Assembly: GCA_963842085.1 (NCBI GenBank)
Contig: CAWJET010000001.1
Span: 1,248,001 to 1,312,000 of the forward strand
Length of the DNA stretch: 64,000 nucleotides
Source of the DNA: an uncultured delta proteobacterium
GTDB taxonomy: Bacteria > Desulfobacterota > Binatia > Binatales > Binataceae
Reading direction: 5' to 3'
Positions 1 to 64,000 of the stretch are shown here, one piece after another; position 1 is the stretch's first letter, and every line of letters starts with the position of its first letter. The notes below the pieces were generated by a model, which saw nothing but the letters and a program-made list of their open reading frames with translations, made no database searches and was not told where the DNA came from. Made by a program: the position numbers and the translations under genes.

Positions 1-1
1 C

Positions 2-94
2 ATTCTTCATATTGATCCGCAAAACGAAGCAGCGAACGCGTATTTACAAGCGCGATGCATGGCGAGCGACGATCCGCGCCTCAAGGAAGAATAA
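2..94 (+). CDS. C-terminal end of a gene entering from the left, TPR-like
   Basis: Frame 2 reads ILHIDPQNEAANAYLQARCMASDDPRLKEE*; IDPxNxxAxxYL resembles a TPR turn. Confidence 0.45.
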   Translation: MLHIDPQNEAANAYLQARCMASDDPRLKEE

Positions 95-115
95 TTGAGC
101 TAATTTAGCTCAATT
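93..115. repeat. Perfect 11-bp inverted repeat (terminator or operator)
   Basis: AATTGAGCTAA-T-TTAGCTCAATT directly at the upstream gene's stop codon. Confidence 0.6.
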
Positions 116-182
116 TTGCATAATTCCAAATTTATTTGGGACATCCCCTCTCTCTGTTACTTAGGCCAGTCAGTTGCGATTT

Positions 183-520
183 AGGACAGTGCCAGCTTGG
201 GACGAAGCCTTGAACGAAAGAGACCGAGCGCCCTTTCGGGCCTAGTCCCTGTCTGTGGATTCCAAACCCCCGGTATCGTTCAAGGGAAGGCTGGGTGCTC
301 CGCGGCCCTTCCAAATCGGCGCTCAAACTCTCAGGGCTCTCGAAGGATTGTTAATCCTCCGCGTGCTCACGGGCTAAACCACCCGCGAAGGGTGCCACCC
401 GTCCCCGGATTGCCCGCAAACACCGCGTGACGAGAAGGCATCCTGGACCGAAGTCCGGCACTCCGCCGTCCTCAGCCGGCGTTTGAAGTCAGCGGTTCTT
501 CAAGCCTGATGTCGCGTGCC
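183..520 (-). ncRNA. Putative large structured non-coding RNA, family not recognised
   Basis: Closing helix 183-195/455-472; helix 208-217/276-285; minus-strand UUCG and GAAA hairpins; candidate promoter TTGAGA-16-TAAAGT at 555-528; no credible ORF. Confidence 0.45.
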
Positions 521-876
521 GCAATTAACTTTACGGTGCATAATGATTTTCTCAAGTGCAGACGCGGCCAAAATGATCCAACAATCAAGACCGATTTGGG
601 AGACACAACACTAGTTTGCCGTCTTCGACGTATAGCGCCTGAGCGCTCGTCGTTAAGAATCGATCGCGAATCACACCGGAGGTTTGCCCACCGCGGCGAG
701 GCTGGTGATAGCCGATGACGAGCTTGTTGCGGCGGGCGGAGCGGAGGTACCACGCAGCGCGTGGCGTCGACGGCGGCCATCGACGCAGCCTGTTGGCAGA
801 ACGTTATAGCCCGAGTTCCCAGATGGTCTGGGGCGCAAGGTTCCATGATTCGGGCTTTCATGCTACATAGCTATAT

Positions 877-1200
877 ATGCGAACACTGGGACGGTTCATC
901 GTTGAGCGGCGCAAGGAGCTTGGACTGGCCGGACGCGAGGTGGTGGCGGAGGTGCGCAACTCCGATGGCAAGCCGATCTCGATTCCGTTCCTGGTCGACC
1001 TCGAACACGACCGCCGCAAGCCTTCCGACGAAGTGCTTGAACAACTCGCCAAGGTTCTCAAGGTCGATTCGGATGTGCTCTACTTTTTGGCAGGGCGGTT
1101 TCCCGCCGACCTCAGCGCGACGACCGTCAACAGTGCGCAGGAACTCGCGGCTGGCTGGAAGGCGTTTCGCCGAGAAGTTAAGCGCAAGAAGCGGCCGTGA
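877..1200 (+). CDS. XRE-family HTH repressor (ImmR-like)
   Basis: N-terminal HTH with LEHDRRKPSDEVLEQLAKVL; coupled to a metallopeptidase; near-identical copy at 51630. Confidence 0.85.
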   Translation: MRTLGRFIVERRKELGLAGREVVAEVRNSDGKPISIPFLVDLEHDRRKPSDEVLEQLAKVLKVDSDVLYFLAGRFPADLSATTVNSAQELAAGWKAFRREVKRKKRP

Positions 1201-1862
1201 AGATGATACCGGACAGGACCCGACGCTTCCCGGAGCGTCCGCACTGGGAGATCCGGGAGCTCGAGCAGATGTGCGAGGAGAGGATCACCACCTTTCTGCG
1301 CCTGCACTTCGGGTTTGAGCGCATCCCGGTTCCGACCGAGGCGGTCACGATGTTGATCGAGCGTGACGCCGCCGACCTCGACCTGGCAACGAATCTTTCC
1401 GACGACATCCACGAGGTCTTTGGGTTCACCCAGTTCGAGCGCGGCCGAAAGCCGCGGGTCGCAATCGCGCGCGAACTGTGGGAGCAACGGCATCGCAACA
1501 ATCGGTTGCGTACAACCCTGACCCACGAATATGGCCACGTGATGCTCCACACCTGGCTGTACGACAAGTACGGCGTTGCCGGCGGTCCGCATCGCTGTTA
1601 CTGGCAGAGCCTGCTTCCAACCGAGCGGGTGTTCGACTGGTTTGAGTGGCAGGCGGGCTACGCCTCAGGTGCCTTGCTGATGCCGGAGAGCTTTGCGCGG
1701 CGCACGGTCGAGGCGTATTTCCAGAATCGATCCGAGCGTCCGCCGGTGGCCAAGGAATCGCCGGAAGCGTCAGTGCTCTGCCAGCGTATCTCCCTCGCGT
1801 TCGATGTATCCGTCGAGGCCGCCACCGTGCGGCTCTCCCAGCTCGGCTATCTGACCGCGTAG
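1197..1862 (+). CDS. ImmA/IrrE-family metallopeptidase
   Basis: RTTLTHEYGH (HExxH) and EWQAGYASGALLMP motifs; GTGA overlap with the repressor. Confidence 0.88.
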   Translation: MKMIPDRTRRFPERPHWEIRELEQMCEERITTFLRLHFGFERIPVPTEAVTMLIERDAADLDLATNLSDDIHEVFGFTQFERGRKPRVAIARELWEQRHRNNRLRTTLTHEYGHVMLHTWLYDKYGVAGGPHRCYWQSLLPTERVFDWFEWQAGYASGALLMPESFARRTVEAYFQNRSERPPVAKESPEASVLCQRISLAFDVSVEAATVRLSQLGYLTA

Positions 1863-1909
1863 CCTGCCAACCAAACCCTCGACCTTTTCGTCCAGACCGA
1901 TCTTCCCAC

Positions 1910-1946
1910 TTGACACTCGCGCCGTGTATCGCTACATAGCGAGTTA
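1910..1946 (+). promoter_or_regulatory. Sigma70-like promoter overlapped by a GCTA-N2-TAGC operator
   Basis: TTGACA at 1910 and GCTACATAGC-GAGTTA starting 21 bp later; same geometry at 8087, 52661 and 59659. Confidence 0.7.
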
Positions 1947-1975
1947 GTCATGTAGCCAAGGGCTCCACAGTTCCC

Positions 1976-2305
1976 ATGATCCCAATCGCAGTAAAGCAAG
2001 CACCGAAGTCGAACCTCCGATGGCGCATCGCCGCCTGCGCCGCGGTCCTCCTCGCGCTTCATGCCGCGCCGTCGTCGGCCGCACAATACGCCGATGTCCT
2101 GCCTTGGGATCAGACGCTCGGCGCGCTTCAGGACATCCTTATCGGTCCCGTGGCTCACGCAGTAATAGCGCTGAACTTCACGTTGTCGGCGATCCTGTAC
2201 GCGGTCGGCAGCCATCAGCGAGCAGGCCGCTTATTGGCTGGCGGATTGGCAGCTTACGCCGCGCTGATTGCTGTTCACTTGCTGACTTTTCTCTTGCCCT
2301 TTTGA
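1976..2305 (+). CDS. TrbC/VirB2-family pilin-like protein
   Basis: Signal peptide, LPWDQTL..LQDILIGPVA motif, two hydrophobic helices. Confidence 0.72.
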   Translation: MIPIAVKQAPKSNLRWRIAACAAVLLALHAAPSSAAQYADVLPWDQTLGALQDILIGPVAHAVIALNFTLSAILYAVGSHQRAGRLLAGGLAAYAALIAVHLLTFLLPF

Positions 2306-2342
2306 GCAGTCCATTCCAAACGACCATTGGTGGAGGTCCGAT

Positions 2343-2618
2343 ATGAAACTCGCACGCATCGCAAAGCCGCTTCGTTCCCTACAGATGCGCGTGACGCTGC
2401 CCGGCGACCTGAACGCCGCGCTCGAGAGCTACGCGCGCTATTACGAACACGTTCACCGCGAGGCCGTGGATTCGAAGGCGCTGATTCCGGAGATTCTCAG
2501 TGCCTTCCTCGACGCCGACCGTGAGTTCCAGTCGTGGTCGCGCTCTGGCGCTCACAGTCAGCAGCGCCACGCCCGAACCGCGTTTTCGACCAACGGCAGC
2601 ACCAAGGCACAACGGTGA
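2343..2618 (+). CDS. DUF2274-family protein
   Basis: L.AALESYARYY....LIPEILSAFLDADREF pattern typical of DUF2274. Confidence 0.75.
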   Translation: MKLARIAKPLRSLQMRVTLPGDLNAALESYARYYEHVHREAVDSKALIPEILSAFLDADREFQSWSRSGAHSQQRHARTAFSTNGSTKAQR

Positions 2619-2643
2619 CTGCCTTCAACGCCAGCACCTATGC

Positions 2644-2681
2644 CGTGCTTCGCACGTGTCTGCAATTGACACGTCACTCAT
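2644..2681. promoter_or_regulatory. Candidate oriT hairpins
   Basis: Two overlapping inverted repeats conserved with covariation at 53392-53430; upstream of RHH-T4CP-relaxase as in trwABC-type loci. Confidence 0.4.
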
Positions 2682-2818
2682 CGCCTGGATGAACGCGAAT
2701 CGTGCAAGTGCCCGTAAACATTGCGCAGACGCTGTCTACAGCAACACGCGTGAAGCAGGCTAAGTCCCCGCCAAATCAGCGTAAACACCCGTCTACAGCA
2801 CCCTTTGGAGAATCAGAC

Positions 2819-3163
2819 ATGAGCACCCGATCGATCTCAACCCGAGTCCCGCAGGAAATCGCCGATCACCTCGCGGCCGAAGCGCGCCGCCGAAGCGTCA
2901 CCGAGAGCGATCTCATCCGCGAGATTCTCGCCGTGCGCTATCTCGCCGCCGGTCCATCACAGATGGAACCTCAGCCACACAGCCAACCGTTGGACGGGTA
3001 CGCGCAGCTCATCTTCGAGATCGCCAAGACCCGTTCCGTCGTTCTGCATTCGCTCGACCACACGCTGGGAGCGGACGTGGTCGACGAGATCATCGAGGCC
3101 TCCGAGCAGACCGCAAGAGAACACGTCGCGCAGGTGCTCAAGAGCAAGGAGATCCAGTCATGA
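2819..3163 (+). CDS. Ribbon-helix-helix relaxosome accessory protein (TrwA-like)
   Basis: GGAG RBS; SISTRVPQEIADHLAAEARRRSVTESDLIREIL RHH pattern; position before the T4CP. Confidence 0.65.
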   Translation: MSTRSISTRVPQEIADHLAAEARRRSVTESDLIREILAVRYLAAGPSQMEPQPHSQPLDGYAQLIFEIAKTRSVVLHSLDHTLGADVVDEIIEASEQTAREHVAQVLKSKEIQS

Positions 3164-4953
3164 CGCCCGCCATCCGTCAGGCAATTCACGAACACACTCT
3201 CCTTGCTTCGCTGGAGTTCAGACTCAGAGAGGCGCTCCGCTACCTCCTTCTGACTGCGGTGATTTGGGTCGAGATGACAGTGTGCCTCGTCTGGCACTGG
3301 ACCGGACATTATGGTGGCCCCGCCGCGCACCGCTATTTCATTCGCTGGTTTCTGGCGTGGTTCCTGACTCAGGAAATTCCGCTGACCTTCGCGTCGCTCC
3401 CCTACCGCGGCGGGCGCTACACCATCACCAGCATGTACGCCTTTCTCAATTACAAGTATTACCTCGGCGGCTCGTTCGCTTCATGGTATTGGCATTACGC
3501 CCCCTGGGGCGCGGTACTCACCGGTCTGATCGAGGCAGCGTGCATCGCCGTTCTCTTCCTGCGGCTGGGTCCATCAGAAGCCAGACATATTCGCGGCATC
3601 ACTCTGGTTTCGGCGCGCAAACTCGCCCGCAAGCTGGGCAGCCGCGCGGGCATTCAGCTGGCCGGCATTCGGATACCGCGCGCGCTGGAGTGCCAACACT
3701 TTCTCATCGCCGGCTCGACCGGCTCCGGCAAGTCGGTCGCGATACGTTCGCTGCTGCGACAGATCAAGGAGCGGGGAGAGACCGCGGTCGTCGTGGACCC
3801 GGAGTGCGAGTTCGTCGCGGAGTTCTACCAGCCCGGTCGCGGCGACTTCATCCTGAATCCGCTCGACGCCCGCTGCCCACGCTGGTCACCTTTGTATGAG
3901 CTCCGCGATGAGAGTCACGACGCAGACTGCGAGGCGCTAGCCGCCTCGCTGCTCCCTGATCCACCCGATGCTTACCACGAGGGTGGGGCGAGCTTCTTCT
4001 TCCGTCAGAGCAGCCGGACGCTGCTGACGAGCATCTTCCGCATAGCCGAGCCCAAGGAAGCCGCGTCGATCCCGCGCCTGCTGACCCTGCCGCGAGCTGA
4101 TCTCAGACGGGCGCTGGCAGGGACGCCAGCCGAAGCGCTCATCGATCCCGGAGCGCACGAGCAGGGTGCCGGCATAGTCGCCACCGCCGCGAATGCGACC
4201 AAGTCGTTCCAGTACCTGCCCGTGCAGGCGCCGCGAACTTGGAGCGCACTGGAGTGGTCGGCGCAGCGCAACGGCTGGCTCTTCCTGACTTCGTCGGAGG
4301 AGTCAAAGGACGCTGCGCTTCAGCTGCAGAGCGTGTGGCTCGATTGCATCATCCATCGGCTGATGAGCGGCGAAGTTGGGCCGCGCCGACGTGAACAGGT
4401 CTGGATAGTAGCCGACGAGCTTGCGGTGCTGAGACGGCAGGCGAAGCTCGAGGATCTGGTCGTCCGCGGGCGTAAGCGCGGCCTCGCGGTCGTGCTTGGC
4501 TTTCAGGCCATCACCCAATTGCGAACGATTTACGGCGCCAACCAGGCCGCCACACTGGTCGCCTCGCCCGCCACCAAGCTGATTCTGAGAACCGGAGAGC
4601 CTGAGACGGCGCAATGGTGCAGCGCGCAGATCGGCGAGCACGAGGTTGAGCGCGGCCATCTGAGCGCTAACGCGAGCCATGGAGAGCGATACTCGTTCGG
4701 TATTCGCGAACAGCGAACGACCGAACCCGCGGTGATGCCCGCCGAGATGCAGCTGCTCCAGCCGCTGTCGGGCTACCTCTGCATCACAGGTCATCACCGC
4801 TCGTTCGTGCGCTTCGACTATCTTGCGCCCGAAGTCCGACAGGAAGGTTTCATCCCGCGCGTCAATCTGCCTGCGCCGGTGAAGCCAGCGCGACGGGCGC
4901 AGGTGATCCCGCTGCATTCCGCAGCGGCGAGCAAACGAAGGGAACGGATCTGA
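3160..4953 (+). CDS. Type IV coupling protein, TrwB/TraD family
   Basis: Two N-terminal TM segments, Walker A GSTGSGKS, NPLDARCPRW, Walker B WIVADEL, GRKRG. Confidence 0.92.
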   Translation: MTPAIRQAIHEHTLLASLEFRLREALRYLLLTAVIWVEMTVCLVWHWTGHYGGPAAHRYFIRWFLAWFLTQEIPLTFASLPYRGGRYTITSMYAFLNYKYYLGGSFASWYWHYAPWGAVLTGLIEAACIAVLFLRLGPSEARHIRGITLVSARKLARKLGSRAGIQLAGIRIPRALECQHFLIAGSTGSGKSVAIRSLLRQIKERGETAVVVDPECEFVAEFYQPGRGDFILNPLDARCPRWSPLYELRDESHDADCEALAASLLPDPPDAYHEGGASFFFRQSSRTLLTSIFRIAEPKEAASIPRLLTLPRADLRRALAGTPAEALIDPGAHEQGAGIVATAANATKSFQYLPVQAPRTWSALEWSAQRNGWLFLTSSEESKDAALQLQSVWLDCIIHRLMSGEVGPRRREQVWIVADELAVLRRQAKLEDLVVRGRKRGLAVVLGFQAITQLRTIYGANQAATLVASPATKLILRTGEPETAQWCSAQIGEHEVERGHLSANASHGERYSFGIREQRTTEPAVMPAEMQLLQPLSGYLCITGHHRSFVRFDYLAPEVRQEGFIPRVNLPAPVKPARRAQVIPLHSAAASKRRERI

Positions 4954-4956
4954 GCC

Positions 4957-7689
4957 ATGCTGGTAATGTCGAAAGGCGCGCTCAGTGTCGGCCAGGCCGA
5001 GACCTACTATCAGGAGAAGTACTCCGAGGATGATTACTATACCGAGTCGCACCGCGTCACCGGCGAATGGTACGGAGGAGGGGCCGAAACTCTCGGGCTG
5101 AGCGGCGCAGTCAGCGAGGAGGATTTTCGGACCGTGCTGCGGGGAATGAGACCCGGTACGAGCGCGGTCCTCGTCAGCGCCGCCGCCGGCCGGGACGAGC
5201 GCCGCGCAGGCTGGGATGCGACCTTCAATGCGCCCAAGTCAGTCAGCATCCAGGCGCTGGTTGGCGAAGATTCGCGCCTGCTAGAGGCGCACCGGCGTGC
5301 GGTCGAGCGCGCGCTTTCGGAACTTGAAAAGTTCGCCCAGGCGCGTCAACACCGGGGACAGGAGTGGGTTACCAGCGCCAACATCGTGGCCGCCCGCTTC
5401 GACCACATTGCCGCGCGGCCATCGGAGACCGGTGCTAAAGACGGCTACGGCCCCGACCCTCACCTCCACACCCACGTCGTAATCGCCAACATGACGCTTA
5501 GGCCGGACGGCATGTGGCGGAGTCTCGACCCGGTTGAGATCTATCGCAGCCAGAGCTTCGCGACCGCGGTTTACCGCTCGGAACTTGGCCGCGAGGTCCA
5601 AGCGCTTGGGTATCGAATCAGCGTGACTGCGGCCGACGGGCGCTGGGAGCTGCAGGGATACACGCGCGAACAGGTAATGGCGTTTTCGCGCAGACGCCAG
5701 GACATTGAAGCACTTCTGAATCGCCAAAACTCGACCGGAGCGGCAGCGGCGCAGATCGCCGCCCATCAGAGCCGGCTTGCCAAAGAAAAGCGCAACGAAA
5801 ACGAGCTTCGCGCGGAATGGAAGGCGCGCGCTCATGACAATCAAATCGCGGTCGCCGAGATTTCGGAACTCGCGCTCGCACGCGGCCCCTCGCGGGCGGT
5901 TTCTCCGGTGGCGATCGAGGAAGCGCTCAGCTTCAGCGTAGCTCACAACACCGAACGCGAGGCCGTTACTGACCGGCGGGCTCTGGAACGCACCGCTCTT
6001 CAGTACGCGATGGGAATCGCCGATCTCGAGGGCGTGCGGCGCGAGACCGGCATTCGGGAATCACGTGGCGATCTAATCGCCCTCGCTGTCTCCCCTTCGT
6101 TCCCGGGAGTCGTCTACACCACACCCGAGATGGTGGCGCTGGAGCGCGAGAATCTCGAACTTATGCGCCTCGGCAGAGGGCGCGCCCAGGCGATCACTAC
6201 CGAACAGCACGCGCGCAGTTGGGCGTCGGGGCGCTCGATATCCGCCGAACAGGCACAGGCCGCGGCGCTGACACTGACTGCTACCGATTGGCTTACCTCG
6301 ATCGAGGGGCGCGCAGGCGCAGCGAAGACGACTACGGTTGGAGCGCTCAACGACTTCGCTGAGAACGCTGGCTACGCGGTGCGCGGTTTCGCTCCGACCA
6401 CGCGCGCGGTCAAGGCGTTGTCCGAAGCGGGCATCGAGTCGAGGACCGTGGCAAGTCTGCTCGCAAGCCCGCTTCCTGATCGGGCACCCAAAGAGGTGTG
6501 GATCATCGATGAGTCGAGCTTGCTCGGTACTCACCAGATGAACGCCCTGCTGCACAAGGCGCGAGAGGCCGGGGCCGGTCGGGTCGTCTTCGTCGGCGAT
6601 CAGCGCCAGCATCACGCCATCGAGGCCGGCCGGCCCATCCAACAGATGCAGCAGGCGGGCATGTCCGTCGCGCGATTGGAGACCATCCGTCGCCAAGTCG
6701 ATCCCGGATTGCGTGAAGCGGTCACGCTCGCTTCGCGCGGAGAAATCGGACACGCGATCGCACTACTCGAGCAGCAGGGCCGCATCCGCGAGATTGTCGA
6801 TCCGAATGAGCGCCACGCAGCGATTGCGCGCGAATATCTTGCCGCGCACGAAGGAGCTGAAAAGGTTCTCGTCGTCAGCCCGGCCAACGACGAGCGCCGC
6901 CAGTTGAACGCCGCAATTCGCGCGGCCCTCAAGGACCGCGGGCACATCGGCTCCGACGGACGAGAACAGATCGTGCTCGTCAACCGCGATCTGACCCGAC
7001 CCCAGCGCAAACGCGTCCAGAGTTACGAGGTCGGCGACGTGCTCCGATTCCGCCGCGGAAGTGCGCGCCTGAGTATCGAGCGCGGAAGTTACGCCGGGAT
7101 CGAAGCAATCGATCCGGAACGGAACCAAATGGTGGTACGAGATGAAAGAGGAAAGGCTGTCACCTACGATCCCTCGCGCCTGTCCGGAGTCGAGGTCTTC
7201 CATCAAGAGCGGCGCGTATTCGGCATGGGCGACCGGATTCAATTCCGCGCGCCGGATCGTGCGCTCGGTGTCGCCAATGGAGAGTTTGCGGCAATCATTG
7301 CCATAGACGATCGCAAAGCACGTCTGCAGATCGACAACGGGCGCGAGATCAGCGCGGCCATCGCTCGTCTCAAGCACATCGACTACGGCTACGCGTCGAC
7401 TTCTCATTCAAGCCAGGGCGCCACGGTTGATCGTGTGATCGCAAATATCGATACGCTCCGCTCGGCTGAGCTTGTTAACCGCAAACAGTTCTATGTCTCG
7501 ATCAGCCGGGCACGCCTCGCAGCGACGATCTACACCGACGACCGTTCGGCCCTACAGCACGCGGTCAGCCGCACTCGCGAAAAGTCGATTGCCTTGGAGC
7601 GTCTCCATCTAAACGCGGGACGAGAAGTCACGATGGTTCCGGAACCACGCCGCCAGACCATCACGCCCAGCTACGGAATCCGCAGGTGA
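4957..7689 (+). CDS. MOBF (TrwC-family) relaxase-helicase
   Basis: YY..DDYY, DATFNAPKSVS, DPHLHTH (HUH); helicase motifs VGDQRQH, YASTSHSSQGATVD, YVSISRAR. Confidence 0.95.
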   Translation: MLVMSKGALSVGQAETYYQEKYSEDDYYTESHRVTGEWYGGGAETLGLSGAVSEEDFRTVLRGMRPGTSAVLVSAAAGRDERRAGWDATFNAPKSVSIQALVGEDSRLLEAHRRAVERALSELEKFAQARQHRGQEWVTSANIVAARFDHIAARPSETGAKDGYGPDPHLHTHVVIANMTLRPDGMWRSLDPVEIYRSQSFATAVYRSELGREVQALGYRISVTAADGRWELQGYTREQVMAFSRRRQDIEALLNRQNSTGAAAAQIAAHQSRLAKEKRNENELRAEWKARAHDNQIAVAEISELALARGPSRAVSPVAIEEALSFSVAHNTEREAVTDRRALERTALQYAMGIADLEGVRRETGIRESRGDLIALAVSPSFPGVVYTTPEMVALERENLELMRLGRGRAQAITTEQHARSWASGRSISAEQAQAAALTLTATDWLTSIEGRAGAAKTTTVGALNDFAENAGYAVRGFAPTTRAVKALSEAGIESRTVASLLASPLPDRAPKEVWIIDESSLLGTHQMNALLHKAREAGAGRVVFVGDQRQHHAIEAGRPIQQMQQAGMSVARLETIRRQVDPGLREAVTLASRGEIGHAIALLEQQGRIREIVDPNERHAAIAREYLAAHEGAEKVLVVSPANDERRQLNAAIRAALKDRGHIGSDGREQIVLVNRDLTRPQRKRVQSYEVGDVLRFRRGSARLSIERGSYAGIEAIDPERNQMVVRDERGKAVTYDPSRLSGVEVFHQERRVFGMGDRIQFRAPDRALGVANGEFAAIIAIDDRKARLQIDNGREISAAIARLKHIDYGYASTSHSSQGATVDRVIANIDTLRSAELVNRKQFYVSISRARLAATIYTDDRSALQHAVSRTREKSIALERLHLNAGREVTMVPEPRRQTITPSYGIRR

Positions 7690-7734
7690 CCGATTCATGC
7701 CGAGCGTTGCTGTCGAATCGTTCCGTCCATCGTC

Positions 7735-8020
7735 GCTGCGCTATGAGCGCGGGCACTCGGGCTCCGCAAGCTTCGCCGCTCGGCCACGCGGCGCACGGCG
7801 CCGCTCGCGCTCCGCTTCGCGCCGCTGCGAAGGTAGCGCTTGCTGCGCTTGCAAACGCGCCACCGGCGCTGTCGCGCCGGACGCTGCGCTCGTCACGGTT
7901 GCAGCGCTCCACTGCGCGCATCTCAGAATCCAGCGCCGCCCTCCAGACTCGGTTGAGAGGGCGGCGCCTTCAAAATGCTGCGCACTCACTCAGGCATCGG
8001 CACGCCCTGGCCCTTCGGGC
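7735..8020 (-). other. Conserved non-coding hairpin-rich region (ssDNA origin- or promoter-like)
   Basis: Eight GCTNCGC (GCGNAGC on minus) plus an 11-bp stem at 7933-7967; conserved at 59341-59612. Confidence 0.5.
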
Positions 8021-8086
8021 ACGCGGGCGGAGACAATTCAGATTGGAGCCCTCGGGCTTCGTAACAATGGCGGCTTAAATCTGCTC

Positions 8087-8123
8087 TTGACTTAAACTTC
8101 GTAATTAGCTAGATAGCTAGTTA
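8087..8123 (+). promoter_or_regulatory. xis promoter with GCTA-N2-TAGC operator
   Basis: TTGACT at 8087; GCTAGATAGC-TAGTTA at 8108. Confidence 0.65.
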
Positions 8124-8181
8124 TGCTGTAAAGGGAATTTCATTCGAGTCTGGACTGACAGCGCCAGCCAATTTTTGTTCG

Positions 8182-8472
8182 ATGGCTGCGAACCACAAAT
8201 TTGAACGCGAAAGCGAAGGAGCAGCGGCACGGCAAGTGGCGCTATCGGCTGTACTGCGCGCGACCGCTGGGGATGCCAAAGTCCTCGAACTCTATCAGCT
8301 TCTCACCGCAGAACAGGCGGCCCGCTTTCTCGGCCTGGCTGAGCCGACCCTTCGCGACATGACTTATCGACACGAGTTGCCTCACGTAAAGGTTGGCAAG
8401 AGAGGCGTCCGTTATCGCGTTATTGATTTGATTGGCTGGAGCGACCGGCGGAGTGTTGCAGCTGCATCTTGA
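8182..8472 (+). CDS. Excisionase-type HTH DNA-binding protein
   Basis: LLTAEQAARFLGLAEPTLRD..LPHVKVGKRGVRY; directly upstream of the integrase. Confidence 0.85.
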   Translation: MAANHKFERESEGAAARQVALSAVLRATAGDAKVLELYQLLTAEQAARFLGLAEPTLRDMTYRHELPHVKVGKRGVRYRVIDLIGWSDRRSVAAAS

Positions 8473-8570
8473 GCGAGTGATCACGAAATAGCGAAACCGT
8501 GCTGACCAGGCCTTTTGTAACAGGAAACACGCCTGCTACCGGCTGACCGGCGGAGGAGGAGGCGACGAAG

Positions 8571-9659
8571 ATGGCACGAGTGGGTAGCAGGGATCGCGGC
8601 CTTTTTGAGCGGCCGACGGGTTCCGGATCTTGGTGGATTAGGTATCACGATGTGAACGGAACAGAGCGGCGGGAGAAGGCCGGCCCGAAAGGACTTGCGC
8701 GCAAGCTTTACGAGAAGCGAAAGACTGAAATCCGTGAAGGCCGCTACTTTCCACCCGAACGCCGAAAACCGGTGATGTTTGCCGATATCCTCCAAAGCTA
8801 CCAGCGCGCCGCAGAAGCGGAAGGCCGGTCTGAGGGATGGGGTCCAGAACGTTACCGCCGCTTGCGCGAGAGGTTCGGCGGCCAACCTGCAGCCTCAATT
8901 ACTCCAGCAGCGGTCGAGGCTTTCCGTGATGAATTGTCGCGCGACCACGCGCCTGCAACCGTCAACCGCCACCTCCAACTCTTGCGCGCCATTTTTCTCC
9001 GAGCGCTCCGCGACGGCAAAGTCGAATCAGCTCCAACTGGCAAGGTCAGATTCTATCGCGAGAACAACAAGCGCGTGCGCTATCTGAGCGATGAGGAGGA
9101 ACTCCGGCTCTTCGATGCGTTGCCGAATTGGTTACGTCCCCTCGTTACCATCGCGCTCCACACGGGTATGCGCAGAGGAGAGCTGCTCAATCTCAATTGG
9201 GCCGACGTTGATTTCACCAGCGGAACTATCACGGTCCGCGAACCGAAGTCAGGAGAAAACGAGCACGTCGTGATGAACGATACCGCGAGCCAGACGCTTC
9301 GAGCTCTATGGGAGAAGCGATCAAAAGTCGTCGCGATCAAGCCTCGGGGACAAGACAATTCGGGCGGTTACGTTTTCACCGCACCTGAAGGCGGTTACAT
9401 TCACACTCTCAACCGATACTGGTACCCAGCGCTAGGACGCGCCCAGATCGAATCCTTCCGCTTCCACGACCTGCGACACACCTTCGCGTCGCGCGCTGCT
9501 ATGAGCGGCGTCGATCTGTATACTCTACAAGGTCTCATGAGGCACCGAAGTCCACAGATGACGCAACGCTATGCGCACCTAAGCGTGGCGCATCAGCGAG
9601 AGGCCGTTCGGACGCTTGACCGCTGGCAGCAGCGACAAAATGCGGCGTCGCAGAGTTGA
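8571..9659 (+). CDS. Tyrosine recombinase (phage-type integrase)
   Basis: TGMRRGE, HDLRHTFAS, MRH and TQRY catalytic motifs; strong GGAGG RBS. Confidence 0.95.
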   Translation: MARVGSRDRGLFERPTGSGSWWIRYHDVNGTERREKAGPKGLARKLYEKRKTEIREGRYFPPERRKPVMFADILQSYQRAAEAEGRSEGWGPERYRRLRERFGGQPAASITPAAVEAFRDELSRDHAPATVNRHLQLLRAIFLRALRDGKVESAPTGKVRFYRENNKRVRYLSDEEELRLFDALPNWLRPLVTIALHTGMRRGELLNLNWADVDFTSGTITVREPKSGENEHVVMNDTASQTLRALWEKRSKVVAIKPRGQDNSGGYVFTAPEGGYIHTLNRYWYPALGRAQIESFRFHDLRHTFASRAAMSGVDLYTLQGLMRHRSPQMTQRYAHLSVAHQREAVRTLDRWQQRQNAASQS

Positions 9660-9663
9660 GGAT

Positions 9664-9687
9664 TGGTGCCGGTTCTGGTGCCGGTTC
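9664..9687 (+). repeat. 12-bp tandem repeat, candidate integrase arm-type sites
   Basis: TGGTGCCGGTTC x2, about 95 bp from the att core. Confidence 0.55.
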
Positions 9688-9780
9688 GCCAACGAATTTC
9701 GACGGAATCCAACGAGTTCAGACGATGAAAAGTCTTTGTATTTCTTGGATTCTTGAGTAGCAGTATCGGCGTCGGCGCGT

Positions 9781-9826
9781 TCTCATAACCCGGAGGTCGA
9801 AGGTTCAAATCCTTCCCCCGCAAATA
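9781..9826 (+). repeat. att site: 3' half of initiator tRNA-Met (46-bp direct repeat with 61314-61359)
   Basis: CTCATAACCCGGAGGTCGAAGGTTCAAATCCTTCCCCCGCAA matches the tRNA-fMet anticodon loop to acceptor; no 5' half upstream. Confidence 0.9.
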
Positions 9827-10023
9827 ATCCCTATTTTTGGGCACGATTCCGCAATCGAGCTCAGGGCTTTGAACCACACTCCTGAGCAGAGAATTTTGCA
9901 AGTCAGCGGGAAAGGCCTGTCAAAATCTTGATTTTTGGTAGCAAGCGGGCACGCTAGACTCGCCCCCTTGGGTCAAATTGGAGGGGTTCGAGGTCGACAG
10001 TCTGCCGAACAGACTTTTAGCGT

Positions 10024-11730
10024 TTAGCCGGGAATCGAGGGCTCGAGCCCCTGCCCCGCAACCATCAAACCAAACACCTTGCCTGTGAAGAGCAGACCGC
10101 CTGCGGTTGGCTTGATGGTCAAACGGGTGCACCTGTTGAAGCCAAGCCGAGGGAATTTGCGGTAGCTCTCTTCAAGTCCAAGACCGTGCTTCTCGAGATG
10201 CTGCGGGGTGAGTTTCTTCAACGCCTTCTTGCATATCGGGCACGAAATTTCCCGTTCACCGACGTCGGCGATCGTTATGCACTCCAGGGTTTGCTGCAAA
10301 AACTCCCGACCCAAATCGACGTGCGCGCACAGCGTCTCCGGCAAACGCGAGATGAAGTCCTCGACAACCGTGCGATCGTATCGAACCTCATTGACAGGCG
10401 ACCGAGGATCCGAACGAGCCCCCTTCTCCAGCGATTGAACCTGGTCCCAGATCTGTTGATATGAAAGCAGCGCCTCTTCCAGCGCACGGCCACCTAGCGC
10501 ACCGCTCTTGACGGCGTCCATTATTGCATCGGCCTGAGCCCTCATTTTCTTGAGCTGTAGATGCGTGTCACCATTAGCATTGCGTTGAACGATCTGCGTC
10601 GCCGCCTTGACCAGATCATCGACGAAGCAGGTCAGACGGGACGCGAGTTCGGACAAAATAACATGTTCAAGTGAGATGCGATGGATGCGGATCGGGTTCG
10701 AGCAAATCCCTGACTCGGCGTGGCTGCGACACCCGTAATGATTTTTGCCAACAACACTGAGGCACGCTTCGCATGTCTCACAAAACAGGAGGCCCGAAAG
10801 CAGATGCGCAGTCCGGGAACGTCCATGTGCGAACAGACGTCTTCGGGTGCGCAGGCGGTGCTGGACCGCTGCCCAGAGGTCGTCGTCAATGATACGGAGA
10901 TCCTCGGATTGCCTGACCTCCCATTGCTCAGGCGGCCGCCAGCGATAAGCGCGACGTCCGGTCGAGGGATTCTTAAGCCACTCCCTGCGATTGAAGACGA
11001 AGTGCCCAATGTACTTTTGATTTTGAAGTATCAGGAAAACCGTGTTGGGCCGCCACGATCGCCCGTTCTTCTCAGCATTCAGGCGCTTCGCTACGGCCTT
11101 TTCGCCGTTACCTTCTCGGAACTCCTGAAAGATGCGCCGAACAACCACCGCTTCAGCAGGATTTATCTTGATCCTGTAGCCGACCGGTTCCGATCTTCCG
11201 TGAGATCCTCCGGCCTCTGATGCACTCAGGCCGTGCACCGGCTCAGAAATGAATCCGTAGGTTCGGCCGCCGGTTGCGTAACCTTTTAGGAACTGACCGT
11301 CTAAACCGCGTTTCGTCGCTTTTCTGAGATCATCGAGATAGAGCTCGTTGACCAGGGATTTCACCGTCACGCTGATCTTGGTTGTATCGTCCGCTGTGTT
11401 GATGTTGTCGGCGACGGCGATGACGCTGATTCCGATGAATCGCAAGCGCTTGATAATCGCATCGGTATCACCAATGTCGCGCGAGAGCCTCGAGAGCTGA
11501 TCGACAACGATGGCATCAAACGGGCGCGGCTCAGCAGCTGCCGCGTCGAGTGCTCTTTGCAGCCCCAACAGCAACTTAAGGCTAGCGCCGGACGTGGCCT
11601 CGTCTGAGAACTCTGAAATGATCTTATGCCCGCGTTGATACGACCATCTCTGCACGATGCGCAGTTGGTCGGCGATCGACGTTTCCCGTTGATTGTCGGA
11701 ACTGAAGCGACCGTAAAACGCGAGTCTCAC
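10024..11730 (-). CDS. Large serine recombinase with an extra C-terminal C2H2 zinc finger
   Basis: YGRFSS catalytic motif, DQLSRLSRD, recombinase domain, LLSGLLFCETC zinc ribbon, CPIC-x9-HLEKH. Confidence 0.9.
   Translation of the reverse strand: MRLAFYGRFSSDNQRETSIADQLRIVQRWSYQRGHKIISEFSDEATSGASLKLLLGLQRALDAAAAEPRPFDAIVVDQLSRLSRDIGDTDAIIKRLRFIGISVIAVADNINTADDTTKISVTVKSLVNELYLDDLRKATKRGLDGQFLKGYATGGRTYGFISEPVHGLSASEAGGSHGRSEPVGYRIKINPAEAVVVRRIFQEFREGNGEKAVAKRLNAEKNGRSWRPNTVFLILQNQKYIGHFVFNRREWLKNPSTGRRAYRWRPPEQWEVRQSEDLRIIDDDLWAAVQHRLRTRRRLFAHGRSRTAHLLSGLLFCETCEACLSVVGKNHYGCRSHAESGICSNPIRIHRISLEHVILSELASRLTCFVDDLVKAATQIVQRNANGDTHLQLKKMRAQADAIMDAVKSGALGGRALEEALLSYQQIWDQVQSLEKGARSDPRSPVNEVRYDRTVVEDFISRLPETLCAHVDLGREFLQQTLECITIADVGEREISCPICKKALKKLTPQHLEKHGLGLEESYRKFPRLGFNRCTRLTIKPTAGGLLFTGKVFGLMVAGQGLEPSIPG
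10030..10064 (+). repeat. Degenerate tRNA 3' end (Met-like), antisense to the recombinase C-terminus
   Basis: GAGGG-CTCGAGC-CCCTG T-arm followed by CCCCGCAACCA. Confidence 0.55.
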
Positions 11731-12018
11731 GAAGGTTCAACCGGATCGCGAAGCAAGACGGTACAGATTCGATGTGATTTTCCGCTGTTCTCGACAATTC
11801 TGAAGCGGCTCGGATTGGTCTCGACGTACTTGCGAAAGCATCGGATCAGGGTATCTAACGTAGGGCGCAGACGATTCAAACTTTGCCGACGGTTGTACTT
11901 GTGCTTGCTTGGCATGATTTATCTTTCAAGAATTCATTGGATATCAAATATCCTAAATTGGGATATTCCAAATTCGAATGTATCATCCAGAACAAGACTT
12001 GGGAAGAGGCAGTAGGCA

Positions 12019-12240
12019 ATGGGGCGGAGTCTGCATTCCGAGAGATACAAGCACCTGCTCGCGCGCTTGCGAGAAGCTCGACGTCAAGTGGAGCTCACCC
12101 AGGTCGAGGTCGCACGCCGGCTGCGGCGTCCTCAATCGTACGTCTCAAAGTGTGAATCCGGAGAAAGACGGATTGACGTGATCGAGTTGGCCGAATTCGC
12201 GAATCTGTACGGAAAAAGCATTGAGTTTTTTGTCCGGTAA
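12019..12240 (+). CDS. Small XRE-family HTH regulator
   Basis: LTQVEVARRLRRPQSYVSKCESGERRIDVIEL. Confidence 0.85.
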   Translation: MGRSLHSERYKHLLARLREARRQVELTQVEVARRLRRPQSYVSKCESGERRIDVIELAEFANLYGKSIEFFVR

Positions 12241-12340
12241 GAGCGACGACTCGCTTTGCTCTCTGCAGCTCTTTTGGTTGTTTGACGGTCGGATACTGCG
12301 CACAAACCGCAGGCCGAATTTCCCCCATAGAAGCCATTGC

Positions 12341-12374
12341 GGTACCGGGGGTTCGAATCCGCCCCTCTCCGCCA
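12341..12374 (+). repeat. tRNA-Ser-like 3' end fragment (att remnant)
   Basis: GGTACCGGGGGTTCGAATCCGCCCCTCTCCGCCA; ~215 bp downstream of a serine recombinase. Confidence 0.6.
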
Positions 12375-12590
12375 GACAGTCTGTAGTGCTTCCCTATAAT
12401 CTGGAGTGAGCGGAAAATCCCCGCGTGAGGCGGCGCTTGTGCGCTTGATGCGAACCGGAGAGCGCGAGACCTGCACCCGCTTCGGCGAATTTCCCGGGTT
12501 TGTCTCCAGGCGCAGAAAAGCCGGTTCGCTTCACGCTTCGAGCGAAATTCGCTCATCCATCGCCTTTCTGAAATGGGGCCGGTCGTGGCT

Positions 12591-14276
12591 CTAGTCGATT
12601 CCGATCGCCTTCAACTGCGCCGGCCATTCGAGCGGCAGATCGATCCGGTTGAGCAAAGTTTCGGTACTGAGCTCAGTTGGCTGTCGTCCTTGGCAGATTG
12701 CCTCGACGATGCCGGGTGCTGTGAATGCCAGGCGAGAGAGACGCTCGACGTAACGCACAGCGATGCGCTCGCGTCGCGCGATCTCCGCTAACGAGCGCAC
12801 GCCGCCCGAGGCCAACTCTTCAAACCACCCCCTCGAACGCGCCACCGCCTTGAGCAGTGCGGGATCTACCTTCCGTGGCAGATCGTCACCGGCCGCGATG
12901 ATAATGCGTGTCTCCACCCCGCGTCGTTTCATTCTGAGCGGGACGAAGCGAGATAAGTTGAGGTTGCTGCTGGTCCGCAGGCCTGCACGCGAGCACTGGA
13001 CTTCGATTCGGAGTGTCACCGTTATGCCGTCATCGTGCATTTCGACTTTGCTCACGATCTCGACAAGGGCCGCTGCGGCATCGGCCTCATTCTGCAGCCT
13101 CCGCGAGAAATTCGACGCCGATTCGAGAGTGGCTCTGAGATCGGGCGAATCGATGCCTGACTTCTCAAGCTCCTCCAGCAGTCCCGCCCGATCGCTCAGG
13201 ATGTGTCGCGCGGCGATCGCTACCGCGCGCTCAAGCTCGGGCGCCGAGAGTCGCCACCGTTTTCCGTTGTCTCTCGCCGAGCCACCAACCAGGCACTTCG
13301 AGACGTAGTAGCGGTAGCGCCGCGTGCCCTTGGTCGCTCCCTGTACGTACAACGGCTGACCATCGGCGTCGAAGAGCTTTCCGGCAAGGGGACTACTAAT
13401 CGATCTGTTTGATGTACCGCGACCGCGTGCGGCGTTCTCATTGAGCCGCTGCTGCACTCTCTCCCAGAGTTCCTTCGACAGAATCGCTTCGTGCAGCCCC
13501 GGATGGCGTTCCTGCTTGTGCCGGATTTCACCTATGTAAATCGAGTTAGCCAGCAGCTCGTACAATGCTCCACGAGAGAACCGGCACCCTCCCGACTTGA
13601 TGCCGTTGCGAGAGACGCGGACTTTCGACTTTATCCCTCTCTGCTCCAGTTCCTTGCTCAGCTGCCGGACGCACCCCAGTTCTAGGTAGCGCTCATAGAT
13701 GTGCCTGACAGTTTTGGCTTCCGCAGGATTGACGACCAGCCGCCGCTCGCGAATGTCATATCCCAGCGGCGGCACGCCTCCCATCCACATGCCTTTGCGC
13801 TTGGAGGCGGCTATTTTGTCCCGGATGCGCTCGCCCGTTACCTCCCGTTCGAATTGGGCGAAGGAAAGCAGGACATTGAGCGTCAGCCGGCCCATCGAGG
13901 TGGTGGTGTTAAACTGTTGCGTGACGGCGACGAACGACACTCCGTGCGCATCGAACAGTTCGACCATCTTGGCGAAGTCGGCCAGCGAGCGGGTCAGGCG
14001 ATCCACCTTGTAGACCACGACCACATCAACGAGGCCTTCACCGATATCAGCGAGCAGGCGCCTTAGCGCGGGCCGCTCCATGGTGCCGCCCGATAGTCCG
14101 CCATCGTCGTATGCGGTCTTTACAAGTTTCCAGCCCTCGCTTGCCTGGCTCTTGATGAACGCCTCGCACGCTTCGCGCTGGGCGTGCAGAGAGTTGAAGT
14201 TCTGCTCGAGCCCTTCCTCAGAGCTCTTGCGCGTATAGATCGCGCAGCGGCGGGACCGAGGTTTAGATTGCTCCAT
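12591..14276 (-). CDS. Large serine recombinase (DUF2924-associated type)
   Basis: CAIYTRKSSEEGLEQNFNSL, YKVDRLTRS, FAQFERE, GMWMGG. Confidence 0.93.
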   Translation of the reverse strand: MEQSKPRSRRCAIYTRKSSEEGLEQNFNSLHAQREACEAFIKSQASEGWKLVKTAYDDGGLSGGTMERPALRRLLADIGEGLVDVVVVYKVDRLTRSLADFAKMVELFDAHGVSFVAVTQQFNTTTSMGRLTLNVLLSFAQFEREVTGERIRDKIAASKRKGMWMGGVPPLGYDIRERRLVVNPAEAKTVRHIYERYLELGCVRQLSKELEQRGIKSKVRVSRNGIKSGGCRFSRGALYELLANSIYIGEIRHKQERHPGLHEAILSKELWERVQQRLNENAARGRGTSNRSISSPLAGKLFDADGQPLYVQGATKGTRRYRYYVSKCLVGGSARDNGKRWRLSAPELERAVAIAARHILSDRAGLLEELEKSGIDSPDLRATLESASNFSRRLQNEADAAAALVEIVSKVEMHDDGITVTLRIEVQCSRAGLRTSSNLNLSRFVPLRMKRRGVETRIIIAAGDDLPRKVDPALLKAVARSRGWFEELASGGVRSLAEIARRERIAVRYVERLSRLAFTAPGIVEAICQGRQPTELSTETLLNRIDLPLEWPAQLKAIGID

Positions 14277-14742
14277 TGGTCTGCTCCTGGCGATTCGCCT
14301 TCAGTCCGAAGAAGCGCGGCCCCGACCACTTGGTGCCGGTGATTCGGTAAGCGACCTCTGACAGCGACTTGTACGGCTTGCCCCGGAAGACGATGCCGTC
14401 CTCGCGGACGATCACCTGATGCTGGGTGCCGTGCCACTCGCGTAGCAGAACTGTTCCCGGTTTGAGAGTCGGTTGAGGTGCCACGCGCATCGGCCGGTGT
14501 GCCGACGCAGCGGCGGCGACCTTTGCCAGCAATCGGCGCGTCGAGGGCTTGAGCCCACCGAGCGCCTTTTCCTGGATCCGATAGGCAAGGGCGCGCACCA
14601 GCAGATCGCGGCTGATGCGCCCCGGCGGTTCGGTGCAGTAGAGCGCCCACCAGCGTTCCTTGAGATCGGCCGGAGTAGCCTGTCGTAGCGCCGCGATTTC
14701 GTGCGCCAGTGCCGAAGTAGTTGAAGATAATTTGTGTTTCAT
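14263..14742 (-). CDS. DUF2924 domain protein
   Basis: LAYRIQEKALGGL, PGTVLLREWHG, ITGTKWSGPRFFGL. Confidence 0.9.
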   Translation of the reverse strand: MKHKLSSTTSALAHEIAALRQATPADLKERWWALYCTEPPGRISRDLLVRALAYRIQEKALGGLKPSTRRLLAKVAAAASAHRPMRVAPQPTLKPGTVLLREWHGTQHQVIVREDGIVFRGKPYKSLSEVAYRITGTKWSGPRFFGLKANRQEQTNGAI

Positions 14743-14951
14743 GTGCTGCCCGCCCTCCAGCGCGGGCAGTCACACACATCGCTCTGGTTCGCCTCCGAAG
14801 CCAGTCAACGTGTTCACGCTCCGTTCGCCTTCTCATCGCCTTCGCTCGCGCTGGCAGGTCGCAGGAAAATGAGCGCTCACCGCTCGCTTCGTGGGCGCAA
14901 CAGAGCAAACATCCACGGTCAGCCAATATATGGCTGAAGGAGACCAAGAAA

Positions 14952-15191
14952 ATGGAACGCGCGAAATTGGCAAGTGGTAAGAAGATTGAACCGACCGACA
15001 CCAAGCATCGGCGACTGCCAGGGAACAAGGCCGAGCGCAAGCCGAAGGCAGAGAAGCTCGTATGCCGCTACTGCGGCTCTGACGACCTGGCGCCGAGCTT
15101 CATCAAGCGACGCGATCGGCGGTGCCGAAAGTGTTTCAGCAAGCGGTACGGTTCGGCGGCGCGGGAGAAAAAGGCAAAGAGCAAAAAGTAG
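14952..15191 (+). CDS. Small basic zinc-ribbon protein
   Basis: AAGGAG RBS; CRYC...CRKC; lysine-rich; followed by a terminator. Confidence 0.6.
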   Translation: MERAKLASGKKIEPTDTKHRRLPGNKAERKPKAEKLVCRYCGSDDLAPSFIKRRDRRCRKCFSKRYGSAAREKKAKSKK

Positions 15192-15208
15192 CGCCACGAG
15201 GCACGACA

Positions 15209-15243
15209 GGGGATCGGGCGCCCACACGCTCGGTCCCTTCTTC
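15209..15243 (+). terminator. Intrinsic terminator-like hairpin
   Basis: GGGATCGGGCG/CGCTCGGTCCC stem followed by TTCTTC. Confidence 0.5.
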
Positions 15244-15477
15244 GCTCCGCGTAACCCTCTCGGCCGGGGCCGGTTCCAGTCTGCTACAGGAAGTCGCCTG
15301 AGAGTTCGAAACAACTGCGCTCCACCATCCAGTCTCTGGGGTCGCGGACATCTCGGAGAATCAATCGAAATCCGCGCGTGTGCGCGCGATTCGCGATCAC
15401 CCGGGGACCCGGAGAGCATCTCTTTCGGCGGGATTCGCCCGAATTGGCCAATTCCTCTCTCGGCGCGATTTGTCTAG

Positions 15478-16752
15478 CAGGCTGCGGAAAAAGTTCGATT
15501 AGTTAGGAATTTGTCCACTCGGGTTAGTTGTAAGTGTTGCTGAGCGAACATCTAAAGGGCTGCGGAGTAGAGGACCGACAGGTTCAGGTGTTTGCTTCAG
15601 GTGGCGATTGGCAAGAGGTTGCGCATCCTCACCAAGTTGTAGGCGGCGGCCGCGAAGGTAAACACCCAACCGACCCGGGCGGCACCCCGATGCCGGGTTT
15701 TGCGCAAGCCGCCGATGGTCTTGATCCAACCGAAGATCTCTTCCACCCGTTTGCGCTTGATCTGACTGATGGCGTAACCGGGATGGCGAGTGGTGCGGCG
15801 GTCGATGGCGCTGTGCATTTTGCGCGCGATGTGCGGAGTGACCTGATACGCGCGCAACTCGCGCACCAATTCCTTGCGGTCGTAACCCTTATCGGCGCCC
15901 AGTGTGACTCGATGCTGGCCCACGATCTGTGCCGCCATCGCGAGGGCCGCCTCGGGTTCGGCGCTGCCGCTGGCCTGAGTCAGCCGGGTGTTGACCACCA
16001 AGCCGTGGCGATTGTCCATCTGCACGTGGCCGGCGTAACAGAGCTTGGCCTCTTTGCCCGACCCTTTGCGGGCCAGCCGTGCCTGGGGATCGGTGGTCGA
16101 TTGGTGCGTGGCGTTGGTGCGGCGCTCACCATGGAAGTCCACGCTCGGGTTACCGGATCATCGGGCGGGATTTGCTCGTCCTCTCCTTCGCGCTTGAAAC
16201 TCTTGTGTCCGGCCCAGGCTTCGATCAGCGTGCCGTCCACCGTGAAATGCTCGTTGGAGAGCAGGTCTTGGGCACGCGCCTGCTCGAGCACCGCGTTGAA
16301 AAAGCCCTGCGCTACCTCGCCCACCAGCAAACGCTCGCGGTTCTTGGTGAAAACGGTCACGTCCCATACCGGGTCGTCGATGTTGAGCCCCACAAACCAA
16401 CGAAACAGGAAGTTGTAATCGAGCTGCTCCATCAAAAGTCGCTCGCTGCGCACCGTGTAGAGCACCTGCAAGAGCAGCGCGCGCAGCAGCTTTTCCGGCG
16501 CGATCGACGGCCGCCCGCTGTTCGTGTACACCGCGTCGAAGCGCCACGACGACTCCTTAAGCGCGGCGTCCACCATTACCCGGATCGCTCGCAACGGATG
16601 ATCCTTGGGTACTCGCCGCTCCGCCGATATGTAACTGAACATTCCGCTCTGCTGATGGTCCACCCCACGCATCACCGTCACCTCCTCTTACAACCTCTTC
16701 CTACTCCACTATATCCGATCGAGCGGAAAACTCCTCGTTTTTCCGCAGCCTG
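15478..16752 (-). mobile_element. IS5-family insertion sequence (1275 bp)
   Basis: TIR CAGGCTGCGGAAAAA / TTTTTCCGCAGCCTG; CTAG target duplication on both sides. Confidence 0.92.
15597..16681 (-). pseudogene. IS5-family transposase, frameshifted near 16150
   Basis: Two overlapping ORFs: GRPSIAPEKLL...HFTVDGTLIEAWA and TTDPQARL...GADKGYD...VEEIFGW. Confidence 0.85.
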
Positions 16753-16994
16753 CTAGTATCCTGTCCCGCAAATAACTTTATGTCGTCGGCGCCATTTGTC
16801 CGCGAAAGTGCGTCAGAAAATCATCGGTACAAGTAAACTTATTAATGGGACATGACACTAGGTCCGGGGATCGTCGCTTTAGATTCGCCTTTGGGGTTTC
16901 CGCCGACGAGATGGCGCATGGTCGCCGCGAGAGGCGTAGTCGCCCACGGATCGCTTCCAGCGATCACGGACATTGGCACTAACCTGCGGCCTAT

Positions 16995-17234
16995 ATGGCC
17001 GGCCTCGAGCGCGTACTGCGTGCGCTGGGGAATCGCGGCTACGGCGACGCGCACCTGGAGGCGGGAATTCTCGGCGGCCGGGCCTGTCTTGCGGCGTATT
17101 CGCTCGGCCGCGGTGGGACGGGACTCACGTTCTATGACGACGACACGACTAAATTCTTTGAAGCTCACGCTGCCGGCAAGAGCCCGCTGCTGATGGTGGC
17201 GGTGGGTGTCCCACGCTCGCGCACATTGTCATAA
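16995..17234 (+). pseudogene. C-terminal fragment of a SagB/nitroreductase-family protein
   Basis: GNRGY..AHLEAGILGGR..LAAYSLG.G.TGLTFYDD; N-terminus absent. Confidence 0.65.
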
Positions 17235-17270
17235 GGCTCTCGTGCAGAATTAGATCGACCGCCTTTTCGG

Positions 17271-18383
17271 ATGGCGTGGCTTTTGCTTCCCTCACTCGGA
17301 AGTATGAGGGTTCCCGGTTTTAATCAGTTCGATCTCGACATCGCGCGCGCCCGTATCGTGCTCTCGATACTGGCGATGATTTCCTTGTATGTCGACCCGA
17401 GCGCCGCCGGCGGGTTATTTCATCTGACGCCGGTCGTCCTCGGTATATTGCTTTGTCACTTCGCCTACAGTTCCGGGGTCTATGCCGCGAGCCGAAAGGG
17501 GATGGGGGCGCGCTCGCTCCCGTTTATCACGATCGTACTGGATATCTTCTTTGCGAGCGCGATTGCGTTTCTGACCGAAGGACAGACCGGGCCGTCGTAC
17601 GTTTTTTTGGTGTTCGCGATTATCGCAGTGGGGATGCGCGCCGGGCTGGCGGTCACAATGCGCGTAACGCTGGGCGCTGTCGCGCTTTACCTCATCGTGG
17701 TTGCGATCTCCACGGGTCTCAGCGGCATCTACGTGATGCGCGCTGTTTACCTTGCGATCGCAGGTTATCTGATTGGATTCTTCGGCCAGCAGCGCGCGCA
17801 TTACGAGGAACGGCTGCGCGAGCTGGAGGCGCAGGCCGCGCGCCATTCGATCGCGCGCTCGCTCCACGACAGTTACGTGCAATCGCTGGCGGGCGTGGAC
17901 TTGCGGCTGCAGACCTGCCGCGAATTGATCCGGCGCGGGCGATCCGATGACGCGGCTAACGAGCTGCTCGGCCTTCAGACAGGCGTCGAACGCGAATACG
18001 CTGAAGTTCGTAAATATATTCGCACGTTGGCAGGAATAGAGGCGACGCCTACGCCGGCTGCGATCGAGGCAGCCGATCCGATGGTGACGTTAAAACTCGC
18101 GATTGACGCGCGCAGTCCGCTGGCTGAGCGGATCCTGAAGATCGCACTCGAGGGGTTGGCCAACGCACGAAAGCATTCGCACGCAACAGCGGTTGAAATA
18201 ACAGCAACGCAAAGTGCTGACGGGGTAGCGATCACGATCGGCGACGACGGAGTGGGATTTCCCAAGCCGGCCGATCCGCCGTGGACGATCGCTTCACATG
18301 TAGCCGAGTCCGGCGGTCGGCTTAACATCCGTGGCAACGGTTCGACCCGTCTCGAAATCGCAATTCCGAACGCCGGAAATTGA
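17271..18383 (+). CDS. Membrane sensor histidine kinase (HisKA_3 type)
   Basis: About 5-6 TM helices, IARSLHDSYVQSL, EGLANARKHS, DDGVGF. Confidence 0.88.
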   Translation: MAWLLLPSLGSMRVPGFNQFDLDIARARIVLSILAMISLYVDPSAAGGLFHLTPVVLGILLCHFAYSSGVYAASRKGMGARSLPFITIVLDIFFASAIAFLTEGQTGPSYVFLVFAIIAVGMRAGLAVTMRVTLGAVALYLIVVAISTGLSGIYVMRAVYLAIAGYLIGFFGQQRAHYEERLRELEAQAARHSIARSLHDSYVQSLAGVDLRLQTCRELIRRGRSDDAANELLGLQTGVEREYAEVRKYIRTLAGIEATPTPAAIEAADPMVTLKLAIDARSPLAERILKIALEGLANARKHSHATAVEITATQSADGVAITIGDDGVGFPKPADPPWTIASHVAESGGRLNIRGNGSTRLEIAIPNAGN

Positions 18384-18385
18384 GC

Positions 18386-19015
18386 ATGTCAATTCGTCTG
18401 ATCCTCGCTGACGACCACGCGCTGTTCCGTCAAGGGCTATCGGCGCTGCTCAGGCTCGAGCCGGATTTCGAGGTCGTCGCCGAAGTGGAGCGTCTCTCCG
18501 ATCTGGATCTGGTGATGTCCGCGACTCCGTGCGACATGCTGCTGCTCGATTTGCAGATGGAACGATGGTCGATGGAAGAGATCCCGCGGCTTGCGAAGAT
18601 GGCGTCGGTTATCGTCCTGACCGCAACTGAGAGCCCTGAGAGCGGGATCACGGCGATTCGTCTTGGCGCGCGCGCGATCGTGCAAAAGCATTTTGCGATC
18701 GAATACCTGGTCACTGCGATCCGCGCGGTGGCTGAGGGCCACGTGTGGATGCCGCCGGCGATTCAGGCTGCAATTGTGCGGCAAGGGATTGTGAGTGGGA
18801 AGCGCCTGACGTCGCGCGAATCGGAGATCGTGCGCTTCGTGGCCATGGGGATGCGCAATTCTGAAGTGGCGCAGCGGCTCGAGGTCAGCGAAAACACCGT
18901 CAAGACGCATCTCTCGAATATCTTTGAGAAGCTCAAGATTCGCGATCGCCAGGAGCTCACGCACTACGCCATCAGAACGGGACTTATCACGGTTCAGAAT
19001 CCCGGCGGCGACTGA
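18386..19015 (+). CDS. NarL/LuxR-family response regulator
   Basis: LADDH, LLDLQM receiver; LTSRE..NSEVA..TVKTHLSNIFEKL HTH. Confidence 0.92.
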   Translation: MSIRLILADDHALFRQGLSALLRLEPDFEVVAEVERLSDLDLVMSATPCDMLLLDLQMERWSMEEIPRLAKMASVIVLTATESPESGITAIRLGARAIVQKHFAIEYLVTAIRAVAEGHVWMPPAIQAAIVRQGIVSGKRLTSRESEIVRFVAMGMRNSEVAQRLEVSENTVKTHLSNIFEKLKIRDRQELTHYAIRTGLITVQNPGGD

Positions 19016-19235
19016 AAATCGTCTCTGCAACTCCGGGCCGTGACTACTTAGCGCCTTCGAAATAACAGGCACCTGCCCCTTCGCTAGGCAGTTCTACCTA
19101 AACGACTCGCAATTCAGCTGATCGTTTATTATCTCGCGATTTAGAATCGAGCTGACACTTTCGGGTGATCTTCGGATCATCCCCTATGAGTAGGCCATCT
19201 GCTCTCACAGTCTGACTTTTGCGATCTCAAAGTGG

Positions 19236-19251
19236 CGGCATGGCCGTTGCT
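19236..19251 (+). promoter_or_regulatory. Sigma54 -24/-12 promoter of the amt operon
   Basis: CGGCATGGCCGTTGCT (GG-N10-GC). Confidence 0.6.
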
Positions 19252-19333
19252 CTAGCGGCCCCTGTAGTCGCCGCTCTCTCGCTCAGAAAAGAAAACATGG
19301 CAGAACCAAAAGAACAGAGGAGAACTTTGCTCG

Positions 19334-19561
19334 ATGGGTGCGAATAGTCAACAAGGTTGGGCGCTTCTTTTGTTCCTCATCGGCTTCACATTCTTGCCGG
19401 CGGGTCTTTTCGCGCTGGGGCCAATCTTTGTGATCGCAGGCTTGGTATGCCTAATCGCATCGTTCGCCTGGTTTATGAGGATTAAGCCGCTCGAGCATCT
19501 GGAAAGCGGGAATAGTCCGGCGCAAGAGACTAATCCCGACCGAAAAGCCACTGCGGCCTAA
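19334..19561 (+). CDS. Small 2-TM membrane protein
   Basis: GAGGAG RBS; two hydrophobic segments. Confidence 0.65.
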   Translation: MGANSQQGWALLLFLIGFTFLPAGLFALGPIFVIAGLVCLIASFAWFMRIKPLEHLESGNSPAQETNPDRKATAA

Positions 19562-19589
19562 ATCTAGAGAAGACGATCGGAGGGAAACA

Positions 19590-19769
19590 ATGAGGATTCT
19601 AGGTCTGCTGGTATGCGTTCTAGGCTGGTTCATAGCCGTCTTGAGCGTGAAGGTTCCCGGAGTATACGCGCAGTTACTGGTCGCGGTCGTGGGATTCATC
19701 ATCGCTGCCTTGGGTTCAATGGCGATCGTCAACCGCTATCACCTGCAAAAGGCTAATTGGAAAGAATGA
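19590..19769 (+). CDS. Small 2-TM membrane protein (59 aa, not in the ORF track)
   Basis: GGAGG RBS; MRILGLLVCVLGWFIAVLSV...NRYHLQKANWKE*. Confidence 0.65.
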   Translation: MRILGLLVCVLGWFIAVLSVKVPGVYAQLLVAVVGFIIAALGSMAIVNRYHLQKANWKE

Positions 19770-19783
19770 GGGGAAAGCACTCG

Positions 19784-21496
19784 ATGCTCATAAGAATCAA
19801 TCGCTCACGCTATCGGCTCACCAGGCTTATCGTTCTGCTCTTGAGCGTTGCATGGCTTCTACCTACGACGCTCGTTCTGGCGCAAGCACCAGCCGCGTCG
19901 CCGTCGGCAGCCGCTTCGCCGGCTCCGCCGCCATCCGTGCCTCTCAGTACAGGCGACATCAGATCGATCAGCGGCCCTTCCGCCGCAGATTTGGCGAAGG
20001 GAGATCCGAGCGGAACTCTTACGGGTACGGTGAATGATGTCCCGGTCAGCGATACGAAGGCCGGTCTCACAATCGCCAACGTAGTTAACCAGGTGGGGCA
20101 GAATCGCATAGCGGCCAACTTCATTTGGACGCTGGTGACCGGTTATCTGGTCATGTTCATGCAGGCTGGCTTCGCCGCGGTTGAAACCGGACTCTGCCGC
20201 GCGAAAAACGCGAACCACACCTTCATGATGAACTTCATGGTGTACGGCTGGGGACTGTTCGCGTACTGGGTAATGGGATTCGCGCTGCAGCAGGGAGGAT
20301 GCGCTCCTGTCAGCACCTTAGGTGGCCTCAGCCCTCTCAACTCGGAATTCACGTTCAACTTTATAGGCGGCAAGCCCTGGGGACTCTTCGGCCAGAAGGG
20401 ATTCTTCCTGTCCGGTTCGGGCTACGACGTGGGCATCATGGTGATGTTCCTGTTCCAAATGGTGTTCATGGACACCGCTGCGACGATAGTCACCGGCGCC
20501 GCCGCCGAGCGATGGAAGTTTGCCGCCTTCTCAATGTCGAGCGTGTTTCTCGCCGCCATTACTTACCCGCTTTACGCGAACTGGGCATGGGGTGGTGGTT
20601 GGACGTCAGCGCTCGGGGCGAACTACGGGCTCGGACATGGATATTGCGATTTCGCCGGATCAGGTGTCGTGCATGCTGTGGGCGGGATTTCGGCCTTGGC
20701 TGTCTCGATGATCATCGGCCCGCGGATCGGCAAGTATCAGCGGAGTGGCAAGCCAAATCCGATGCCAGGGCACGATATGACCATGGTTCTGATCGGATGC
20801 TTCATCCTGGCGTTTGGATGGTTCGGGTTTAACCCAGGCAGCACTCTCGGTGCGTCAGCTAACGGCGATTTGCGGATAGGAACTATCGCGGTCAACACAA
20901 TGCTCGCAGGATGCACGGGTTCTATCGCGTCGCTGCTCTACATGTGGATTCGCTACGGTAAGCCTGATGCATCGATGGCAGGCAACGGACTGCTGGCGGG
21001 GCTTGTCGCGATTACCGCCCCCAGTGGTTTCGTGAACACAGTGGGAGCAACGATTATCGGCTTCTTTGCCGGAATGCTCGTTTGCTTGAGCGTAGAATTC
21101 ATCGAGCGCGTACTGAAGGTCGACGATCCAGTCGGTGCCATCTCAGTACATGGGACGTGCGGTCTCTGGGGTGTCATATCAGTAGGTTTGTTCGCAGATG
21201 GCACCAGCAATTACGGCGGCAGTTGGAACGGTGTCAATGGCAACGTGACTGGACTGTTCTATGGCGACCCGAGCCAGTTGGTCGCCCAGTTCATAGGGTG
21301 CGCGACCCTGATCGGGATCGTCTTTTCGCTCGCATATGTCCTCAACTGGTTCGTCGACCTCGTCGTCGGACAGAGGGTCGGAGCCCACAGCGAGCTTGAA
21401 GGTCTCGATCTGCCGGAGATGGGAGCGCTCGGTTATCCCGAGTTCCAGCTAGTTACATCAGGCCTTGGCCGTTCAATCGACGTGGCAGCCGACTAG
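19784..21496 (+). CDS. amt: Ammonium transporter (Amt) with a long N-terminal extension
   Basis: FMQAGFA, DFAGSGVVH, FGWFGFNPGS, GLVAIT, DDPVGAISVHG (twin His present), EGLD. Confidence 0.95.
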   Translation: MLIRINRSRYRLTRLIVLLLSVAWLLPTTLVLAQAPAASPSAAASPAPPPSVPLSTGDIRSISGPSAADLAKGDPSGTLTGTVNDVPVSDTKAGLTIANVVNQVGQNRIAANFIWTLVTGYLVMFMQAGFAAVETGLCRAKNANHTFMMNFMVYGWGLFAYWVMGFALQQGGCAPVSTLGGLSPLNSEFTFNFIGGKPWGLFGQKGFFLSGSGYDVGIMVMFLFQMVFMDTAATIVTGAAAERWKFAAFSMSSVFLAAITYPLYANWAWGGGWTSALGANYGLGHGYCDFAGSGVVHAVGGISALAVSMIIGPRIGKYQRSGKPNPMPGHDMTMVLIGCFILAFGWFGFNPGSTLGASANGDLRIGTIAVNTMLAGCTGSIASLLYMWIRYGKPDASMAGNGLLAGLVAITAPSGFVNTVGATIIGFFAGMLVCLSVEFIERVLKVDDPVGAISVHGTCGLWGVISVGLFADGTSNYGGSWNGVNGNVTGLFYGDPSQLVAQFIGCATLIGIVFSLAYVLNWFVDLVVGQRVGAHSELEGLDLPEMGALGYPEFQLVTSGLGRSIDVAAD

Positions 21497-21512
21497 GTCA
21501 AAAGGAGAACTT

Positions 21513-21605
21513 ATGGCAGCTCAAATTGCATTCGCGGTGATCATGCTCGCGGTATTCGTAGGATGGATGTTTATCAAACCCGGCAAGAGCATCTTCGATA
21601 AGTAG
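21513..21605 (+). CDS. 30-aa single-TM microprotein (KdpF-like size and architecture)
   Basis: AAGGAG RBS; MAAQIAFAVIMLAVFVGWMFIKPGKSIFDK*. Confidence 0.6.
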   Translation: MAAQIAFAVIMLAVFVGWMFIKPGKSIFDK

Positions 21606-21614
21606 AAAACTCCG

Positions 21615-22111
21615 GTGGAATTGAATACGACAGCTATGCAGGAAGAGCTAACAGATCCGATGGCTGGAAAGCGCCCGACGCCCATAGTTCGCGACGCTCA
21701 CGCGTTGCTGCTGCGAGGGATTGACGCCTTGGAGCGCAATCATATCGAAGAGGCTATCGCCCTGCTGCGCCAGGCGGTCCAACTCGATGCCGAGTCTTTC
21801 CACAGCCAGCTCGCGCTCGGCATCGCGCTCACCAAGGGTCTCGAGATTCCAGCTGCCGAAGCCGCCCTGGAGGCGGCGATAAGTCTCGAACCTCGAAGCT
21901 TCTGGGCCCACTTTCGAATGGGCGAACTGTTCCAGCGCGTCGGGGTTCCAGGAAAAGCAAAAGAGGAATTCCAGACTGCGCTGGACCTGGCGCAGACCAG
22001 CGAGGAAAAGAAGATCGCCCGAGACCGCCTGGAAAGTGAACAGAAACGCGACCCAGTACGCGCGTGGCGGCCAGACTTCGCCGGCTTGTTGCGTAGAAAG
22101 AAGCGGAAGTG

Positions 22112-22112
<1 letters not shown>
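21615..22112 (+). CDS. Tetratricopeptide-repeat protein
   Basis: Three TPR-like repeats (EEAIALLRQAVQLD, AAISLEPRSFWAHFRMG). Confidence 0.8.
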
Positions 22113-22656
<544 letters not shown>

Positions 22657-22689
22657 GTCTCGGTTCGTCCATTTTGAGCCGGTCTGCCG

Positions 22690-23700
22690 ATGGTCTATGG
22701 CTTAGGAGTAACGCTAGTCGTCGTCTTGTTGGGCCCGGTGATGTTCGAGCCGATCGGACAGAACATCGAGATGTTCTTTCTAGTCGTCGGCGCCTTTGCT
22801 TCCGCTATCAGTGGGCAATGGGGACACGATCTGCTTCACGCAGCACTCACCGAACCGATCGCCTTGACGATCGCGGTTCTGGTCTTTGGCGTGGTCATGC
22901 GCGTGACGCGACCTTGGCTCGACCAGGGGGTGAAACGACTGGTGCAGGTCGTCGATCCGCGATGGATCTATTTCGCTTTGATCATAGTTTTGGGACTGCT
23001 TTCGAGCGTCATCACTGCGGTAATCGCGGCCCTGGTCTTGGTCGAAGCGATTGCTTTGCTGAAGCTTGATCGCCGCAGCGAGATAGCAGCCGTCGTGCTG
23101 GCTTGCTTTGCGATCGGCTTGGGCGCCGCACTTACCCCGGTCGGCGAACCTCTCGGCACGATAGCGATCGCGGCGCTGAAGACGGACTTCTGGTACCTCG
23201 CGCGACTTTTGGGGCCAATGGTCGTTACCGGCATCGCGATCGTTGGAATTTTCAGTCTGTTCCTGCCGGCGAAGTACGGACACTCACTGAAAGCTGACGC
23301 CCACACGGAGAATTGGTCCGAGATTTTCTTTCGCGCAGGGAAAGTTTATCTGTTTGTCGCGGGACTGGTTGGACTTTCGTGGGGACTGCGCCCGCTCGTC
23401 GACGCCTACATCAGCCACTTGCCGCAGGGTGTATTGTTTTGGCTGAACTCGATTTCAGCGGTCGTCGACAACGCCACGCTCACTGCCGCCGAGATTGGCC
23501 CCTCGCTGTCGACCGCGCAGCAGCGCGGTGTGCTGATGGGTCTCTTGATCAGCGGTGGCATGCTTATTCCTGGCAACATTCCCAACATCGTAGCAGCCGG
23601 GCGTTTGGGAATTTCGAGCCGCGAATGGGCTCGTGTTGGATTGGTAGCCGGGGTTCCACTAATGGCGCTCTGCTTCGCCGCTCTCTATTTGATGGCATGA
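22690..23700 (+). CDS. DUF1646-family putative cation transporter
   Basis: GAALTPVGEPL, NSISAVVDNATLTAAEI, SGGMLIPGNIPNI; multiple TM segments. Confidence 0.85.
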   Translation: MVYGLGVTLVVVLLGPVMFEPIGQNIEMFFLVVGAFASAISGQWGHDLLHAALTEPIALTIAVLVFGVVMRVTRPWLDQGVKRLVQVVDPRWIYFALIIVLGLLSSVITAVIAALVLVEAIALLKLDRRSEIAAVVLACFAIGLGAALTPVGEPLGTIAIAALKTDFWYLARLLGPMVVTGIAIVGIFSLFLPAKYGHSLKADAHTENWSEIFFRAGKVYLFVAGLVGLSWGLRPLVDAYISHLPQGVLFWLNSISAVVDNATLTAAEIGPSLSTAQQRGVLMGLLISGGMLIPGNIPNIVAAGRLGISSREWARVGLVAGVPLMALCFAALYLMA

Positions 23701-24779
23701 GTCAAAGGCAACATCTTCACGATCCTAGAATATCCAGGCGGAGAATTTATCTCCGGGGCCTCGTCGGACCTCATGAAAGCGACGAGGGGGAGACTGCGAT
23801 TGAAACCCTGATGCCATCCCAGACCCGCCCGACGACAACTGGTGCGAAAGACGACGAGCTTCTCCTTGAGAGCCACAGCCTCCCAATGACTGAGTTTATC
23901 GAGGCAGGGCATCGAGCCGCCTTCGCCAACGCAACCGTTCTACTGACCGGCGACAGCGGCACCGGGAAAAGCGCCTTCGCGCGCCAGATACATAGATGGA
24001 GTCGGCGAAGCGAGGCGCCATTTTTAAGCGTCGACTGTGCAGCGATATCCGAGCACATTCGCGAGAGCGATCCCTTCGAGGATTTAAGGAACTCGCTGGC
24101 GGCTTTGCCCGCTGAACGCGACGGCGAAAGCGACGTTTCGGACTCCGCTACCCTGCTTTTGGACAATCTCGTGGATCTCCCGCATGCCGCTCAGGCCAGG
24201 CTTTTGCAGTTCGTCGAAGGGCGGCAATCTAGCCCGCATCTGCCCTCTTCGCGGTTGAGAGTAAGGATCGTTGCTGCTTCTAGTCGCGATCTTTCCGAAG
24301 AGGTTTCGGCCGGTCGTTTCCGCCGCGATCTCTTCTATCGGATCAACGTGATCGCGCTGAGGATTCCCGCGCTGGCCGATCGCCGCGGAGATATTCTTCC
24401 ATTAGCCGAGCACTTATTGGCGAACTTCGCACTGCAAAACCATCGGTTTGGATTGCACCTATCAGCCGAAGCTGAGGCCGCGATCGCGAGCTATCAGTGG
24501 CCTGGCAATGTCCGGGAATTGAGAAACGCCATCGAGCGCGCGGCCGTCCTATGCACCCGGGATTTGATCGGCGAACAACTTCTCCCACATGCGGTCTTGT
24601 CCGCCAAACGACTTTACTCCTTTCCGGAACCCAAACCAGTCAGTAGTCTCGAAGAGGTCGAGCGCCGGCAGATCATAGAAGTGCTCAAAGAATCCGCGAC
24701 CATGGAAGAGGCTGCGGCCGCACTCGGCATCAACTCCACGACACTCTGGCGAAAGCGAAAACTTTACAATATCCACTAG
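23697..24779 (+). CDS. Degenerate sigma54-interaction AAA+/Fis-HTH regulator
   Basis: GDSGTGKS, FRRDLFYRIN, WPGNVREL, HTH; no GAFTGA; Walker B is LLLDN; no receiver; start codon uncertain. Confidence 0.8.
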   Translation: MSQRQHLHDPRISRRRIYLRGLVGPHESDEGETAIETLMPSQTRPTTTGAKDDELLLESHSLPMTEFIEAGHRAAFANATVLLTGDSGTGKSAFARQIHRWSRRSEAPFLSVDCAAISEHIRESDPFEDLRNSLAALPAERDGESDVSDSATLLLDNLVDLPHAAQARLLQFVEGRQSSPHLPSSRLRVRIVAASSRDLSEEVSAGRFRRDLFYRINVIALRIPALADRRGDILPLAEHLLANFALQNHRFGLHLSAEAEAAIASYQWPGNVRELRNAIERAAVLCTRDLIGEQLLPHAVLSAKRLYSFPEPKPVSSLEEVERRQIIEVLKESATMEEAAAALGINSTTLWRKRKLYNIH

Positions 24780-25013
24780 CGTGCGTGATGCATGATTCGG
24801 GTCGCATATCCTTGGGCAATCTGGCTTCTTCTGTTTTACGAGTGCAAACGACCGATTAGGGCTGAGAGCGGATTTGCCACTTCGATCGGTTGGATTTGGA
24901 TCCTTGAGTTTGCAGGATGGCAGGAGCGATAGGACCACTGCCATACATCTGATCGGAAGGGCGAAAGGCGCGGCTATGCGAAAACACCAGCAGTTCACTC
25001 TTGCCGGAGAAAG

Positions 25014-25448
25014 ATGATGAAGATGGAGCGGATTCTGGTGCCCGTCGACTTTTCTGAACATTCGCTCGCGGCACTAATGTACGCGATAGAACTAGCGCAC
25101 GAGTATGAATGCGAGGTGCTCCTCGTTCACGTCGTAGAGCCGCTACCTCGCGGGACCATGCGCTGGTCTGATGACACCAGTTTACTTGAGCAGCACCGTG
25201 AGAAGGCATGCGACGAACTCAAGCGTTTCGAGCAGGAAGCAACACGGCTCTATCCAAAATGCCGTTCGGAACTCTACTTTGGCATAACTCACGACGTGAT
25301 CGAGGAAGTGGTTAGCCGGTTGGAGGTTGATCTTGTAGTTATATCCATCCATGAAAAAACTCCACTGGTCGACCTATTGACCGGCGGCACCGCTCATCAT
25401 TTGCTGCGCCATGCCCGGTGCCCTGTCTTGAGGTTACTTGCTGACTGA
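25014..25448 (+). CDS. Universal stress protein
   Basis: RILVPVDFSEHS...LLRHARCPVL. Confidence 0.9.
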   Translation: MMKMERILVPVDFSEHSLAALMYAIELAHEYECEVLLVHVVEPLPRGTMRWSDDTSLLEQHREKACDELKRFEQEATRLYPKCRSELYFGITHDVIEEVVSRLEVDLVVISIHEKTPLVDLLTGGTAHHLLRHARCPVLRLLAD

Positions 25449-25593
25449 CTACGATAAGTCTCCAGTTTTTGTATTCCACTGTTCCCTCGTGGCGATCCGC
25501 CAGACGAACGAGTGGTCCGAGCGGCATTGCTTTGCGCAACCTTTGCCAATCGCGTAGATTGCAAATTGCAAGACGAATGGTTTCCGCACTCGA

Positions 25594-27648
25594 ATGACAT
25601 CACCGACCACAGGTTCGAAGAATACCCGCTCGAACGGGAGCAAGCGTACCCTGAGTGACGTAATTATCGGTCCGGCGCGCGATGTCCGTGACCCCCAGAT
25701 CTTCCACAACCTTTCGCTGGTCGCATTTCTGGCATGGGTCGGGCTGGGCTCCGACGGTTTGAGCTCTTCCTGCTATGGCCCTGAAGAAGCTTTCCTGGCA
25801 CTCGGGCACCATCAGTATTTGGCCGTGTTCCTCGCGATGCTTATGGCGCTGACGGTTTTCATCATCTCGGCGTCTTATTCGCAAACGATCGATCTGTTTC
25901 CAACTGGCGGTGGCGGTTACCTGGTCGCGACCAAGCTCCTCGGCAAATATTCCGGCCTGGTCTCAGGATCGGCGCTGGTCGTCGACTACGTGCTGACTAT
26001 CGCGATTTCGATTGCGAGCGGCGCCGACGCAATTTTCAGCTTTCTGCCGGTCGCATGGCTGCCGTACAAATTCTGGGTCTGTCTTTTGGTCGTGGTGTTG
26101 ATGGTGGTGATGAACCTGCGCGGGGTGAAGGAATCGGTGCTGTCGCTGCTGCCGATCTTCCTTGCCTTTATCGTCATGCATGTGTGGCTGGTCGGCTACG
26201 CGATTCTCAGCCGCGCGCCGGAGCTGCCGTCAGTTGTCGGCCACGCCATGCGCGAGGTGCATGCCAGCACGCACAGCCTGGGGATGTTGGCGGTCGCGGT
26301 GATTTTTTTCCGCGCCTATAGCCTTGGCGGCGGCACCTACACCGGAATCGAGGCGGTCAGCAACGGCCTGCCGATTCTGCGCGAGCCACGCACCGAGACC
26401 GGCAAACGCACGATGATCTACATGGCGATCTCGCTGGCGTTCGTTGCCGGCGGAATTCTGCTCGGCTACCTGCTGCTCAACGTAGAGGCGGCCACCGGCA
26501 AGACCCTCAACGCCGTAATGTTCGATCGGCTTGCTTCCAACTGGCAGCTGTTCGGCTTCAGCGTTGGCCCCGGGATAGTCACATTCGCGCTCCTGACTGA
26601 AGGCGCGTTGCTGTTCGTGGCCGCGCAGACCGGATTCGTGGACGGGCCGCGCGTGCTGGCAACGATGGCGTCCGATCGATGGCTGCCGCGACGCTTCGCC
26701 AACCTGAGCGCGCGACTGGTGACGCAGGACGGCGTCGTCACGATGGGGCTGGGCGCGATACTGCTTCTTATCGGCACCGAGGCGAAGGTCGACGTGCTGG
26801 TCGTCCTGTACGCGATCAACGTATTCGTTACGTTCACGCTCTCGCAGCTCGGGATGACGACGCACTGGTGGCTGGAGCGCAAGAACGAAAAGCGCTGGCG
26901 CCGCAAGATGCTCATCAACGGGATCGGGACGCTCTTTACGGCCACCATCCTCATGATCACGCTGACGCTCAAGTTCTACGACGGCGGATGGGTTACCGTG
27001 GTTATCACCGGCGGCATGATTGCGCTCTGTTACGGGGTAAGGCGGCACTACGAACGCGTATCGAAGGCGATCGAGCAGCTCGAGGCCGATATTCTGCCCA
27101 AGCTGTACGCCGCGAAAAGGCACGAACCGGCCAAACGCGATCCCGAGGCGCCCACGGCCGCCATCCTGGTGAGCGGTTACAACGGTCTGGGCCTGGCGAC
27201 CCTGATCGCGGTAACGCAATTGTTCAAGGACGAATTCCACAACGTGGTTTTCATCGGAGTCGGCGAGGTCGACGCAGCCTTGTTGAAGGGTCACGAGGAA
27301 GTCCACGAGCTCGAGAACCGGATGAGCGAAGACCTCAATGAGTATTGCCAGTTCGCGACTGACCTGGGACTTCATCCGGAGTTGCGCGCGGGTCTTGCCC
27401 CCGACGTGGTCGTCGAGTTGCGCCGCTTGTGTCTGGAAGTCGCGCACGAATTTCCACACGCAGTGTTCTTCGCCGGCAAGCTCATCTTCTCGGACGAGAT
27501 GGAAGGGTTCATCGGCCGTTTCCTGCACAATCACACCTCGATGGAACTCCAGAACTGGCTCCAACTCTACGGATACAGTCTTGTGATTCTGCCGATCCGC
27601 GTGGGGATCGGCTCGATGGCGAGAGTGCCAATCTCAAGGGCAGCGTAA
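25594..27648 (+). CDS. APC-fold transporter, KimA/KUP-like K+ importer
   Basis: GSDGLSSSCYGPEE, GGGGYLVA, DYVLT, TGIEAVSNG, LHN in the cytosolic tail. Confidence 0.8.
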   Translation: MTSPTTGSKNTRSNGSKRTLSDVIIGPARDVRDPQIFHNLSLVAFLAWVGLGSDGLSSSCYGPEEAFLALGHHQYLAVFLAMLMALTVFIISASYSQTIDLFPTGGGGYLVATKLLGKYSGLVSGSALVVDYVLTIAISIASGADAIFSFLPVAWLPYKFWVCLLVVVLMVVMNLRGVKESVLSLLPIFLAFIVMHVWLVGYAILSRAPELPSVVGHAMREVHASTHSLGMLAVAVIFFRAYSLGGGTYTGIEAVSNGLPILREPRTETGKRTMIYMAISLAFVAGGILLGYLLLNVEAATGKTLNAVMFDRLASNWQLFGFSVGPGIVTFALLTEGALLFVAAQTGFVDGPRVLATMASDRWLPRRFANLSARLVTQDGVVTMGLGAILLLIGTEAKVDVLVVLYAINVFVTFTLSQLGMTTHWWLERKNEKRWRRKMLINGIGTLFTATILMITLTLKFYDGGWVTVVITGGMIALCYGVRRHYERVSKAIEQLEADILPKLYAAKRHEPAKRDPEAPTAAILVSGYNGLGLATLIAVTQLFKDEFHNVVFIGVGEVDAALLKGHEEVHELENRMSEDLNEYCQFATDLGLHPELRAGLAPDVVVELRRLCLEVAHEFPHAVFFAGKLIFSDEMEGFIGRFLHNHTSMELQNWLQLYGYSLVILPIRVGIGSMARVPISRAA

Positions 27649-27930
27649 TTTCCCTCTGAGGCGTTCGACGTAGCCGTTCTGCTATGGCGAGCGGGAGGGT
27701 CGGACGATCGCGGACCCTGCGGTCTACCAAAAGCTCCGAAAGCGGCGAAAAGTCTAGAGTTTTGAGAATCACTGCCTTAGTGTCGGCGCCATGCATAAGC
27801 CCGAGCGATCAATCGTCTCTATGCTTGCCCGTCGATTCCGTAGTCGGGCGGTGGTCGAGCTATAGAATCTCGCGCTCCGCCCTCAACTGCACGTTCTTCG
27901 CCGCCAGCGGCCGGGTCGACCGCGGCTGCC

Positions 27931-28047
27931 TACTTTCGACAGCTTATCTCTGGGTCTTGCGCTACCGACTCTGGCCGCGCTGTTTGGACGCGATGGTGTT
28001 GGTCAAGCCGGCAACGGTAATCCAATGGCACCGGCAGGGATTCCGTG
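27931..28047 (+). pseudogene. Fragment of an integrase-core transposase
   Basis: LDAMVLVKPATVIQWHRQGFR is homologous to the N-terminal part of 28948-29964. Confidence 0.65.
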
Positions 28048-28885
28048 CGGCGCTGGCCGACACGTTCGACAGATCGAGTTACGCCAACGGCACTGCGCGA
28101 TTGTTATCGAGCGCGAGCGGCGTCGCGGATTGGAGATCTGCGATCGGCGGAACGCATGGCCCGCCGCGCAGCATTCTGCTAACTCAAATCTCGATGAACC
28201 CCGCCACGCTGCCGAGCCTCACGCTTGTGCACAGCGAGGTTTCCACACCTATCGGGGTTTGAGGCGCAACGCAGATGATGAAGCACCTGCCTCTCTGTTA
28301 TCACGTTGCGTAGGCCGATGCGCCGCTGTAAAAAAAACCAATCGCTAGAACGAGGAAGGTGCCGACCAACAAGAGAGCTGCTTCGATAGCCATTGTTGGA
28401 ATCCTCCCTGTAGAGATTAAAGATTTTCTTACCGCTGAACAACGGATATTGCAATAAGGAACGGGCCAGCGACGGAGGGATCCATTGCCGACCCGAGCAC
28501 CGGTTGCCGTAAGTGTGGCGGCGAGCCTATTGTGCGTTCGTGGGGATAGTGGTGGGGAGTATCTTCCCGCCCAGCGCCAGCGTGGATTCTCCCCTCCATG
28601 CTAGCGCACTTCGTCGCATGATTCCTCATCCCATCTGATTTCGGCTTCGCTCCTGTTTATCCCAGCAAATGAAGCCACCCTCAAATCAAAAGACGCCAGT
28701 CAATGGCTGTCGCGCTGAGATGACGCCAGTACCGGCGTAGGGTCGGGACCTGATCGCCGAGAAGGTTGACGGCGCTGGCCGACACGTTCGCCAGATCGCA
28801 GTGTGCGGGCGCATTGCGAGATCGTCATCCAGCGCGAGCGGGGTAGCGGGCTTGAGATCTCATATCGGCGGAATGAATGAGCGCC

Positions 28886-29980
28886 TGTGCTTCGTCAAAA
28901 CGTCATCCGCGTGACGAAGCTCGGCGAGTGTGATAGTCGAACGCGCAATGTTTGGTTTGCTGACTCGGGTTTTGCGCACGCTGCTGTCGGTGCTTGCTGC
29001 TCGCGGCTCGCGTGAGGCCGAGATCCTCGTCCTGCGCCAGCAGCTATTGGTTCTGAGCCGCAAGGCGCCAAAGCGCGCCCGACTGCGAAACATCGATCGC
29101 CTGATTCTCGTCTGGCTGTCTCGGCTCTTCCCGTCGGTGTTGGATGCCATAGTCATCGTCAAGCCTGAGACTGTGCTGGGCTGGCATCGACGCGGGTTCC
29201 GCGCCTACTGGCGCTGGAAGTCCTGGCGGCGTGGCGGACGGCCCCGGATCGATCGCGAGCTCCGCGAGTTGATCCTCCGTATGAGCAGAGAAAATCCGCT
29301 CTGGGGCGCGCCCCGGATCCATGGCGAACTGCTGATGCTCGGGATCGACGTCAGCGAATCAACCGTTGGACGATACATGGTCAGGACGCGGCGACCGCGC
29401 TCGCAGGGTTGGAAGACCTTCCTGCGCAACCAGGCCGCCGGGATCGCCTCCATCGATCTATTCGTAGTCAGAACCATCTCGTTCAAGCTGCTCTACGGAC
29501 TAGTGATCCTCCACCACGCCCGAAGGCGGCTGGCGAGGATCGCCGTGACCACTAATCCGACCGCAGAATGGATCGCAGGCCAGGTGACCGAAGCCTTTCC
29601 CTGGAGCGAAGCGCCGCGTCATCTGATCCGTGACCGCGACCGTGCGTTCGGATCGGCGTACACCCGGCGGGTTCATGCGATGGGTATCCGCGATCATCCA
29701 ACTGCGGCACGCTCGCCCTGGCAGAACGGACACGTCGAGCGGCTCATTGGCTCGGTTCGGCGCGAATGCCTCGACCACGTCTTGGTGTTCGGCGAAGCGG
29801 ATCTGCGTCGCGTCCTCAAAACCTACGCCGGCTACTACAACAAGGTCCGAACCCACTTGTCGTTAGACAAAGACGCGCCCCACTGCCGACGCACACAGAC
29901 CGTCGGTGCCATCGTCGCAGTGCCGGTTCTCAAGGGACTCCATCATCAATACGTTCGAGTTTGAATTTTGATTATGGACA
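28886..29980 (+). mobile_element. Insertion sequence with TGT...ACA ends (IS481-like, rve/DDE)
   Basis: Imperfect TIR TGTGCTTCGTCAAAA / TTTTGATTATGGACA around the transposase; no clear TSD. Confidence 0.6.
28948..29964 (+). CDS. Integrase-core-domain transposase
   Basis: ENPLWGAPRIHGEL, DLF, LIRDRD, SPWQNGHVERLIGSVRRECLDH. Confidence 0.9.
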   Translation: MFGLLTRVLRTLLSVLAARGSREAEILVLRQQLLVLSRKAPKRARLRNIDRLILVWLSRLFPSVLDAIVIVKPETVLGWHRRGFRAYWRWKSWRRGGRPRIDRELRELILRMSRENPLWGAPRIHGELLMLGIDVSESTVGRYMVRTRRPRSQGWKTFLRNQAAGIASIDLFVVRTISFKLLYGLVILHHARRRLARIAVTTNPTAEWIAGQVTEAFPWSEAPRHLIRDRDRAFGSAYTRRVHAMGIRDHPTAARSPWQNGHVERLIGSVRRECLDHVLVFGEADLRRVLKTYAGYYNKVRTHLSLDKDAPHCRRTQTVGAIVAVPVLKGLHHQYVRV

Positions 29981-29984
29981 GGCC

Positions 29985-30239
29985 ACCGAGACACATGATC
30001 ACGTAGAGCATGATCATCGCCCCGAGCGTGCTCTTGCCAGATTTTTTGGGCGCCGAAAAGATCAGTTCGGAATACAGCAGCCGGCCATCCGCGGTCAGCC
30101 TCAGCGCTTTCGACAGGAAACGTCGTTGCGCGCGGTTTAGTTCGAACGGCTGGTTGGTCTCAGGGTTGCGCAGAACTTAGCCAATGAACGCGATCGGATC
30201 GTGGCGCCAGCGCGCGATGTCATTCGGGCTTATCGCCAC
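29985..30239 (-). pseudogene. Terminase large subunit N-terminal remnant
   Basis: RHDPIAFIG*VLRNPET..QRRFL..ELIFSAPKKSGKSTL (Walker A); internal TAA at 30177-30179; truncated at the IS. Confidence 0.7.
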
Positions 30240-30663
30240 TGACGACCTCCTCGTCCTTCCCGGCCTGCACTATGGCAAGCGCGAGATCGAACTGCGCGCG
30301 CGTTCCCGACGCCCGGATCGCCATCCTCGATGCCGGTGTCAGGCCCAGTTCACGTTCGTAAGCGAGTTGCGCTTGGCGGAGCTGTCGCAATTCGGTGAGA
30401 AGGCGCCGTGGTTCGCCTTCAGAGTTCGTCACCCCGTTGACGACCAGTTCGGCAAATATGCTCGCACCAAGAATTTCAAACTCAGCCCACGCACGCGCGG
30501 CCGGAATGTCGCTCGGTTCGAGCCATGGCAGCACGCGTCGCATCTTCTCGACCAGCCGTCGCACGCGTCGATGGCGAAGTCTGAGACCGCTAGCCGCTTT
30601 CAAATACAGTCCGGTTCGCGCGCGTCGTACGCCCGAAGCCAGTCTTTCGTCTTGAGCATCCAT
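30220..30663 (-). CDS. Terminase small subunit-like protein (P27 family)
   Basis: ELGLTPASR motif; overlaps the start of the terL remnant. Confidence 0.65.
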   Translation of the reverse strand: MDAQDERLASGVRRARTGLYLKAASGLRLRHRRVRRLVEKMRRVLPWLEPSDIPAARAWAEFEILGASIFAELVVNGVTNSEGEPRRLLTELRQLRQAQLAYERELGLTPASRMAIRASGTRAQFDLALAIVQAGKDEEVVSGDKPE

Positions 30664-30740
30664 AGGAACCTCTACTCTTCAACTTAGGGGAAAATTTCCC
30701 TGATGCTCTTCGTGAGACAAATCGTGCGACACGCTAAAAT

Positions 30741-31598
30741 ATGAAACGTATGCGACCGATTCAGATCTGGCTTCCGACTCTTGGGCCGAGTCCGAATCTG
30801 AGCGAAGTGGCTCGCGACCGCGACCGCGCGTTCCGGGCTTGGGAAGGCGAGTCGAGCGTTTGGCTGATGCCCGACCTAAACAGGCAGACCCGCTGGGACA
30901 AGGACGGAATCCGAGACTTGGCCATCCCTGCCGAGCGTTTCGATCACTTGGAAGTGTTTCATGTCAGTGAAAAAGGCCAAGTCTCTGGGCCCTCGGTTAA
31001 CGACTATTTCCCGGGAGGGCGGCTAGATGGCTTGCTCCAGGCCTGGCTTAACGTGTGGAAGCTCGGCGGCGTCGCCCTCCATCCCGTGCCAAATCACTTC
31101 GAAATGGAAGTTCCGGAGATCACTTCCAATGGCGTTCGATATCGCAAGAGGAAGATCACTTTAGAGGGCGCACCCTCATTCCCCCTCCACCCTCCAGAAC
31201 CCAATTCGGAAACCTCGGAGCTTCGATGGCCTCCAAGAGGTTGCCCGCCTACGGTTTCTCCGGACGCTGAAATCATGACTCGCCGGTCGCATACCGGCAC
31301 CCACGCCGATGACAAACGCTTGACTCTAGAGTCCGGTGGCATGCTGATGCAATTTCTCCTTAACTGGCCCAAACCCCTCGATAACTTCCTGCCGATCTTG
31401 AGCGGTTTGGACGACCTGTCCTGCCAAGCCATCATGTCGGACATTGCACGAGATAGCCGGCGCGAACAGGAGAGATCGATCATCAAAGTCCGGGAGCTCT
31501 GCTTGCCGACGAGAATTGGCGGAAGGAACTGGCGCGCCCAGTTTCACGGGTATTTGACCGGCAAGGCCAGGCGCAATCGGTTGGACTCGTTTGGCTGA
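30741..31598 (+). CDS. Hypothetical protein
   Basis: 285-aa ORF with ATG start; no family recognised. Confidence 0.55.
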   Translation: MKRMRPIQIWLPTLGPSPNLSEVARDRDRAFRAWEGESSVWLMPDLNRQTRWDKDGIRDLAIPAERFDHLEVFHVSEKGQVSGPSVNDYFPGGRLDGLLQAWLNVWKLGGVALHPVPNHFEMEVPEITSNGVRYRKRKITLEGAPSFPLHPPEPNSETSELRWPPRGCPPTVSPDAEIMTRRSHTGTHADDKRLTLESGGMLMQFLLNWPKPLDNFLPILSGLDDLSCQAIMSDIARDSRREQERSIIKVRELCLPTRIGGRNWRAQFHGYLTGKARRNRLDSFG

Positions 31599-31811
31599 TG
31601 GCAGTCTTGGTGGCAGTTGTGGTCGGAGAACCTGAAATTAGGAACTAGAAGCGATACCCTGTCGGTACCGAAAACCGGTCTTCTCTTTTAACCAGCCAAA
31701 CTCGCCGGCAAACTTTAGGTTGTTCGCGCGGTCTCGCCGCTGCCCGAAGTGAATGATGTTCCGCCTCTTGGCAATCGATGTTGTGACGGCGCGAGCCCGC
31801 CGCAACGCATT

Positions 31812-31854
31812 CTTACAAGCCGGGGGCGCAGGTTCGAAACCCTGCACCACCCAC
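31812..31854 (+). repeat. att remnant: 3' half of tRNA-Val(TAC)
   Basis: CTTACAA anticodon loop, GCAGG-TTCGAAA-CCCTGC T-arm, ACCACCCAC acceptor. Confidence 0.75.
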
Positions 31855-32039
31855 AGTAGAGTCAGGCGCTTACGAGATTCGGCTCGCTCCCCTCAGTCGT
31901 CTGGTGCTGGTTGGAAATGCGCGACTATCCCCAAAAACATCACAGCTACGGTTCGCGGTTTCGCCCGAATCTACCCTGCTCAAAATGAAGGCTTGCCGAG
32001 AACCGTTCATTTTGGAAACCGCCCACACACGGTACCTAG

Positions 32040-32158
32040 CAGGTTGCGGAAAAAGGGTTTTTGACTCCTGATGACATTGATCCAAGACGCATTCTCGTGA
32101 TCGTAGTAATGCTTACTCTTCGCCGAAATCGTCTTTCATTGAGTTTTTCCGCAACCTG
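32040..32158. mobile_element. 119-bp IS5-related MITE, copy 1
   Basis: TIR CAGGTTGCGGAAAAA; flanked by CTAG; identical to 40488-40606. Confidence 0.9.
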
Positions 32159-32180
32159 CTAGCACCTGCTGAACGAGGCG

Positions 32181-33515
32181 TCATTCAATATGGTATCGCT
32201 TTCTCTTGCGCCAGAGCGTTGGGATGCTTATGCCGAGGGTGGCGGCGGCATCTTCGAGCGTCGGAGCAACCGCCAGCACTCGCTTGATGTGTTCTTCCTC
32301 CAGCTCCTCGAGGCTTGAATCGGCTGATAGCTGGATCGGGCGCTGAGTGCTCGGCACAAAGAGCACGTCCGAGAGATCTTCCTTGCGTATGACCGTGCCC
32401 CGGCTCAGAACGACCGCACGTTCCACCACGTTGCGAAGCTCTCTGATGTTCCCCGGCCACGGATATGGAATCAGGGCCTTCCTGGCCTCATCTGAGAACC
32501 GGAGATCAGGGCGGCGATTTCGCGCAGCCGCCTCGGACAACAGCTTCTCGGCCAGTGGCAGAATATCCTCAGGGTGCTCGCGTAGTGCGGGTACTCGGAG
32601 GCTGATCACGTTGAGCCGGTAATACAAGTCTGCTCGGAACCGGCTGGCTGCGATCTCCTGTTGCAGGTCGCGATTAGTGGCAGCGATGACGCGCGCGTCG
32701 ACCGAAATGGTCTCTTGCCCACCAATCCTTTCGAAGCATCCGTCCTGCAGGAAACGAAGAAATTTCGTCTGAAGAGATAGCGACAGCTCCGCGATCTCGT
32801 CAAGAAACAGCGTGCCCTGATTCGCCGCTTCGAGCCGGCCCGGTTTGTCCTTAATCGCGCCCGTAAAGGACCCCTTCATATGGCCGAACAGTTCGCTTTC
32901 CAGCAGATGCTCTGAAAGGGTGGTGCAATTCACCGTTACGAAAGGATGCTCGTGTCGCGGGCTCCACTCATGTATCTGGCGCGCGAGCACATTCTTGCCG
33001 GTACCGCTCTCGCCGGTGAGCAGAATACTCGCCTCGCTGCCGGCCGCCGTGAACGCGACTTCGATCAGCTCGCGAAACCGAGTGTCGGCGGAGGCCAGCA
33101 ACGGAACGCCGTCGATCGAGTCGCGCAGTGCACGATTTTGAGAGCGCAAATTCTGGACCTCGAGAGCGCGCTCAACCGCGTGCTGAACCTGATCAAGGGA
33201 AAACGGCTTGATGAAATAATCATATGCACCCGCCTTCATGGCCGCGACTGCGTTGTCGATCGTGCCGTAAGCGGTCATGAGAATCACAATTGTTCCGGGA
33301 AACTTCGCCTTGATGCTTTTGAGCAGCTCCAAACCATTCATCTCGGCCATCCGCCAATCGCTCAAGACCAGGTCGAAGTCCCCGCACTTCGACATAACAT
33401 CCAGCGCCTGGCGCCCGCTGTCCGCGGTGGCAACCTGGTAATTGCAAGACTCGAGGAACTTGGCGAGTGTCTGCCGAATGTTCCTTTCGTCATCTACGAT
33501 CAGCAGTTTAGGCAT
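32181..33515 (-). CDS. NtrC/AtoC-family sigma54-dependent response regulator
   Basis: Receiver (VDDE, LSDWRM), GESGTGK, ESELFGHMKGSFTGA, FLDEI, Fis HTH. Confidence 0.93.
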   Translation of the reverse strand: MPKLLIVDDERNIRQTLAKFLESCNYQVATADSGRQALDVMSKCGDFDLVLSDWRMAEMNGLELLKSIKAKFPGTIVILMTAYGTIDNAVAAMKAGAYDYFIKPFSLDQVQHAVERALEVQNLRSQNRALRDSIDGVPLLASADTRFRELIEVAFTAAGSEASILLTGESGTGKNVLARQIHEWSPRHEHPFVTVNCTTLSEHLLESELFGHMKGSFTGAIKDKPGRLEAANQGTLFLDEIAELSLSLQTKFLRFLQDGCFERIGGQETISVDARVIAATNRDLQQEIAASRFRADLYYRLNVISLRVPALREHPEDILPLAEKLLSEAAARNRRPDLRFSDEARKALIPYPWPGNIRELRNVVERAVVLSRGTVIRKEDLSDVLFVPSTQRPIQLSADSSLEELEEEHIKRVLAVAPTLEDAAATLGISIPTLWRKRKRYHIE

Positions 33516-34585
33516 CAGGACTCCAGGGAAAGCGGCAGCGTCAACGCTACTCTGCCGCCGTCTTGAAACGTTTCCGCGAACAATCTGCCGCCGTGCGCCT
33601 CGACGATCTCCCTCGCGATCGCGAGGCTGACTCCGCCTTCGGGGTTGTCCAAGACTGCGCCGGCCTGAGGCGTATTCTCGAAGATCAGTTCTCGAACACG
33701 AGGCGGAATTCCCGGGCCGCTGTCCCAGACAGATACTCTGACCTGTCTGTCTTCCTGCTCCGCAGTCAAATCGATCCTTCCCATCTCAGGAGTATAGCGC
33801 AGCGCATTGCCGACAAGAGTAGCTATCACCCACGACAGCTTCAGCGGATCGCCTGTGACTGCCGGAATCTTTTCGGCGCGCACCGCGAATTGGATTTTCC
33901 GACGCTCAAACCGGCCTTCAAATTTTCTGCAAACGAAGTCGAACAGAGTCCTGAGTTCGAAATCCATATTCTCAAGCGCGATCGATCCTGGTCGCCCGCG
34001 CACAAAATTAAGAAAGTCAGCAGATGCATGGTTGAGCCGATCAACATCTTCGATGATCTCACGGATCAGTTCGTTCTGCTCCTCTCTGCCGCGTTGCAGT
34101 AGTCCCGCTGCCAGAGACAGGGATGTCAGCGGAGTATTGAGCCGCTGGGCAACGGCCGCGACAGCGGTATCGTGAGCCCTGCTTCTTTCGCGACGTAGGG
34201 AAATATCATGAAGGACGACCAACGTACCAAGAGAATTGCCGCTCCCGTGGCGCAGCGGGGCAGCCTTCAGAAGATATTCATGATCGCGGCCTTGCACTGT
34301 CAGACTAACTTCCGCCTGCTGCTCGCCGGGTGGAAAGCTCCTGGCGCTTTCGAGCGCCGCTCGAACGAGCGGGAAACTGGCGCAGTGATGTTCGATGTCG
34401 TGATTGAATTGATGACCGATGACTCGATCGCGATCGATGGCCAGGATCTCAGCAGCCGCCCGATTCATGTGGACGACGGTCCCGGCCTGATCGAGGACGA
34501 ACGCAGGTTCGTCAAGACTATCGACTATCGCCGCGGCCCGATCGTCTTCAGTGGAAGATCCTCGCCGTACCGTCTGCGCGGCCAT
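33515..34585 (-). CDS. Soluble PAS-HisKA-HATPase protein lacking the phosphoacceptor His
   Basis: PAS; H-box AQRLNTPLTS (usually SHELRTPLTS); NALRYT, DSGPGIP. Confidence 0.8.
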   Translation of the reverse strand: MAAQTVRRGSSTEDDRAAAIVDSLDEPAFVLDQAGTVVHMNRAAAEILAIDRDRVIGHQFNHDIEHHCASFPLVRAALESARSFPPGEQQAEVSLTVQGRDHEYLLKAAPLRHGSGNSLGTLVVLHDISLRRERSRAHDTAVAAVAQRLNTPLTSLSLAAGLLQRGREEQNELIREIIEDVDRLNHASADFLNFVRGRPGSIALENMDFELRTLFDFVCRKFEGRFERRKIQFAVRAEKIPAVTGDPLKLSWVIATLVGNALRYTPEMGRIDLTAEQEDRQVRVSVWDSGPGIPPRVRELIFENTPQAGAVLDNPEGGVSLAIAREIVEAHGGRLFAETFQDGGRVALTLPLSLES

Positions 34586-34594
34586 CCAAGTGAT

Positions 34595-35191
34595 CTACTT
34601 CGTCATGGCGGTCGGTTGATTGCCGGTGGTTGCGTCGAGCGCGAGATTGAGTTCCAGGACGTTCACGCCGGGCTCGCCCAGAAACCCAGCCCATCGCGGC
34701 TGCGTGTTGGCGTTGACGAGGGCACGCACAGTATCCGCGCTGATGCCACGAACCTTGGCCACCCGTTCAATTTGAATCTCGGCGGCAGCGGGGCTGATCT
34801 GCGGGTCAAGGCCGCTGCCGGAGGCTGTTACCATATCCACCGGGACCTGCGACGCCGAAACACTATCTTCCTCCACAACGGCCTTGGTCCGCTGCTTGAC
34901 GGAATCGATAAAGCTCTTGTTGGTCGGGCCAAGGTTAGAACCGCCTGAGCTGGTCGGATCATAGCCGTTGTTTCCCGCGGCAGAAGGGCGGGGATGAAAG
35001 TAGCGAGCGGCTTTGAAGTTCTGGGCTATCAGCGCGGATCCTACGGGCGATCCGTTCCGATAGATCAGGCTGCCGCCAGCCTGGTCGGGAAATAATACGT
35101 GACCGACCTCAAGCATCGCGATTGGATACACTATCCCAGTCAAAAGGGTCAGGACGACCGTCATCTTGATAGCAACCATCAGAGAACGCAT
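34595..35191 (-). CDS. kdpC: K+-transporting ATPase subunit C
   Basis: YFHPRPSA, SGGSNLGP, TASGSGLDP, VNVLELN. Confidence 0.95.
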   Translation of the reverse strand: MRSLMVAIKMTVVLTLLTGIVYPIAMLEVGHVLFPDQAGGSLIYRNGSPVGSALIAQNFKAARYFHPRPSAAGNNGYDPTSSGGSNLGPTNKSFIDSVKQRTKAVVEEDSVSASQVPVDMVTASGSGLDPQISPAAAEIQIERVAKVRGISADTVRALVNANTQPRWAGFLGEPGVNVLELNLALDATTGNQPTAMTK

Positions 35192-35203
35192 TCGAATTCT
35201 CCT

Positions 35204-37252
35204 CTAAGCCAAATGAATCGTGGTGATCAGCAGGTCAATCGCCTTGATGCCAATGAAAGGCGCGATGATGCCGCCAAGCCCATAGATGAGCAGATTGCGA
35301 GCGAGTATTCCGGCCGCTCCGACTGGACGATACTGCACGCCGCGTAGAGCGAGCGGGATCAAGGCGATGATGATCAAGGCGTTGAAGATGACCGCTGACA
35401 GAATCGCGCTCTCGGGCGTCGCGAGATGCATGATGTTGAGCGCCTGCAGCTCAGGATAAGCCAGCAGGAACATCGCGGGAATAATCGCGAAGTACTTCGC
35501 GACGTCATTTGCCACTGAAAAGGTAGTCAGCGCGCCGCGCGTAATCAGCAACTGCTTTCCAATCTCGACCACTTCCATGATCTTGGTCGGGTTGGAATCA
35601 AGATCGACCATGTTTCCGGCTTCGCGCGCTGCCTGAGTGCCAGCGTTCATTGCGATTCCCACGTCCGCCTGCGCCAAGGCCGGCGCGTCGTTGGTGCCAT
35701 CGCCGATCATCGCCACCAGCTTGCCTTGGGCCTGCTCGTCGCGAATCAGGCGCAGTTTAGTCTCAGGAGTGGCCTCAGCTCGAAAATCATCGACGCCAGC
35801 TTCAAAAGCAATGGCGGATGCGGTCAGGGGATTGTCGCCGGTTATCATCACGGTGCGTAGTCCCATGGCCCGCAGTCTCGCGAAGCGTTCCTTGATACCT
35901 TCCTTTATGACGTCCTTGAGGTGGATAACTCCGAGAATGTGATTGTTCTCCGCGACCACGAGCGGGGTGCCACCGCTCTTTGAGATTCGTTCCACTATCC
36001 CGTCGAGTTCCTGTGGAATGCTGCCACCCGCATCGCGAGCAAACTTAATCACGCGATCCGAAGCACCTTTACGGATTTTGCGTCCTGGCATGTCGACGCC
36101 GCTCATCCGCGTCTGCGCCGAAAATGCAATGAACTCGGTATCCTTTTCCTCCAGTTCGCGTCCGCGGATGTTGAATTCCCGCTTGGCGAGAACCACGATC
36201 GATCGTCCTTCGGGGGTTTCATCCGCGAGCGACGCAAGCTGGGCAGCATCGGCCAACTGTTCGACCCGCACGTCGAGTACGGGGATGAACTCAACCGCCA
36301 TTCGGTTGCCGAGCGTGATGGTCCCGGTCTTGTCGAGTAGAAGCGTATCGACGTCCCCTGCTGCTTCCACCGCGCGTCCGGACATTGCCAGCACGTTGTG
36401 CTGCACCAAGCGGTCCATTCCGGCGATACCTATCGCGGATAATAGTCCCCCGATTGTCGTCGGGATAAGGCAGACCAGCAGGGCAACCAGCACGGGTAAC
36501 GTTAACGATGCGTTGCCGTAAAGACCGAATGGGTAGAGGCTCACGCAGACCAGCATGAACACGAGGGTCAGACCCGACAGTAATATGCTCAGGGCGATCT
36601 CATTCGGCGTTTTCTGGCGTGCCGCGCCTTCAACCAGGGCAATCATTCGATCAAGGAAGGTCTCGCCTGGATTGGCGGTGATCCGCACCTTGATCCAGTC
36701 GGAAATAACAGTAGTGCCGCCAGTTACGGCGCTGCGATCGCCGCCGCTCTCGCGAATCACTGGCGCCGACTCGCCGGTAATAGCAGCCTCGTTGACCGCC
36801 GCCATCCCTTCGATCACCTCGCCATCACCAGGGATCGATTCACCAGCGCGTACTATGACTACATCGCCACGGCGTAGTGAAGTCGCCTGTACAGTTTCCT
36901 CCTTGCCATCGCGCAGCACCGCAGCGTGCATTTCGATCCGAGTCTTACGCAGGTTGTCGGCTTGCGCCTTCCCGCGTCCTTCAGCCATTGCCTCGGCGAA
37001 GTTGGCAAAGAGGACCGTGAACCACAGCCATATCGCAATCTGTAGCTCGAATCCGATAAGTCCGGCCTTACCTGTAAACAAATCGCGGAAGATGATTATC
37101 GTCACCGCCACTGCGGTAACTTCCACCACAAACATCACCGGGTTACGGGCCTGGATGCGCGGATCGAGCTTGCCGAGCGATTCGAACGCAGCGCGTTTCA
37201 CAATCTCCGGCTGCCACAGGGGCGTTACCTTACGTTCAGTCGTATTAGCCAC
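35204..37252 (-). CDS. kdpB: K+-transporting ATPase subunit B
   Basis: [30 protein letters not shown]. Confidence 0.97.
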
Positions 37253-37267
37253 TTTCGTTCAGCCTCG

Positions 37268-38995
37268 TTAGTAAAGTTTTCCGCTCATCATCGCCAGATG
37301 TTCAACAATCGGACCCAGCGACCAACTGGCGAAAAAGGTTAGAGCGCCGACGATGAGCACTACCGCGGCGAGGAGGATTACAAACAGACCACCGTTAGTC
37401 GGGAAGGTGCCTGCGCTCACCGGTACGGCCTTCTTCTCGACCACAGAACCAGCGATCGCCAGCACCGGGATCATGGTGCCGAAGCGCCCAAACAACATCA
37501 CCGTTCCTAGGATGACGTTGTAAAACATGGTGTTAGCGTTCAACCCAGCAAACGCCGAACCGTTGTTAGCAGCGGCTGACGAGAACGCGTAAAGAATCTC
37601 GCTAAAGCCGTGCGGTCCCGCATTAGCTATTGAAGAAAGCGCACCCTTATTAACTACAGCAGCTGCCGTTGGAAGCAGTATCACTGCCGCGAAGATCAGG
37701 ATGTACAGCATCGCCAATTTCATCTCGCGTGCCTGTATCTTCTTGCCCAGGTACTCCGGCGTGCGCCCTACCATCAGCCCCGCGATGAACACCGTCAGGA
37801 TCGCCATTACGATCATTCCCGCGAGTCCGGTACCTACACCGCCGAACACCACTTCGCCGAGGTGCAGATTGAAGATCGGAACCAGGCCGCCTATTGGAGT
37901 GAAGCTGTCGTGCATCGAATTGACGGACCCATTGGACGCGTCGGTAGTAGCAGTGGCCCACATCGCGGAGTTGACGATCCCGAAGCGCACCTCCTTGCCT
38001 TCCATGTTGCCGCCGCTCTGCTGAGCAGATGCGGTTTGGTTGATTCCGATGGAAGCGAACTGCGGGTTGCCGCGCTGTTCAGCCCGCGTGCATACAACTA
38101 CGGCGCCCAGAAAGAGCAGACCCATCGTTGCGTAGAGTGCCCATCCTTGGCGTTTGTCCCCGACCATCTTGCCAAACGTATGGGGCAACGCGGCGCCAAG
38201 GATAAAGATCGCAAACAGCTCAAGAAAATTAGTAAGCGGTGTTGGATTCTCGAACGGATGAGCTGAGTTGGCGTTGAAGAAGCCGCCGCCATTGGTGCCC
38301 AGCTGCTTGATCGCAATCTGCGATGCTACCGGACCTTGGGCGATACTCTGTGCGGCTCCTTCGACTGTCTTTACGCTAGTGTAGGCGCTGAAGTTATCGG
38401 GCACGCCCTGCCATATCAGAACCAGAGTGAAAACTATGCAGATCGGAATCAGGATCCACAGCGTCGCGCGGACCAGGTCGTACCAGAAGTTTCCAATGGT
38501 ACGGATGCCGTGTCGAGCAAAACCCCGGATGACGGCGATCGCGATCGCCAAACCCGCTGCCGCCGATACGAAGTTGTGGAACGCGAGGCCCGCCATCTGA
38601 GTCAGATAACTCATGGTGGATTCGCCTGAGTAAGCCTGCCAGTTGGTATTGGTCGTGAAGCTTGCCGCGGTATTGAATGCGAGCCCGGGTTCGACCCCGG
38701 CAAATCCCTGCGGATTCAGCGGCAGGAAATACTGCAAGCGTTCCAGCGCGTATAAGACTATCATCCCGACGAAACTGAACAGCAGCACCGAGATCGTATA
38801 TTCGACCCAGGTCTGCTCCGTTGCCGGCTTGACCCCGCACAGCCGATAAATCAGACGCTCGACTGGCGTAAGGACCGGATCCAGAAACGTGCGCTCGCCT
38901 GCAAAAACGCGCGCCATGTAAAGCCCGAGCGGCACGCTAATGATGGTGAGAACCACCGAGTAGAAACCGATTTGAATTAAAGCGTTACTAAACAC
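37268..38995 (-). CDS. kdpA: K+-transporting ATPase subunit A
   Basis: TNTNWQ, TNGGG, SNGS and NNGSAF filter motifs. Confidence 0.97.
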   Translation of the reverse strand: MFSNALIQIGFYSVVLTIISVPLGLYMARVFAGERTFLDPVLTPVERLIYRLCGVKPATEQTWVEYTISVLLFSFVGMIVLYALERLQYFLPLNPQGFAGVEPGLAFNTAASFTTNTNWQAYSGESTMSYLTQMAGLAFHNFVSAAAGLAIAIAVIRGFARHGIRTIGNFWYDLVRATLWILIPICIVFTLVLIWQGVPDNFSAYTSVKTVEGAAQSIAQGPVASQIAIKQLGTNGGGFFNANSAHPFENPTPLTNFLELFAIFILGAALPHTFGKMVGDKRQGWALYATMGLLFLGAVVVCTRAEQRGNPQFASIGINQTASAQQSGGNMEGKEVRFGIVNSAMWATATTDASNGSVNSMHDSFTPIGGLVPIFNLHLGEVVFGGVGTGLAGMIVMAILTVFIAGLMVGRTPEYLGKKIQAREMKLAMLYILIFAAVILLPTAAAVVNKGALSSIANAGPHGFSEILYAFSSAAANNGSAFAGLNANTMFYNVILGTVMLFGRFGTMIPVLAIAGSVVEKKAVPVSAGTFPTNGGLFVILLAAVVLIVGALTFFASWSLGPIVEHLAMMSGKLY

Positions 38996-39011
38996 TTTTG
39001 TCTTCTCGCCT

Positions 39012-39104
39012 TTAGAATTTTTCCGGCCGCAACAACGCGTAGACCAAGTACACAGTCAGGCCGACAGCCATTATCGAACCCATTGCTATTTCCCAAGGCG
39101 TCAT
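39012..39104 (-). CDS. kdpF: KdpF subunit (30 aa)
   Basis: ...VYLVYALLRPEKF* immediately upstream of kdpA. Confidence 0.9.
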   Translation of the reverse strand: MTPWEIAMGSIMAVGLTVYLVYALLRPEKF

Positions 39105-39184
39105 AGTTTTTCGCACCCCCATACGTATGCGACCGCAACTAGAAAGAACGCCACCGTTCCGATGAGGAAAATTGTATCGAGCAT
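39101..39184 (-). CDS. 27-aa membrane peptide upstream of kdpF
   Basis: MLDTIFLIGTVAFFLVAVAYVWGCEKL*; ATGA-coupled to kdpF. Confidence 0.7.
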   Translation of the reverse strand: MLDTIFLIGTVAFFLVAVAYVWGCEKL

Positions 39185-39208
39185 AGTTAGTCTCGAGAGG
39201 AAGGCAGC

Positions 39209-39290
39209 AGCATAAAGCGTGCCTCCGGATCTTCCATGCGAATGTGGATTTTTTCGTCAGTCGCCAACGGGCAGGGATTTCAAAATGATA
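39209..39290 (-). promoter_or_regulatory. Sigma54 promoter and enhancer of kdp operon 1
   Basis: AGGCACGCTTTATGCT (39224-39209); TTTCAAAATGATA at 39278. Confidence 0.65.
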
Positions 39291-39439
39291 TGTGACACTG
39301 CGAATCGAAACAGGGAGCCAGCGTCGAAGAGCCGCATTAGCAGTTTCCGGGATGGAGCGATCGGATACAAAAAGCTTGCGGGATCCGCATAGTCGCGACC
39401 CCGCAAACTTTTACTTAAAGAGAGAGAAAACCGGACTGC

Positions 39440-40453
39440 CTATTGTGGCGTCTCGTAGCGGCTTGCCAATTGCAAATTGACCAGAAGAACATTGACGAAC
39501 TTTTCCCCAAACAGACCGCCAAGGGGAGCCGAAGCGTTTGCCTCCAGGATTTGCTCGATTTGATCGTGCACCTGCTTCGGGTCCAGTTTCTTATCAGCCG
39601 CCCACTTCTGAGCGACGCGATCCAACTGATATTCCGCGTTATCCAGCGTGATATCCGGATCAAGGCCCGACGCCGATGCCATAACCATGTCAGCGGGGAC
39701 ATCCTGGAGCGGCGCATCTGGATGGTCCTGTCTCCACATATCGAAGAAGATCGATTGGACGTCCGATCCGCTGGCGACCAGTTCGATGTCGGTTTGCGAT
39801 TTGCCATTAGGCAGCTGCTTGGTCACTGACGATGGGAACTTGCCCGGATTGTCCTTGGAGAAATTCTCGAAGAACAGGACGGCAAGGTCCGACGCCTGCG
39901 GCTGAGGCGTGCCCGGATTCTGCTTGATCCAGTCGTCCACCGCGCTCTTGTGACTCTTGGACCAGTCAGTTACGTACTGAGCGTGAGCAGGATCAGCGCT
40001 TACCCATCCTTGCGCGAGCCCATTGTGGTTGTCGGCCCATTGTGCAACGAGGTGGGGCTGCCCCTGGTATTGATCTTTCTGAAACCACGCCTCGATGTCG
40101 GGAGCAACCAACTGGCCAGCTTCGGGGCCGCTCTTGTATTTGACGATGGGCCCCAGCATCCGCGCGACCCTATCTCGCAGCGCATAGTTGGACGCCGCGA
40201 GTGCCGACGAGGTACTGGCGGAGGCATCATAAGACGCGGCTGAAGGCCGTGGCCAGAAGTACTCGTCCTTGGTGAACGGCTGTGCGATCTGCAGCGAGCC
40301 GACTGGCTTGCCGTCCGGTCCCGTGACCATGCTGCTGTTGGCGGTGAATGGAAAGAAGGTCTGGCCGATAGCCCACACTGCGAGCGGATAGGCTATAGCG
40401 CAAATTACGACCGTCGCAGCTAGAAGCATCAGGCTTTTGATTATGTTTCGCAT
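39440..40453 (-). CDS. kdpC: Long-form KdpC (337 aa, large internal insertion)
   Basis: YFWPRPSAASY, MASASGLDPDI, VNVLLVN. Confidence 0.85.
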   Translation of the reverse strand: MRNIIKSLMLLAATVVICAIAYPLAVWAIGQTFFPFTANSSMVTGPDGKPVGSLQIAQPFTKDEYFWPRPSAASYDASASTSSALAASNYALRDRVARMLGPIVKYKSGPEAGQLVAPDIEAWFQKDQYQGQPHLVAQWADNHNGLAQGWVSADPAHAQYVTDWSKSHKSAVDDWIKQNPGTPQPQASDLAVLFFENFSKDNPGKFPSSVTKQLPNGKSQTDIELVASGSDVQSIFFDMWRQDHPDAPLQDVPADMVMASASGLDPDITLDNAEYQLDRVAQKWAADKKLDPKQVHDQIEQILEANASAPLGGLFGEKFVNVLLVNLQLASRYETPQ

Positions 40454-40487
40454 CGTTTTTCCTGTCTTCGAAGAAGACGGTCTCTAG

Positions 40488-40606
40488 CAGGTTGCGGAAA
40501 AAGGGTTTTTGACTCCTGATGACATTGATCCAAGACGCATTCTCGTGATCGTAGTAATGCTTACTCTTCGCCGAAATCGTCTTTCATTGAGTTTTTCCGC
40601 AACCTG
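40488..40606. mobile_element. 119-bp IS5-related MITE, copy 2
   Basis: Identical to 32040-32158; its CTAG target contains the kdpB stop codon. Confidence 0.9.
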
Positions 40607-42772
40607 CTAGGCCACCACGTGCAAGGTGGTGAGCATTACGTCGATGAGCTTTATGCCGATGAACGGTAGAATGACGCCGCCGACTCCCCAGACCATCAGA
40701 TTTTTGCGCAACAAAGCATCGGCGCCGAGTGGCTGATACTTGACACCTTTCAGCGCCACTGGGATCAGGATTGGAATGATGACGGCGTTGAAGATGACCG
40801 CCGACAAGATCGCGGACGTGGTCGAATGAAGATTCATGATATCCATGGCCTTCAGCCACGGCAGTGTTCCGGCAAATAGCGCCGGAATGATCGCGAAGTA
40901 CTTGGCGACGTCGTTGGCGACCGAAAATGTCGTGAGCGCGCCGCGGGTCATCAGGAGCTGCTTGCCGATCTCGACGACCTCGATCAGCTTGGTGGGATCG
41001 GAATCGAGGTCCACCATGTTGCCGGCTTCCTTAGCAGCCTGCGTTCCGGAGTTCATCGCCAGCCCAACGTCGGCCTGGGCCAGCGCCGGAGCGTCGTTGG
41101 TGCCATCACCGACCATCGCCACGAGTTTGCCTTCGCCCTGCTCCTTGCGGATGTAAGCCAGCTTCGATTCGGGAGTGCATTGCGCGACGAAATCATCGAC
41201 GCCGGCGTGCTTCGCAATCGTCGCAGCAGTGAGCGGATTATCGCCGGTGATCATCACGCTGCGTACGCCCATCGCGCGCAGACGTTGCAGACGCTCGCTG
41301 ATGCCGGTCTTGAGAACGTCGGACAGCACAATGACCCCAACAATGTTTGCGCCCTCGGCAACCACGAGCGGCGTCGCTCCCTGCGAGCCTATAGCATCGA
41401 CGACGGAATCAAGATCCGACGGAATCGAACCTGACTGGTGCTCGACAAATTTGGCCACCGCGTCCGGCGCTCCTTTGCGGATCGGTTTGCCGTCGGGAAG
41501 ATCGACACCACTCATGCGTGTCTGCGCGGAAAAAGCGACAAAGCTCGTGCCATTGGGCGCCGTGACATCGGCCGGAGTTCCGCCGCGGTCGAAATGGAGC
41601 TTGACGATGGTTTTTCCTTCGGGCGTCTCATCCGCAATCGAAGCCAGGGCCGCCAGCCGTCCAACTTGCTGCGCCGTATATTTGCCGACCGGCAGGAAAT
41701 CCGTCGCGTGACGATTACCCATCGTGATCGTGCCGGTCTTGTCGAGCAGGACGGTATCGATGTCGCCCGCGGTTTCGACCGCTTTGCCGCTCTTGGCCAT
41801 GATGTTCGCTTGCAGGGCGCGATCCATTCCGGCAATGCCGATGGCTGCCAGCAGCGCACCAATCGTCGTCGGGATCAGGCACACGAGCAACGCAACCAGC
41901 GTCGGCACATCGGTACCAAGGCTCTTCAGCGGTTCAGTGAGACCGAGATACCCTGACATATAGATCTCGGCATTCAGCGCCATCGGCCAAAGCGGAATCA
42001 CCACAATCAAAAACGCCAGGCTCAATCCGGCCAGAGCCAAGGTCAGCGCGATCTCATTGGGCGTCTTCTGGCGTACAGCTCCCTCGACCAGAGCGATCAT
42101 GCGATCTAGGAACGATTCGCCGGTGGCCGCTGTAATCTTCGCGACGATGCGGTCCGAAACGACACGAGTTCCGCCTGTCACGCCCGAACGATCTCCTCCC
42201 GCCTCGCGAATAACGGGAGCCGATTCGCCGGTGATGGCGGATTCATCGACCGACGCGATTCCTTCGATAACTTCACCGTCGCCCGGAATGATTTGCCCAG
42301 CTTCGACTGCGACACGGTCTCCGGGTCTCAGGTCGGCAGACGATACCTCCTCGATCATGTCCTTGCCCTTGAGCCGATAGGCGGGCGTGTCCCTGCGCGC
42401 TTTTCGCAAGGATTCCGCCTGGGCGCGCCCGCGTGCCTCGGCCAGAGCAGTCGCGAAGTTAGCAAATAGAACAGTCAACCACAGCCAGAAGTCGAGAGCT
42501 ATGAAGTAGCTGATAGGAACCTGACTCGCAGATTGGCTGACTGCCGCTTGTATTATGAACAGCAGCGTGAGCACCGAACCGATTTCCACGACGAACATGA
42601 CCGGGTTGCGCCACTGTACGTCCGGCCGCAGCATGAGGAATGCTTCTTTGATCGCTGGCCATACCAGCTCGGGGGCGAACAGCGCCTGTGCGCGGGATCG
42701 CCTTGGCGGCACAGGCATCTCTGGCGTGATGTGAATCTCAGGTTGCGCGGGATATTTCTTTAAAGCTTCCAT
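40607..42772 (-). CDS. kdpB: K+-transporting ATPase subunit B, second copy
   Basis: [30 protein letters not shown]. Confidence 0.95.
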
Positions 42773-42836
42773 TGTCTAATCCTTAGTGAGTCAATCGCGC
42801 GTAAAAGTGTCACGCTCTAAGAGTTGAGCCCTTCGG

Positions 42837-44654
42837 CTAACCGCCAAATGGTAATGGTCCAAGATGTTCCGCGACTGGACCGAGTGCGGCTACAGGCAAG
42901 AACAACAAGGCGCCGACTATTGCGATCGTTCCAACCAGCAAGCATCCGAAAGTGAAAGTATCGTCGCGCAGGGTCCCTAAGCCGAAGGGCGTGGTCTTTT
43001 TCATTCCAAGGAAACCAGCCATCGCGATCGGCGCCAAAATCGGCAAGAAGCGGCCGAGCATGATGACTATTCCCGCCGCTATGTCCCAAGGAACAGCTTC
43101 GGGCGCGGCGTTTGGATTGTTATTCAGCCCGTAGGTGACGCCCAGGCCATCGAATGCGGAGCCGTTGTTAGCTGAGTCCGATGAGAATTGGTAAACGATC
43201 TGCGAAAATCCGTGCGATCCCGGATTGCTCTCAGCTTTTATTCCCCAGTTTGTTGCGGAAAATAATCCCGCGGGGAAGAGAATGACCAGCGGATGCACCA
43301 GCAGCGCAATCAACGCCAGTTTTACTTCGCGCGCACCGATCTTCTTTCCCAGGTACTCAGGCGTTCGACCAACCATCTGCCCAACTACGAAGATGCCGAT
43401 GATGAGAAAGAGCAGCATGTTGATCATGCCGACGCCTTTGCCACCGTAGATGCAGTTCACCCACATCCCAAAGAAGGGCGACAACGCCGCCATCGGATTA
43501 AGACTGTCGTGCTCACAGATAATTGCGCCGCAGGTGAAATCCACCGTGGCGGCCGCAAACGTCGAGCCCGCTGAAGTCCCGAAGCGCAACTCTTTGCCCT
43601 CCAGGTTGCCCAGATGCTGATCGACAGGCAGGCCCGCCACAGCTGGCAGAGTAATGTCGCGCTTACCGCCGGGCGCAGTAGCGCTTGCGATCGAGAACGT
43701 TCTACTTTGCGGGTGGGCTGTAAGCCCTGGGTTAGGCTTTAGAGTGTCGAAGTAGATTGACCAGAGAATCGTGCCCGCAAGCAGGGCAAACATCACCGAG
43801 AATATGACGAGCGAATGGCGCCGTCGACGGAGCATGATGCCGTACATCCACACCAACGCCATCGGAAACCACATCATCGACGATGTCGTAATGAAATTCG
43901 ACGCGGCGTCCGGATTTTCAAACGGATGCGCTGAATTCATTCCGAAGAATCCACCTCCGTTCGTTCCCAGCATCTTCATTGGAACAAAGGCAGCCAGGGG
44001 ACCAGTCACAATGGTTTGCTGTTTGGGCTGATTGTTGTTGTCCGTACCCATCGCGGCAGGTTCGAGCGTGTTCACCTGGTAGTCGCTCTGGTAGGTCATC
44101 GGCATGCCTTGAACCAAAAAGACCATGCTGAGGATGAAGACCGCAGGCAGGAATGTGTAGAACACAACACGCCACATATCCTGGAAAAAGTTGCCGACAT
44201 GCTCATCGCTGCGAAAAGCTCGAATGATTGCGGTCAGGGCGCAAAACCCAATCGCGGCCGAAAGAAAGAACATCGGAAGACAGAAGAATATCTGACTGAA
44301 ATTCGAGAACGACTGATCGCCCGAATAGTGTTGAATGTCGGTGTTGGTACTGAACGATATGACCGTGTTGAAAATGGTGGTCGGCGAAAGTGCTCCGAGG
44401 CCTCGTGGGTTCAGGGGAGCCCACGGCTGAACCACCAGGACGAGATATCCGAAAGCGTAAAGAACGGTATTGAATACGAGCAGAGAGACTGCATACTGCT
44501 TCCAGTTCTGCGGTCCGCTGCTAACCCGGTCCTCACACCACTTAAATAGCAGTGGAGGACGGTAACGTCCGTCCATGATCCACGCGAGATACTTGCCCAG
44601 CGGATAGGAAACAGCAACGCTGAAAATGAGAACCGTGATAGGCAAAGACCACAT
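42837..44654 (-). CDS. kdpA: Variant KdpA
   Basis: TNTDIQ, TNGGG, TCGA, NNGSAF; GRTPEYLGKKI. Confidence 0.92.
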   Translation of the reverse strand: MWSLPITVLIFSVAVSYPLGKYLAWIMDGRYRPPLLFKWCEDRVSSGPQNWKQYAVSLLVFNTVLYAFGYLVLVVQPWAPLNPRGLGALSPTTIFNTVISFSTNTDIQHYSGDQSFSNFSQIFFCLPMFFLSAAIGFCALTAIIRAFRSDEHVGNFFQDMWRVVFYTFLPAVFILSMVFLVQGMPMTYQSDYQVNTLEPAAMGTDNNNQPKQQTIVTGPLAAFVPMKMLGTNGGGFFGMNSAHPFENPDAASNFITTSSMMWFPMALVWMYGIMLRRRRHSLVIFSVMFALLAGTILWSIYFDTLKPNPGLTAHPQSRTFSIASATAPGGKRDITLPAVAGLPVDQHLGNLEGKELRFGTSAGSTFAAATVDFTCGAIICEHDSLNPMAALSPFFGMWVNCIYGGKGVGMINMLLFLIIGIFVVGQMVGRTPEYLGKKIGAREVKLALIALLVHPLVILFPAGLFSATNWGIKAESNPGSHGFSQIVYQFSSDSANNGSAFDGLGVTYGLNNNPNAAPEAVPWDIAAGIVIMLGRFLPILAPIAMAGFLGMKKTTPFGLGTLRDDTFTFGCLLVGTIAIVGALLFLPVAALGPVAEHLGPLPFGG

Positions 44655-44696
44655 TCGCTTTCCGTCCTATTTGAGTGACTTCAGAAGTGAAAGTTG

Positions 44697-44777
44697 CTAA
44701 AACCATTCGGGCCGAACCATCGCAGCGACCAGATACCCGAACACGAAGACTGCAACGACAGCTGTGACGTAAATCAT
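44697..44777 (-). CDS. kdpF: KdpF subunit (26 aa)
   Basis: MIYVTAVVAVFVFGYLVAAMVRPEWF*. Confidence 0.85.
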   Translation of the reverse strand: MIYVTAVVAVFVFGYLVAAMVRPEWF

Positions 44778-44787
44778 GACACCCAAC

Positions 44788-44883
44788 CTAAATATTTTCG
44801 CAACCGATCAAGAACAGATAGCAGAGACCCAGACCTGCAAGCCCGAGCACAAACGTCGCTGGCAGCCAAATCCAAAGATTCAT
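44788..44883 (-). CDS. 31-aa membrane peptide upstream of kdpF
   Basis: GGAGG RBS; MNLWIWLPATFVLGLAGLGLCYLFLIGCENI*. Confidence 0.7.
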   Translation of the reverse strand: MNLWIWLPATFVLGLAGLGLCYLFLIGCENI

Positions 44884-44974
44884 GACACCCTCCAATCGAG
44901 AAACGGGCCACCTCGCGGTGTGCTGCCTGAATGACAACCGACCAAGCGATGCAGCCTGAACACAACGACGAGGT

Positions 44975-45368
44975 AGCAACTTCGGTGCTTACTGAAAAAG
45001 TGAGTAACGACGCCGACTTTTAAAATGTGAAAAGTACAGGATGCTCAGGGCAAGTCGAGCAAGTGCTGAAGTATGGATCACTCTTCAGGGTCGCTGGGTT
45101 TCATAATGAAAATCGGATTGGGGCAGATCTTGACGAAGGTCTAGTTGTTCGCGAAGGGCGATTGGTCTGCGTAATTCCGCATGCTGTTCTGAGGAGTCCC
45201 CGGCTCTAGGAAGGCCGCGCCCCGATACTGAAGGGCGAATTGAACGCTGATATTTCAATATGAAAAGACTCCTGCCCGGCGGTGCGGATGCGCCTGTGGC
45301 AAAAGGCAATTGAATCCATATGAACAGCCGGGTTTTCCCCCGAGTGCCTCTGTGGCGCGGTAATTGCT
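44975..45368. promoter_or_regulatory. Divergent sigma54 promoter region with two perfect TTTCA-N3-TGAAA sites
   Basis: Sites at 45099 and 45253; TGGCGCGGTAATTGCT at 45353 (+); AAGCACCGAAGTTGCT at 44990-44975 (-, AG instead of GG). Confidence 0.6.
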
Positions 45369-45405
45369 GATCCTTATTTCCAGCGGAGGACACGGCATAC
45401 ACCAT

Positions 45406-45912
45406 ATGGATGAAGACACACCGCAGATTCTGGTTCCAATCGACTTTTCCTCCGATTCGCAGCCGGCGCTGGAATATGCCGTTGGCTTGGCCCGGAGACA
45501 ATTCTCTGAAATCGTCTTGATCCATGTGGTCGAATCTTTACCGCACGGGGTCTATCAGTGGTGCGATCCTTCAGACCTGCATGACCAACTTGCGAAAAAC
45601 GCAAGGCGTCACCTTGAATGTTTCGAGAAACGAGCGCTCGATCTATATCCGCACTGCAGGAGCGAGGTTCATTTCGGAGCGCCCGCACAAGCGATTGCGA
45701 CGCGCGCAAGCACCCTCAAGGCAAAAATGATCGTCGTATCTGTTCGCCGCCGAACCGGCATTTTCGACAGATTGCTCGAAGGATTGCCTGAGAAACTATT
45801 GCGCCTCGCGCCCTGTCCCGTGCTCGCAGTCCAATCCGCTGCGAGCGACCGCCGAACCACCTTAGCTTCCAGCCATCCTCAAGATACCCTGAACTGTCTC
45901 AGTCTTTTTTAG
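45406..45912 (+). CDS. Universal stress protein
   Basis: ILVPIDFSSDS...LLRLAPCPVL; paralog of 25014-25448. Confidence 0.88.
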   Translation: MDEDTPQILVPIDFSSDSQPALEYAVGLARRQFSEIVLIHVVESLPHGVYQWCDPSDLHDQLAKNARRHLECFEKRALDLYPHCRSEVHFGAPAQAIATRASTLKAKMIVVSVRRRTGIFDRLLEGLPEKLLRLAPCPVLAVQSAASDRRTTLASSHPQDTLNCLSLF

Positions 45913-46014
45913 TCCACCGGTCCGCAAGGTTGGTTGCGTTCGACAGTGACGGCTTATAGCTACTGTGGCAACTGTATCGGACTGCGTCTTTAAAAGATCC
46001 GATTTTTAAATCGA

Positions 46015-48573
46015 ATGGATCTTCAAGTCATCCTGTTGTTGCTGGCCGGGCTATTGATCGCAGTTGCATTCAGTCAGCCACTGGCCGATCGACTCGGGCT
46101 GTCACCGTCCGTCCTGTTGGCCTTGGTCGGGATAGTGATTGGACTGACTTCGATCCTTCTGACACACACTGGGCTAATCGCGTTTACCTCGATGGCAAAC
46201 GTGATCGTCAATCTGCCGTTTCACTCAGAAGCGTTCCTGTACATTTTCCTGCCTATGCTGGTGTTCGAGGCGGGCTTGAACATCGAAGTGCGGCGCATAG
46301 TAGAAGATGCGGCGCCAATTCTCCTGCTCGCAGTGGTCGCGGTTCTGGTCGCGACCGTCTTCATCGGCGTGGCGCTGACGCCGCTGGCAAAAGTTCCGAC
46401 CGTCGCCTGTTTCATGCTCGGCTCGATTGTGGCGACCACTGATCCAGTCGCCGTAATCGCAATCTTCCGCGATGTGGGAGCGCCCTCGCGGCTGAGTCGG
46501 CTGGTCGAAGGCGAGAGCCTTCTCAACGACGCTGCGGCTATTACGCTGTTCGTGATGCTGCTGCAGAGCCTGATCGGCGGGCAACCGCTCGGTCTCGGCG
46601 CCGCACTTGTCTCGTTCACGCGCAGCTTCGTGGGCGGCATGATCGTCGGATACATCGGCGCGCGGGCGCTCATCGGTATGCTGCGATGGCTGCTCGATCT
46701 GCGCCTCGCACAAGTGACTGTCACGCTTGCGCTGCCATATATTGTTTATATTGTTGCTGAGCGCGAACTGGGAGTTTCTGGAGTAGTGGCGACTCTTACC
46801 TCGGGGCTGGTCATGAGTGCCACCGGGCAGCGGCGCATGGCGCCTGACGATTGGCATTTTCTGCGCGAGATTTGGGAGCAACTCGCATTCTGGGCGAGCT
46901 CGCTGATTTTTTTGCTGGCTTCTTTGCTCGTCCCGCGAATGCTGCTCAATGCCGATTGGCACGACATAACGCTGCTCGGCGTGTTGATTGGAGCGGCGTT
47001 CGTCGCGCGGGCGCTGGTCGTGTTCGGCTTGCTCCCGCTGATGAGCTGGCTCGGTCTGAGCCCGGCAATCGACAATCGCTTCAAGGCCGTGATTGTGTGG
47101 GGCGGGTTGCGCGGCGGATTGACGCTGGTGCTGGCGCTTTCCGTGACGGAGAATCACGGTATTGCGCCGGAGGTACAGCGGTTCGTCGCGACACTCGCGA
47201 CAGGCTTTGTCGTATTCACCCTTCTCGTCAACGGCACGACCCTGCGCTTTCTGCTTCGTCTGGTGGGGCTTGACCGACTCTCCAGCGTCGACCGGGCGCT
47301 GCGCGATCAAGTGCTCAGACTGTCGCGAGCTCGAGTTGCTGACGCCGTTCATAAGATCGGCAACGGATATGAATTTTCCGAAGGTCTGATTTCCGAAGTC
47401 ACTCGCGAGTTGGCCGCTGGGGCAACCGCAGCGAGCAGCACTGCATCGAGCGTAAGCGACGACGACGCCCATCAGCTCCTGCTCGGGCTGGTCGCGCTGG
47501 CGAACCACGAACGCGAGCTCGTCCTGGGGCACTTTGCTGAACGCACCATCTCCGGACACATCGTCGAAGAGATGCTGGTTGGCGCAGGACGCCTGATCGA
47601 TCACAGTCGCACCGGCGACCCGGCCGAATATCTCCGCGTCGCGCAGGAGATGGTCGATTTCTCGCGATGGTTTCGATTCACCCACTGGCTGCATCGTAGT
47701 CTCAGGATCGAAGCGCTCCTGGTCGATCGCCTGGCGGAACGGTTCGAGTCGCTGTTGGTCCAGCAGATCATACTCAGAGAGCTGGAGAAGTACCTGGAAG
47801 AAAAGTTGGTTCCACTGGTCGGTGCGAAGCTGGGCTTGAGGTTGCGCGAGGTGATGCGTGGGCGTCGCGAGATGACCAGCACGGCGTTGGAGGCATTGCG
47901 TCAGCAATACCCGTCCTATGCCGAGAACCTCGAGCGCCGCATCTTAAACCGCACATGGCTTCGGCGTGAAGACATGGAGTACCGTTCCTTGTTCGAAGAG
48001 GGAGTCATTGGCCCCGAGCTTTACAGCGACCTGCGCCGAAAAGTGCAGCTGAGTCGATCCGAAGTCGAGGTCCGACCGCGCCTCGATCTTGGGCTCGAGA
48101 CCAGGGAGCTCGTGGCCAAGGTACCGATGTTTGCAAAACTGAGCGAGACCCAACTTGATATTATCGCGCGCAAGCTGAAACCCCAGTTTGCCATCCCGGG
48201 GGAGCGGCTCATTCGCGACGGCGACCGCGCCGACGCTATGTACTTCATCTCGTCTGGAAAGGTAGATGTCGAGGTTGTGGGGCAGACGATTCATCTGAAG
48301 CCGGGCGACTTCTTCGGTGAGATGGGACTTGTGACCGGCCAGCGCCGGCGCGGTGACGTTTACGCGCGCAGCTATTGCCACCTCCTCGTCCTGAGAGACA
48401 CGGACTTCAACAATGTGCGGCGAAGCGACAAGTCGCTCGAAGCACAAATCGAAGCCGTAGCGAGTGCTCGTATTGCGATGAACCAGCAAGCGACCGACAA
48501 GTTAGCGGATAGGCCGGAATCTCCGGATGAGACAACACCTTCAGGAGAATTTCGTCGGAACTCAGATTCCTGA
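46015..48573 (+). CDS. CPA1 cation/H+ antiporter with a C-terminal cyclic-nucleotide-binding domain
   Basis: TDPVAV, GESLLND, WGGLRG; MYFISSG..GDFFGEMGL..RRGDV. Confidence 0.92.
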   Translation: MDLQVILLLLAGLLIAVAFSQPLADRLGLSPSVLLALVGIVIGLTSILLTHTGLIAFTSMANVIVNLPFHSEAFLYIFLPMLVFEAGLNIEVRRIVEDAAPILLLAVVAVLVATVFIGVALTPLAKVPTVACFMLGSIVATTDPVAVIAIFRDVGAPSRLSRLVEGESLLNDAAAITLFVMLLQSLIGGQPLGLGAALVSFTRSFVGGMIVGYIGARALIGMLRWLLDLRLAQVTVTLALPYIVYIVAERELGVSGVVATLTSGLVMSATGQRRMAPDDWHFLREIWEQLAFWASSLIFLLASLLVPRMLLNADWHDITLLGVLIGAAFVARALVVFGLLPLMSWLGLSPAIDNRFKAVIVWGGLRGGLTLVLALSVTENHGIAPEVQRFVATLATGFVVFTLLVNGTTLRFLLRLVGLDRLSSVDRALRDQVLRLSRARVADAVHKIGNGYEFSEGLISEVTRELAAGATAASSTASSVSDDDAHQLLLGLVALANHERELVLGHFAERTISGHIVEEMLVGAGRLIDHSRTGDPAEYLRVAQEMVDFSRWFRFTHWLHRSLRIEALLVDRLAERFESLLVQQIILRELEKYLEEKLVPLVGAKLGLRLREVMRGRREMTSTALEALRQQYPSYAENLERRILNRTWLRREDMEYRSLFEEGVIGPELYSDLRRKVQLSRSEVEVRPRLDLGLETRELVAKVPMFAKLSETQLDIIARKLKPQFAIPGERLIRDGDRADAMYFISSGKVDVEVVGQTIHLKPGDFFGEMGLVTGQRRRGDVYARSYCHLLVLRDTDFNNVRRSDKSLEAQIEAVASARIAMNQQATDKLADRPESPDETTPSGEFRRNSDS

Positions 48574-48732
48574 TCGCGCGTGATTGAGCCGCTGTGTGCA
48601 GCGACGCGAATTGATGGTCTTCACTACAAGCTGCTCAGACTCCCGCCGGCTCCCAATCCCCTCTTTTGTGTCCGCCAAGCTAAGAGCTTCGAATGCGAAG
48701 CCTTGAGGTATGGCTCTGCGATCCGCCACTCA

Positions 48733-48837
48733 TTTCAAAATGAAATACTGCCGCTATTCAAAAGGAAATCTTCTGAACGCATAGCCAGGCGGTAACCCAA
48801 TCAAATCGCGGTGTTTTTCGACGGCACACCCTATGCA
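48733..48837 (+). promoter_or_regulatory. Paired enhancer sites and sigma54 promoter
   Basis: TTTCAAAATGAAA (48733), ATTCAAAAGGAAA (48756), CGGCACACCCTATGCA (48822). Confidence 0.7.
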
Positions 48838-48898
48838 ATTGAATCCAGGAAATACTGCTGCCGCTTTTCGGATGCGGCGGCCGTCGCTGGGAGAAATC

Positions 48899-49255
48899 GT
48901 GAAGCGAATTGAATTAGTAATAGAACCTTCTGCGCTTGGCCGTTTCATAGAGACCGCGCGAGCGATGAATTTGTCCGATTTCGATGTCACCGAAGTTCGC
49001 CGCTCTCCTTCGCGCGATCGGCGAGAGCGCCAGCGACTATATCGAGGTCAGACGTTTATGGTCGATCTGGAAGAGAAGATCAAAATCGACATCAACGCAG
49101 CCGACGAAGCAGCGAGCAGAACGGCGCACGCGTTGGTTGCGAGAGTCAATCCGGAGAGCGTCGCGATTCTTAGGCTCGACCAGGCAAATCTGTTCGACGA
49201 TTCCGAGCGGGTCAGAGTTAGCGCGCTATCGCGCGAAAACGTCGCTGCAGCGTAA
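48899..49255 (+). CDS. Divergent PII-like protein
   Basis: GGAG RBS and GTG start; KRIELVIEP, TEVR, LYRGQTF, KIKIDI; lacks GDGKIF. Confidence 0.7.
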   Translation: MKRIELVIEPSALGRFIETARAMNLSDFDVTEVRRSPSRDRRERQRLYRGQTFMVDLEEKIKIDINAADEAASRTAHALVARVNPESVAILRLDQANLFDDSERVRVSALSRENVAAA

Positions 49256-49516
49256 TAACCTCAGAAGGACGCCTGTCGATCCGCGGCATCACCATGATTT
49301 TTAACCTTCGGAGGCTCGCTGCTCGGCCAGGATCTGGTTGGTCGCGAGGGCCAGTTAGATGCCAGTTGTTCTCATAATATTGACGGTTTTGATCGCAGTC
49401 GCTCTCTACTTCGATCGTGGAGAGACGCATGGCGATACAAAAGATGACCGGAAACGGACGCACCATGCAAACATGGTGCATCCTCCGCGCTGATCTGTCC
49501 GCAATTTCTCCACACT

Positions 49517-50074
49517 ATGAAGCCAAACCCGATAGTTCAGTCTCTTTTCACAGGAGGCGTTCCCGGCTCCAAGGTGGATGGGATCTCACTCATCCAATTG
49601 CATCCGCTTGACCCATATACGCTTATCAATACTGAGGCGTCGGATCCTCCTGTAGTACCACCGAAAACCGAAAGGATTCCTTCGCCGGCAACTCGGCGAT
49701 ATTCGAGCCGAATCCGGAAAAGACCGGCCTTCACCGCCGAAGAAACCCGGCACCATTTCGCGATTGAAGCACTTGATAAATCAGGACCGTTCCGACCGCA
49801 GCCATACTTGTACACCTGCGTACGCTGCAGGTGGATCTTTCGCGTCAATGATTCAAGCGGATCCGTCATCGCTCTGGACGGGTTGGGCCGGCGTTTGCCC
49901 GAGCCCGAAAATGCAAAGCGAGCGGTGACCTTTCATCGAGGACCATGTCCTGCGTTTCCAATACTCGAGTACTCGGTCGCGGAGCCTCAGCGCGAGAATA
50001 GCTTTGGCTACCTGTCCAAATTGGTTGATGCGCTCCGCAGCCTCACGCAATTGGGCAGGTATCGCAGGGCATGA
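49517..50074 (+). CDS. Hypothetical protein, possible zinc binder
   Basis: H..CVRC...HRGPC; start codon uncertain. Confidence 0.5.
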   Translation: MKPNPIVQSLFTGGVPGSKVDGISLIQLHPLDPYTLINTEASDPPVVPPKTERIPSPATRRYSSRIRKRPAFTAEETRHHFAIEALDKSGPFRPQPYLYTCVRCRWIFRVNDSSGSVIALDGLGRRLPEPENAKRAVTFHRGPCPAFPILEYSVAEPQRENSFGYLSKLVDALRSLTQLGRYRRA

Positions 50075-50186
50075 ATGATATCTGAGACCTGGCAGCTTTC
50101 TCAGCTGTCGACGAATACTCCGTAGCTCTGCGCCCTTGGCGCTCTTGATCTGCGGTTGCTTGGCTCCAACTGTTCGTTAGCGGACA

Positions 50187-50290
50187 TTTCATTTTGAAAT
50201 GCCTCGACGCTTCGATTTGAAACCTTCCTAAACGACCGGACAGAAAAACCGTTGCTAGGTGGGGCGCGCGGCGGCGGCACGCTTGATGCT
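50187..50290 (+). promoter_or_regulatory. Paired enhancer sites and sigma54 promoter
   Basis: TTTCATTTTGAAA (50187), CTTCGATTTGAAA (50210), CGGCACGCTTGATGCT (50275). Confidence 0.7.
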
Positions 50291-50379
50291 TTTTCAGGGC
50301 GTGGCCTCCTCTATCTCACCCGGCTCAAGGCGGCGCGCCAACTCAATTGGTCAGCCAGATCTGAGACTGGTCTCGAGTG

Positions 50380-51183
50380 GTGGCGTAAACGACCTCGCAG
50401 TCGCGGCAAAGACAGCGGTGATCGCCTGTCTCACTGGCGGCAGTTGCGACAACGGCAAGGTGCTTCATAAAGCCTCGGCCGCCGCTCGCGAACGTGACGG
50501 CGCGTTCTACGCAGTCCTGATCGATTCGCCACGCAACCGATTTGGAAAGGCACAGGTTCGCACCCTGATCGAGGACGCGATCCTTGCCAGATCCTTTGGC
50601 GCGAAAATCGTCTGGTTCGATACGTCCGACCTGGTGGGCGAATTGCTCCAATTCGCGCAAAAAGCACGCATTGGCACGATCTTCGTTAGTCGAGGACGGA
50701 CAACTCGTTTCTCTGGACTATTTCGACGAACGGTGAGCCGCGACCTATTGCGCCGCGCCAAGGGCATTCGCATCGACGTTGTCGGATTTGAACGCGGAAA
50801 ATGGCCATACGCGAGACTGACGTTGGACGAAGAACGCGAAGATCTGAAGGATGCGTCATCGGCGCTGCTCCGTTATCGATGGCCAGGGAATATCCGCGAG
50901 TTGCGCAACGTCATCGAGCGCGCAGTCGGCTTGTGCACAGGTGACGTAGTCAGCCCTGAGCATCTGCCGGATGTCCTCAGCAATGATCGTTCTCAAGCCG
51001 TCGGAGCGACCCAAGCCACCTTCGAGCCTCGACGATATCAAGAGCGAACACATCATCCGCGTGATGGCTGAGTGTCCGACCTTAGAAAGCGCCGCGCACA
51101 AACTGGGCATCAATGTCACGACTCTGTGGCGCCGCCGAAAACGCTATGGACTTGATTCAGCTCACAACCTCCCTGGAGGTTAG
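50380..51183 (+). pseudogene. KdpD-type USP domain joined to a sigma54-activator lid and Fis HTH (frameshifted)
   Basis: ARSFGAKIV..ELLQFA..IGTIFVSR..IDV; YRWPGNIRELRNVIER; HTH LGINVTTLWRRRK lies in another frame; start uncertain. Confidence 0.65.
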
Positions 51184-51479
51184 CGGCCTCGAGCAACCGT
51201 CTCGGTGCTGAAAACTACGGACGGGGAGACCGTTCGGGAGCACCGTCGCCCCCGCGAACCAGTGCAGAGTCAGGGATTTCGACGCGCTAGCAGTCGCGCA
51301 CAGCCGGGCGCTCGCGAAGCGGAGCGCCGACATTGGGCGCGATCCGCAGAAAGCCGAGGAGCAGGTCTGCCGGGATCGTATATGAAAAAAATGCAGGCTA
51401 GAGGGTTTTCGCCTCGTCGTGGTGCGGACAGGGGTTCCAATGGCAATGCGTTTCACGGCCGCCGTGGCATTCAAACCGC

Positions 51480-51597
51480 TGTGAATAGTGTATCGGCCAA
51501 CGCCTAGAATCTCGGCGGCCCGGACCTTGTTGCCGCCCGCGTATTCGACCATGCGCCAAATGAGTTCGCGACTGACCTCTCGCCGCGAGAGGCTTAC
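51480..51597 (-). pseudogene. Fis-type HTH remnant
   Basis: RELIWRMVEYAGGNKVRAAEILGVGRYTI; truncated at the IME backbone junction. Confidence 0.55.
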
Positions 51598-51629
51598 CTA
51601 TCCTTCGCTCCTATGCTACATAGCTTATC

Positions 51630-51953
51630 ATGAAGACATGGGGTCAGTTCATCGTAGAGCGGCGCAAGGAGCTTAAGCTGGCGGGACGCGAGGTGGTGGC
51701 GGAGGTGCGCAACTCCGATGGCAAGCCGATCTCGATTCCATTCCTGGTTGACCTCGAACATGACCGCCGCAAGCCTTCCGACGAAGTCCTTGAACAACTC
51801 GCCAAGGTTCTCAAGGTCGATTCGGATGTGCTCTACTTTTTGGCGGGGCGGTTCCCAGCCGACCTTAGCGCGACGACCGTCAACAGCGCGCAGGAGCTCG
51901 CGGCCGGCTGGAAGGCGTTCCGGCGGGAAGTGAAGCGCAAGAAGAAGCCGTGA
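51630..51953 (+). CDS. XRE-family HTH repressor, copy 2
   Basis: Nearly identical to 877-1200. Confidence 0.85.
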   Translation: MKTWGQFIVERRKELKLAGREVVAEVRNSDGKPISIPFLVDLEHDRRKPSDEVLEQLAKVLKVDSDVLYFLAGRFPADLSATTVNSAQELAAGWKAFRREVKRKKKP

Positions 51954-52615
51954 AGATGATACCGGACAGGACCGGGCGCTTTCCGGAGCGTCCGCACTGG
52001 GAGATCCGCGAGCTTGAGCAGATGTGCGAGGAGACGGTGACCTCGTTTCTGCGCCAGCATTTCGGGTTTGAGCGCATCCCCGTGCCGACCGAGGCTGTCA
52101 CGATGCTGATCGAGCGTGACGCCGGCGACCTCGACCTGGCGACCAGTCTTTCCGACGACATGCACGAGGTCTTTGGTTTCACCCAATTCGAGCGCGGCCA
52201 AAAGCCGCTGGTCACAATCGCGCGCGAACTGTGGGAGCAACGGCACCGCAACAACCGGTTGCGCACGACCCTGACCCACGAATATGGCCACGTCATGCTT
52301 CACACCTGGCTGTACGACAAGTACGGCGCTGCCCGCGGTCCGTACCGCTGTTACTGGCAGAGCCTGCTTCCGACCGAGCGGGTGGTGGACTGGTTTGAGT
52401 GGCAAGCGGGATACGCCTCGGGTGCCTTGCTCATGCCTGAGAGCTTCGCGCGGCGGACTGTCGAGGCGTACTTCCAGAATCGCTCCGAGCGTCCGCCGGT
52501 TGCCACGGGCACACCAGAAGCGTCAGCGCTCCGCCGGCGTGTTTCGCTCGCGTTCGATGTATCCGTCGAGGCCGCCACCGTGCGGCTCAAGCAACTTGGC
52601 TATCTGAGCACGTAG
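51950..52615 (+). CDS. ImmA/IrrE-family metallopeptidase, copy 2
   Basis: HEYGH; highly similar to 1197-1862. Confidence 0.88.
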   Translation: MKMIPDRTGRFPERPHWEIRELEQMCEETVTSFLRQHFGFERIPVPTEAVTMLIERDAGDLDLATSLSDDMHEVFGFTQFERGQKPLVTIARELWEQRHRNNRLRTTLTHEYGHVMLHTWLYDKYGAARGPYRCYWQSLLPTERVVDWFEWQAGYASGALLMPESFARRTVEAYFQNRSERPPVATGTPEASALRRRVSLAFDVSVEAATVRLKQLGYLST

Positions 52616-52660
52616 CCGGCAACCAGACCCCGACCGTTTCGCGCAGACCGATCTTCACGC

Positions 52661-52697
52661 TTGACACTCGCAGCGAATCTCGCTACATAGCGAGTTA
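52661..52697 (+). promoter_or_regulatory. Promoter with GCTA-N2-TAGC operator
   Basis: TTGACA at 52661; GCTACATAGC-GAGTTA at 52682. Confidence 0.7.
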
Positions 52698-52727
52698 GTC
52701 ATATAGCCACCCGACCGGCAGAGGTCC

Positions 52728-53057
52728 ATGACCCAATCAGCAGCAAAGCAAATGCCGAAATCGAGCATCAGATGGCTCATCGCCGCCTGCGCCGCCGCCC
52801 TCTTCGCGCTTCGAGCCGAGCCGTCGTGGGCCGCGCAATACGCCGGTGCCCTGCCGTGGGATCAGACGCTTGGCGCGATTCAGGACATCCTCGTCGGCCC
52901 GCTGGCTCACGCTGTAATAACGCTGAACTTTGCCTTCTCGGCGATCCTGTACGCGGTCGGCAGCCATCAGCGAGCAGGCCGCTTGTTGGCTGGCGGACTG
53001 GCAGCTGGCGCCGCTTTGATTGCTGTCCATTTACTGACTTTCCTCTCGCCTTTTTGA
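52728..53057 (+). CDS. TrbC/VirB2-family pilin-like protein, copy 2
   Basis: LPWDQTLGAIQDILVGPLA. Confidence 0.72.
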   Translation: MTQSAAKQMPKSSIRWLIAACAAALFALRAEPSWAAQYAGALPWDQTLGAIQDILVGPLAHAVITLNFAFSAILYAVGSHQRAGRLLAGGLAAGAALIAVHLLTFLSPF

Positions 53058-53094
53058 GTGGTCCCTACCAAGCGACCATTGGTGGAGGTCAAAT

Positions 53095-53367
53095 ATGAAA
53101 CTCGCACGTATCGCAGAGCCGCTTCGTTCCCTGCAGGTCCGTGTCACGCTAGCGGGCGACCTGAATGCCGCGCTCGAGAGCTACGCCCGATACTACGAAC
53201 ACGTTCATGGCGACCCTGTGGATTCGAAGGCGCTGATTCCGGAGATTCTCAGTGCCTTTCTACAAGCTGACCGTGAGTTCCAGAGCTGGGCACGTTCCAG
53301 CGGTAGCAGTCATCATCGCCGCCCCGGTTCGTCTTCGACCAACGGCGACGCCAAGCCACAAGGCTGA
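53095..53367 (+). CDS. DUF2274-family protein, copy 2
   Basis: Paralog of 2343-2618. Confidence 0.75.
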   Translation: MKLARIAEPLRSLQVRVTLAGDLNAALESYARYYEHVHGDPVDSKALIPEILSAFLQADREFQSWARSSGSSHHRRPGSSSTNGDAKPQG

Positions 53368-53616
53368 CTCGCAGCAGTGCCAGGTCTGCAGACGCGCTTC
53401 GCGCGTGTCCATGTATGACACGTCACTCATTCGCGAATGAAGCCTGCTTGCAGCAAGGAGTTCGGCAATGGAGTTAAGCCCGCAATCTTTCACCGTAAAC
53501 GCGTGCTTCGTGACGTATACACAGAAACGAAGGCGAGTCAGCGGACGGCCGGAAACCCTTGATTTTCAGCTGCAATCAACGCGCCGCGCATGCTTGCAGC
53601 GCAGAGGTCCAGTCAG

Positions 53617-54021
53617 ATGAGCCAGGGGAGCAAGAGAACCTACACAATAAGGCTTCCGGAGACGGTCGCCGCACGAGTCGAAAAACAGGCGGCCAGTTCA
53701 GGCATCGCGCCGACCACGCTGATCCAGTCACTGGTCGTCGATATATTCATGCGCCTCACCGAAACAGCGATTGGCGGTTCCGCTTCCAACCTGATCGGCA
53801 GAATCGACGCTCTCAGCAAAGCCTTCGAGCGGTTCGAACAGAATGCGGCGGAAAGATACACGCGGCTGCTATTCGAGGTGGTGAAGACCCGCTCGGCGTT
53901 CCTTCATGCGCTCGATCAAAGCCTGAGCGAGCCGGTGGTGGACGAGATCATCGAGGCGTCGGAGAAGACCGCGCGCGACTACGTCGATCGTCTCGGAGAC
54001 GCGGGAGGTGCCAAGCAATGA
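53617..54021 (+). CDS. RHH relaxosome accessory protein, copy 2 (divergent)
   Basis: YTIRLPE RHH start; shared C-terminal FE..KTRS..LH.LD..VVDEIIEASE. Confidence 0.65.
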   Translation: MSQGSKRTYTIRLPETVAARVEKQAASSGIAPTTLIQSLVVDIFMRLTETAIGGSASNLIGRIDALSKAFERFEQNAAERYTRLLFEVVKTRSAFLHALDQSLSEPVVDEIIEASEKTARDYVDRLGDAGGAKQ

Positions 54022-55280
54022 ACGCATACGTCGATCGGGCGGTCAGACGACGTGCCGACCTCGCATCGCTGCAAGTCTGGGCGCAAATGGCGCTTCGCAC
54101 CGTGCTTCTCATCGTCCTTCTCTGGGCGCTTTTGACCGTTGCGCTGGTCTGGTACTGGACCGGCTATTACGGCGGGCACCCGGCGCACCAGTACTTCGGA
54201 AGTTGGTTCCTGGCGTGGTTTTTAACACAGGAGATCCCACTGACCTTCACGTCACTGCCTTACCGTGGCCGGCGCTACACCATCGCCAGCATGTACGACT
54301 TCCTCAACCGCAGGTACTACCTCGGCGGCTCGTTCGCGGGCTGGTTCTGGCATTATGCGCCCTGGGGCGCGGTCATCACCGCTCTGATTGTCGGAGCCTA
54401 CCTCCTGCTCATCTTTCCGCCCCGTGGCGGAGATGGCGACGAGTACGTGCGCGGGACCGACGTCATCCCGAGCCGGCGGTTGCGCCGGGACCTGAGAGGC
54501 GATGGCGTCGACCTCGGCGGCATCCTGGTTCCCCGCAAGCTGGAGTCGCAACACTTTCTGCTGGTCGGCGCGCCCGGCTCGGGCAAGTCCACCGCCATCC
54601 GGCGGATGCTCCGACAGATCGAAGCACGCGGCGAGTGCGCGGTCGTCCTCGATCCCGAGTGCGAGTATGTGCCCGAGTTCTTTCGCCCCGAGCGCGGCGA
54701 TCTGATCCTCAACCCGCTCGATACCCGCTGCCCGGCGTGGACGCCATGGTCGGAGCTCCGACCCGGAAGCGAGGCGATGGAAGCGGAGGCGCTCGCGGCG
54801 GCGCTGGTTCCCGATCCGGCGAACACTTTCAGCCAGGGCGGCGCTGACTTCTTCTTTCGGCAGTCGGCCCGCACTCTAATCGTCGGCCTGCTCGACGCGG
54901 TCAAGTCGCAAGAGCGCGGCGAAATTCCGAAGCTCCTCGCCCTGCCGCGCGCCAAGCTGAAGCAAGCGCTTCGAGGGACTCCCGCCGAGGTCCTTATCGA
55001 TCCGGGCGCGCACGAGCAGGGCGCCGGCATCGTCGCGACCGCCTTCAACGCGACCAGCTCGTTTCGTCATCTTCCGCAACCAGCCGAGCAGGCCTGGAGC
55101 GCTCTCGAATGGGCGCGCACACGTGAGGGCTGGCTGTTCCTCAGCTCAACCGAGGACTCGCGCGAGGCGGCGCTCCCGCTCCAGAGCGTCTGGCTCGATT
55201 GCATCGTGCGCCGCCTGATGGCGGACGACGGATCGCGCGGCAAAGTCTGGATCATCGCCGACGAGCTGCCCGTGCTCCGC
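54018..55280 (+). pseudogene. TrwB-type coupling protein truncated by an IS3-family element
   Basis: GAPGSGKS; ends just after WIIADEL at the IS left end; 3' part is missing on the other side. Confidence 0.88.
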
Positions 55281-55337
55281 TGGAGTTGACCCGGTTTCGT
55301 GGAGTGTGTTGGGGAAGAGAGTGAGGGAGGAAAGACG

Positions 55338-55652
55338 ATGGCCAAGACACATCCACCATACCCGGCTGAGTATCGGCGGCGGATAGTCGAACTGGCGCGC
55401 GCAGGCCGGCCGCTGACGGAATTGGCGCGAGAGTTTGAGCCGACGTTAGAGTCGATTCGGCAGTGGGTGAGACAGGCAGAGCTGGATGAAGGAGTGAGAA
55501 ACGATGGCCTGACCACAAGTGAGCGCGAGGAATTGAGCCGACTGCGGCGCGAGAACCGGATTTTGCGCGAAGAGCGTGAGATCCTATCAAAAGCCGCGGC
55601 CTGGTTCGCCACGGAGACCGGCTCAGTGCCGTCACGGCGTTCCAATTCGTGA
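55338..55652 (+). CDS. IS3-family OrfA
   Basis: HTH plus LRRENRILREEREILSKAAAWFA; AAAAG slippery motif. Confidence 0.9.
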   Translation: MAKTHPPYPAEYRRRIVELARAGRPLTELAREFEPTLESIRQWVRQAELDEGVRNDGLTTSEREELSRLRRENRILREEREILSKAAAWFATETGSVPSRRSNS

Positions 55653-56629
55653 GCGCGAATCAGGCCATGTACGCAATCGCCACGATGTGCCGGGTGCTGG
55701 AGGTCTCCACCAGCGGCTACTGGGCGTGGCTAAGACGACCGCGGTCGGCGTGGGCTCGGGCCGACGCGCAATTGACGGCGCGCATTCGCGCGATTCATGA
55801 ACGGTCGCGCACCAGCTATGGCGCTCCGCGCATTCATGCCGAGCTGTTAGCCGACGGCATCGCGGTCGGACGTAAGCGGGTGGCGCGGCTGATGCGCGCG
55901 GCGGGACTTCACGGAGTCAGCCGGCGCAAGTGGATCACCACCACGGTTCGCGATCGCGCCGCGCGACCGGCGCCGGATCTGGTCGAGCGTAACTTCACCG
56001 CGGCGGCGCCCAATCAGCTGTGGGTCGCCGATATCACCTATGTTCCAACCTGGGCCGGCTTTCTGTACCTGGCGGTTGTCCTCGACGCGTTTAGCCGCCG
56101 CGTGATTGGGTGGGCGATGGAGAATCCTCTGCGCACCGAGCTGGTGTTGGCAGCGCTCAATATGGCGCTCGGGCAGCGCCGGCCGACCACGGTAATCCAT
56201 CATTCCGACCAGGGCACCCAATACACCTCGATCGCGTTCGGCATGCGTTGCCGTGAGGCAGGAGTGCGTGCCTCGATGGGTTCGGTAGGCGACTGTTTCG
56301 ACAACGCGATGTGCGAAAGCTTTTTCGCCACCCTGGAATGCGAGCTGCTCGACCGCCACCGTTTCAAAACCCAGGTCGAGGCGAGGATGGCGATCTTCGA
56401 CTTCATCGAGGGCTGGTACAATCCGCACCGCCGCCACTCCGCCCTCGGCTATCGTTCGCCGCTCGAGTACGAACAAATCTATCGGGCCGAACCGAATCAA
56501 AGCATGCGGAGCTCGACCGCTCTGCGCACCGCTTGGCCGCCGAACAACGCGGCGGCCGGCGCGCTGCACGGCGCCGCGCTCTCGGATCAAGATTCCATAA
56601 CGCTTTCCGGCCCCAGCCCCAATCGGTGA
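55649..56629 (+). CDS. IS3-family OrfB DDE transposase
   Basis: WVADITY, HHSDQGTQY, DNAMCESFF, YNPHRRHSALG. Confidence 0.93.
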   Translation: MSANQAMYAIATMCRVLEVSTSGYWAWLRRPRSAWARADAQLTARIRAIHERSRTSYGAPRIHAELLADGIAVGRKRVARLMRAAGLHGVSRRKWITTTVRDRAARPAPDLVERNFTAAAPNQLWVADITYVPTWAGFLYLAVVLDAFSRRVIGWAMENPLRTELVLAALNMALGQRRPTTVIHHSDQGTQYTSIAFGMRCREAGVRASMGSVGDCFDNAMCESFFATLECELLDRHRFKTQVEARMAIFDFIEGWYNPHRRHSALGYRSPLEYEQIYRAEPNQSMRSSTALRTAWPPNNAAAGALHGAALSDQDSITLSGPSPNR

Positions 56630-56760
56630 GGGCTGGGGCCGAAAAGCTGGTACCAGATGAACATCAAAACGGAACTCTCGACGAGACAAAACCAATGAAC
56701 TAAAACCAAGCCCTAAACCGTCCACCGAAACGGGGCAGCTCCAGATTGAGGGCATGAGAC

Positions 56761-59285
56761 ATGCTGGTCATGTCGAGAGGCGCGCTCAGCGCCGGCCAGG
56801 CCGAGACCTACTACGAAGAGAAATACTCCCAGGACGATTACTACACCGAAGAGCATCGAGTCGCCGGTCAGTGGTTCGGACAGGGCGCCGACGCGCATCG
56901 CCGCGCGGTCAGCACCGCGCTGACGGAACTGGAGCATTACGCGCTGTCGCGTCAGAAGGGCGGCAGCGAATGGGTGCTCACCCGGAACATCGTCGCCGCG
57001 TGTTTCGACCACATCGCGGCACGTCCAGCCAAAGGCGCCGATGACGGCTACGGTGTCCCGATCCGCACCTCCACACCCACGTCGTGATCGCCAACATGAC
57101 TCGTCGGCCGGATAGCGCATTGCGCGGACTCGATCCGGTCGAGATCTATCGCTCACAGAGCTTCGCCAGTGCGGTATATCGCTCCGAGCTGGCGCGCGAG
57201 GTACGTTCGCTCGGCTACGGCATCACCGTCACCGGCGCTGACGGACGCTGGGAGCTCGAAGGCTACAGCCGCGAACAGGTGATGGCGTTCTCGCGCCGCC
57301 GCCAGGATATCGAGCAGGCGCTCGCGCAAAACGGCCTCAGCGGAGCCGCCGCGGCGCAGAATATCGCGCATCAGAGCCGACTCTCAAAGCAGCAGCGCGA
57401 CGAGGGTGAGCTTCGCGAGGAGTGGCGCCTGCGCGCGCGAAACTACGGCATCCGGTTTGCGCACGATGCCCACAACCAAGCCGCCGTTCGGGTCCCCACG
57501 CAGGCGAGGATCGAGGAGGCGCTTCGTTTCGCCGTGGCTCACAGCACCGAGCGCGAGGCGGTGATCGACCGTTGCGCACTCGAAGCAACCGCCCTCCAGC
57601 ACGCGATGGGAATAATTGATCTGGACCAGCTGCGCCGCGAGAGCACTGCCTGGGAAGAACGCCGCGCTCTGATCGCCCTGGACGCTTCCATCGCTTCACC
57701 GGGCGGCGCCTTCACGACGCCTGAGATGGTCGCCCTTGAGCGCGATAACCTAAATCTGATGCGCGCAGGACGAGGCCAAAACCCGCCGATCGCGGCTGCC
57801 GCAGAGATTCGCCAATGGGCAAGTGGCCGAGGATTGCTTGCCGATCAAATCGAAGTCGCGCAACTTATCCTTACTACGCCCGACTGGCTCACCTCCGTCG
57901 AAGGCCGCGCCGGCAGCGCGAAGACCACCACGGTCGGAGCGATCCGCGAGTTCGCCGAGGAACACGGCTACGCGGTGCGCGGCTTTGCGCCGACCACGCG
58001 CGCGGTCAAGGCTCTATCTGAAGCCGGGATCGAGTCCCGAACCGTGGCAAGTCTCATTGAAAATAAAATCTCCGAGACTGGCCGTCAGGAATTATGGATC
58101 GTCGATGAGTCGAGTCTGCTCGCGACGCGCCAGGTCAACCGCCTCCTTCATCAGGCCCGAGAAGCCAGGGTCGAACGGATCGTCTTCGTCGGCGATCAGC
58201 ATCAGCACCATGCGATCGAGGCGGGACGACCCATCCACCAGATGCAGCAGGCCGGTATGCCGATAGCGCTGCTGGACACGATTCGCCGCCAGCGGGACCC
58301 GATGCTTCGCGAAGCAGTGGAGCTTTCGGCCAAAGGAGAGATCGATCGCGCGCTCGCGCTCCTCGAGAAGCATCACCGCATCCGCGAGATCGAAAATCCT
58401 GATGCGCGATATAAATCCATCGCCCAGGAATACGTCGCCGCGCACGAGGCCGGAGAGCGCGCATTGGTCGTCAGTCCGGCCAACAACGAGCGCCGGGAAC
58501 TCAACTCCGCCATTCGCGAGTTCCTCAAGCAGCGTTCCCATGTCGCCGCCGAAGCCAAGGAGCAGGTCATCCTGGTCAATCGCGACCTCACCGCCGCGCA
58601 GCGCCAACGTGCCCAAAGCTACGAAGTCGGCGAGGTTGTCCGCTACCGGCGCGGCAGCCGCCGTCTCGGGCTCGGCAAAGGCACTTACGCACGGGTCGAG
58701 AGTATAGACTCCGATCTCAACCGCATCACCGTGCGCACCGAGGACGGTCGAGCGGTCGAATACAACCCAGCGCGGCTCACCGGCGTCGATCTGTTCCGCG
58801 AGGAGTGGAGATTCATCGCCCCGGGCGACCGCATCCAGTTCCGAGTGGCCGACCGCGCACTCGGCGTCGCCAACGGAGAATTTGCGCCGGTCGTTGCAAT
58901 CGACGACCGAAAGGCCGCGCTCCGGATGGACGACGGGCGCGAAGTCAAAGCTGCAGTCAGTCGTCTCCGCCACATCGACTACGGTTACGCCTCGACTTCG
59001 CATTCCAGCCGGGGCGCGACTGTCGACCGCGTCATCGTCAACATCGACGCAGCTCGCTCGCCTGACCTCGTGAACCGCAAACAGTTTTACGTCTCGATCA
59101 GCCGCGCGCGGCATGGGGTCACCGTCTACACCGACGACAGCTCCGCCCTCCGGCACGCGGTCGGCCGCACCCGCGAAAAGTCGGTTGCCCTGGAACGGCT
59201 CAACCTGAACGCGGGGCAAGACCTCAAAATGGTTCCAGAACCGCCGCGCCAGAACATCAAACCTGCCTACGGCATCAGAAGGTGA
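56761..59285 (+). pseudogene. MOBF relaxase-helicase, copy 2, disrupted
   Basis: In-frame loss of ~66 codons including DxTFxAPKSVS near 56890; frameshift near 57055 just before the HUH motif. Confidence 0.88.
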
Positions 59286-59658
59286 GTGGTCTTGCAGAGC
59301 AATGCTGTCCAGTCATTTTGTTCACCGGCGCTTCGTTATGAGCGCGGGCGCTCGGGCTCCGCAAGCTTCGCAGCTCGGCCACGCGGCGCAAGGCGCCGCT
59401 CGCGCTCCGCTTCGCGCCGATGTGAAGGTAGCGCTCGCTCCGCGGGCAACCGCGCCGCCGGCGCGCCGGTGCCGGACGCCGCGCTCGGCACGGTTGCGAC
59501 GCTCCGCAGCGCGCCTCTCGGAATCCAGCGCCGCCCTCCAGACTCGGTTGAGAGGGCGGCGCTTTCAACTGCGCGTTCAAGCGGGCAGCGGCAGGCCCTG
59601 GCCCTTCGGGCACGCGGGAGGAGTCGCATGTCCCTGGTCTTTGCCATGAATTCAATGC

Positions 59659-59695
59659 TTGACACTACTTCGGTAATTAGCTAAGTAGCGAGTTA
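59659..59695 (+). promoter_or_regulatory. xis promoter with GCTA-N2-TAGC operator, copy 2
   Basis: TTGACA at 59659; GCTAAGTAGC-GAGTTA at 59680. Confidence 0.65.
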
Positions 59696-59740
59696 CGGAG
59701 TTCCTGAGTCTGGCCAGATTAGCGCCGGCCATTTTGTCCC

Positions 59741-60028
59741 GTGGCTGCGACCCTCAAATACGACCGCAACAAGCAGAACGTCGAATCTCGCGACGCCGCG
59801 CTGACCGCCGTACTACGCGCGACCGGCGGGGAAGCCAGGGTGCTGGAGCTTTACAAGCTCCTAACCGCAGAACAAGCAGCGCAGTTTCTGGGCCTCGCCG
59901 AACCCACCGTTCGGGACATGACTTATCGACACGAACTGCCGTGCGTGAAGATCGGGAAACGCGGAGTTCGTTATCGCGTCATTGATCTGATCAGTTGGAC
60001 CGATCGACGGATGGTCAACGAACTTTGA
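59741..60028 (+). CDS. Excisionase-type HTH protein, copy 2
   Basis: Paralog of 8182-8472. Confidence 0.85.
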   Translation: MAATLKYDRNKQNVESRDAALTAVLRATGGEARVLELYKLLTAEQAAQFLGLAEPTVRDMTYRHELPCVKIGKRGVRYRVIDLISWTDRRMVNEL

Positions 60029-60107
60029 TAATCCTGCACAACTCGATCGTCAGCGCTGAGATCAAGTATTTGGACGCAATCACCGTTCTCATAGGGAGTT
60101 TCCTCAA

Positions 60108-61222
60108 ATGGCACGCAAGAATTCAAAGGATCGTGGCTTGTTCGAACAGCCTTCAGGATCGGGCGTTTGGTGGATCTGTCATTTCGATGCCCTCGGCCGG
60201 AGACACCGCGAGAAAGCTGTTCTAAGGGCTTTGCGCGACGACTCTACGAGAAACGTAAGACGGAGATTCGAGAGGCCCGATATTTTCCGCCAGAGCGCCG
60301 AAAGCCCCTGATGTTCGAAGAAGTCCTTGAAAATTACCGCCGAGCGCTGGAGAGGCAGCAAGGCGGTGATGGATGGGGCCCCGAGCGGTTCCGAAGGCTG
60401 AGAGAAACATTCGGGGGGCAACCAGCAGCGGCGATTACTCCAGAGGAGGTGGAGGCATTCCGCGACGAACTTTCAGAAGACCATGCACCGGCAACCGTCA
60501 ATCGGCACCTGCTGCTGCTCCGAGCCGTTTTCTTGCGGGCCATACGCGATCGTAAGGTGGATTCAACTCCCACCAGCAAGGTCCGATTCCATCGCGAAAA
60601 CAACAAACGCGAGCGTTACCTCTCCAACGACGAGGAACGTCGCTTGTTCGAGACGCTTCCAAGTTGGCTTCATCCGCTCGTCACTGTCGCGCTTCACACA
60701 GGGATGCGCAAAGGCGAGCTGCTGAAGCTAATGTGGTCAGATGTCGATTTCGCAACAGGGACGATCCACGTGCGCGATCCGAAATCAGGTGAAAATGAAC
60801 ACGTCCTCATGAACGAAACGACCAAGCGCGCCCTCAAAACCCTCTCGGATTCCCGGACGAGGGTGGTCGATCTCAAAGATGCTGTCGCGCGACCTCTAAA
60901 TCGTTACGTGTTCACCGCTCCGGTAGGCGGATACATTCACGTCCTGAATCGCTATTGGTACCCGGCCCTGCGGCGAGCTGGAATCGAGGGCCTCCGATTC
61001 CATGACCTGCGTCACACCTTCGCGTCACGTGTCGCGATGAGCGGTGTCGACTTGTACACTCTGCAAGCGTTAATGCGACATCGCAGTCCCCAGATGACCC
61101 AGCGCTATGCACATCTCAGCGCGGCGCATCAGCGTGAGGCGATCGGACTGCTCGACCGTTGGCGACAGCGGTCCGAGAGGCCCGATGACGATTCCGGCAG
61201 TGGCAGTTTTGGTGGCAGTTGA
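60108..61222 (+). pseudogene. Tyrosine integrase, copy 2, 1-bp frameshift near 60219
   Basis: MARKNSKDRGLFE..REKA in one frame, KGFARRLYEKRK..HDLRH..QRY in another. Confidence 0.85.
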
Positions 61223-61313
61223 TCTCTTGAAAACAACGGTCTCCAACGAGCTCAGGCGATGAAAAGTGTTGATAATCCACGGATTGTTCGGAAAAGAGGG
61301 CGGTTGTTATCGC

Positions 61314-61359
61314 TCTCATAACCCGGAGGTCGAAGGTTCAAATCCTTCCCCCGCAAATA
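61314..61359 (+). repeat. att site: 3' half of initiator tRNA-Met
   Basis: Identical to 9781-9826. Confidence 0.9.
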
Positions 61360-61620
61360 CGCTTACACCTTGGGAAGTTCCCCGGTTCGCGTGTCCATTG
61401 GATGCGCCGCGGTATGCGTGCGGGCATTCTGATAAATGTCCATCCCGGGTCTCCTGCGACGGTGTTGAGTTCGCAGCTCTCACCGGCTCACTCCGGGTGC
61501 CGGAGCCGGCCATGATCGTCAATCGGGTCGCGACTTGACGGTGGGTTGGCTAGCCGCTACGGATCGAGTGTTTGTAGAATCAATTGGGAAGTTCCGGTTA
61601 AAGACGAGGAGAAGACTCCG

Positions 61621-62223
61621 ATGGCCCCGAAGTGGAATGCAAAAGGCGATTATTTCGAGACGTGTAACTGCCAGACTCTGTGCCCATGCATCTTTCTGAG
61701 TCCGCCGACCGAGGGGAATTGCACCGTTCTTGTAGGGTGGCACATCGAATCCGGCAAATTCGGTGACGCCTCGCTGGATGGATTCAATGTTGCCGCGCTA
61801 TTCCATTCGCCCGGACCGATGCATCACGGAAACTGGAGCGCCGCGTTGTACCTGGATTCGCGCGCCTCGGCTCAGCAGAGCGACGCTCTCACCAAAATCT
61901 TTTCAGGACAGGCAGGCGGGGCGCCCGCGGCGCTCCATCCGCTCATCAGCAAGGTGCTGGGGGTAAAGAGCGCCGAAATCGCGTACCAGGCAACAGGGCG
62001 ATCCCGCCGCATGACAATCCGGGACGTCGGCGAATCCGAGATCGAAGCGCTCGAGGGCGCAGGCGGCGCGGACGTTACGATCAGCAACCATCCCCTCGGA
62101 ATCGCACCCGGCCATCCAAGCATCGTCTCGCGCTCGAAGTTGCTCAAGTTTCGCGACTACGGCTTCACGCTCGATCTCTCGGGCAGAACCGGGCAGTTTT
62201 CTCCCTTCACGTATGAAGGCTGA
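61621..62223 (+). CDS. DUF1326-family protein
   Basis: GDYFETCNC..CPC..PT.G.C, GWHI, IFSGQAGG; paired with DUF2182. Confidence 0.88.
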   Translation: MAPKWNAKGDYFETCNCQTLCPCIFLSPPTEGNCTVLVGWHIESGKFGDASLDGFNVAALFHSPGPMHHGNWSAALYLDSRASAQQSDALTKIFSGQAGGAPAALHPLISKVLGVKSAEIAYQATGRSRRMTIRDVGESEIEALEGAGGADVTISNHPLGIAPGHPSIVSRSKLLKFRDYGFTLDLSGRTGQFSPFTYEG

Positions 62224-62226
62224 GCT

Positions 62227-63036
62227 GTGAGTCTTTACTCACCTCAGACTTCTGCAGCTCGTGTTGACCCGCCGGCGCAGCTTCCTTCGCGTGAGCGCTT
62301 GATCGTATGGGGCGGAATATTGGCGGTTACAGCTATCTCGTGGCTTATGCTGGCCCGGATGCCGATGCCGGCGTCCGGCATGAACGGCGGCCCGATGGCC
62401 GGGATGACCATGGATGCTGGAGCCGCGGTGTGGTCGCTTCGGGATGCGTGGCTCATCTTCGCGATGTGGACGGTTATGATGGCGGCGATGATGTTGCCGA
62501 GCGCGAGCCCAATGATCGAGATGTATGCGCGAATCGCGCGCGGCCAGAACGCTGAACGCGGCGGGCGCGCGTGGCTTTTTGCGTGCGGATATCTGAGCGC
62601 ATGGACGGGATTCAGCGCTGCGATAACCGTGGTGCAGTACGTTCTGGAACGTACCCGGATCGTCGCCGACTCGATGCGTATGGCGCCTTTTGCTGGCGGC
62701 TTGCTCCTGATTGCCACGGGCGTCTACCAGTTCACTCCTCTCAAGCAAGCGTGTCTGACGCAGTGCCGTTCACCGCTCGGCTTTTTCATGACTGCGTGGC
62801 GCTCCGGCACGCGCGGCGCGTTCGTAATGGGACTGAACCACGGCGCGTTCTGCATTGGATGTTGCTGGATGCTGATGGCGCTCTTGTTCGTGGCGGGTGC
62901 TATGAACCTTGCGTGGGCGGTAGCACTGACGATCTTTGTCCTGCTCGAGAAGGCAACGCCTTGGGGCCGCGTTGTTGCCCGGGCTTCCGGCGCAGTGATG
63001 GTCGCGTCGGGGATTGCACTGGCTGCCCTTGGCTGA
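62227..63036 (+). CDS. DUF2182-family metal-binding membrane protein
   Basis: MWTVMMAAMMLPS, YQFTPLKQACL..CRSP, CIGCCWMLM. Confidence 0.9.
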   Translation: MSLYSPQTSAARVDPPAQLPSRERLIVWGGILAVTAISWLMLARMPMPASGMNGGPMAGMTMDAGAAVWSLRDAWLIFAMWTVMMAAMMLPSASPMIEMYARIARGQNAERGGRAWLFACGYLSAWTGFSAAITVVQYVLERTRIVADSMRMAPFAGGLLLIATGVYQFTPLKQACLTQCRSPLGFFMTAWRSGTRGAFVMGLNHGAFCIGCCWMLMALLFVAGAMNLAWAVALTIFVLLEKATPWGRVVARASGAVMVASGIALAALG

Positions 63037-63258
63037 TTCGACTGATGCGGCCCGGGAAGGCGGCCGATGTTCTCCGCCCCGCCGGCCGAGGGAAGGTTCC
63101 GCATATCGCTGGACAAGCGGGCACCAACGAGAGTAGGCGATCATTCCGAGACCCGTGGCGCGAATGCAGGGTGAAACGCCTTCCGTCGCGAGCGGCAAAT
63201 CACTGATAGCCACCGCGAGTTGCAAAGCGCGGGCGGCGGTAAGGAACGAGAGGGGCGC

Positions 63259-63399
63259 ATGGCAGTCGAAACATCGCGCGACGAATTCTCAGAAGAAAGC
63301 CTTCCTCCTCCTACCGGTACTATCTTCATACTGGGAACCTACATGCTGGTGCTCGCCGTGGGGTGGGCCGTGATGTTCTGGATGCTGCTGGGCAGATAG
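63259..63399 (+). CDS. ba3-type cytochrome c oxidase subunit IIa
   Basis: 46-aa single TM, PTGT...W..F..L.R; directly before subunit II. Confidence 0.7.
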   Translation: MAVETSRDEFSEESLPPPTGTIFILGTYMLVLAVGWAVMFWMLLGR

Positions 63400-63882
63400 A
63401 TGGAACGCTACGAGAAGGCCTTCCTCGCGGCATGCGCGGTAGTGCTGGTGATTTTCCTGTGCGCGCTTGGTTACAGCAGCGTCGAGCTGGGCGTGCATCT
63501 TCCTTCCCATAACGCCATGATTCATTACGAGGCCGGCCAGAAGCTTCGCAGGGTGCTGCGCAAAACGCCGCCGTTCGATCACATAGGAGTGCAGGAAATC
63601 GCGCCGGGCAAATATCAGGCGGTGGTAGTCGCGCAGACCTGGTCCTTCACTCCCGACGAGATCGACGTTCCGGCCGGCGCCGACGTGAGCTTCATCGCAA
63701 CCTCGGCTGACGTGATCCACGGATTTTTCATCCCCGGCACGCGAATCAACATGATGCTGATTCCCGGGCAGATTTCCGAATTCGACTATCGCTTCACCAA
63801 ACCCGGCGAATACCTGCTGATTTGCCACGAATACTGTGGCCGGCTGCATCACACGATGTCCGGAAAGGTGGTGGTCAAATGA
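63400..63882 (+). CDS. cbaB: ba3-type cytochrome c oxidase subunit II
   Basis: One TM, DVIHGF, CHEYCGRLHHTM CuA motif. Confidence 0.9.
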   Translation: MERYEKAFLAACAVVLVIFLCALGYSSVELGVHLPSHNAMIHYEAGQKLRRVLRKTPPFDHIGVQEIAPGKYQAVVVAQTWSFTPDEIDVPAGADVSFIATSADVIHGFFIPGTRINMMLIPGQISEFDYRFTKPGEYLLICHEYCGRLHHTMSGKVVVK

Positions 63883-64000
63883 GTACGGCTGTCGTCTCGG
63901 AGCCGTCCGGCTTCGCGCTACCGCAAAGCCAGTTGAACGTCATCAAATGGAATATCTATTTCGGATTCGCGGTGCTCGCGATCGGCGTCATCCTGGGGCT
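63879..64000 (+). CDS. Heme-copper oxidase subunit I (N-terminus, runs out of the window)
   Basis: ATGA overlap with subunit II; first TM helix visible; identity inferred from gene order. Confidence 0.65.
   Translation, partial: MSTAVVSEPSGFALPQSQLNVIKWNIYFGFAVLAIGVILG

Follow-up and report, generated by a model that had tools for sequence, protein, structure and literature searches.

A tail-less pilin gene in channel-less mobilizable islands of a Ca. Binataceae bacterium

Why should a mobile element without channel genes carry a pilin gene? This question is raised by a window of 64,000 nucleotides of DNA from an uncultured soil bacterium, in which one gene order occurs twice: HTH repressor, ImmA-like protease, VirB2/TrbC pilin, DUF2274 protein, RHH protein, TrwB-type coupling protein (T4CP), MOBF relaxase, excisionase (Xis) and integrase (Int). 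An earlier, sequence-only reading had placed the pilin and DUF2274 ahead of RHH, T4CP and relaxase in both copies, and Pfam and NCBIfam matches bore this out. Identity between the copies is 86% over 860-2681 and 67-71% over the remainder, so their shared order is not due to chance. No gene for VirB3-B11 was found among the window ORFs scanned, as that reading had stated, and the gene calls agree with its view that the elements carry an integrase, a T4CP and a MOBF relaxase of their own but no channel. The loss of the channel and the retention of a shortened pilin under selection suggest that the islands borrow, and perhaps modify, the channel of another element.

Two tandem islands and their right-end module

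Two large mobile islands lie side by side in one tRNA gene of this genome. Their 42-bp core, the 3' half of tRNA-Met, has only three exact copies in the genome: one inside the tRNA-Met gene (C1 1209938-1209979) and two att repeats on the + strand of the window, at 9782-9823 (right end of island A and left end of island B) and 61315-61356 (right end of B). Because the core occurs exactly three times, at these positions, the units measure ~47.8 kb (A) and ~51.5 kb (B, window 9824-61356). A and B are thus integrative mobilizable islands of ~48 and 52 kb that follow one another at tRNA-Met. Island A starts 38 kb to the left of the window, which holds its right end and the whole of B. Each island consists for the most part of cargo (38-42 kb) and ends on the right in a 9-kb module. 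The span 862-9826, previously taken for the element, is only this conserved module, the island being about five times larger; position 860 merely marks the start of homology between the two copies, and no att repeat was found there. The cargo of island B (9824-51612) includes serine recombinases, IS elements, two-component systems, amt/glnK, two kdpABC sets and a Na+/H+ exchanger, and 33 ORFs scanned in it, together with ORF 10024-11730, yielded no channel genes.

All features of copy 1 lie on the + strand. Its homology with copy 2 begins at a GCTACATAGC box (862-871) directly upstream of the repressor gene, and every locus with an HTH gene upstream of the pilin has this box, with at most one mismatch, ahead of the HTH gene. 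The HTH_3/XRE-type, ImmR-like repressor (877-1200, 107 aa; Pfam HTH_3 22.1 bits, slightly below the cut-off of 23) has a pairwise dN/dS of 0.08. It is followed by an ImmA/IrrE-like zinc metalloprotease (1197-1862, 221 aa) with a HEYGH (HExxH) motif, whose Peptidase_M78 score of 20.3 bits does not reach the cut-off of 22. A putative promoter follows within 1910-1956 (TTGACA 1910-1915, 17 nt, TACATA 1933-1938), and it is overlapped by an inverted repeat, GCTACAT (1931-1937) and ATGTAGC (1950-1956), which is a candidate palindromic operator. Both are kept in copies 1-3, and 36 of the 44 channel-less loci have a TTGACA-type site ahead of the pilin. The pilin thus comes first after a conserved promoter and predicted operator, in keeping with the earlier placement of pilin and DUF2274 at the head of an operator-controlled operon.

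The pilin gene (1976-2305, 109 aa, VirB2/TrbC type, lacking a C-terminal tail) is followed by genes for a DUF2274 protein (2343-2618, 91 aa), an RHH protein in the TrwA position (2702-3163, conserved part ~2801-3133; weak CopG/RHH match), which directly precedes T4CP and relaxase in all loci, a TrwB/TraD-type coupling protein (3160-4953, 597 aa; TrwB_AAD_bind 297 bits) and a MOBF (TrwC-type) relaxase-helicase (4957-7689, 910 aa; Pfam TrwC 277 bits, NCBIfam MobF 254 bits against a cut-off of 100). After a doubtful gene of 132 aa without family match (7697-8095) come an HTH_17 excisionase (8182-8472; Pfam 42 bits, TIGR01764 29.9 bits against 28.8) and a tyrosine integrase of 362 aa (8571-9659; Phage_integrase 103 bits). 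Profile matching confirmed the DUF2274 call clearly (48.3 bits, cut-off 23.8). The Pfam TrbC call for the island pilins is marginal, at 28.4 bits in copy 1 and, below the cut-off of 27.9, at 26.9 and 27.8 bits in two further copies of the genome, copies 3 and 4.

Copy 2 (51613-61359, + strand) has the same gene order, with intact HTH (51630-51953), ImmA-like (51950-52615), pilin (52728-53057) and DUF2274 (53095-53367) genes. Its RHH and T4CP region spans 53559-55289, where the T4CP match breaks off at position 256 of the 387-position profile because an IS3-family element (55299-56629; orfA 55299-55652, orfB 55649-56629) has inserted. A gap of 196 bp relative to copy 1 divides the relaxase (56761-59285) into the ORFs 56761-57087 and 57084-59285, and Xis (59741-60028) and Int (60167-61222) lie downstream. 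Despite this damage to the transfer genes, both pilin ORFs are intact, as had been noted; they encode 109 aa each and are 79% identical. The genome contains four such islands. Copies 3 and 4 lie at tRNA-Asn and tRNA-Val, with repeats of 34 and 76 bp found 30.5 and 28.3 kb away, and all genes of copies 1, 3 and 4 are whole. Custom profiles detected 5 pilins, 4 DUF2274 proteins, 4 TrwB-type T4CPs and 4 relaxases genome-wide.

Descent from channel-bearing relatives

To place the module, 70 loci were classified, 66 of them from related Ca. Binataceae and four from this genome. Forty were channel-less with pilin and DUF2274, four were channel-less with the pilin only, eight had channel genes directly upstream, four had neither and 14 were cut, so that 44 of the 56 informative loci lacked a channel and eight carried virB3-virB10/traF. 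DUF2274 closed the channel operon in all eight channel-bearing loci, and the pilin stood just before it in three. Type B loci read HTH-virB3-virB4...virB10-traF-x-pilin-DUF2274-RHH-T4CP-relaxase, with no pilin ahead of virB3; the type A order is HTH-ImmA-pilin-virB3...traF-DUF2274-RHH-T4CP-relaxase. The islands therefore arose from conjugative elements that lost their channel genes, a route already known, and the comparison of gene orders shows pilin and DUF2274 to be what is left of the channel operon after virB3-traF were lost. These full-channel homologues speak in part against the earlier reading, for which such elements would make the module a deletion remnant; the channel-less form is nevertheless the majority and represents an old and diversified lineage, not a one-off remnant. 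Pilin identity within the clade falls to ~30% and relaxase identity to ~60%, and 44 of the 165 family genomes have the T4CP, frequently more than once. A quick relaxase tree (37 rows) placed one channel-bearing locus (L078) within the channel-less clade; since modules recombine, a single loss event is not proven.

DUF2274 was modelled as a ribbon-helix-helix-like dimer (dimer score 0.44, best control 0.00), and going by this model it is probably a small dimeric DNA-binding protein of that fold. In two proteobacterial plasmids it likewise stands at the end of the trb genes, after trbI (in one case past a small hypothetical gene), and 58 of 66 plasmids holding DUF2274 were typed as conjugative.

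Selection on the pilin, its missing tail and a borrowed channel

The VirB2-like nature of the pilin was supported by BLASTP against the pilin of a type IV secretion system (T4SS) resident in the same genome (E 5e-11). In a tree, 34 island pilins formed one group adjoining the type B pilins (SH-aLRT 84), and by branch length they diverge much faster than channel-linked pilins. Neutral evolution was not observed: the median pairwise dN/dS of island pilins is 0.38 (n=41), and pN/pS is 0.47 (twenty independent pairs, binomial p 1e-32), indicating purifying selection, in comparison with 0.13 for channel-linked VirB2, 0.18 for T4CP, 0.24 for relaxase and 1.03 for the neutral ORF at 7697-8095. After a conserved proline, 0-1 residues remain in 36 of 36 scorable island pilins, against 6-7 in 20 of 20 resident-type channel-linked pilins and in four of five type B ORFs. 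In RP4, TraF is described as removing four residues while cyclising the pilin TrbC (PMC13434634). The alignment of the resident pilin with cyclic RP4 TrbC of 78 residues (9vf4_c, E 1.4e-5) runs to the end of the latter and leaves 4 residues over, and the island pilins end 1-2 residues short of the position of the cyclisation residue. The lost piece would thus be exactly the C-terminal part that TraF-type peptidases cut off on cyclisation, and no traF was found in the islands of this genome with a custom profile. Judged by its own clade, purifying selection and uniform tail-less end, the island pilin is not a relic; alternatively, the tail may have decayed once it had become dispensable.

As the islands lack a channel of their own, their transfer must use that of another element. 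The sought-for T4SS was found elsewhere in the genome, as one complete-looking P-type element at C1 5-20 kb, which would be the one candidate helper. Custom profiles located VirB3, B4, B8, B9, B10 and channel-linked TraF once each genome-wide, all at this site; the TraF profile also matches, weakly (44 bits), a signal-peptidase-family relative on C2. The helper may be defective because its trbB is split over two frames. Across the family, VirB4 is present in 28 of 44 genomes with this T4CP versus 29 of 121 others, and it was not found in the remaining 16, seven of which are at least 95% complete. We consider it moderately likely that these are channel-less mobilizable islands, descended from conjugative elements, which supply a still-used tail-less pilin to a borrowed channel. 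An ImmR/ImmA-like switch would govern an operator-controlled promoter for pilin, DUF2274, TrwA-like RHH protein, TrwB-type coupling protein and MOBF relaxase, followed by excisionase and integrase. By comparison, their ancestry lies in a Binataceae family of conjugative elements with pilin and DUF2274 last in the channel operon, from which virB3 to virB10 and traF were lost. Transfer would proceed through another element's channel, to which the island, by analogy with SGI1 and IncC plasmids, may give its intact, selected pilin as a TraF-independent, probably linear subunit, presumably acting in this way on the helper.

It is rather unlikely that pilin and DUF2274 are leftovers without part in transfer, persisting between a regulated promoter and the genes that matter, with constraint arising from another role (exclusion, membrane housekeeping) or from translational coupling. 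The two genes are exactly the flanks of the lost block in channel-bearing relatives, selection on the pilin is about threefold relaxed relative to channel-linked pilins, and among the four loci in which the pilin is absent, L031 has a module that otherwise looks whole; partly decayed conjugation loci are, according to PMC9185392, common intermediates in plasmids. Against this, the neighbouring ORF at the same loci is neutral and the pilin is not, the LPWD and GPxAH motifs are retained, the tail-less end is uniform, and in this old clade the pilin ORF is open in 37 of 44 channel-less loci. The seven broken pilins may be long-read errors, because the same 44 loci include 17 with a split T4CP and 18 with a split relaxase.

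The proposal, made in the sequence-only reading, that the pilin inserts into the helper pilus and retunes or jams it, with rival exclusion, lower helper transfer or protection from pilus-specific phages as the result, appears unlikely. A non-cyclisable pilin, as the tail comparison would have it, could cap or poison a filament of cyclic subunits, the rapid divergence of island pilins would fit, and SGI1 is described as an island that replaces helper channel subunits (PMC5704250; PMC5389848). However, nothing observed distinguishes a helpful from a harmful pilin, the module has no linked phage or exclusion gene, and predicted co-transcription of the pilin with the island's transfer genes accords with the pilin serving the island's own transfer. 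It is highly improbable that the islands have ceased to transfer and are decaying, immobile remains of conjugative elements: the broken T4CP and relaxase of copy 2 and the possibly broken resident trbB would agree with it, whereas the spread of the four copies over three different tRNA genes, their integrases of at least three types, the wide occurrence of the T4CP, strong purifying selection on T4CP and relaxase, and the whole gene sets of copies 1, 3 and 4 argue against it.

Comparison with known systems

Returning to islands that may supply a pilin to a borrowed channel, among their closest known counterparts are the type B Binataceae elements (L078 with L101, L074 with L104, L080), which share a neighbouring pilin clade, DUF2274, RHH, TrwB-type T4CP and MOBF relaxase in the same order, as well as HTH/ImmA-type regulation and a tyrosine integrase adjoining a tRNA. 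They differ in possessing virB3, virB4, virB8-virB10, traF and a 6-residue C-terminal pilin tail, all missing from the window islands. The trwA-trwB-trwC genes of IncW plasmid R388, which encode an RHH protein, a TrwB-type T4CP and a TrwC/MOBF relaxase-helicase in one operon, resemble the island order. As a plasmid, R388 brings a full channel of its own, whereas the island module is chromosomal, integrase-borne and preceded by a lone pilin and DUF2274. With RP4 TrbC (PDB 9vf4; PMC13434634), the resident pilin aligns over the whole mature protein, and a gene for TraF (S26 peptidase) is present in the resident element; in contrast, the island pilins stop before the cyclisation residue and the islands lack traF. 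SGI1, according to PMC5704250, is a mobilizable island encoding a few channel subunits that replace those of its IncC helper. It supplies TraN, TraH and TraG of an F-type channel and is not known to have a coupling protein of this kind, whereas the present islands keep one subunit, the pilin of a P/T-type channel with a presumed role, together with their own T4CP and relaxase. Finally, PMC9185392 (2022) describes loss of channel genes with retention of the relaxase as the commonest direction of change, and the resulting pdCONJ elements as short-lived and close to conjugative relatives; here, in contrast, most loci (44/56) are channel-less with a pilin, and they form a deep, diversified clade.

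Module genes and limits of the tandem islands

The conserved module at the right end of island A (copy 1) encodes, all on the forward strand, an HTH_3-type repressor (877-1200; Pfam HTH_3 22.1 bits, cut-off 23), an ImmA/IrrE-like protease with an HEYGH motif (1197-1862; M78 20.3 bits, cut-off 22), a VirB2/TrbC-like pilin of 109 aa (1976-2305), a DUF2274 protein (2343-2618), an RHH protein (2702-3163), a TrwB-type coupling protein (T4CP, 3160-4953), a MOBF relaxase-helicase (4957-7689; NCBIfam MobF 254 bits, cut-off 100; relax_trwC 223 bits, cut-off 145.5), an ORF without an assigned family (7697-8095), an excisionase (Xis, 8182-8472) and a tyrosine integrase (Int, 8571-9659). The His-triad motif of the relaxase, HLHTH, was invariant across the alignment, and an NCBIfam search gave no family match for the pilin, the DUF2274 protein or the ImmA-like protein. 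A second copy of the module (copy 2), at the right end of island B, was located at 51613-61359. An IS3-family element (55299-56629) truncates its coupling protein, and, by comparison with copy 1, its relaxase is interrupted by a 196-bp gap. The Xis and Int genes are intact, as are those of the repressor, protease, pilin and DUF2274. The gene list, gene order and duplication proposed in the sequence-only reading were borne out by profile matches and by comparison of the copies, and reading of the ORFs upheld its claim that the pilin is intact in both copies while the transfer genes of copy 2 are broken. The two copies were 86% identical in the repressor-to-DUF2274 part (860-2681) and 67-71% identical in the remainder (2999-9826). 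In other genomes, the repressor was 95-97% identical and the relaxase only about 60-67%. The regulatory/pilin part and the transfer part recombine independently of each other.

A 42-bp core was found in exactly three exact copies in the genome, namely in a tRNA-Met gene (contig C1 1209906-1209982, 38 kb left of the window), at 9782-9823 and at 61315-61356. The stretch at 9782-9823, 3' of the copy-1 integrase, is the 3' half of the tRNA-Met gene; a tRNA scan of the 64-kb window returned no tRNA gene, the tRNA-Met gene lying outside it. The three cores place the right end of the 47.8-kb island A and the whole 51.5-kb island B (9824-61356) in tandem in the window, and passages of PMC5704250 present tandem islands at one tRNA as well known. 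With att repeats giving islands of this size, the element limits of 862-9826 set out in the sequence-only reading did not hold. The conserved module forms the right-hand 9 kb of each island, the remainder is cargo, and position 860 is merely where the resemblance between the copies starts.

The cargo of island A includes a PIN toxin, transport and outer-membrane proteins, IS elements and a sulfatase, and that of island B includes serine recombinases, IS elements, two-component systems, amt/glnK, a Na+/H+ exchanger and two kdpABC sets, both within 32181-44654. The left end of island B (10024-14742), where a DUF2924 gene accompanies two large serine recombinases, may be a further element nested inside the island. 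The possibility of a channel hidden in the cargo was rejected, as none appeared in the scanned cargo ORFs (33 in island B and 36 in island A) and the whole-genome search placed none there; the scans of both islands' cargo ORFs also confirmed the earlier statement that no mating-channel gene is present beyond the pilin and DUF2274. Two further islands of the family, with differing integrases, are located elsewhere on the chromosome: a tRNA-Asn island (copy 3; 30.5 kb between 34-bp repeats) and a tRNA-Val island (copy 4; 28.3 kb between 76-bp repeats). In the tRNA-Val island, the repressor and protease follow the relaxase and do not precede the pilin. Directly upstream of its pilin promoter are cas3 and GSU0053/GSU0054-type cas genes (locus L017 11915-18000, corresponding to C1 2041915-2048000), a CRISPR-Cas system carried as cargo. 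Among the 36 related loci with an integrase, a tRNA gene adjoins the integrase in most, and a second att repeat was present within the visible 3-7 kb upstream only in L040, making large cargo the rule in the family. In three loci (L026, L039 and L050), the integrase is codirectional with a tRNA-Sec gene into which it reads.

Int, Xis and the 42-bp att repeats at the tRNA make up the integration and excision module expected of an IME, and a relaxase is present together with the absence of a complete channel of the islands' own. The complete channel with VirB4 that characterizes an ICE was not found in them, the sole VirB4 of the genome being located at C1 7440-9959, 1.2 Mb distant. The islands are non-canonical IMEs because they also encode a T4CP and one channel subunit, and IME classes with a T4CP or a channel subunit are named in passages of PMC5704250. 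The elements belong to a known kind, namely mobilizable islands of large size that carry cargo and derive from conjugative elements.

Channel-bearing relatives and descent

A relaxase search with one genome per species yielded 66 loci, nearly all from Candidatus Binataceae or from MAGs with a delta-proteobacterial label and often several per genome, which were mapped with profiles together with the four copies of this genome (70 loci). As a result, 40 loci contained the pilin and DUF2274 with no gene of a VirB3-VirB10/TraF mating channel in the 3-8 kb seen upstream, four contained the pilin only, four contained neither (with the coupling protein broken in three), and 14 were too short to classify. 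Channel genes were found directly upstream in eight (L059, L061, L066, L074, L076, L078, L080 and L082). The family had been described from the sequence as free of mating-pair machinery. Full-channel homologues do exist, at these eight loci, but they are not the norm, given 44 channel-less loci with a pilin.

Two layouts were read from the extended DNA of four channel-bearing loci. Type A has the order HTH, ImmA, pilin, virB3, virB4 ... virB10, traF, DUF2274, RHH, T4CP, relaxase, and type B has HTH, virB3, virB4 ... virB10, traF, about 1 kb, pilin, DUF2274, RHH, T4CP, relaxase, with the pilin absent ahead of virB3. Removal of the virB3-to-traF block from either type leaves exactly the order of the window. 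This match, along with the position of DUF2274 at the end of plasmid trb genes, indicates that the islands are channel-less descendants of conjugative elements. Channel loss is given as the common direction of change in plasmids in passages of PMC9185392. Three pilin-like ORFs surround DUF2274 in L074 (6032-7367), two with a normal tail and one aberrant. Many apparent frameshifts were observed in long MAG genes of loci L025-L090, and among the 44 channel-less loci the T4CP was split in 17 and the relaxase in 18. These frameshifts are probably long-read errors, and broken genes in single MAG loci are therefore not readable as decay.

A promoter-like site (TTGACA at 1910-1915 and, after 17 nt, TACATA at 1933-1938) lies downstream of the protease gene and ahead of the pilin and is overlapped by an inverted repeat (GCTACAT at 1931-1937 and ATGTAGC at 1950-1956), both being kept in copies 1-3. 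A TTGACA-type site occurs upstream of the pilin in 36 of the 44 channel-less loci. Loci with the repressor upstream carry the box GCTACATAGC ahead of the repressor gene, and where the repressor is downstream, another palindrome, AATTATG ... CATAATT, occupies this place. The conserved sites agree with the earlier placement of the pilin as first gene of an operator-controlled operon, here a repressor-controlled transfer operon, with the function of the sites judged from their conservation. The HTH repressor and HExxH protease, present as a pair in 40 of the 44 channel-less loci, represent a candidate ImmR/ImmA-type switch, both Pfam scores being just below cut-off.

The retained pilin and DUF2274

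The TrbC/VirB2 assignment made from the sequence alone held for copies 1 and 2 (28.4 and 33.2 bits with PF04956; cut-off 27.9), but copies 3 and 4 fell below the cut-off (26.9 and 27.8 bits). By-eye reading of the island pilins revealed two hydrophobic helices after a signal peptide. The resident pilin, which belongs to the single P-type T4SS element of this genome and is located ahead of VirB3 and VirB4, scored 51 bits and shared 37% identity over 68 aa with the island pilin (BLASTP, E 5e-11). Searched against the PDB, an island pilin profile matched RP4 TrbC best (E 0.18), and a single island pilin had no pilin among its matches. In a tree of 58 pilins (34 island, 17 resident-type, five type-B and two type-A sequences, leaving out fragments and three frameshifted rows), the 34 island pilins formed one group beside the type-B pilins (SH-aLRT 84).

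Selection was estimated from Nei-Gojobori counts as the median pairwise dN/dS and as pN/pS over independent pairs. The island pilin (41 sequences, 389 pairs with dS 0.1-1.5, 20 independent pairs) exhibited a dN/dS of 0.38 and a pN/pS of 0.47 (binomial p 1e-32 against neutrality), or 0.34 and 0.43 for the mature part only; neutral evolution was thus not found. The corresponding values were 0.23 and 0.36 for DUF2274, 0.25 and 0.18 for the coupling protein, 0.18 and 0.24 for the relaxase, and 0.13 and 0.13 for 17 resident-type channel pilins (three broken ones dropped), so that constraint on the island pilin was about threefold weaker than on the channel-linked pilin. ORF 7697-8095, which has counterparts in 27 loci and no family match, was detected as neutral in the same loci (0.93 and 1.03), supporting constraint on the island pilin. 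This ORF may be no gene, and the stretch could carry a site such as oriT.

The island pilins have zero to one residue past a conserved Pro in all 36 scorable cases, and four more without the Pro end at the same position (seven fragments were skipped). Channel-linked pilins have six to seven residues past the Pro (all 20 of the resident type and four of five type-B ORFs), and a different end, of seven residues, is seen in both type-A pilins. According to passages of the RP4 pilus paper, which cites structure 9VF4 (PMC13434634), TraF removes four C-terminal residues of RP4 TrbC and joins Ser1 to Gly78. The resident pilin aligns to the final residue of the 78-residue cyclic TrbC (9vf4_c, E 1.4e-5) and extends four residues beyond it. 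By alignment to the resident pilin, the island pilins end one to two residues before the cyclisation junction. As no traF was found in the islands either, their pilins are probably not cyclisable in the manner of TraF. The single clade, purifying selection and missing tail of the island pilins speak against their being relics.

DUF2274 scored 48.3, 49.0, 45.3 and 44.7 bits in the four copies (PF10038; cut-off 23.8), confirming that call throughout. It follows traF or the pilin in seven of the eight channel-bearing loci, L082 showing none. In two proteobacterial plasmids it follows trbI at the end of the trb genes, in one with a small hypothetical gene between, and 58 of the 66 plasmids holding DUF2274 were typed as conjugative. 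A sequence search against solved structures gave nothing significant (best E 0.021, a designed helix bundle), and the family is named in no paper of the searched literature. The monomer was modelled (pLDDT 75) with two helices and an extended N-terminus; a fold search returned no solved fold with E <1, and its weak rows, suggestive only, include the ribbon-helix-helix proteins ORF56, Reg576, CopA and the TraM N-terminal domain. The two-copy model scored 0.44 against 0.00 for the best control, with at least 85% of contacts shared by three runs and a partner pLDDT of at least 62; in the calibration of the method, 20 of 30 proteins solved as one-chain pairs attained this mark, as did one of 23 solved as single chains. 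Its symmetric contacts (16:16 and 17:17) resemble those of a ribbon-helix-helix dimer. The model supports DUF2274 as a putative small dimeric DNA-binding protein. The family thereby gains a context, as the last gene of P-type channel operons that is retained when the other genes disappear, and a fold hypothesis.

A candidate helper and the possible role of the pilin

The genome was searched with profiles built from the related loci, and Pfam searches agreed. Five pilins, four DUF2274 genes, four TrwB-type coupling proteins and four relaxases were detected, with one each of VirB3, VirB4, VirB8, VirB9, VirB10 and channel-linked TraF; a weak second TraF-profile match (44 bits) on another contig was a signal-peptidase-family relative. 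The helper T4SS invoked in the sequence-only reading has a counterpart in one P-type channel, the single channel of the genome, at C1 5-20 kb. This resident element contains virB8-9-10, traF, traD, an RlxS-like relaxase, a VirD4-type coupling protein, trbB, trbC, virB3, virB4 and trbL, and is a candidate helper for the islands. Its trbB is split over two frames (C1 10721-11716 and 10843-11271, locus L015), with the N-terminal part and the ATPase core in different frames, which may be a real defect of the sole candidate helper or an assembly error. Across 165 family genomes, VirB4 was present in 57 and this type of coupling protein in 44, some of the latter being channel-bearing relatives and kin not being independent. 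Comparison of the lists by hand gave 28 genomes with both, 16 with the coupling protein and without VirB4 (seven of them at least 95% complete), and VirB4 in 29 of the 121 genomes without this coupling protein. The tallies take in unpublished genomes (G162, G167, G023 and G106 in the VirB4 list and G022 in the coupling-protein list).

On one bold reading, the island pilin would be made ready-trimmed throughout this lineage; without the peptide that TraF must cut, it would not be cyclisable and would need no cognate peptidase. The island would feed this pilin into a foreign channel, where it could either adapt the channel to the coupling protein of the island or weaken the pilus of the helper, and DUF2274 would be a small ribbon-helix-helix factor involved in that pilin step. 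Such pilin-level parasitism of conjugation by the lineage, DUF2274 included, is a tentative and rather doubtful proposal. Most likely, the pilin would help the island itself to move through a channel borrowed from another element.

Mobilizable islands are generally considered more numerous than self-transmissible ones, and to our knowledge their fit to a borrowed channel is understood for very few. The present lineage is large and old, belongs to an uncultured soil phylum (Binatota), and keeps the pilin as its single channel part, and this pilin should bypass the usual maturation. In the searched literature, the match on mobilizable elements, VirB2 and helpers was a T4SS nomenclature review, with passages that describe no pilin-bearing island. 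New here is a long-lived lineage in which the pilin and DUF2274 are all that remains of the channel operon and the pilin is under selection and uniformly without the maturation tail. If the pilin works in the helper's channel, it would offer a natural test of the purpose of pilin cyclisation and a second, different route of takeover of a conjugation machine. We know of no island other than SGI1 that is known to replace channel parts. The parallel to SGI1 extends to the present islands retaining a channel subunit, here under selection, and by analogy the island pilin may function as a replacement subunit.
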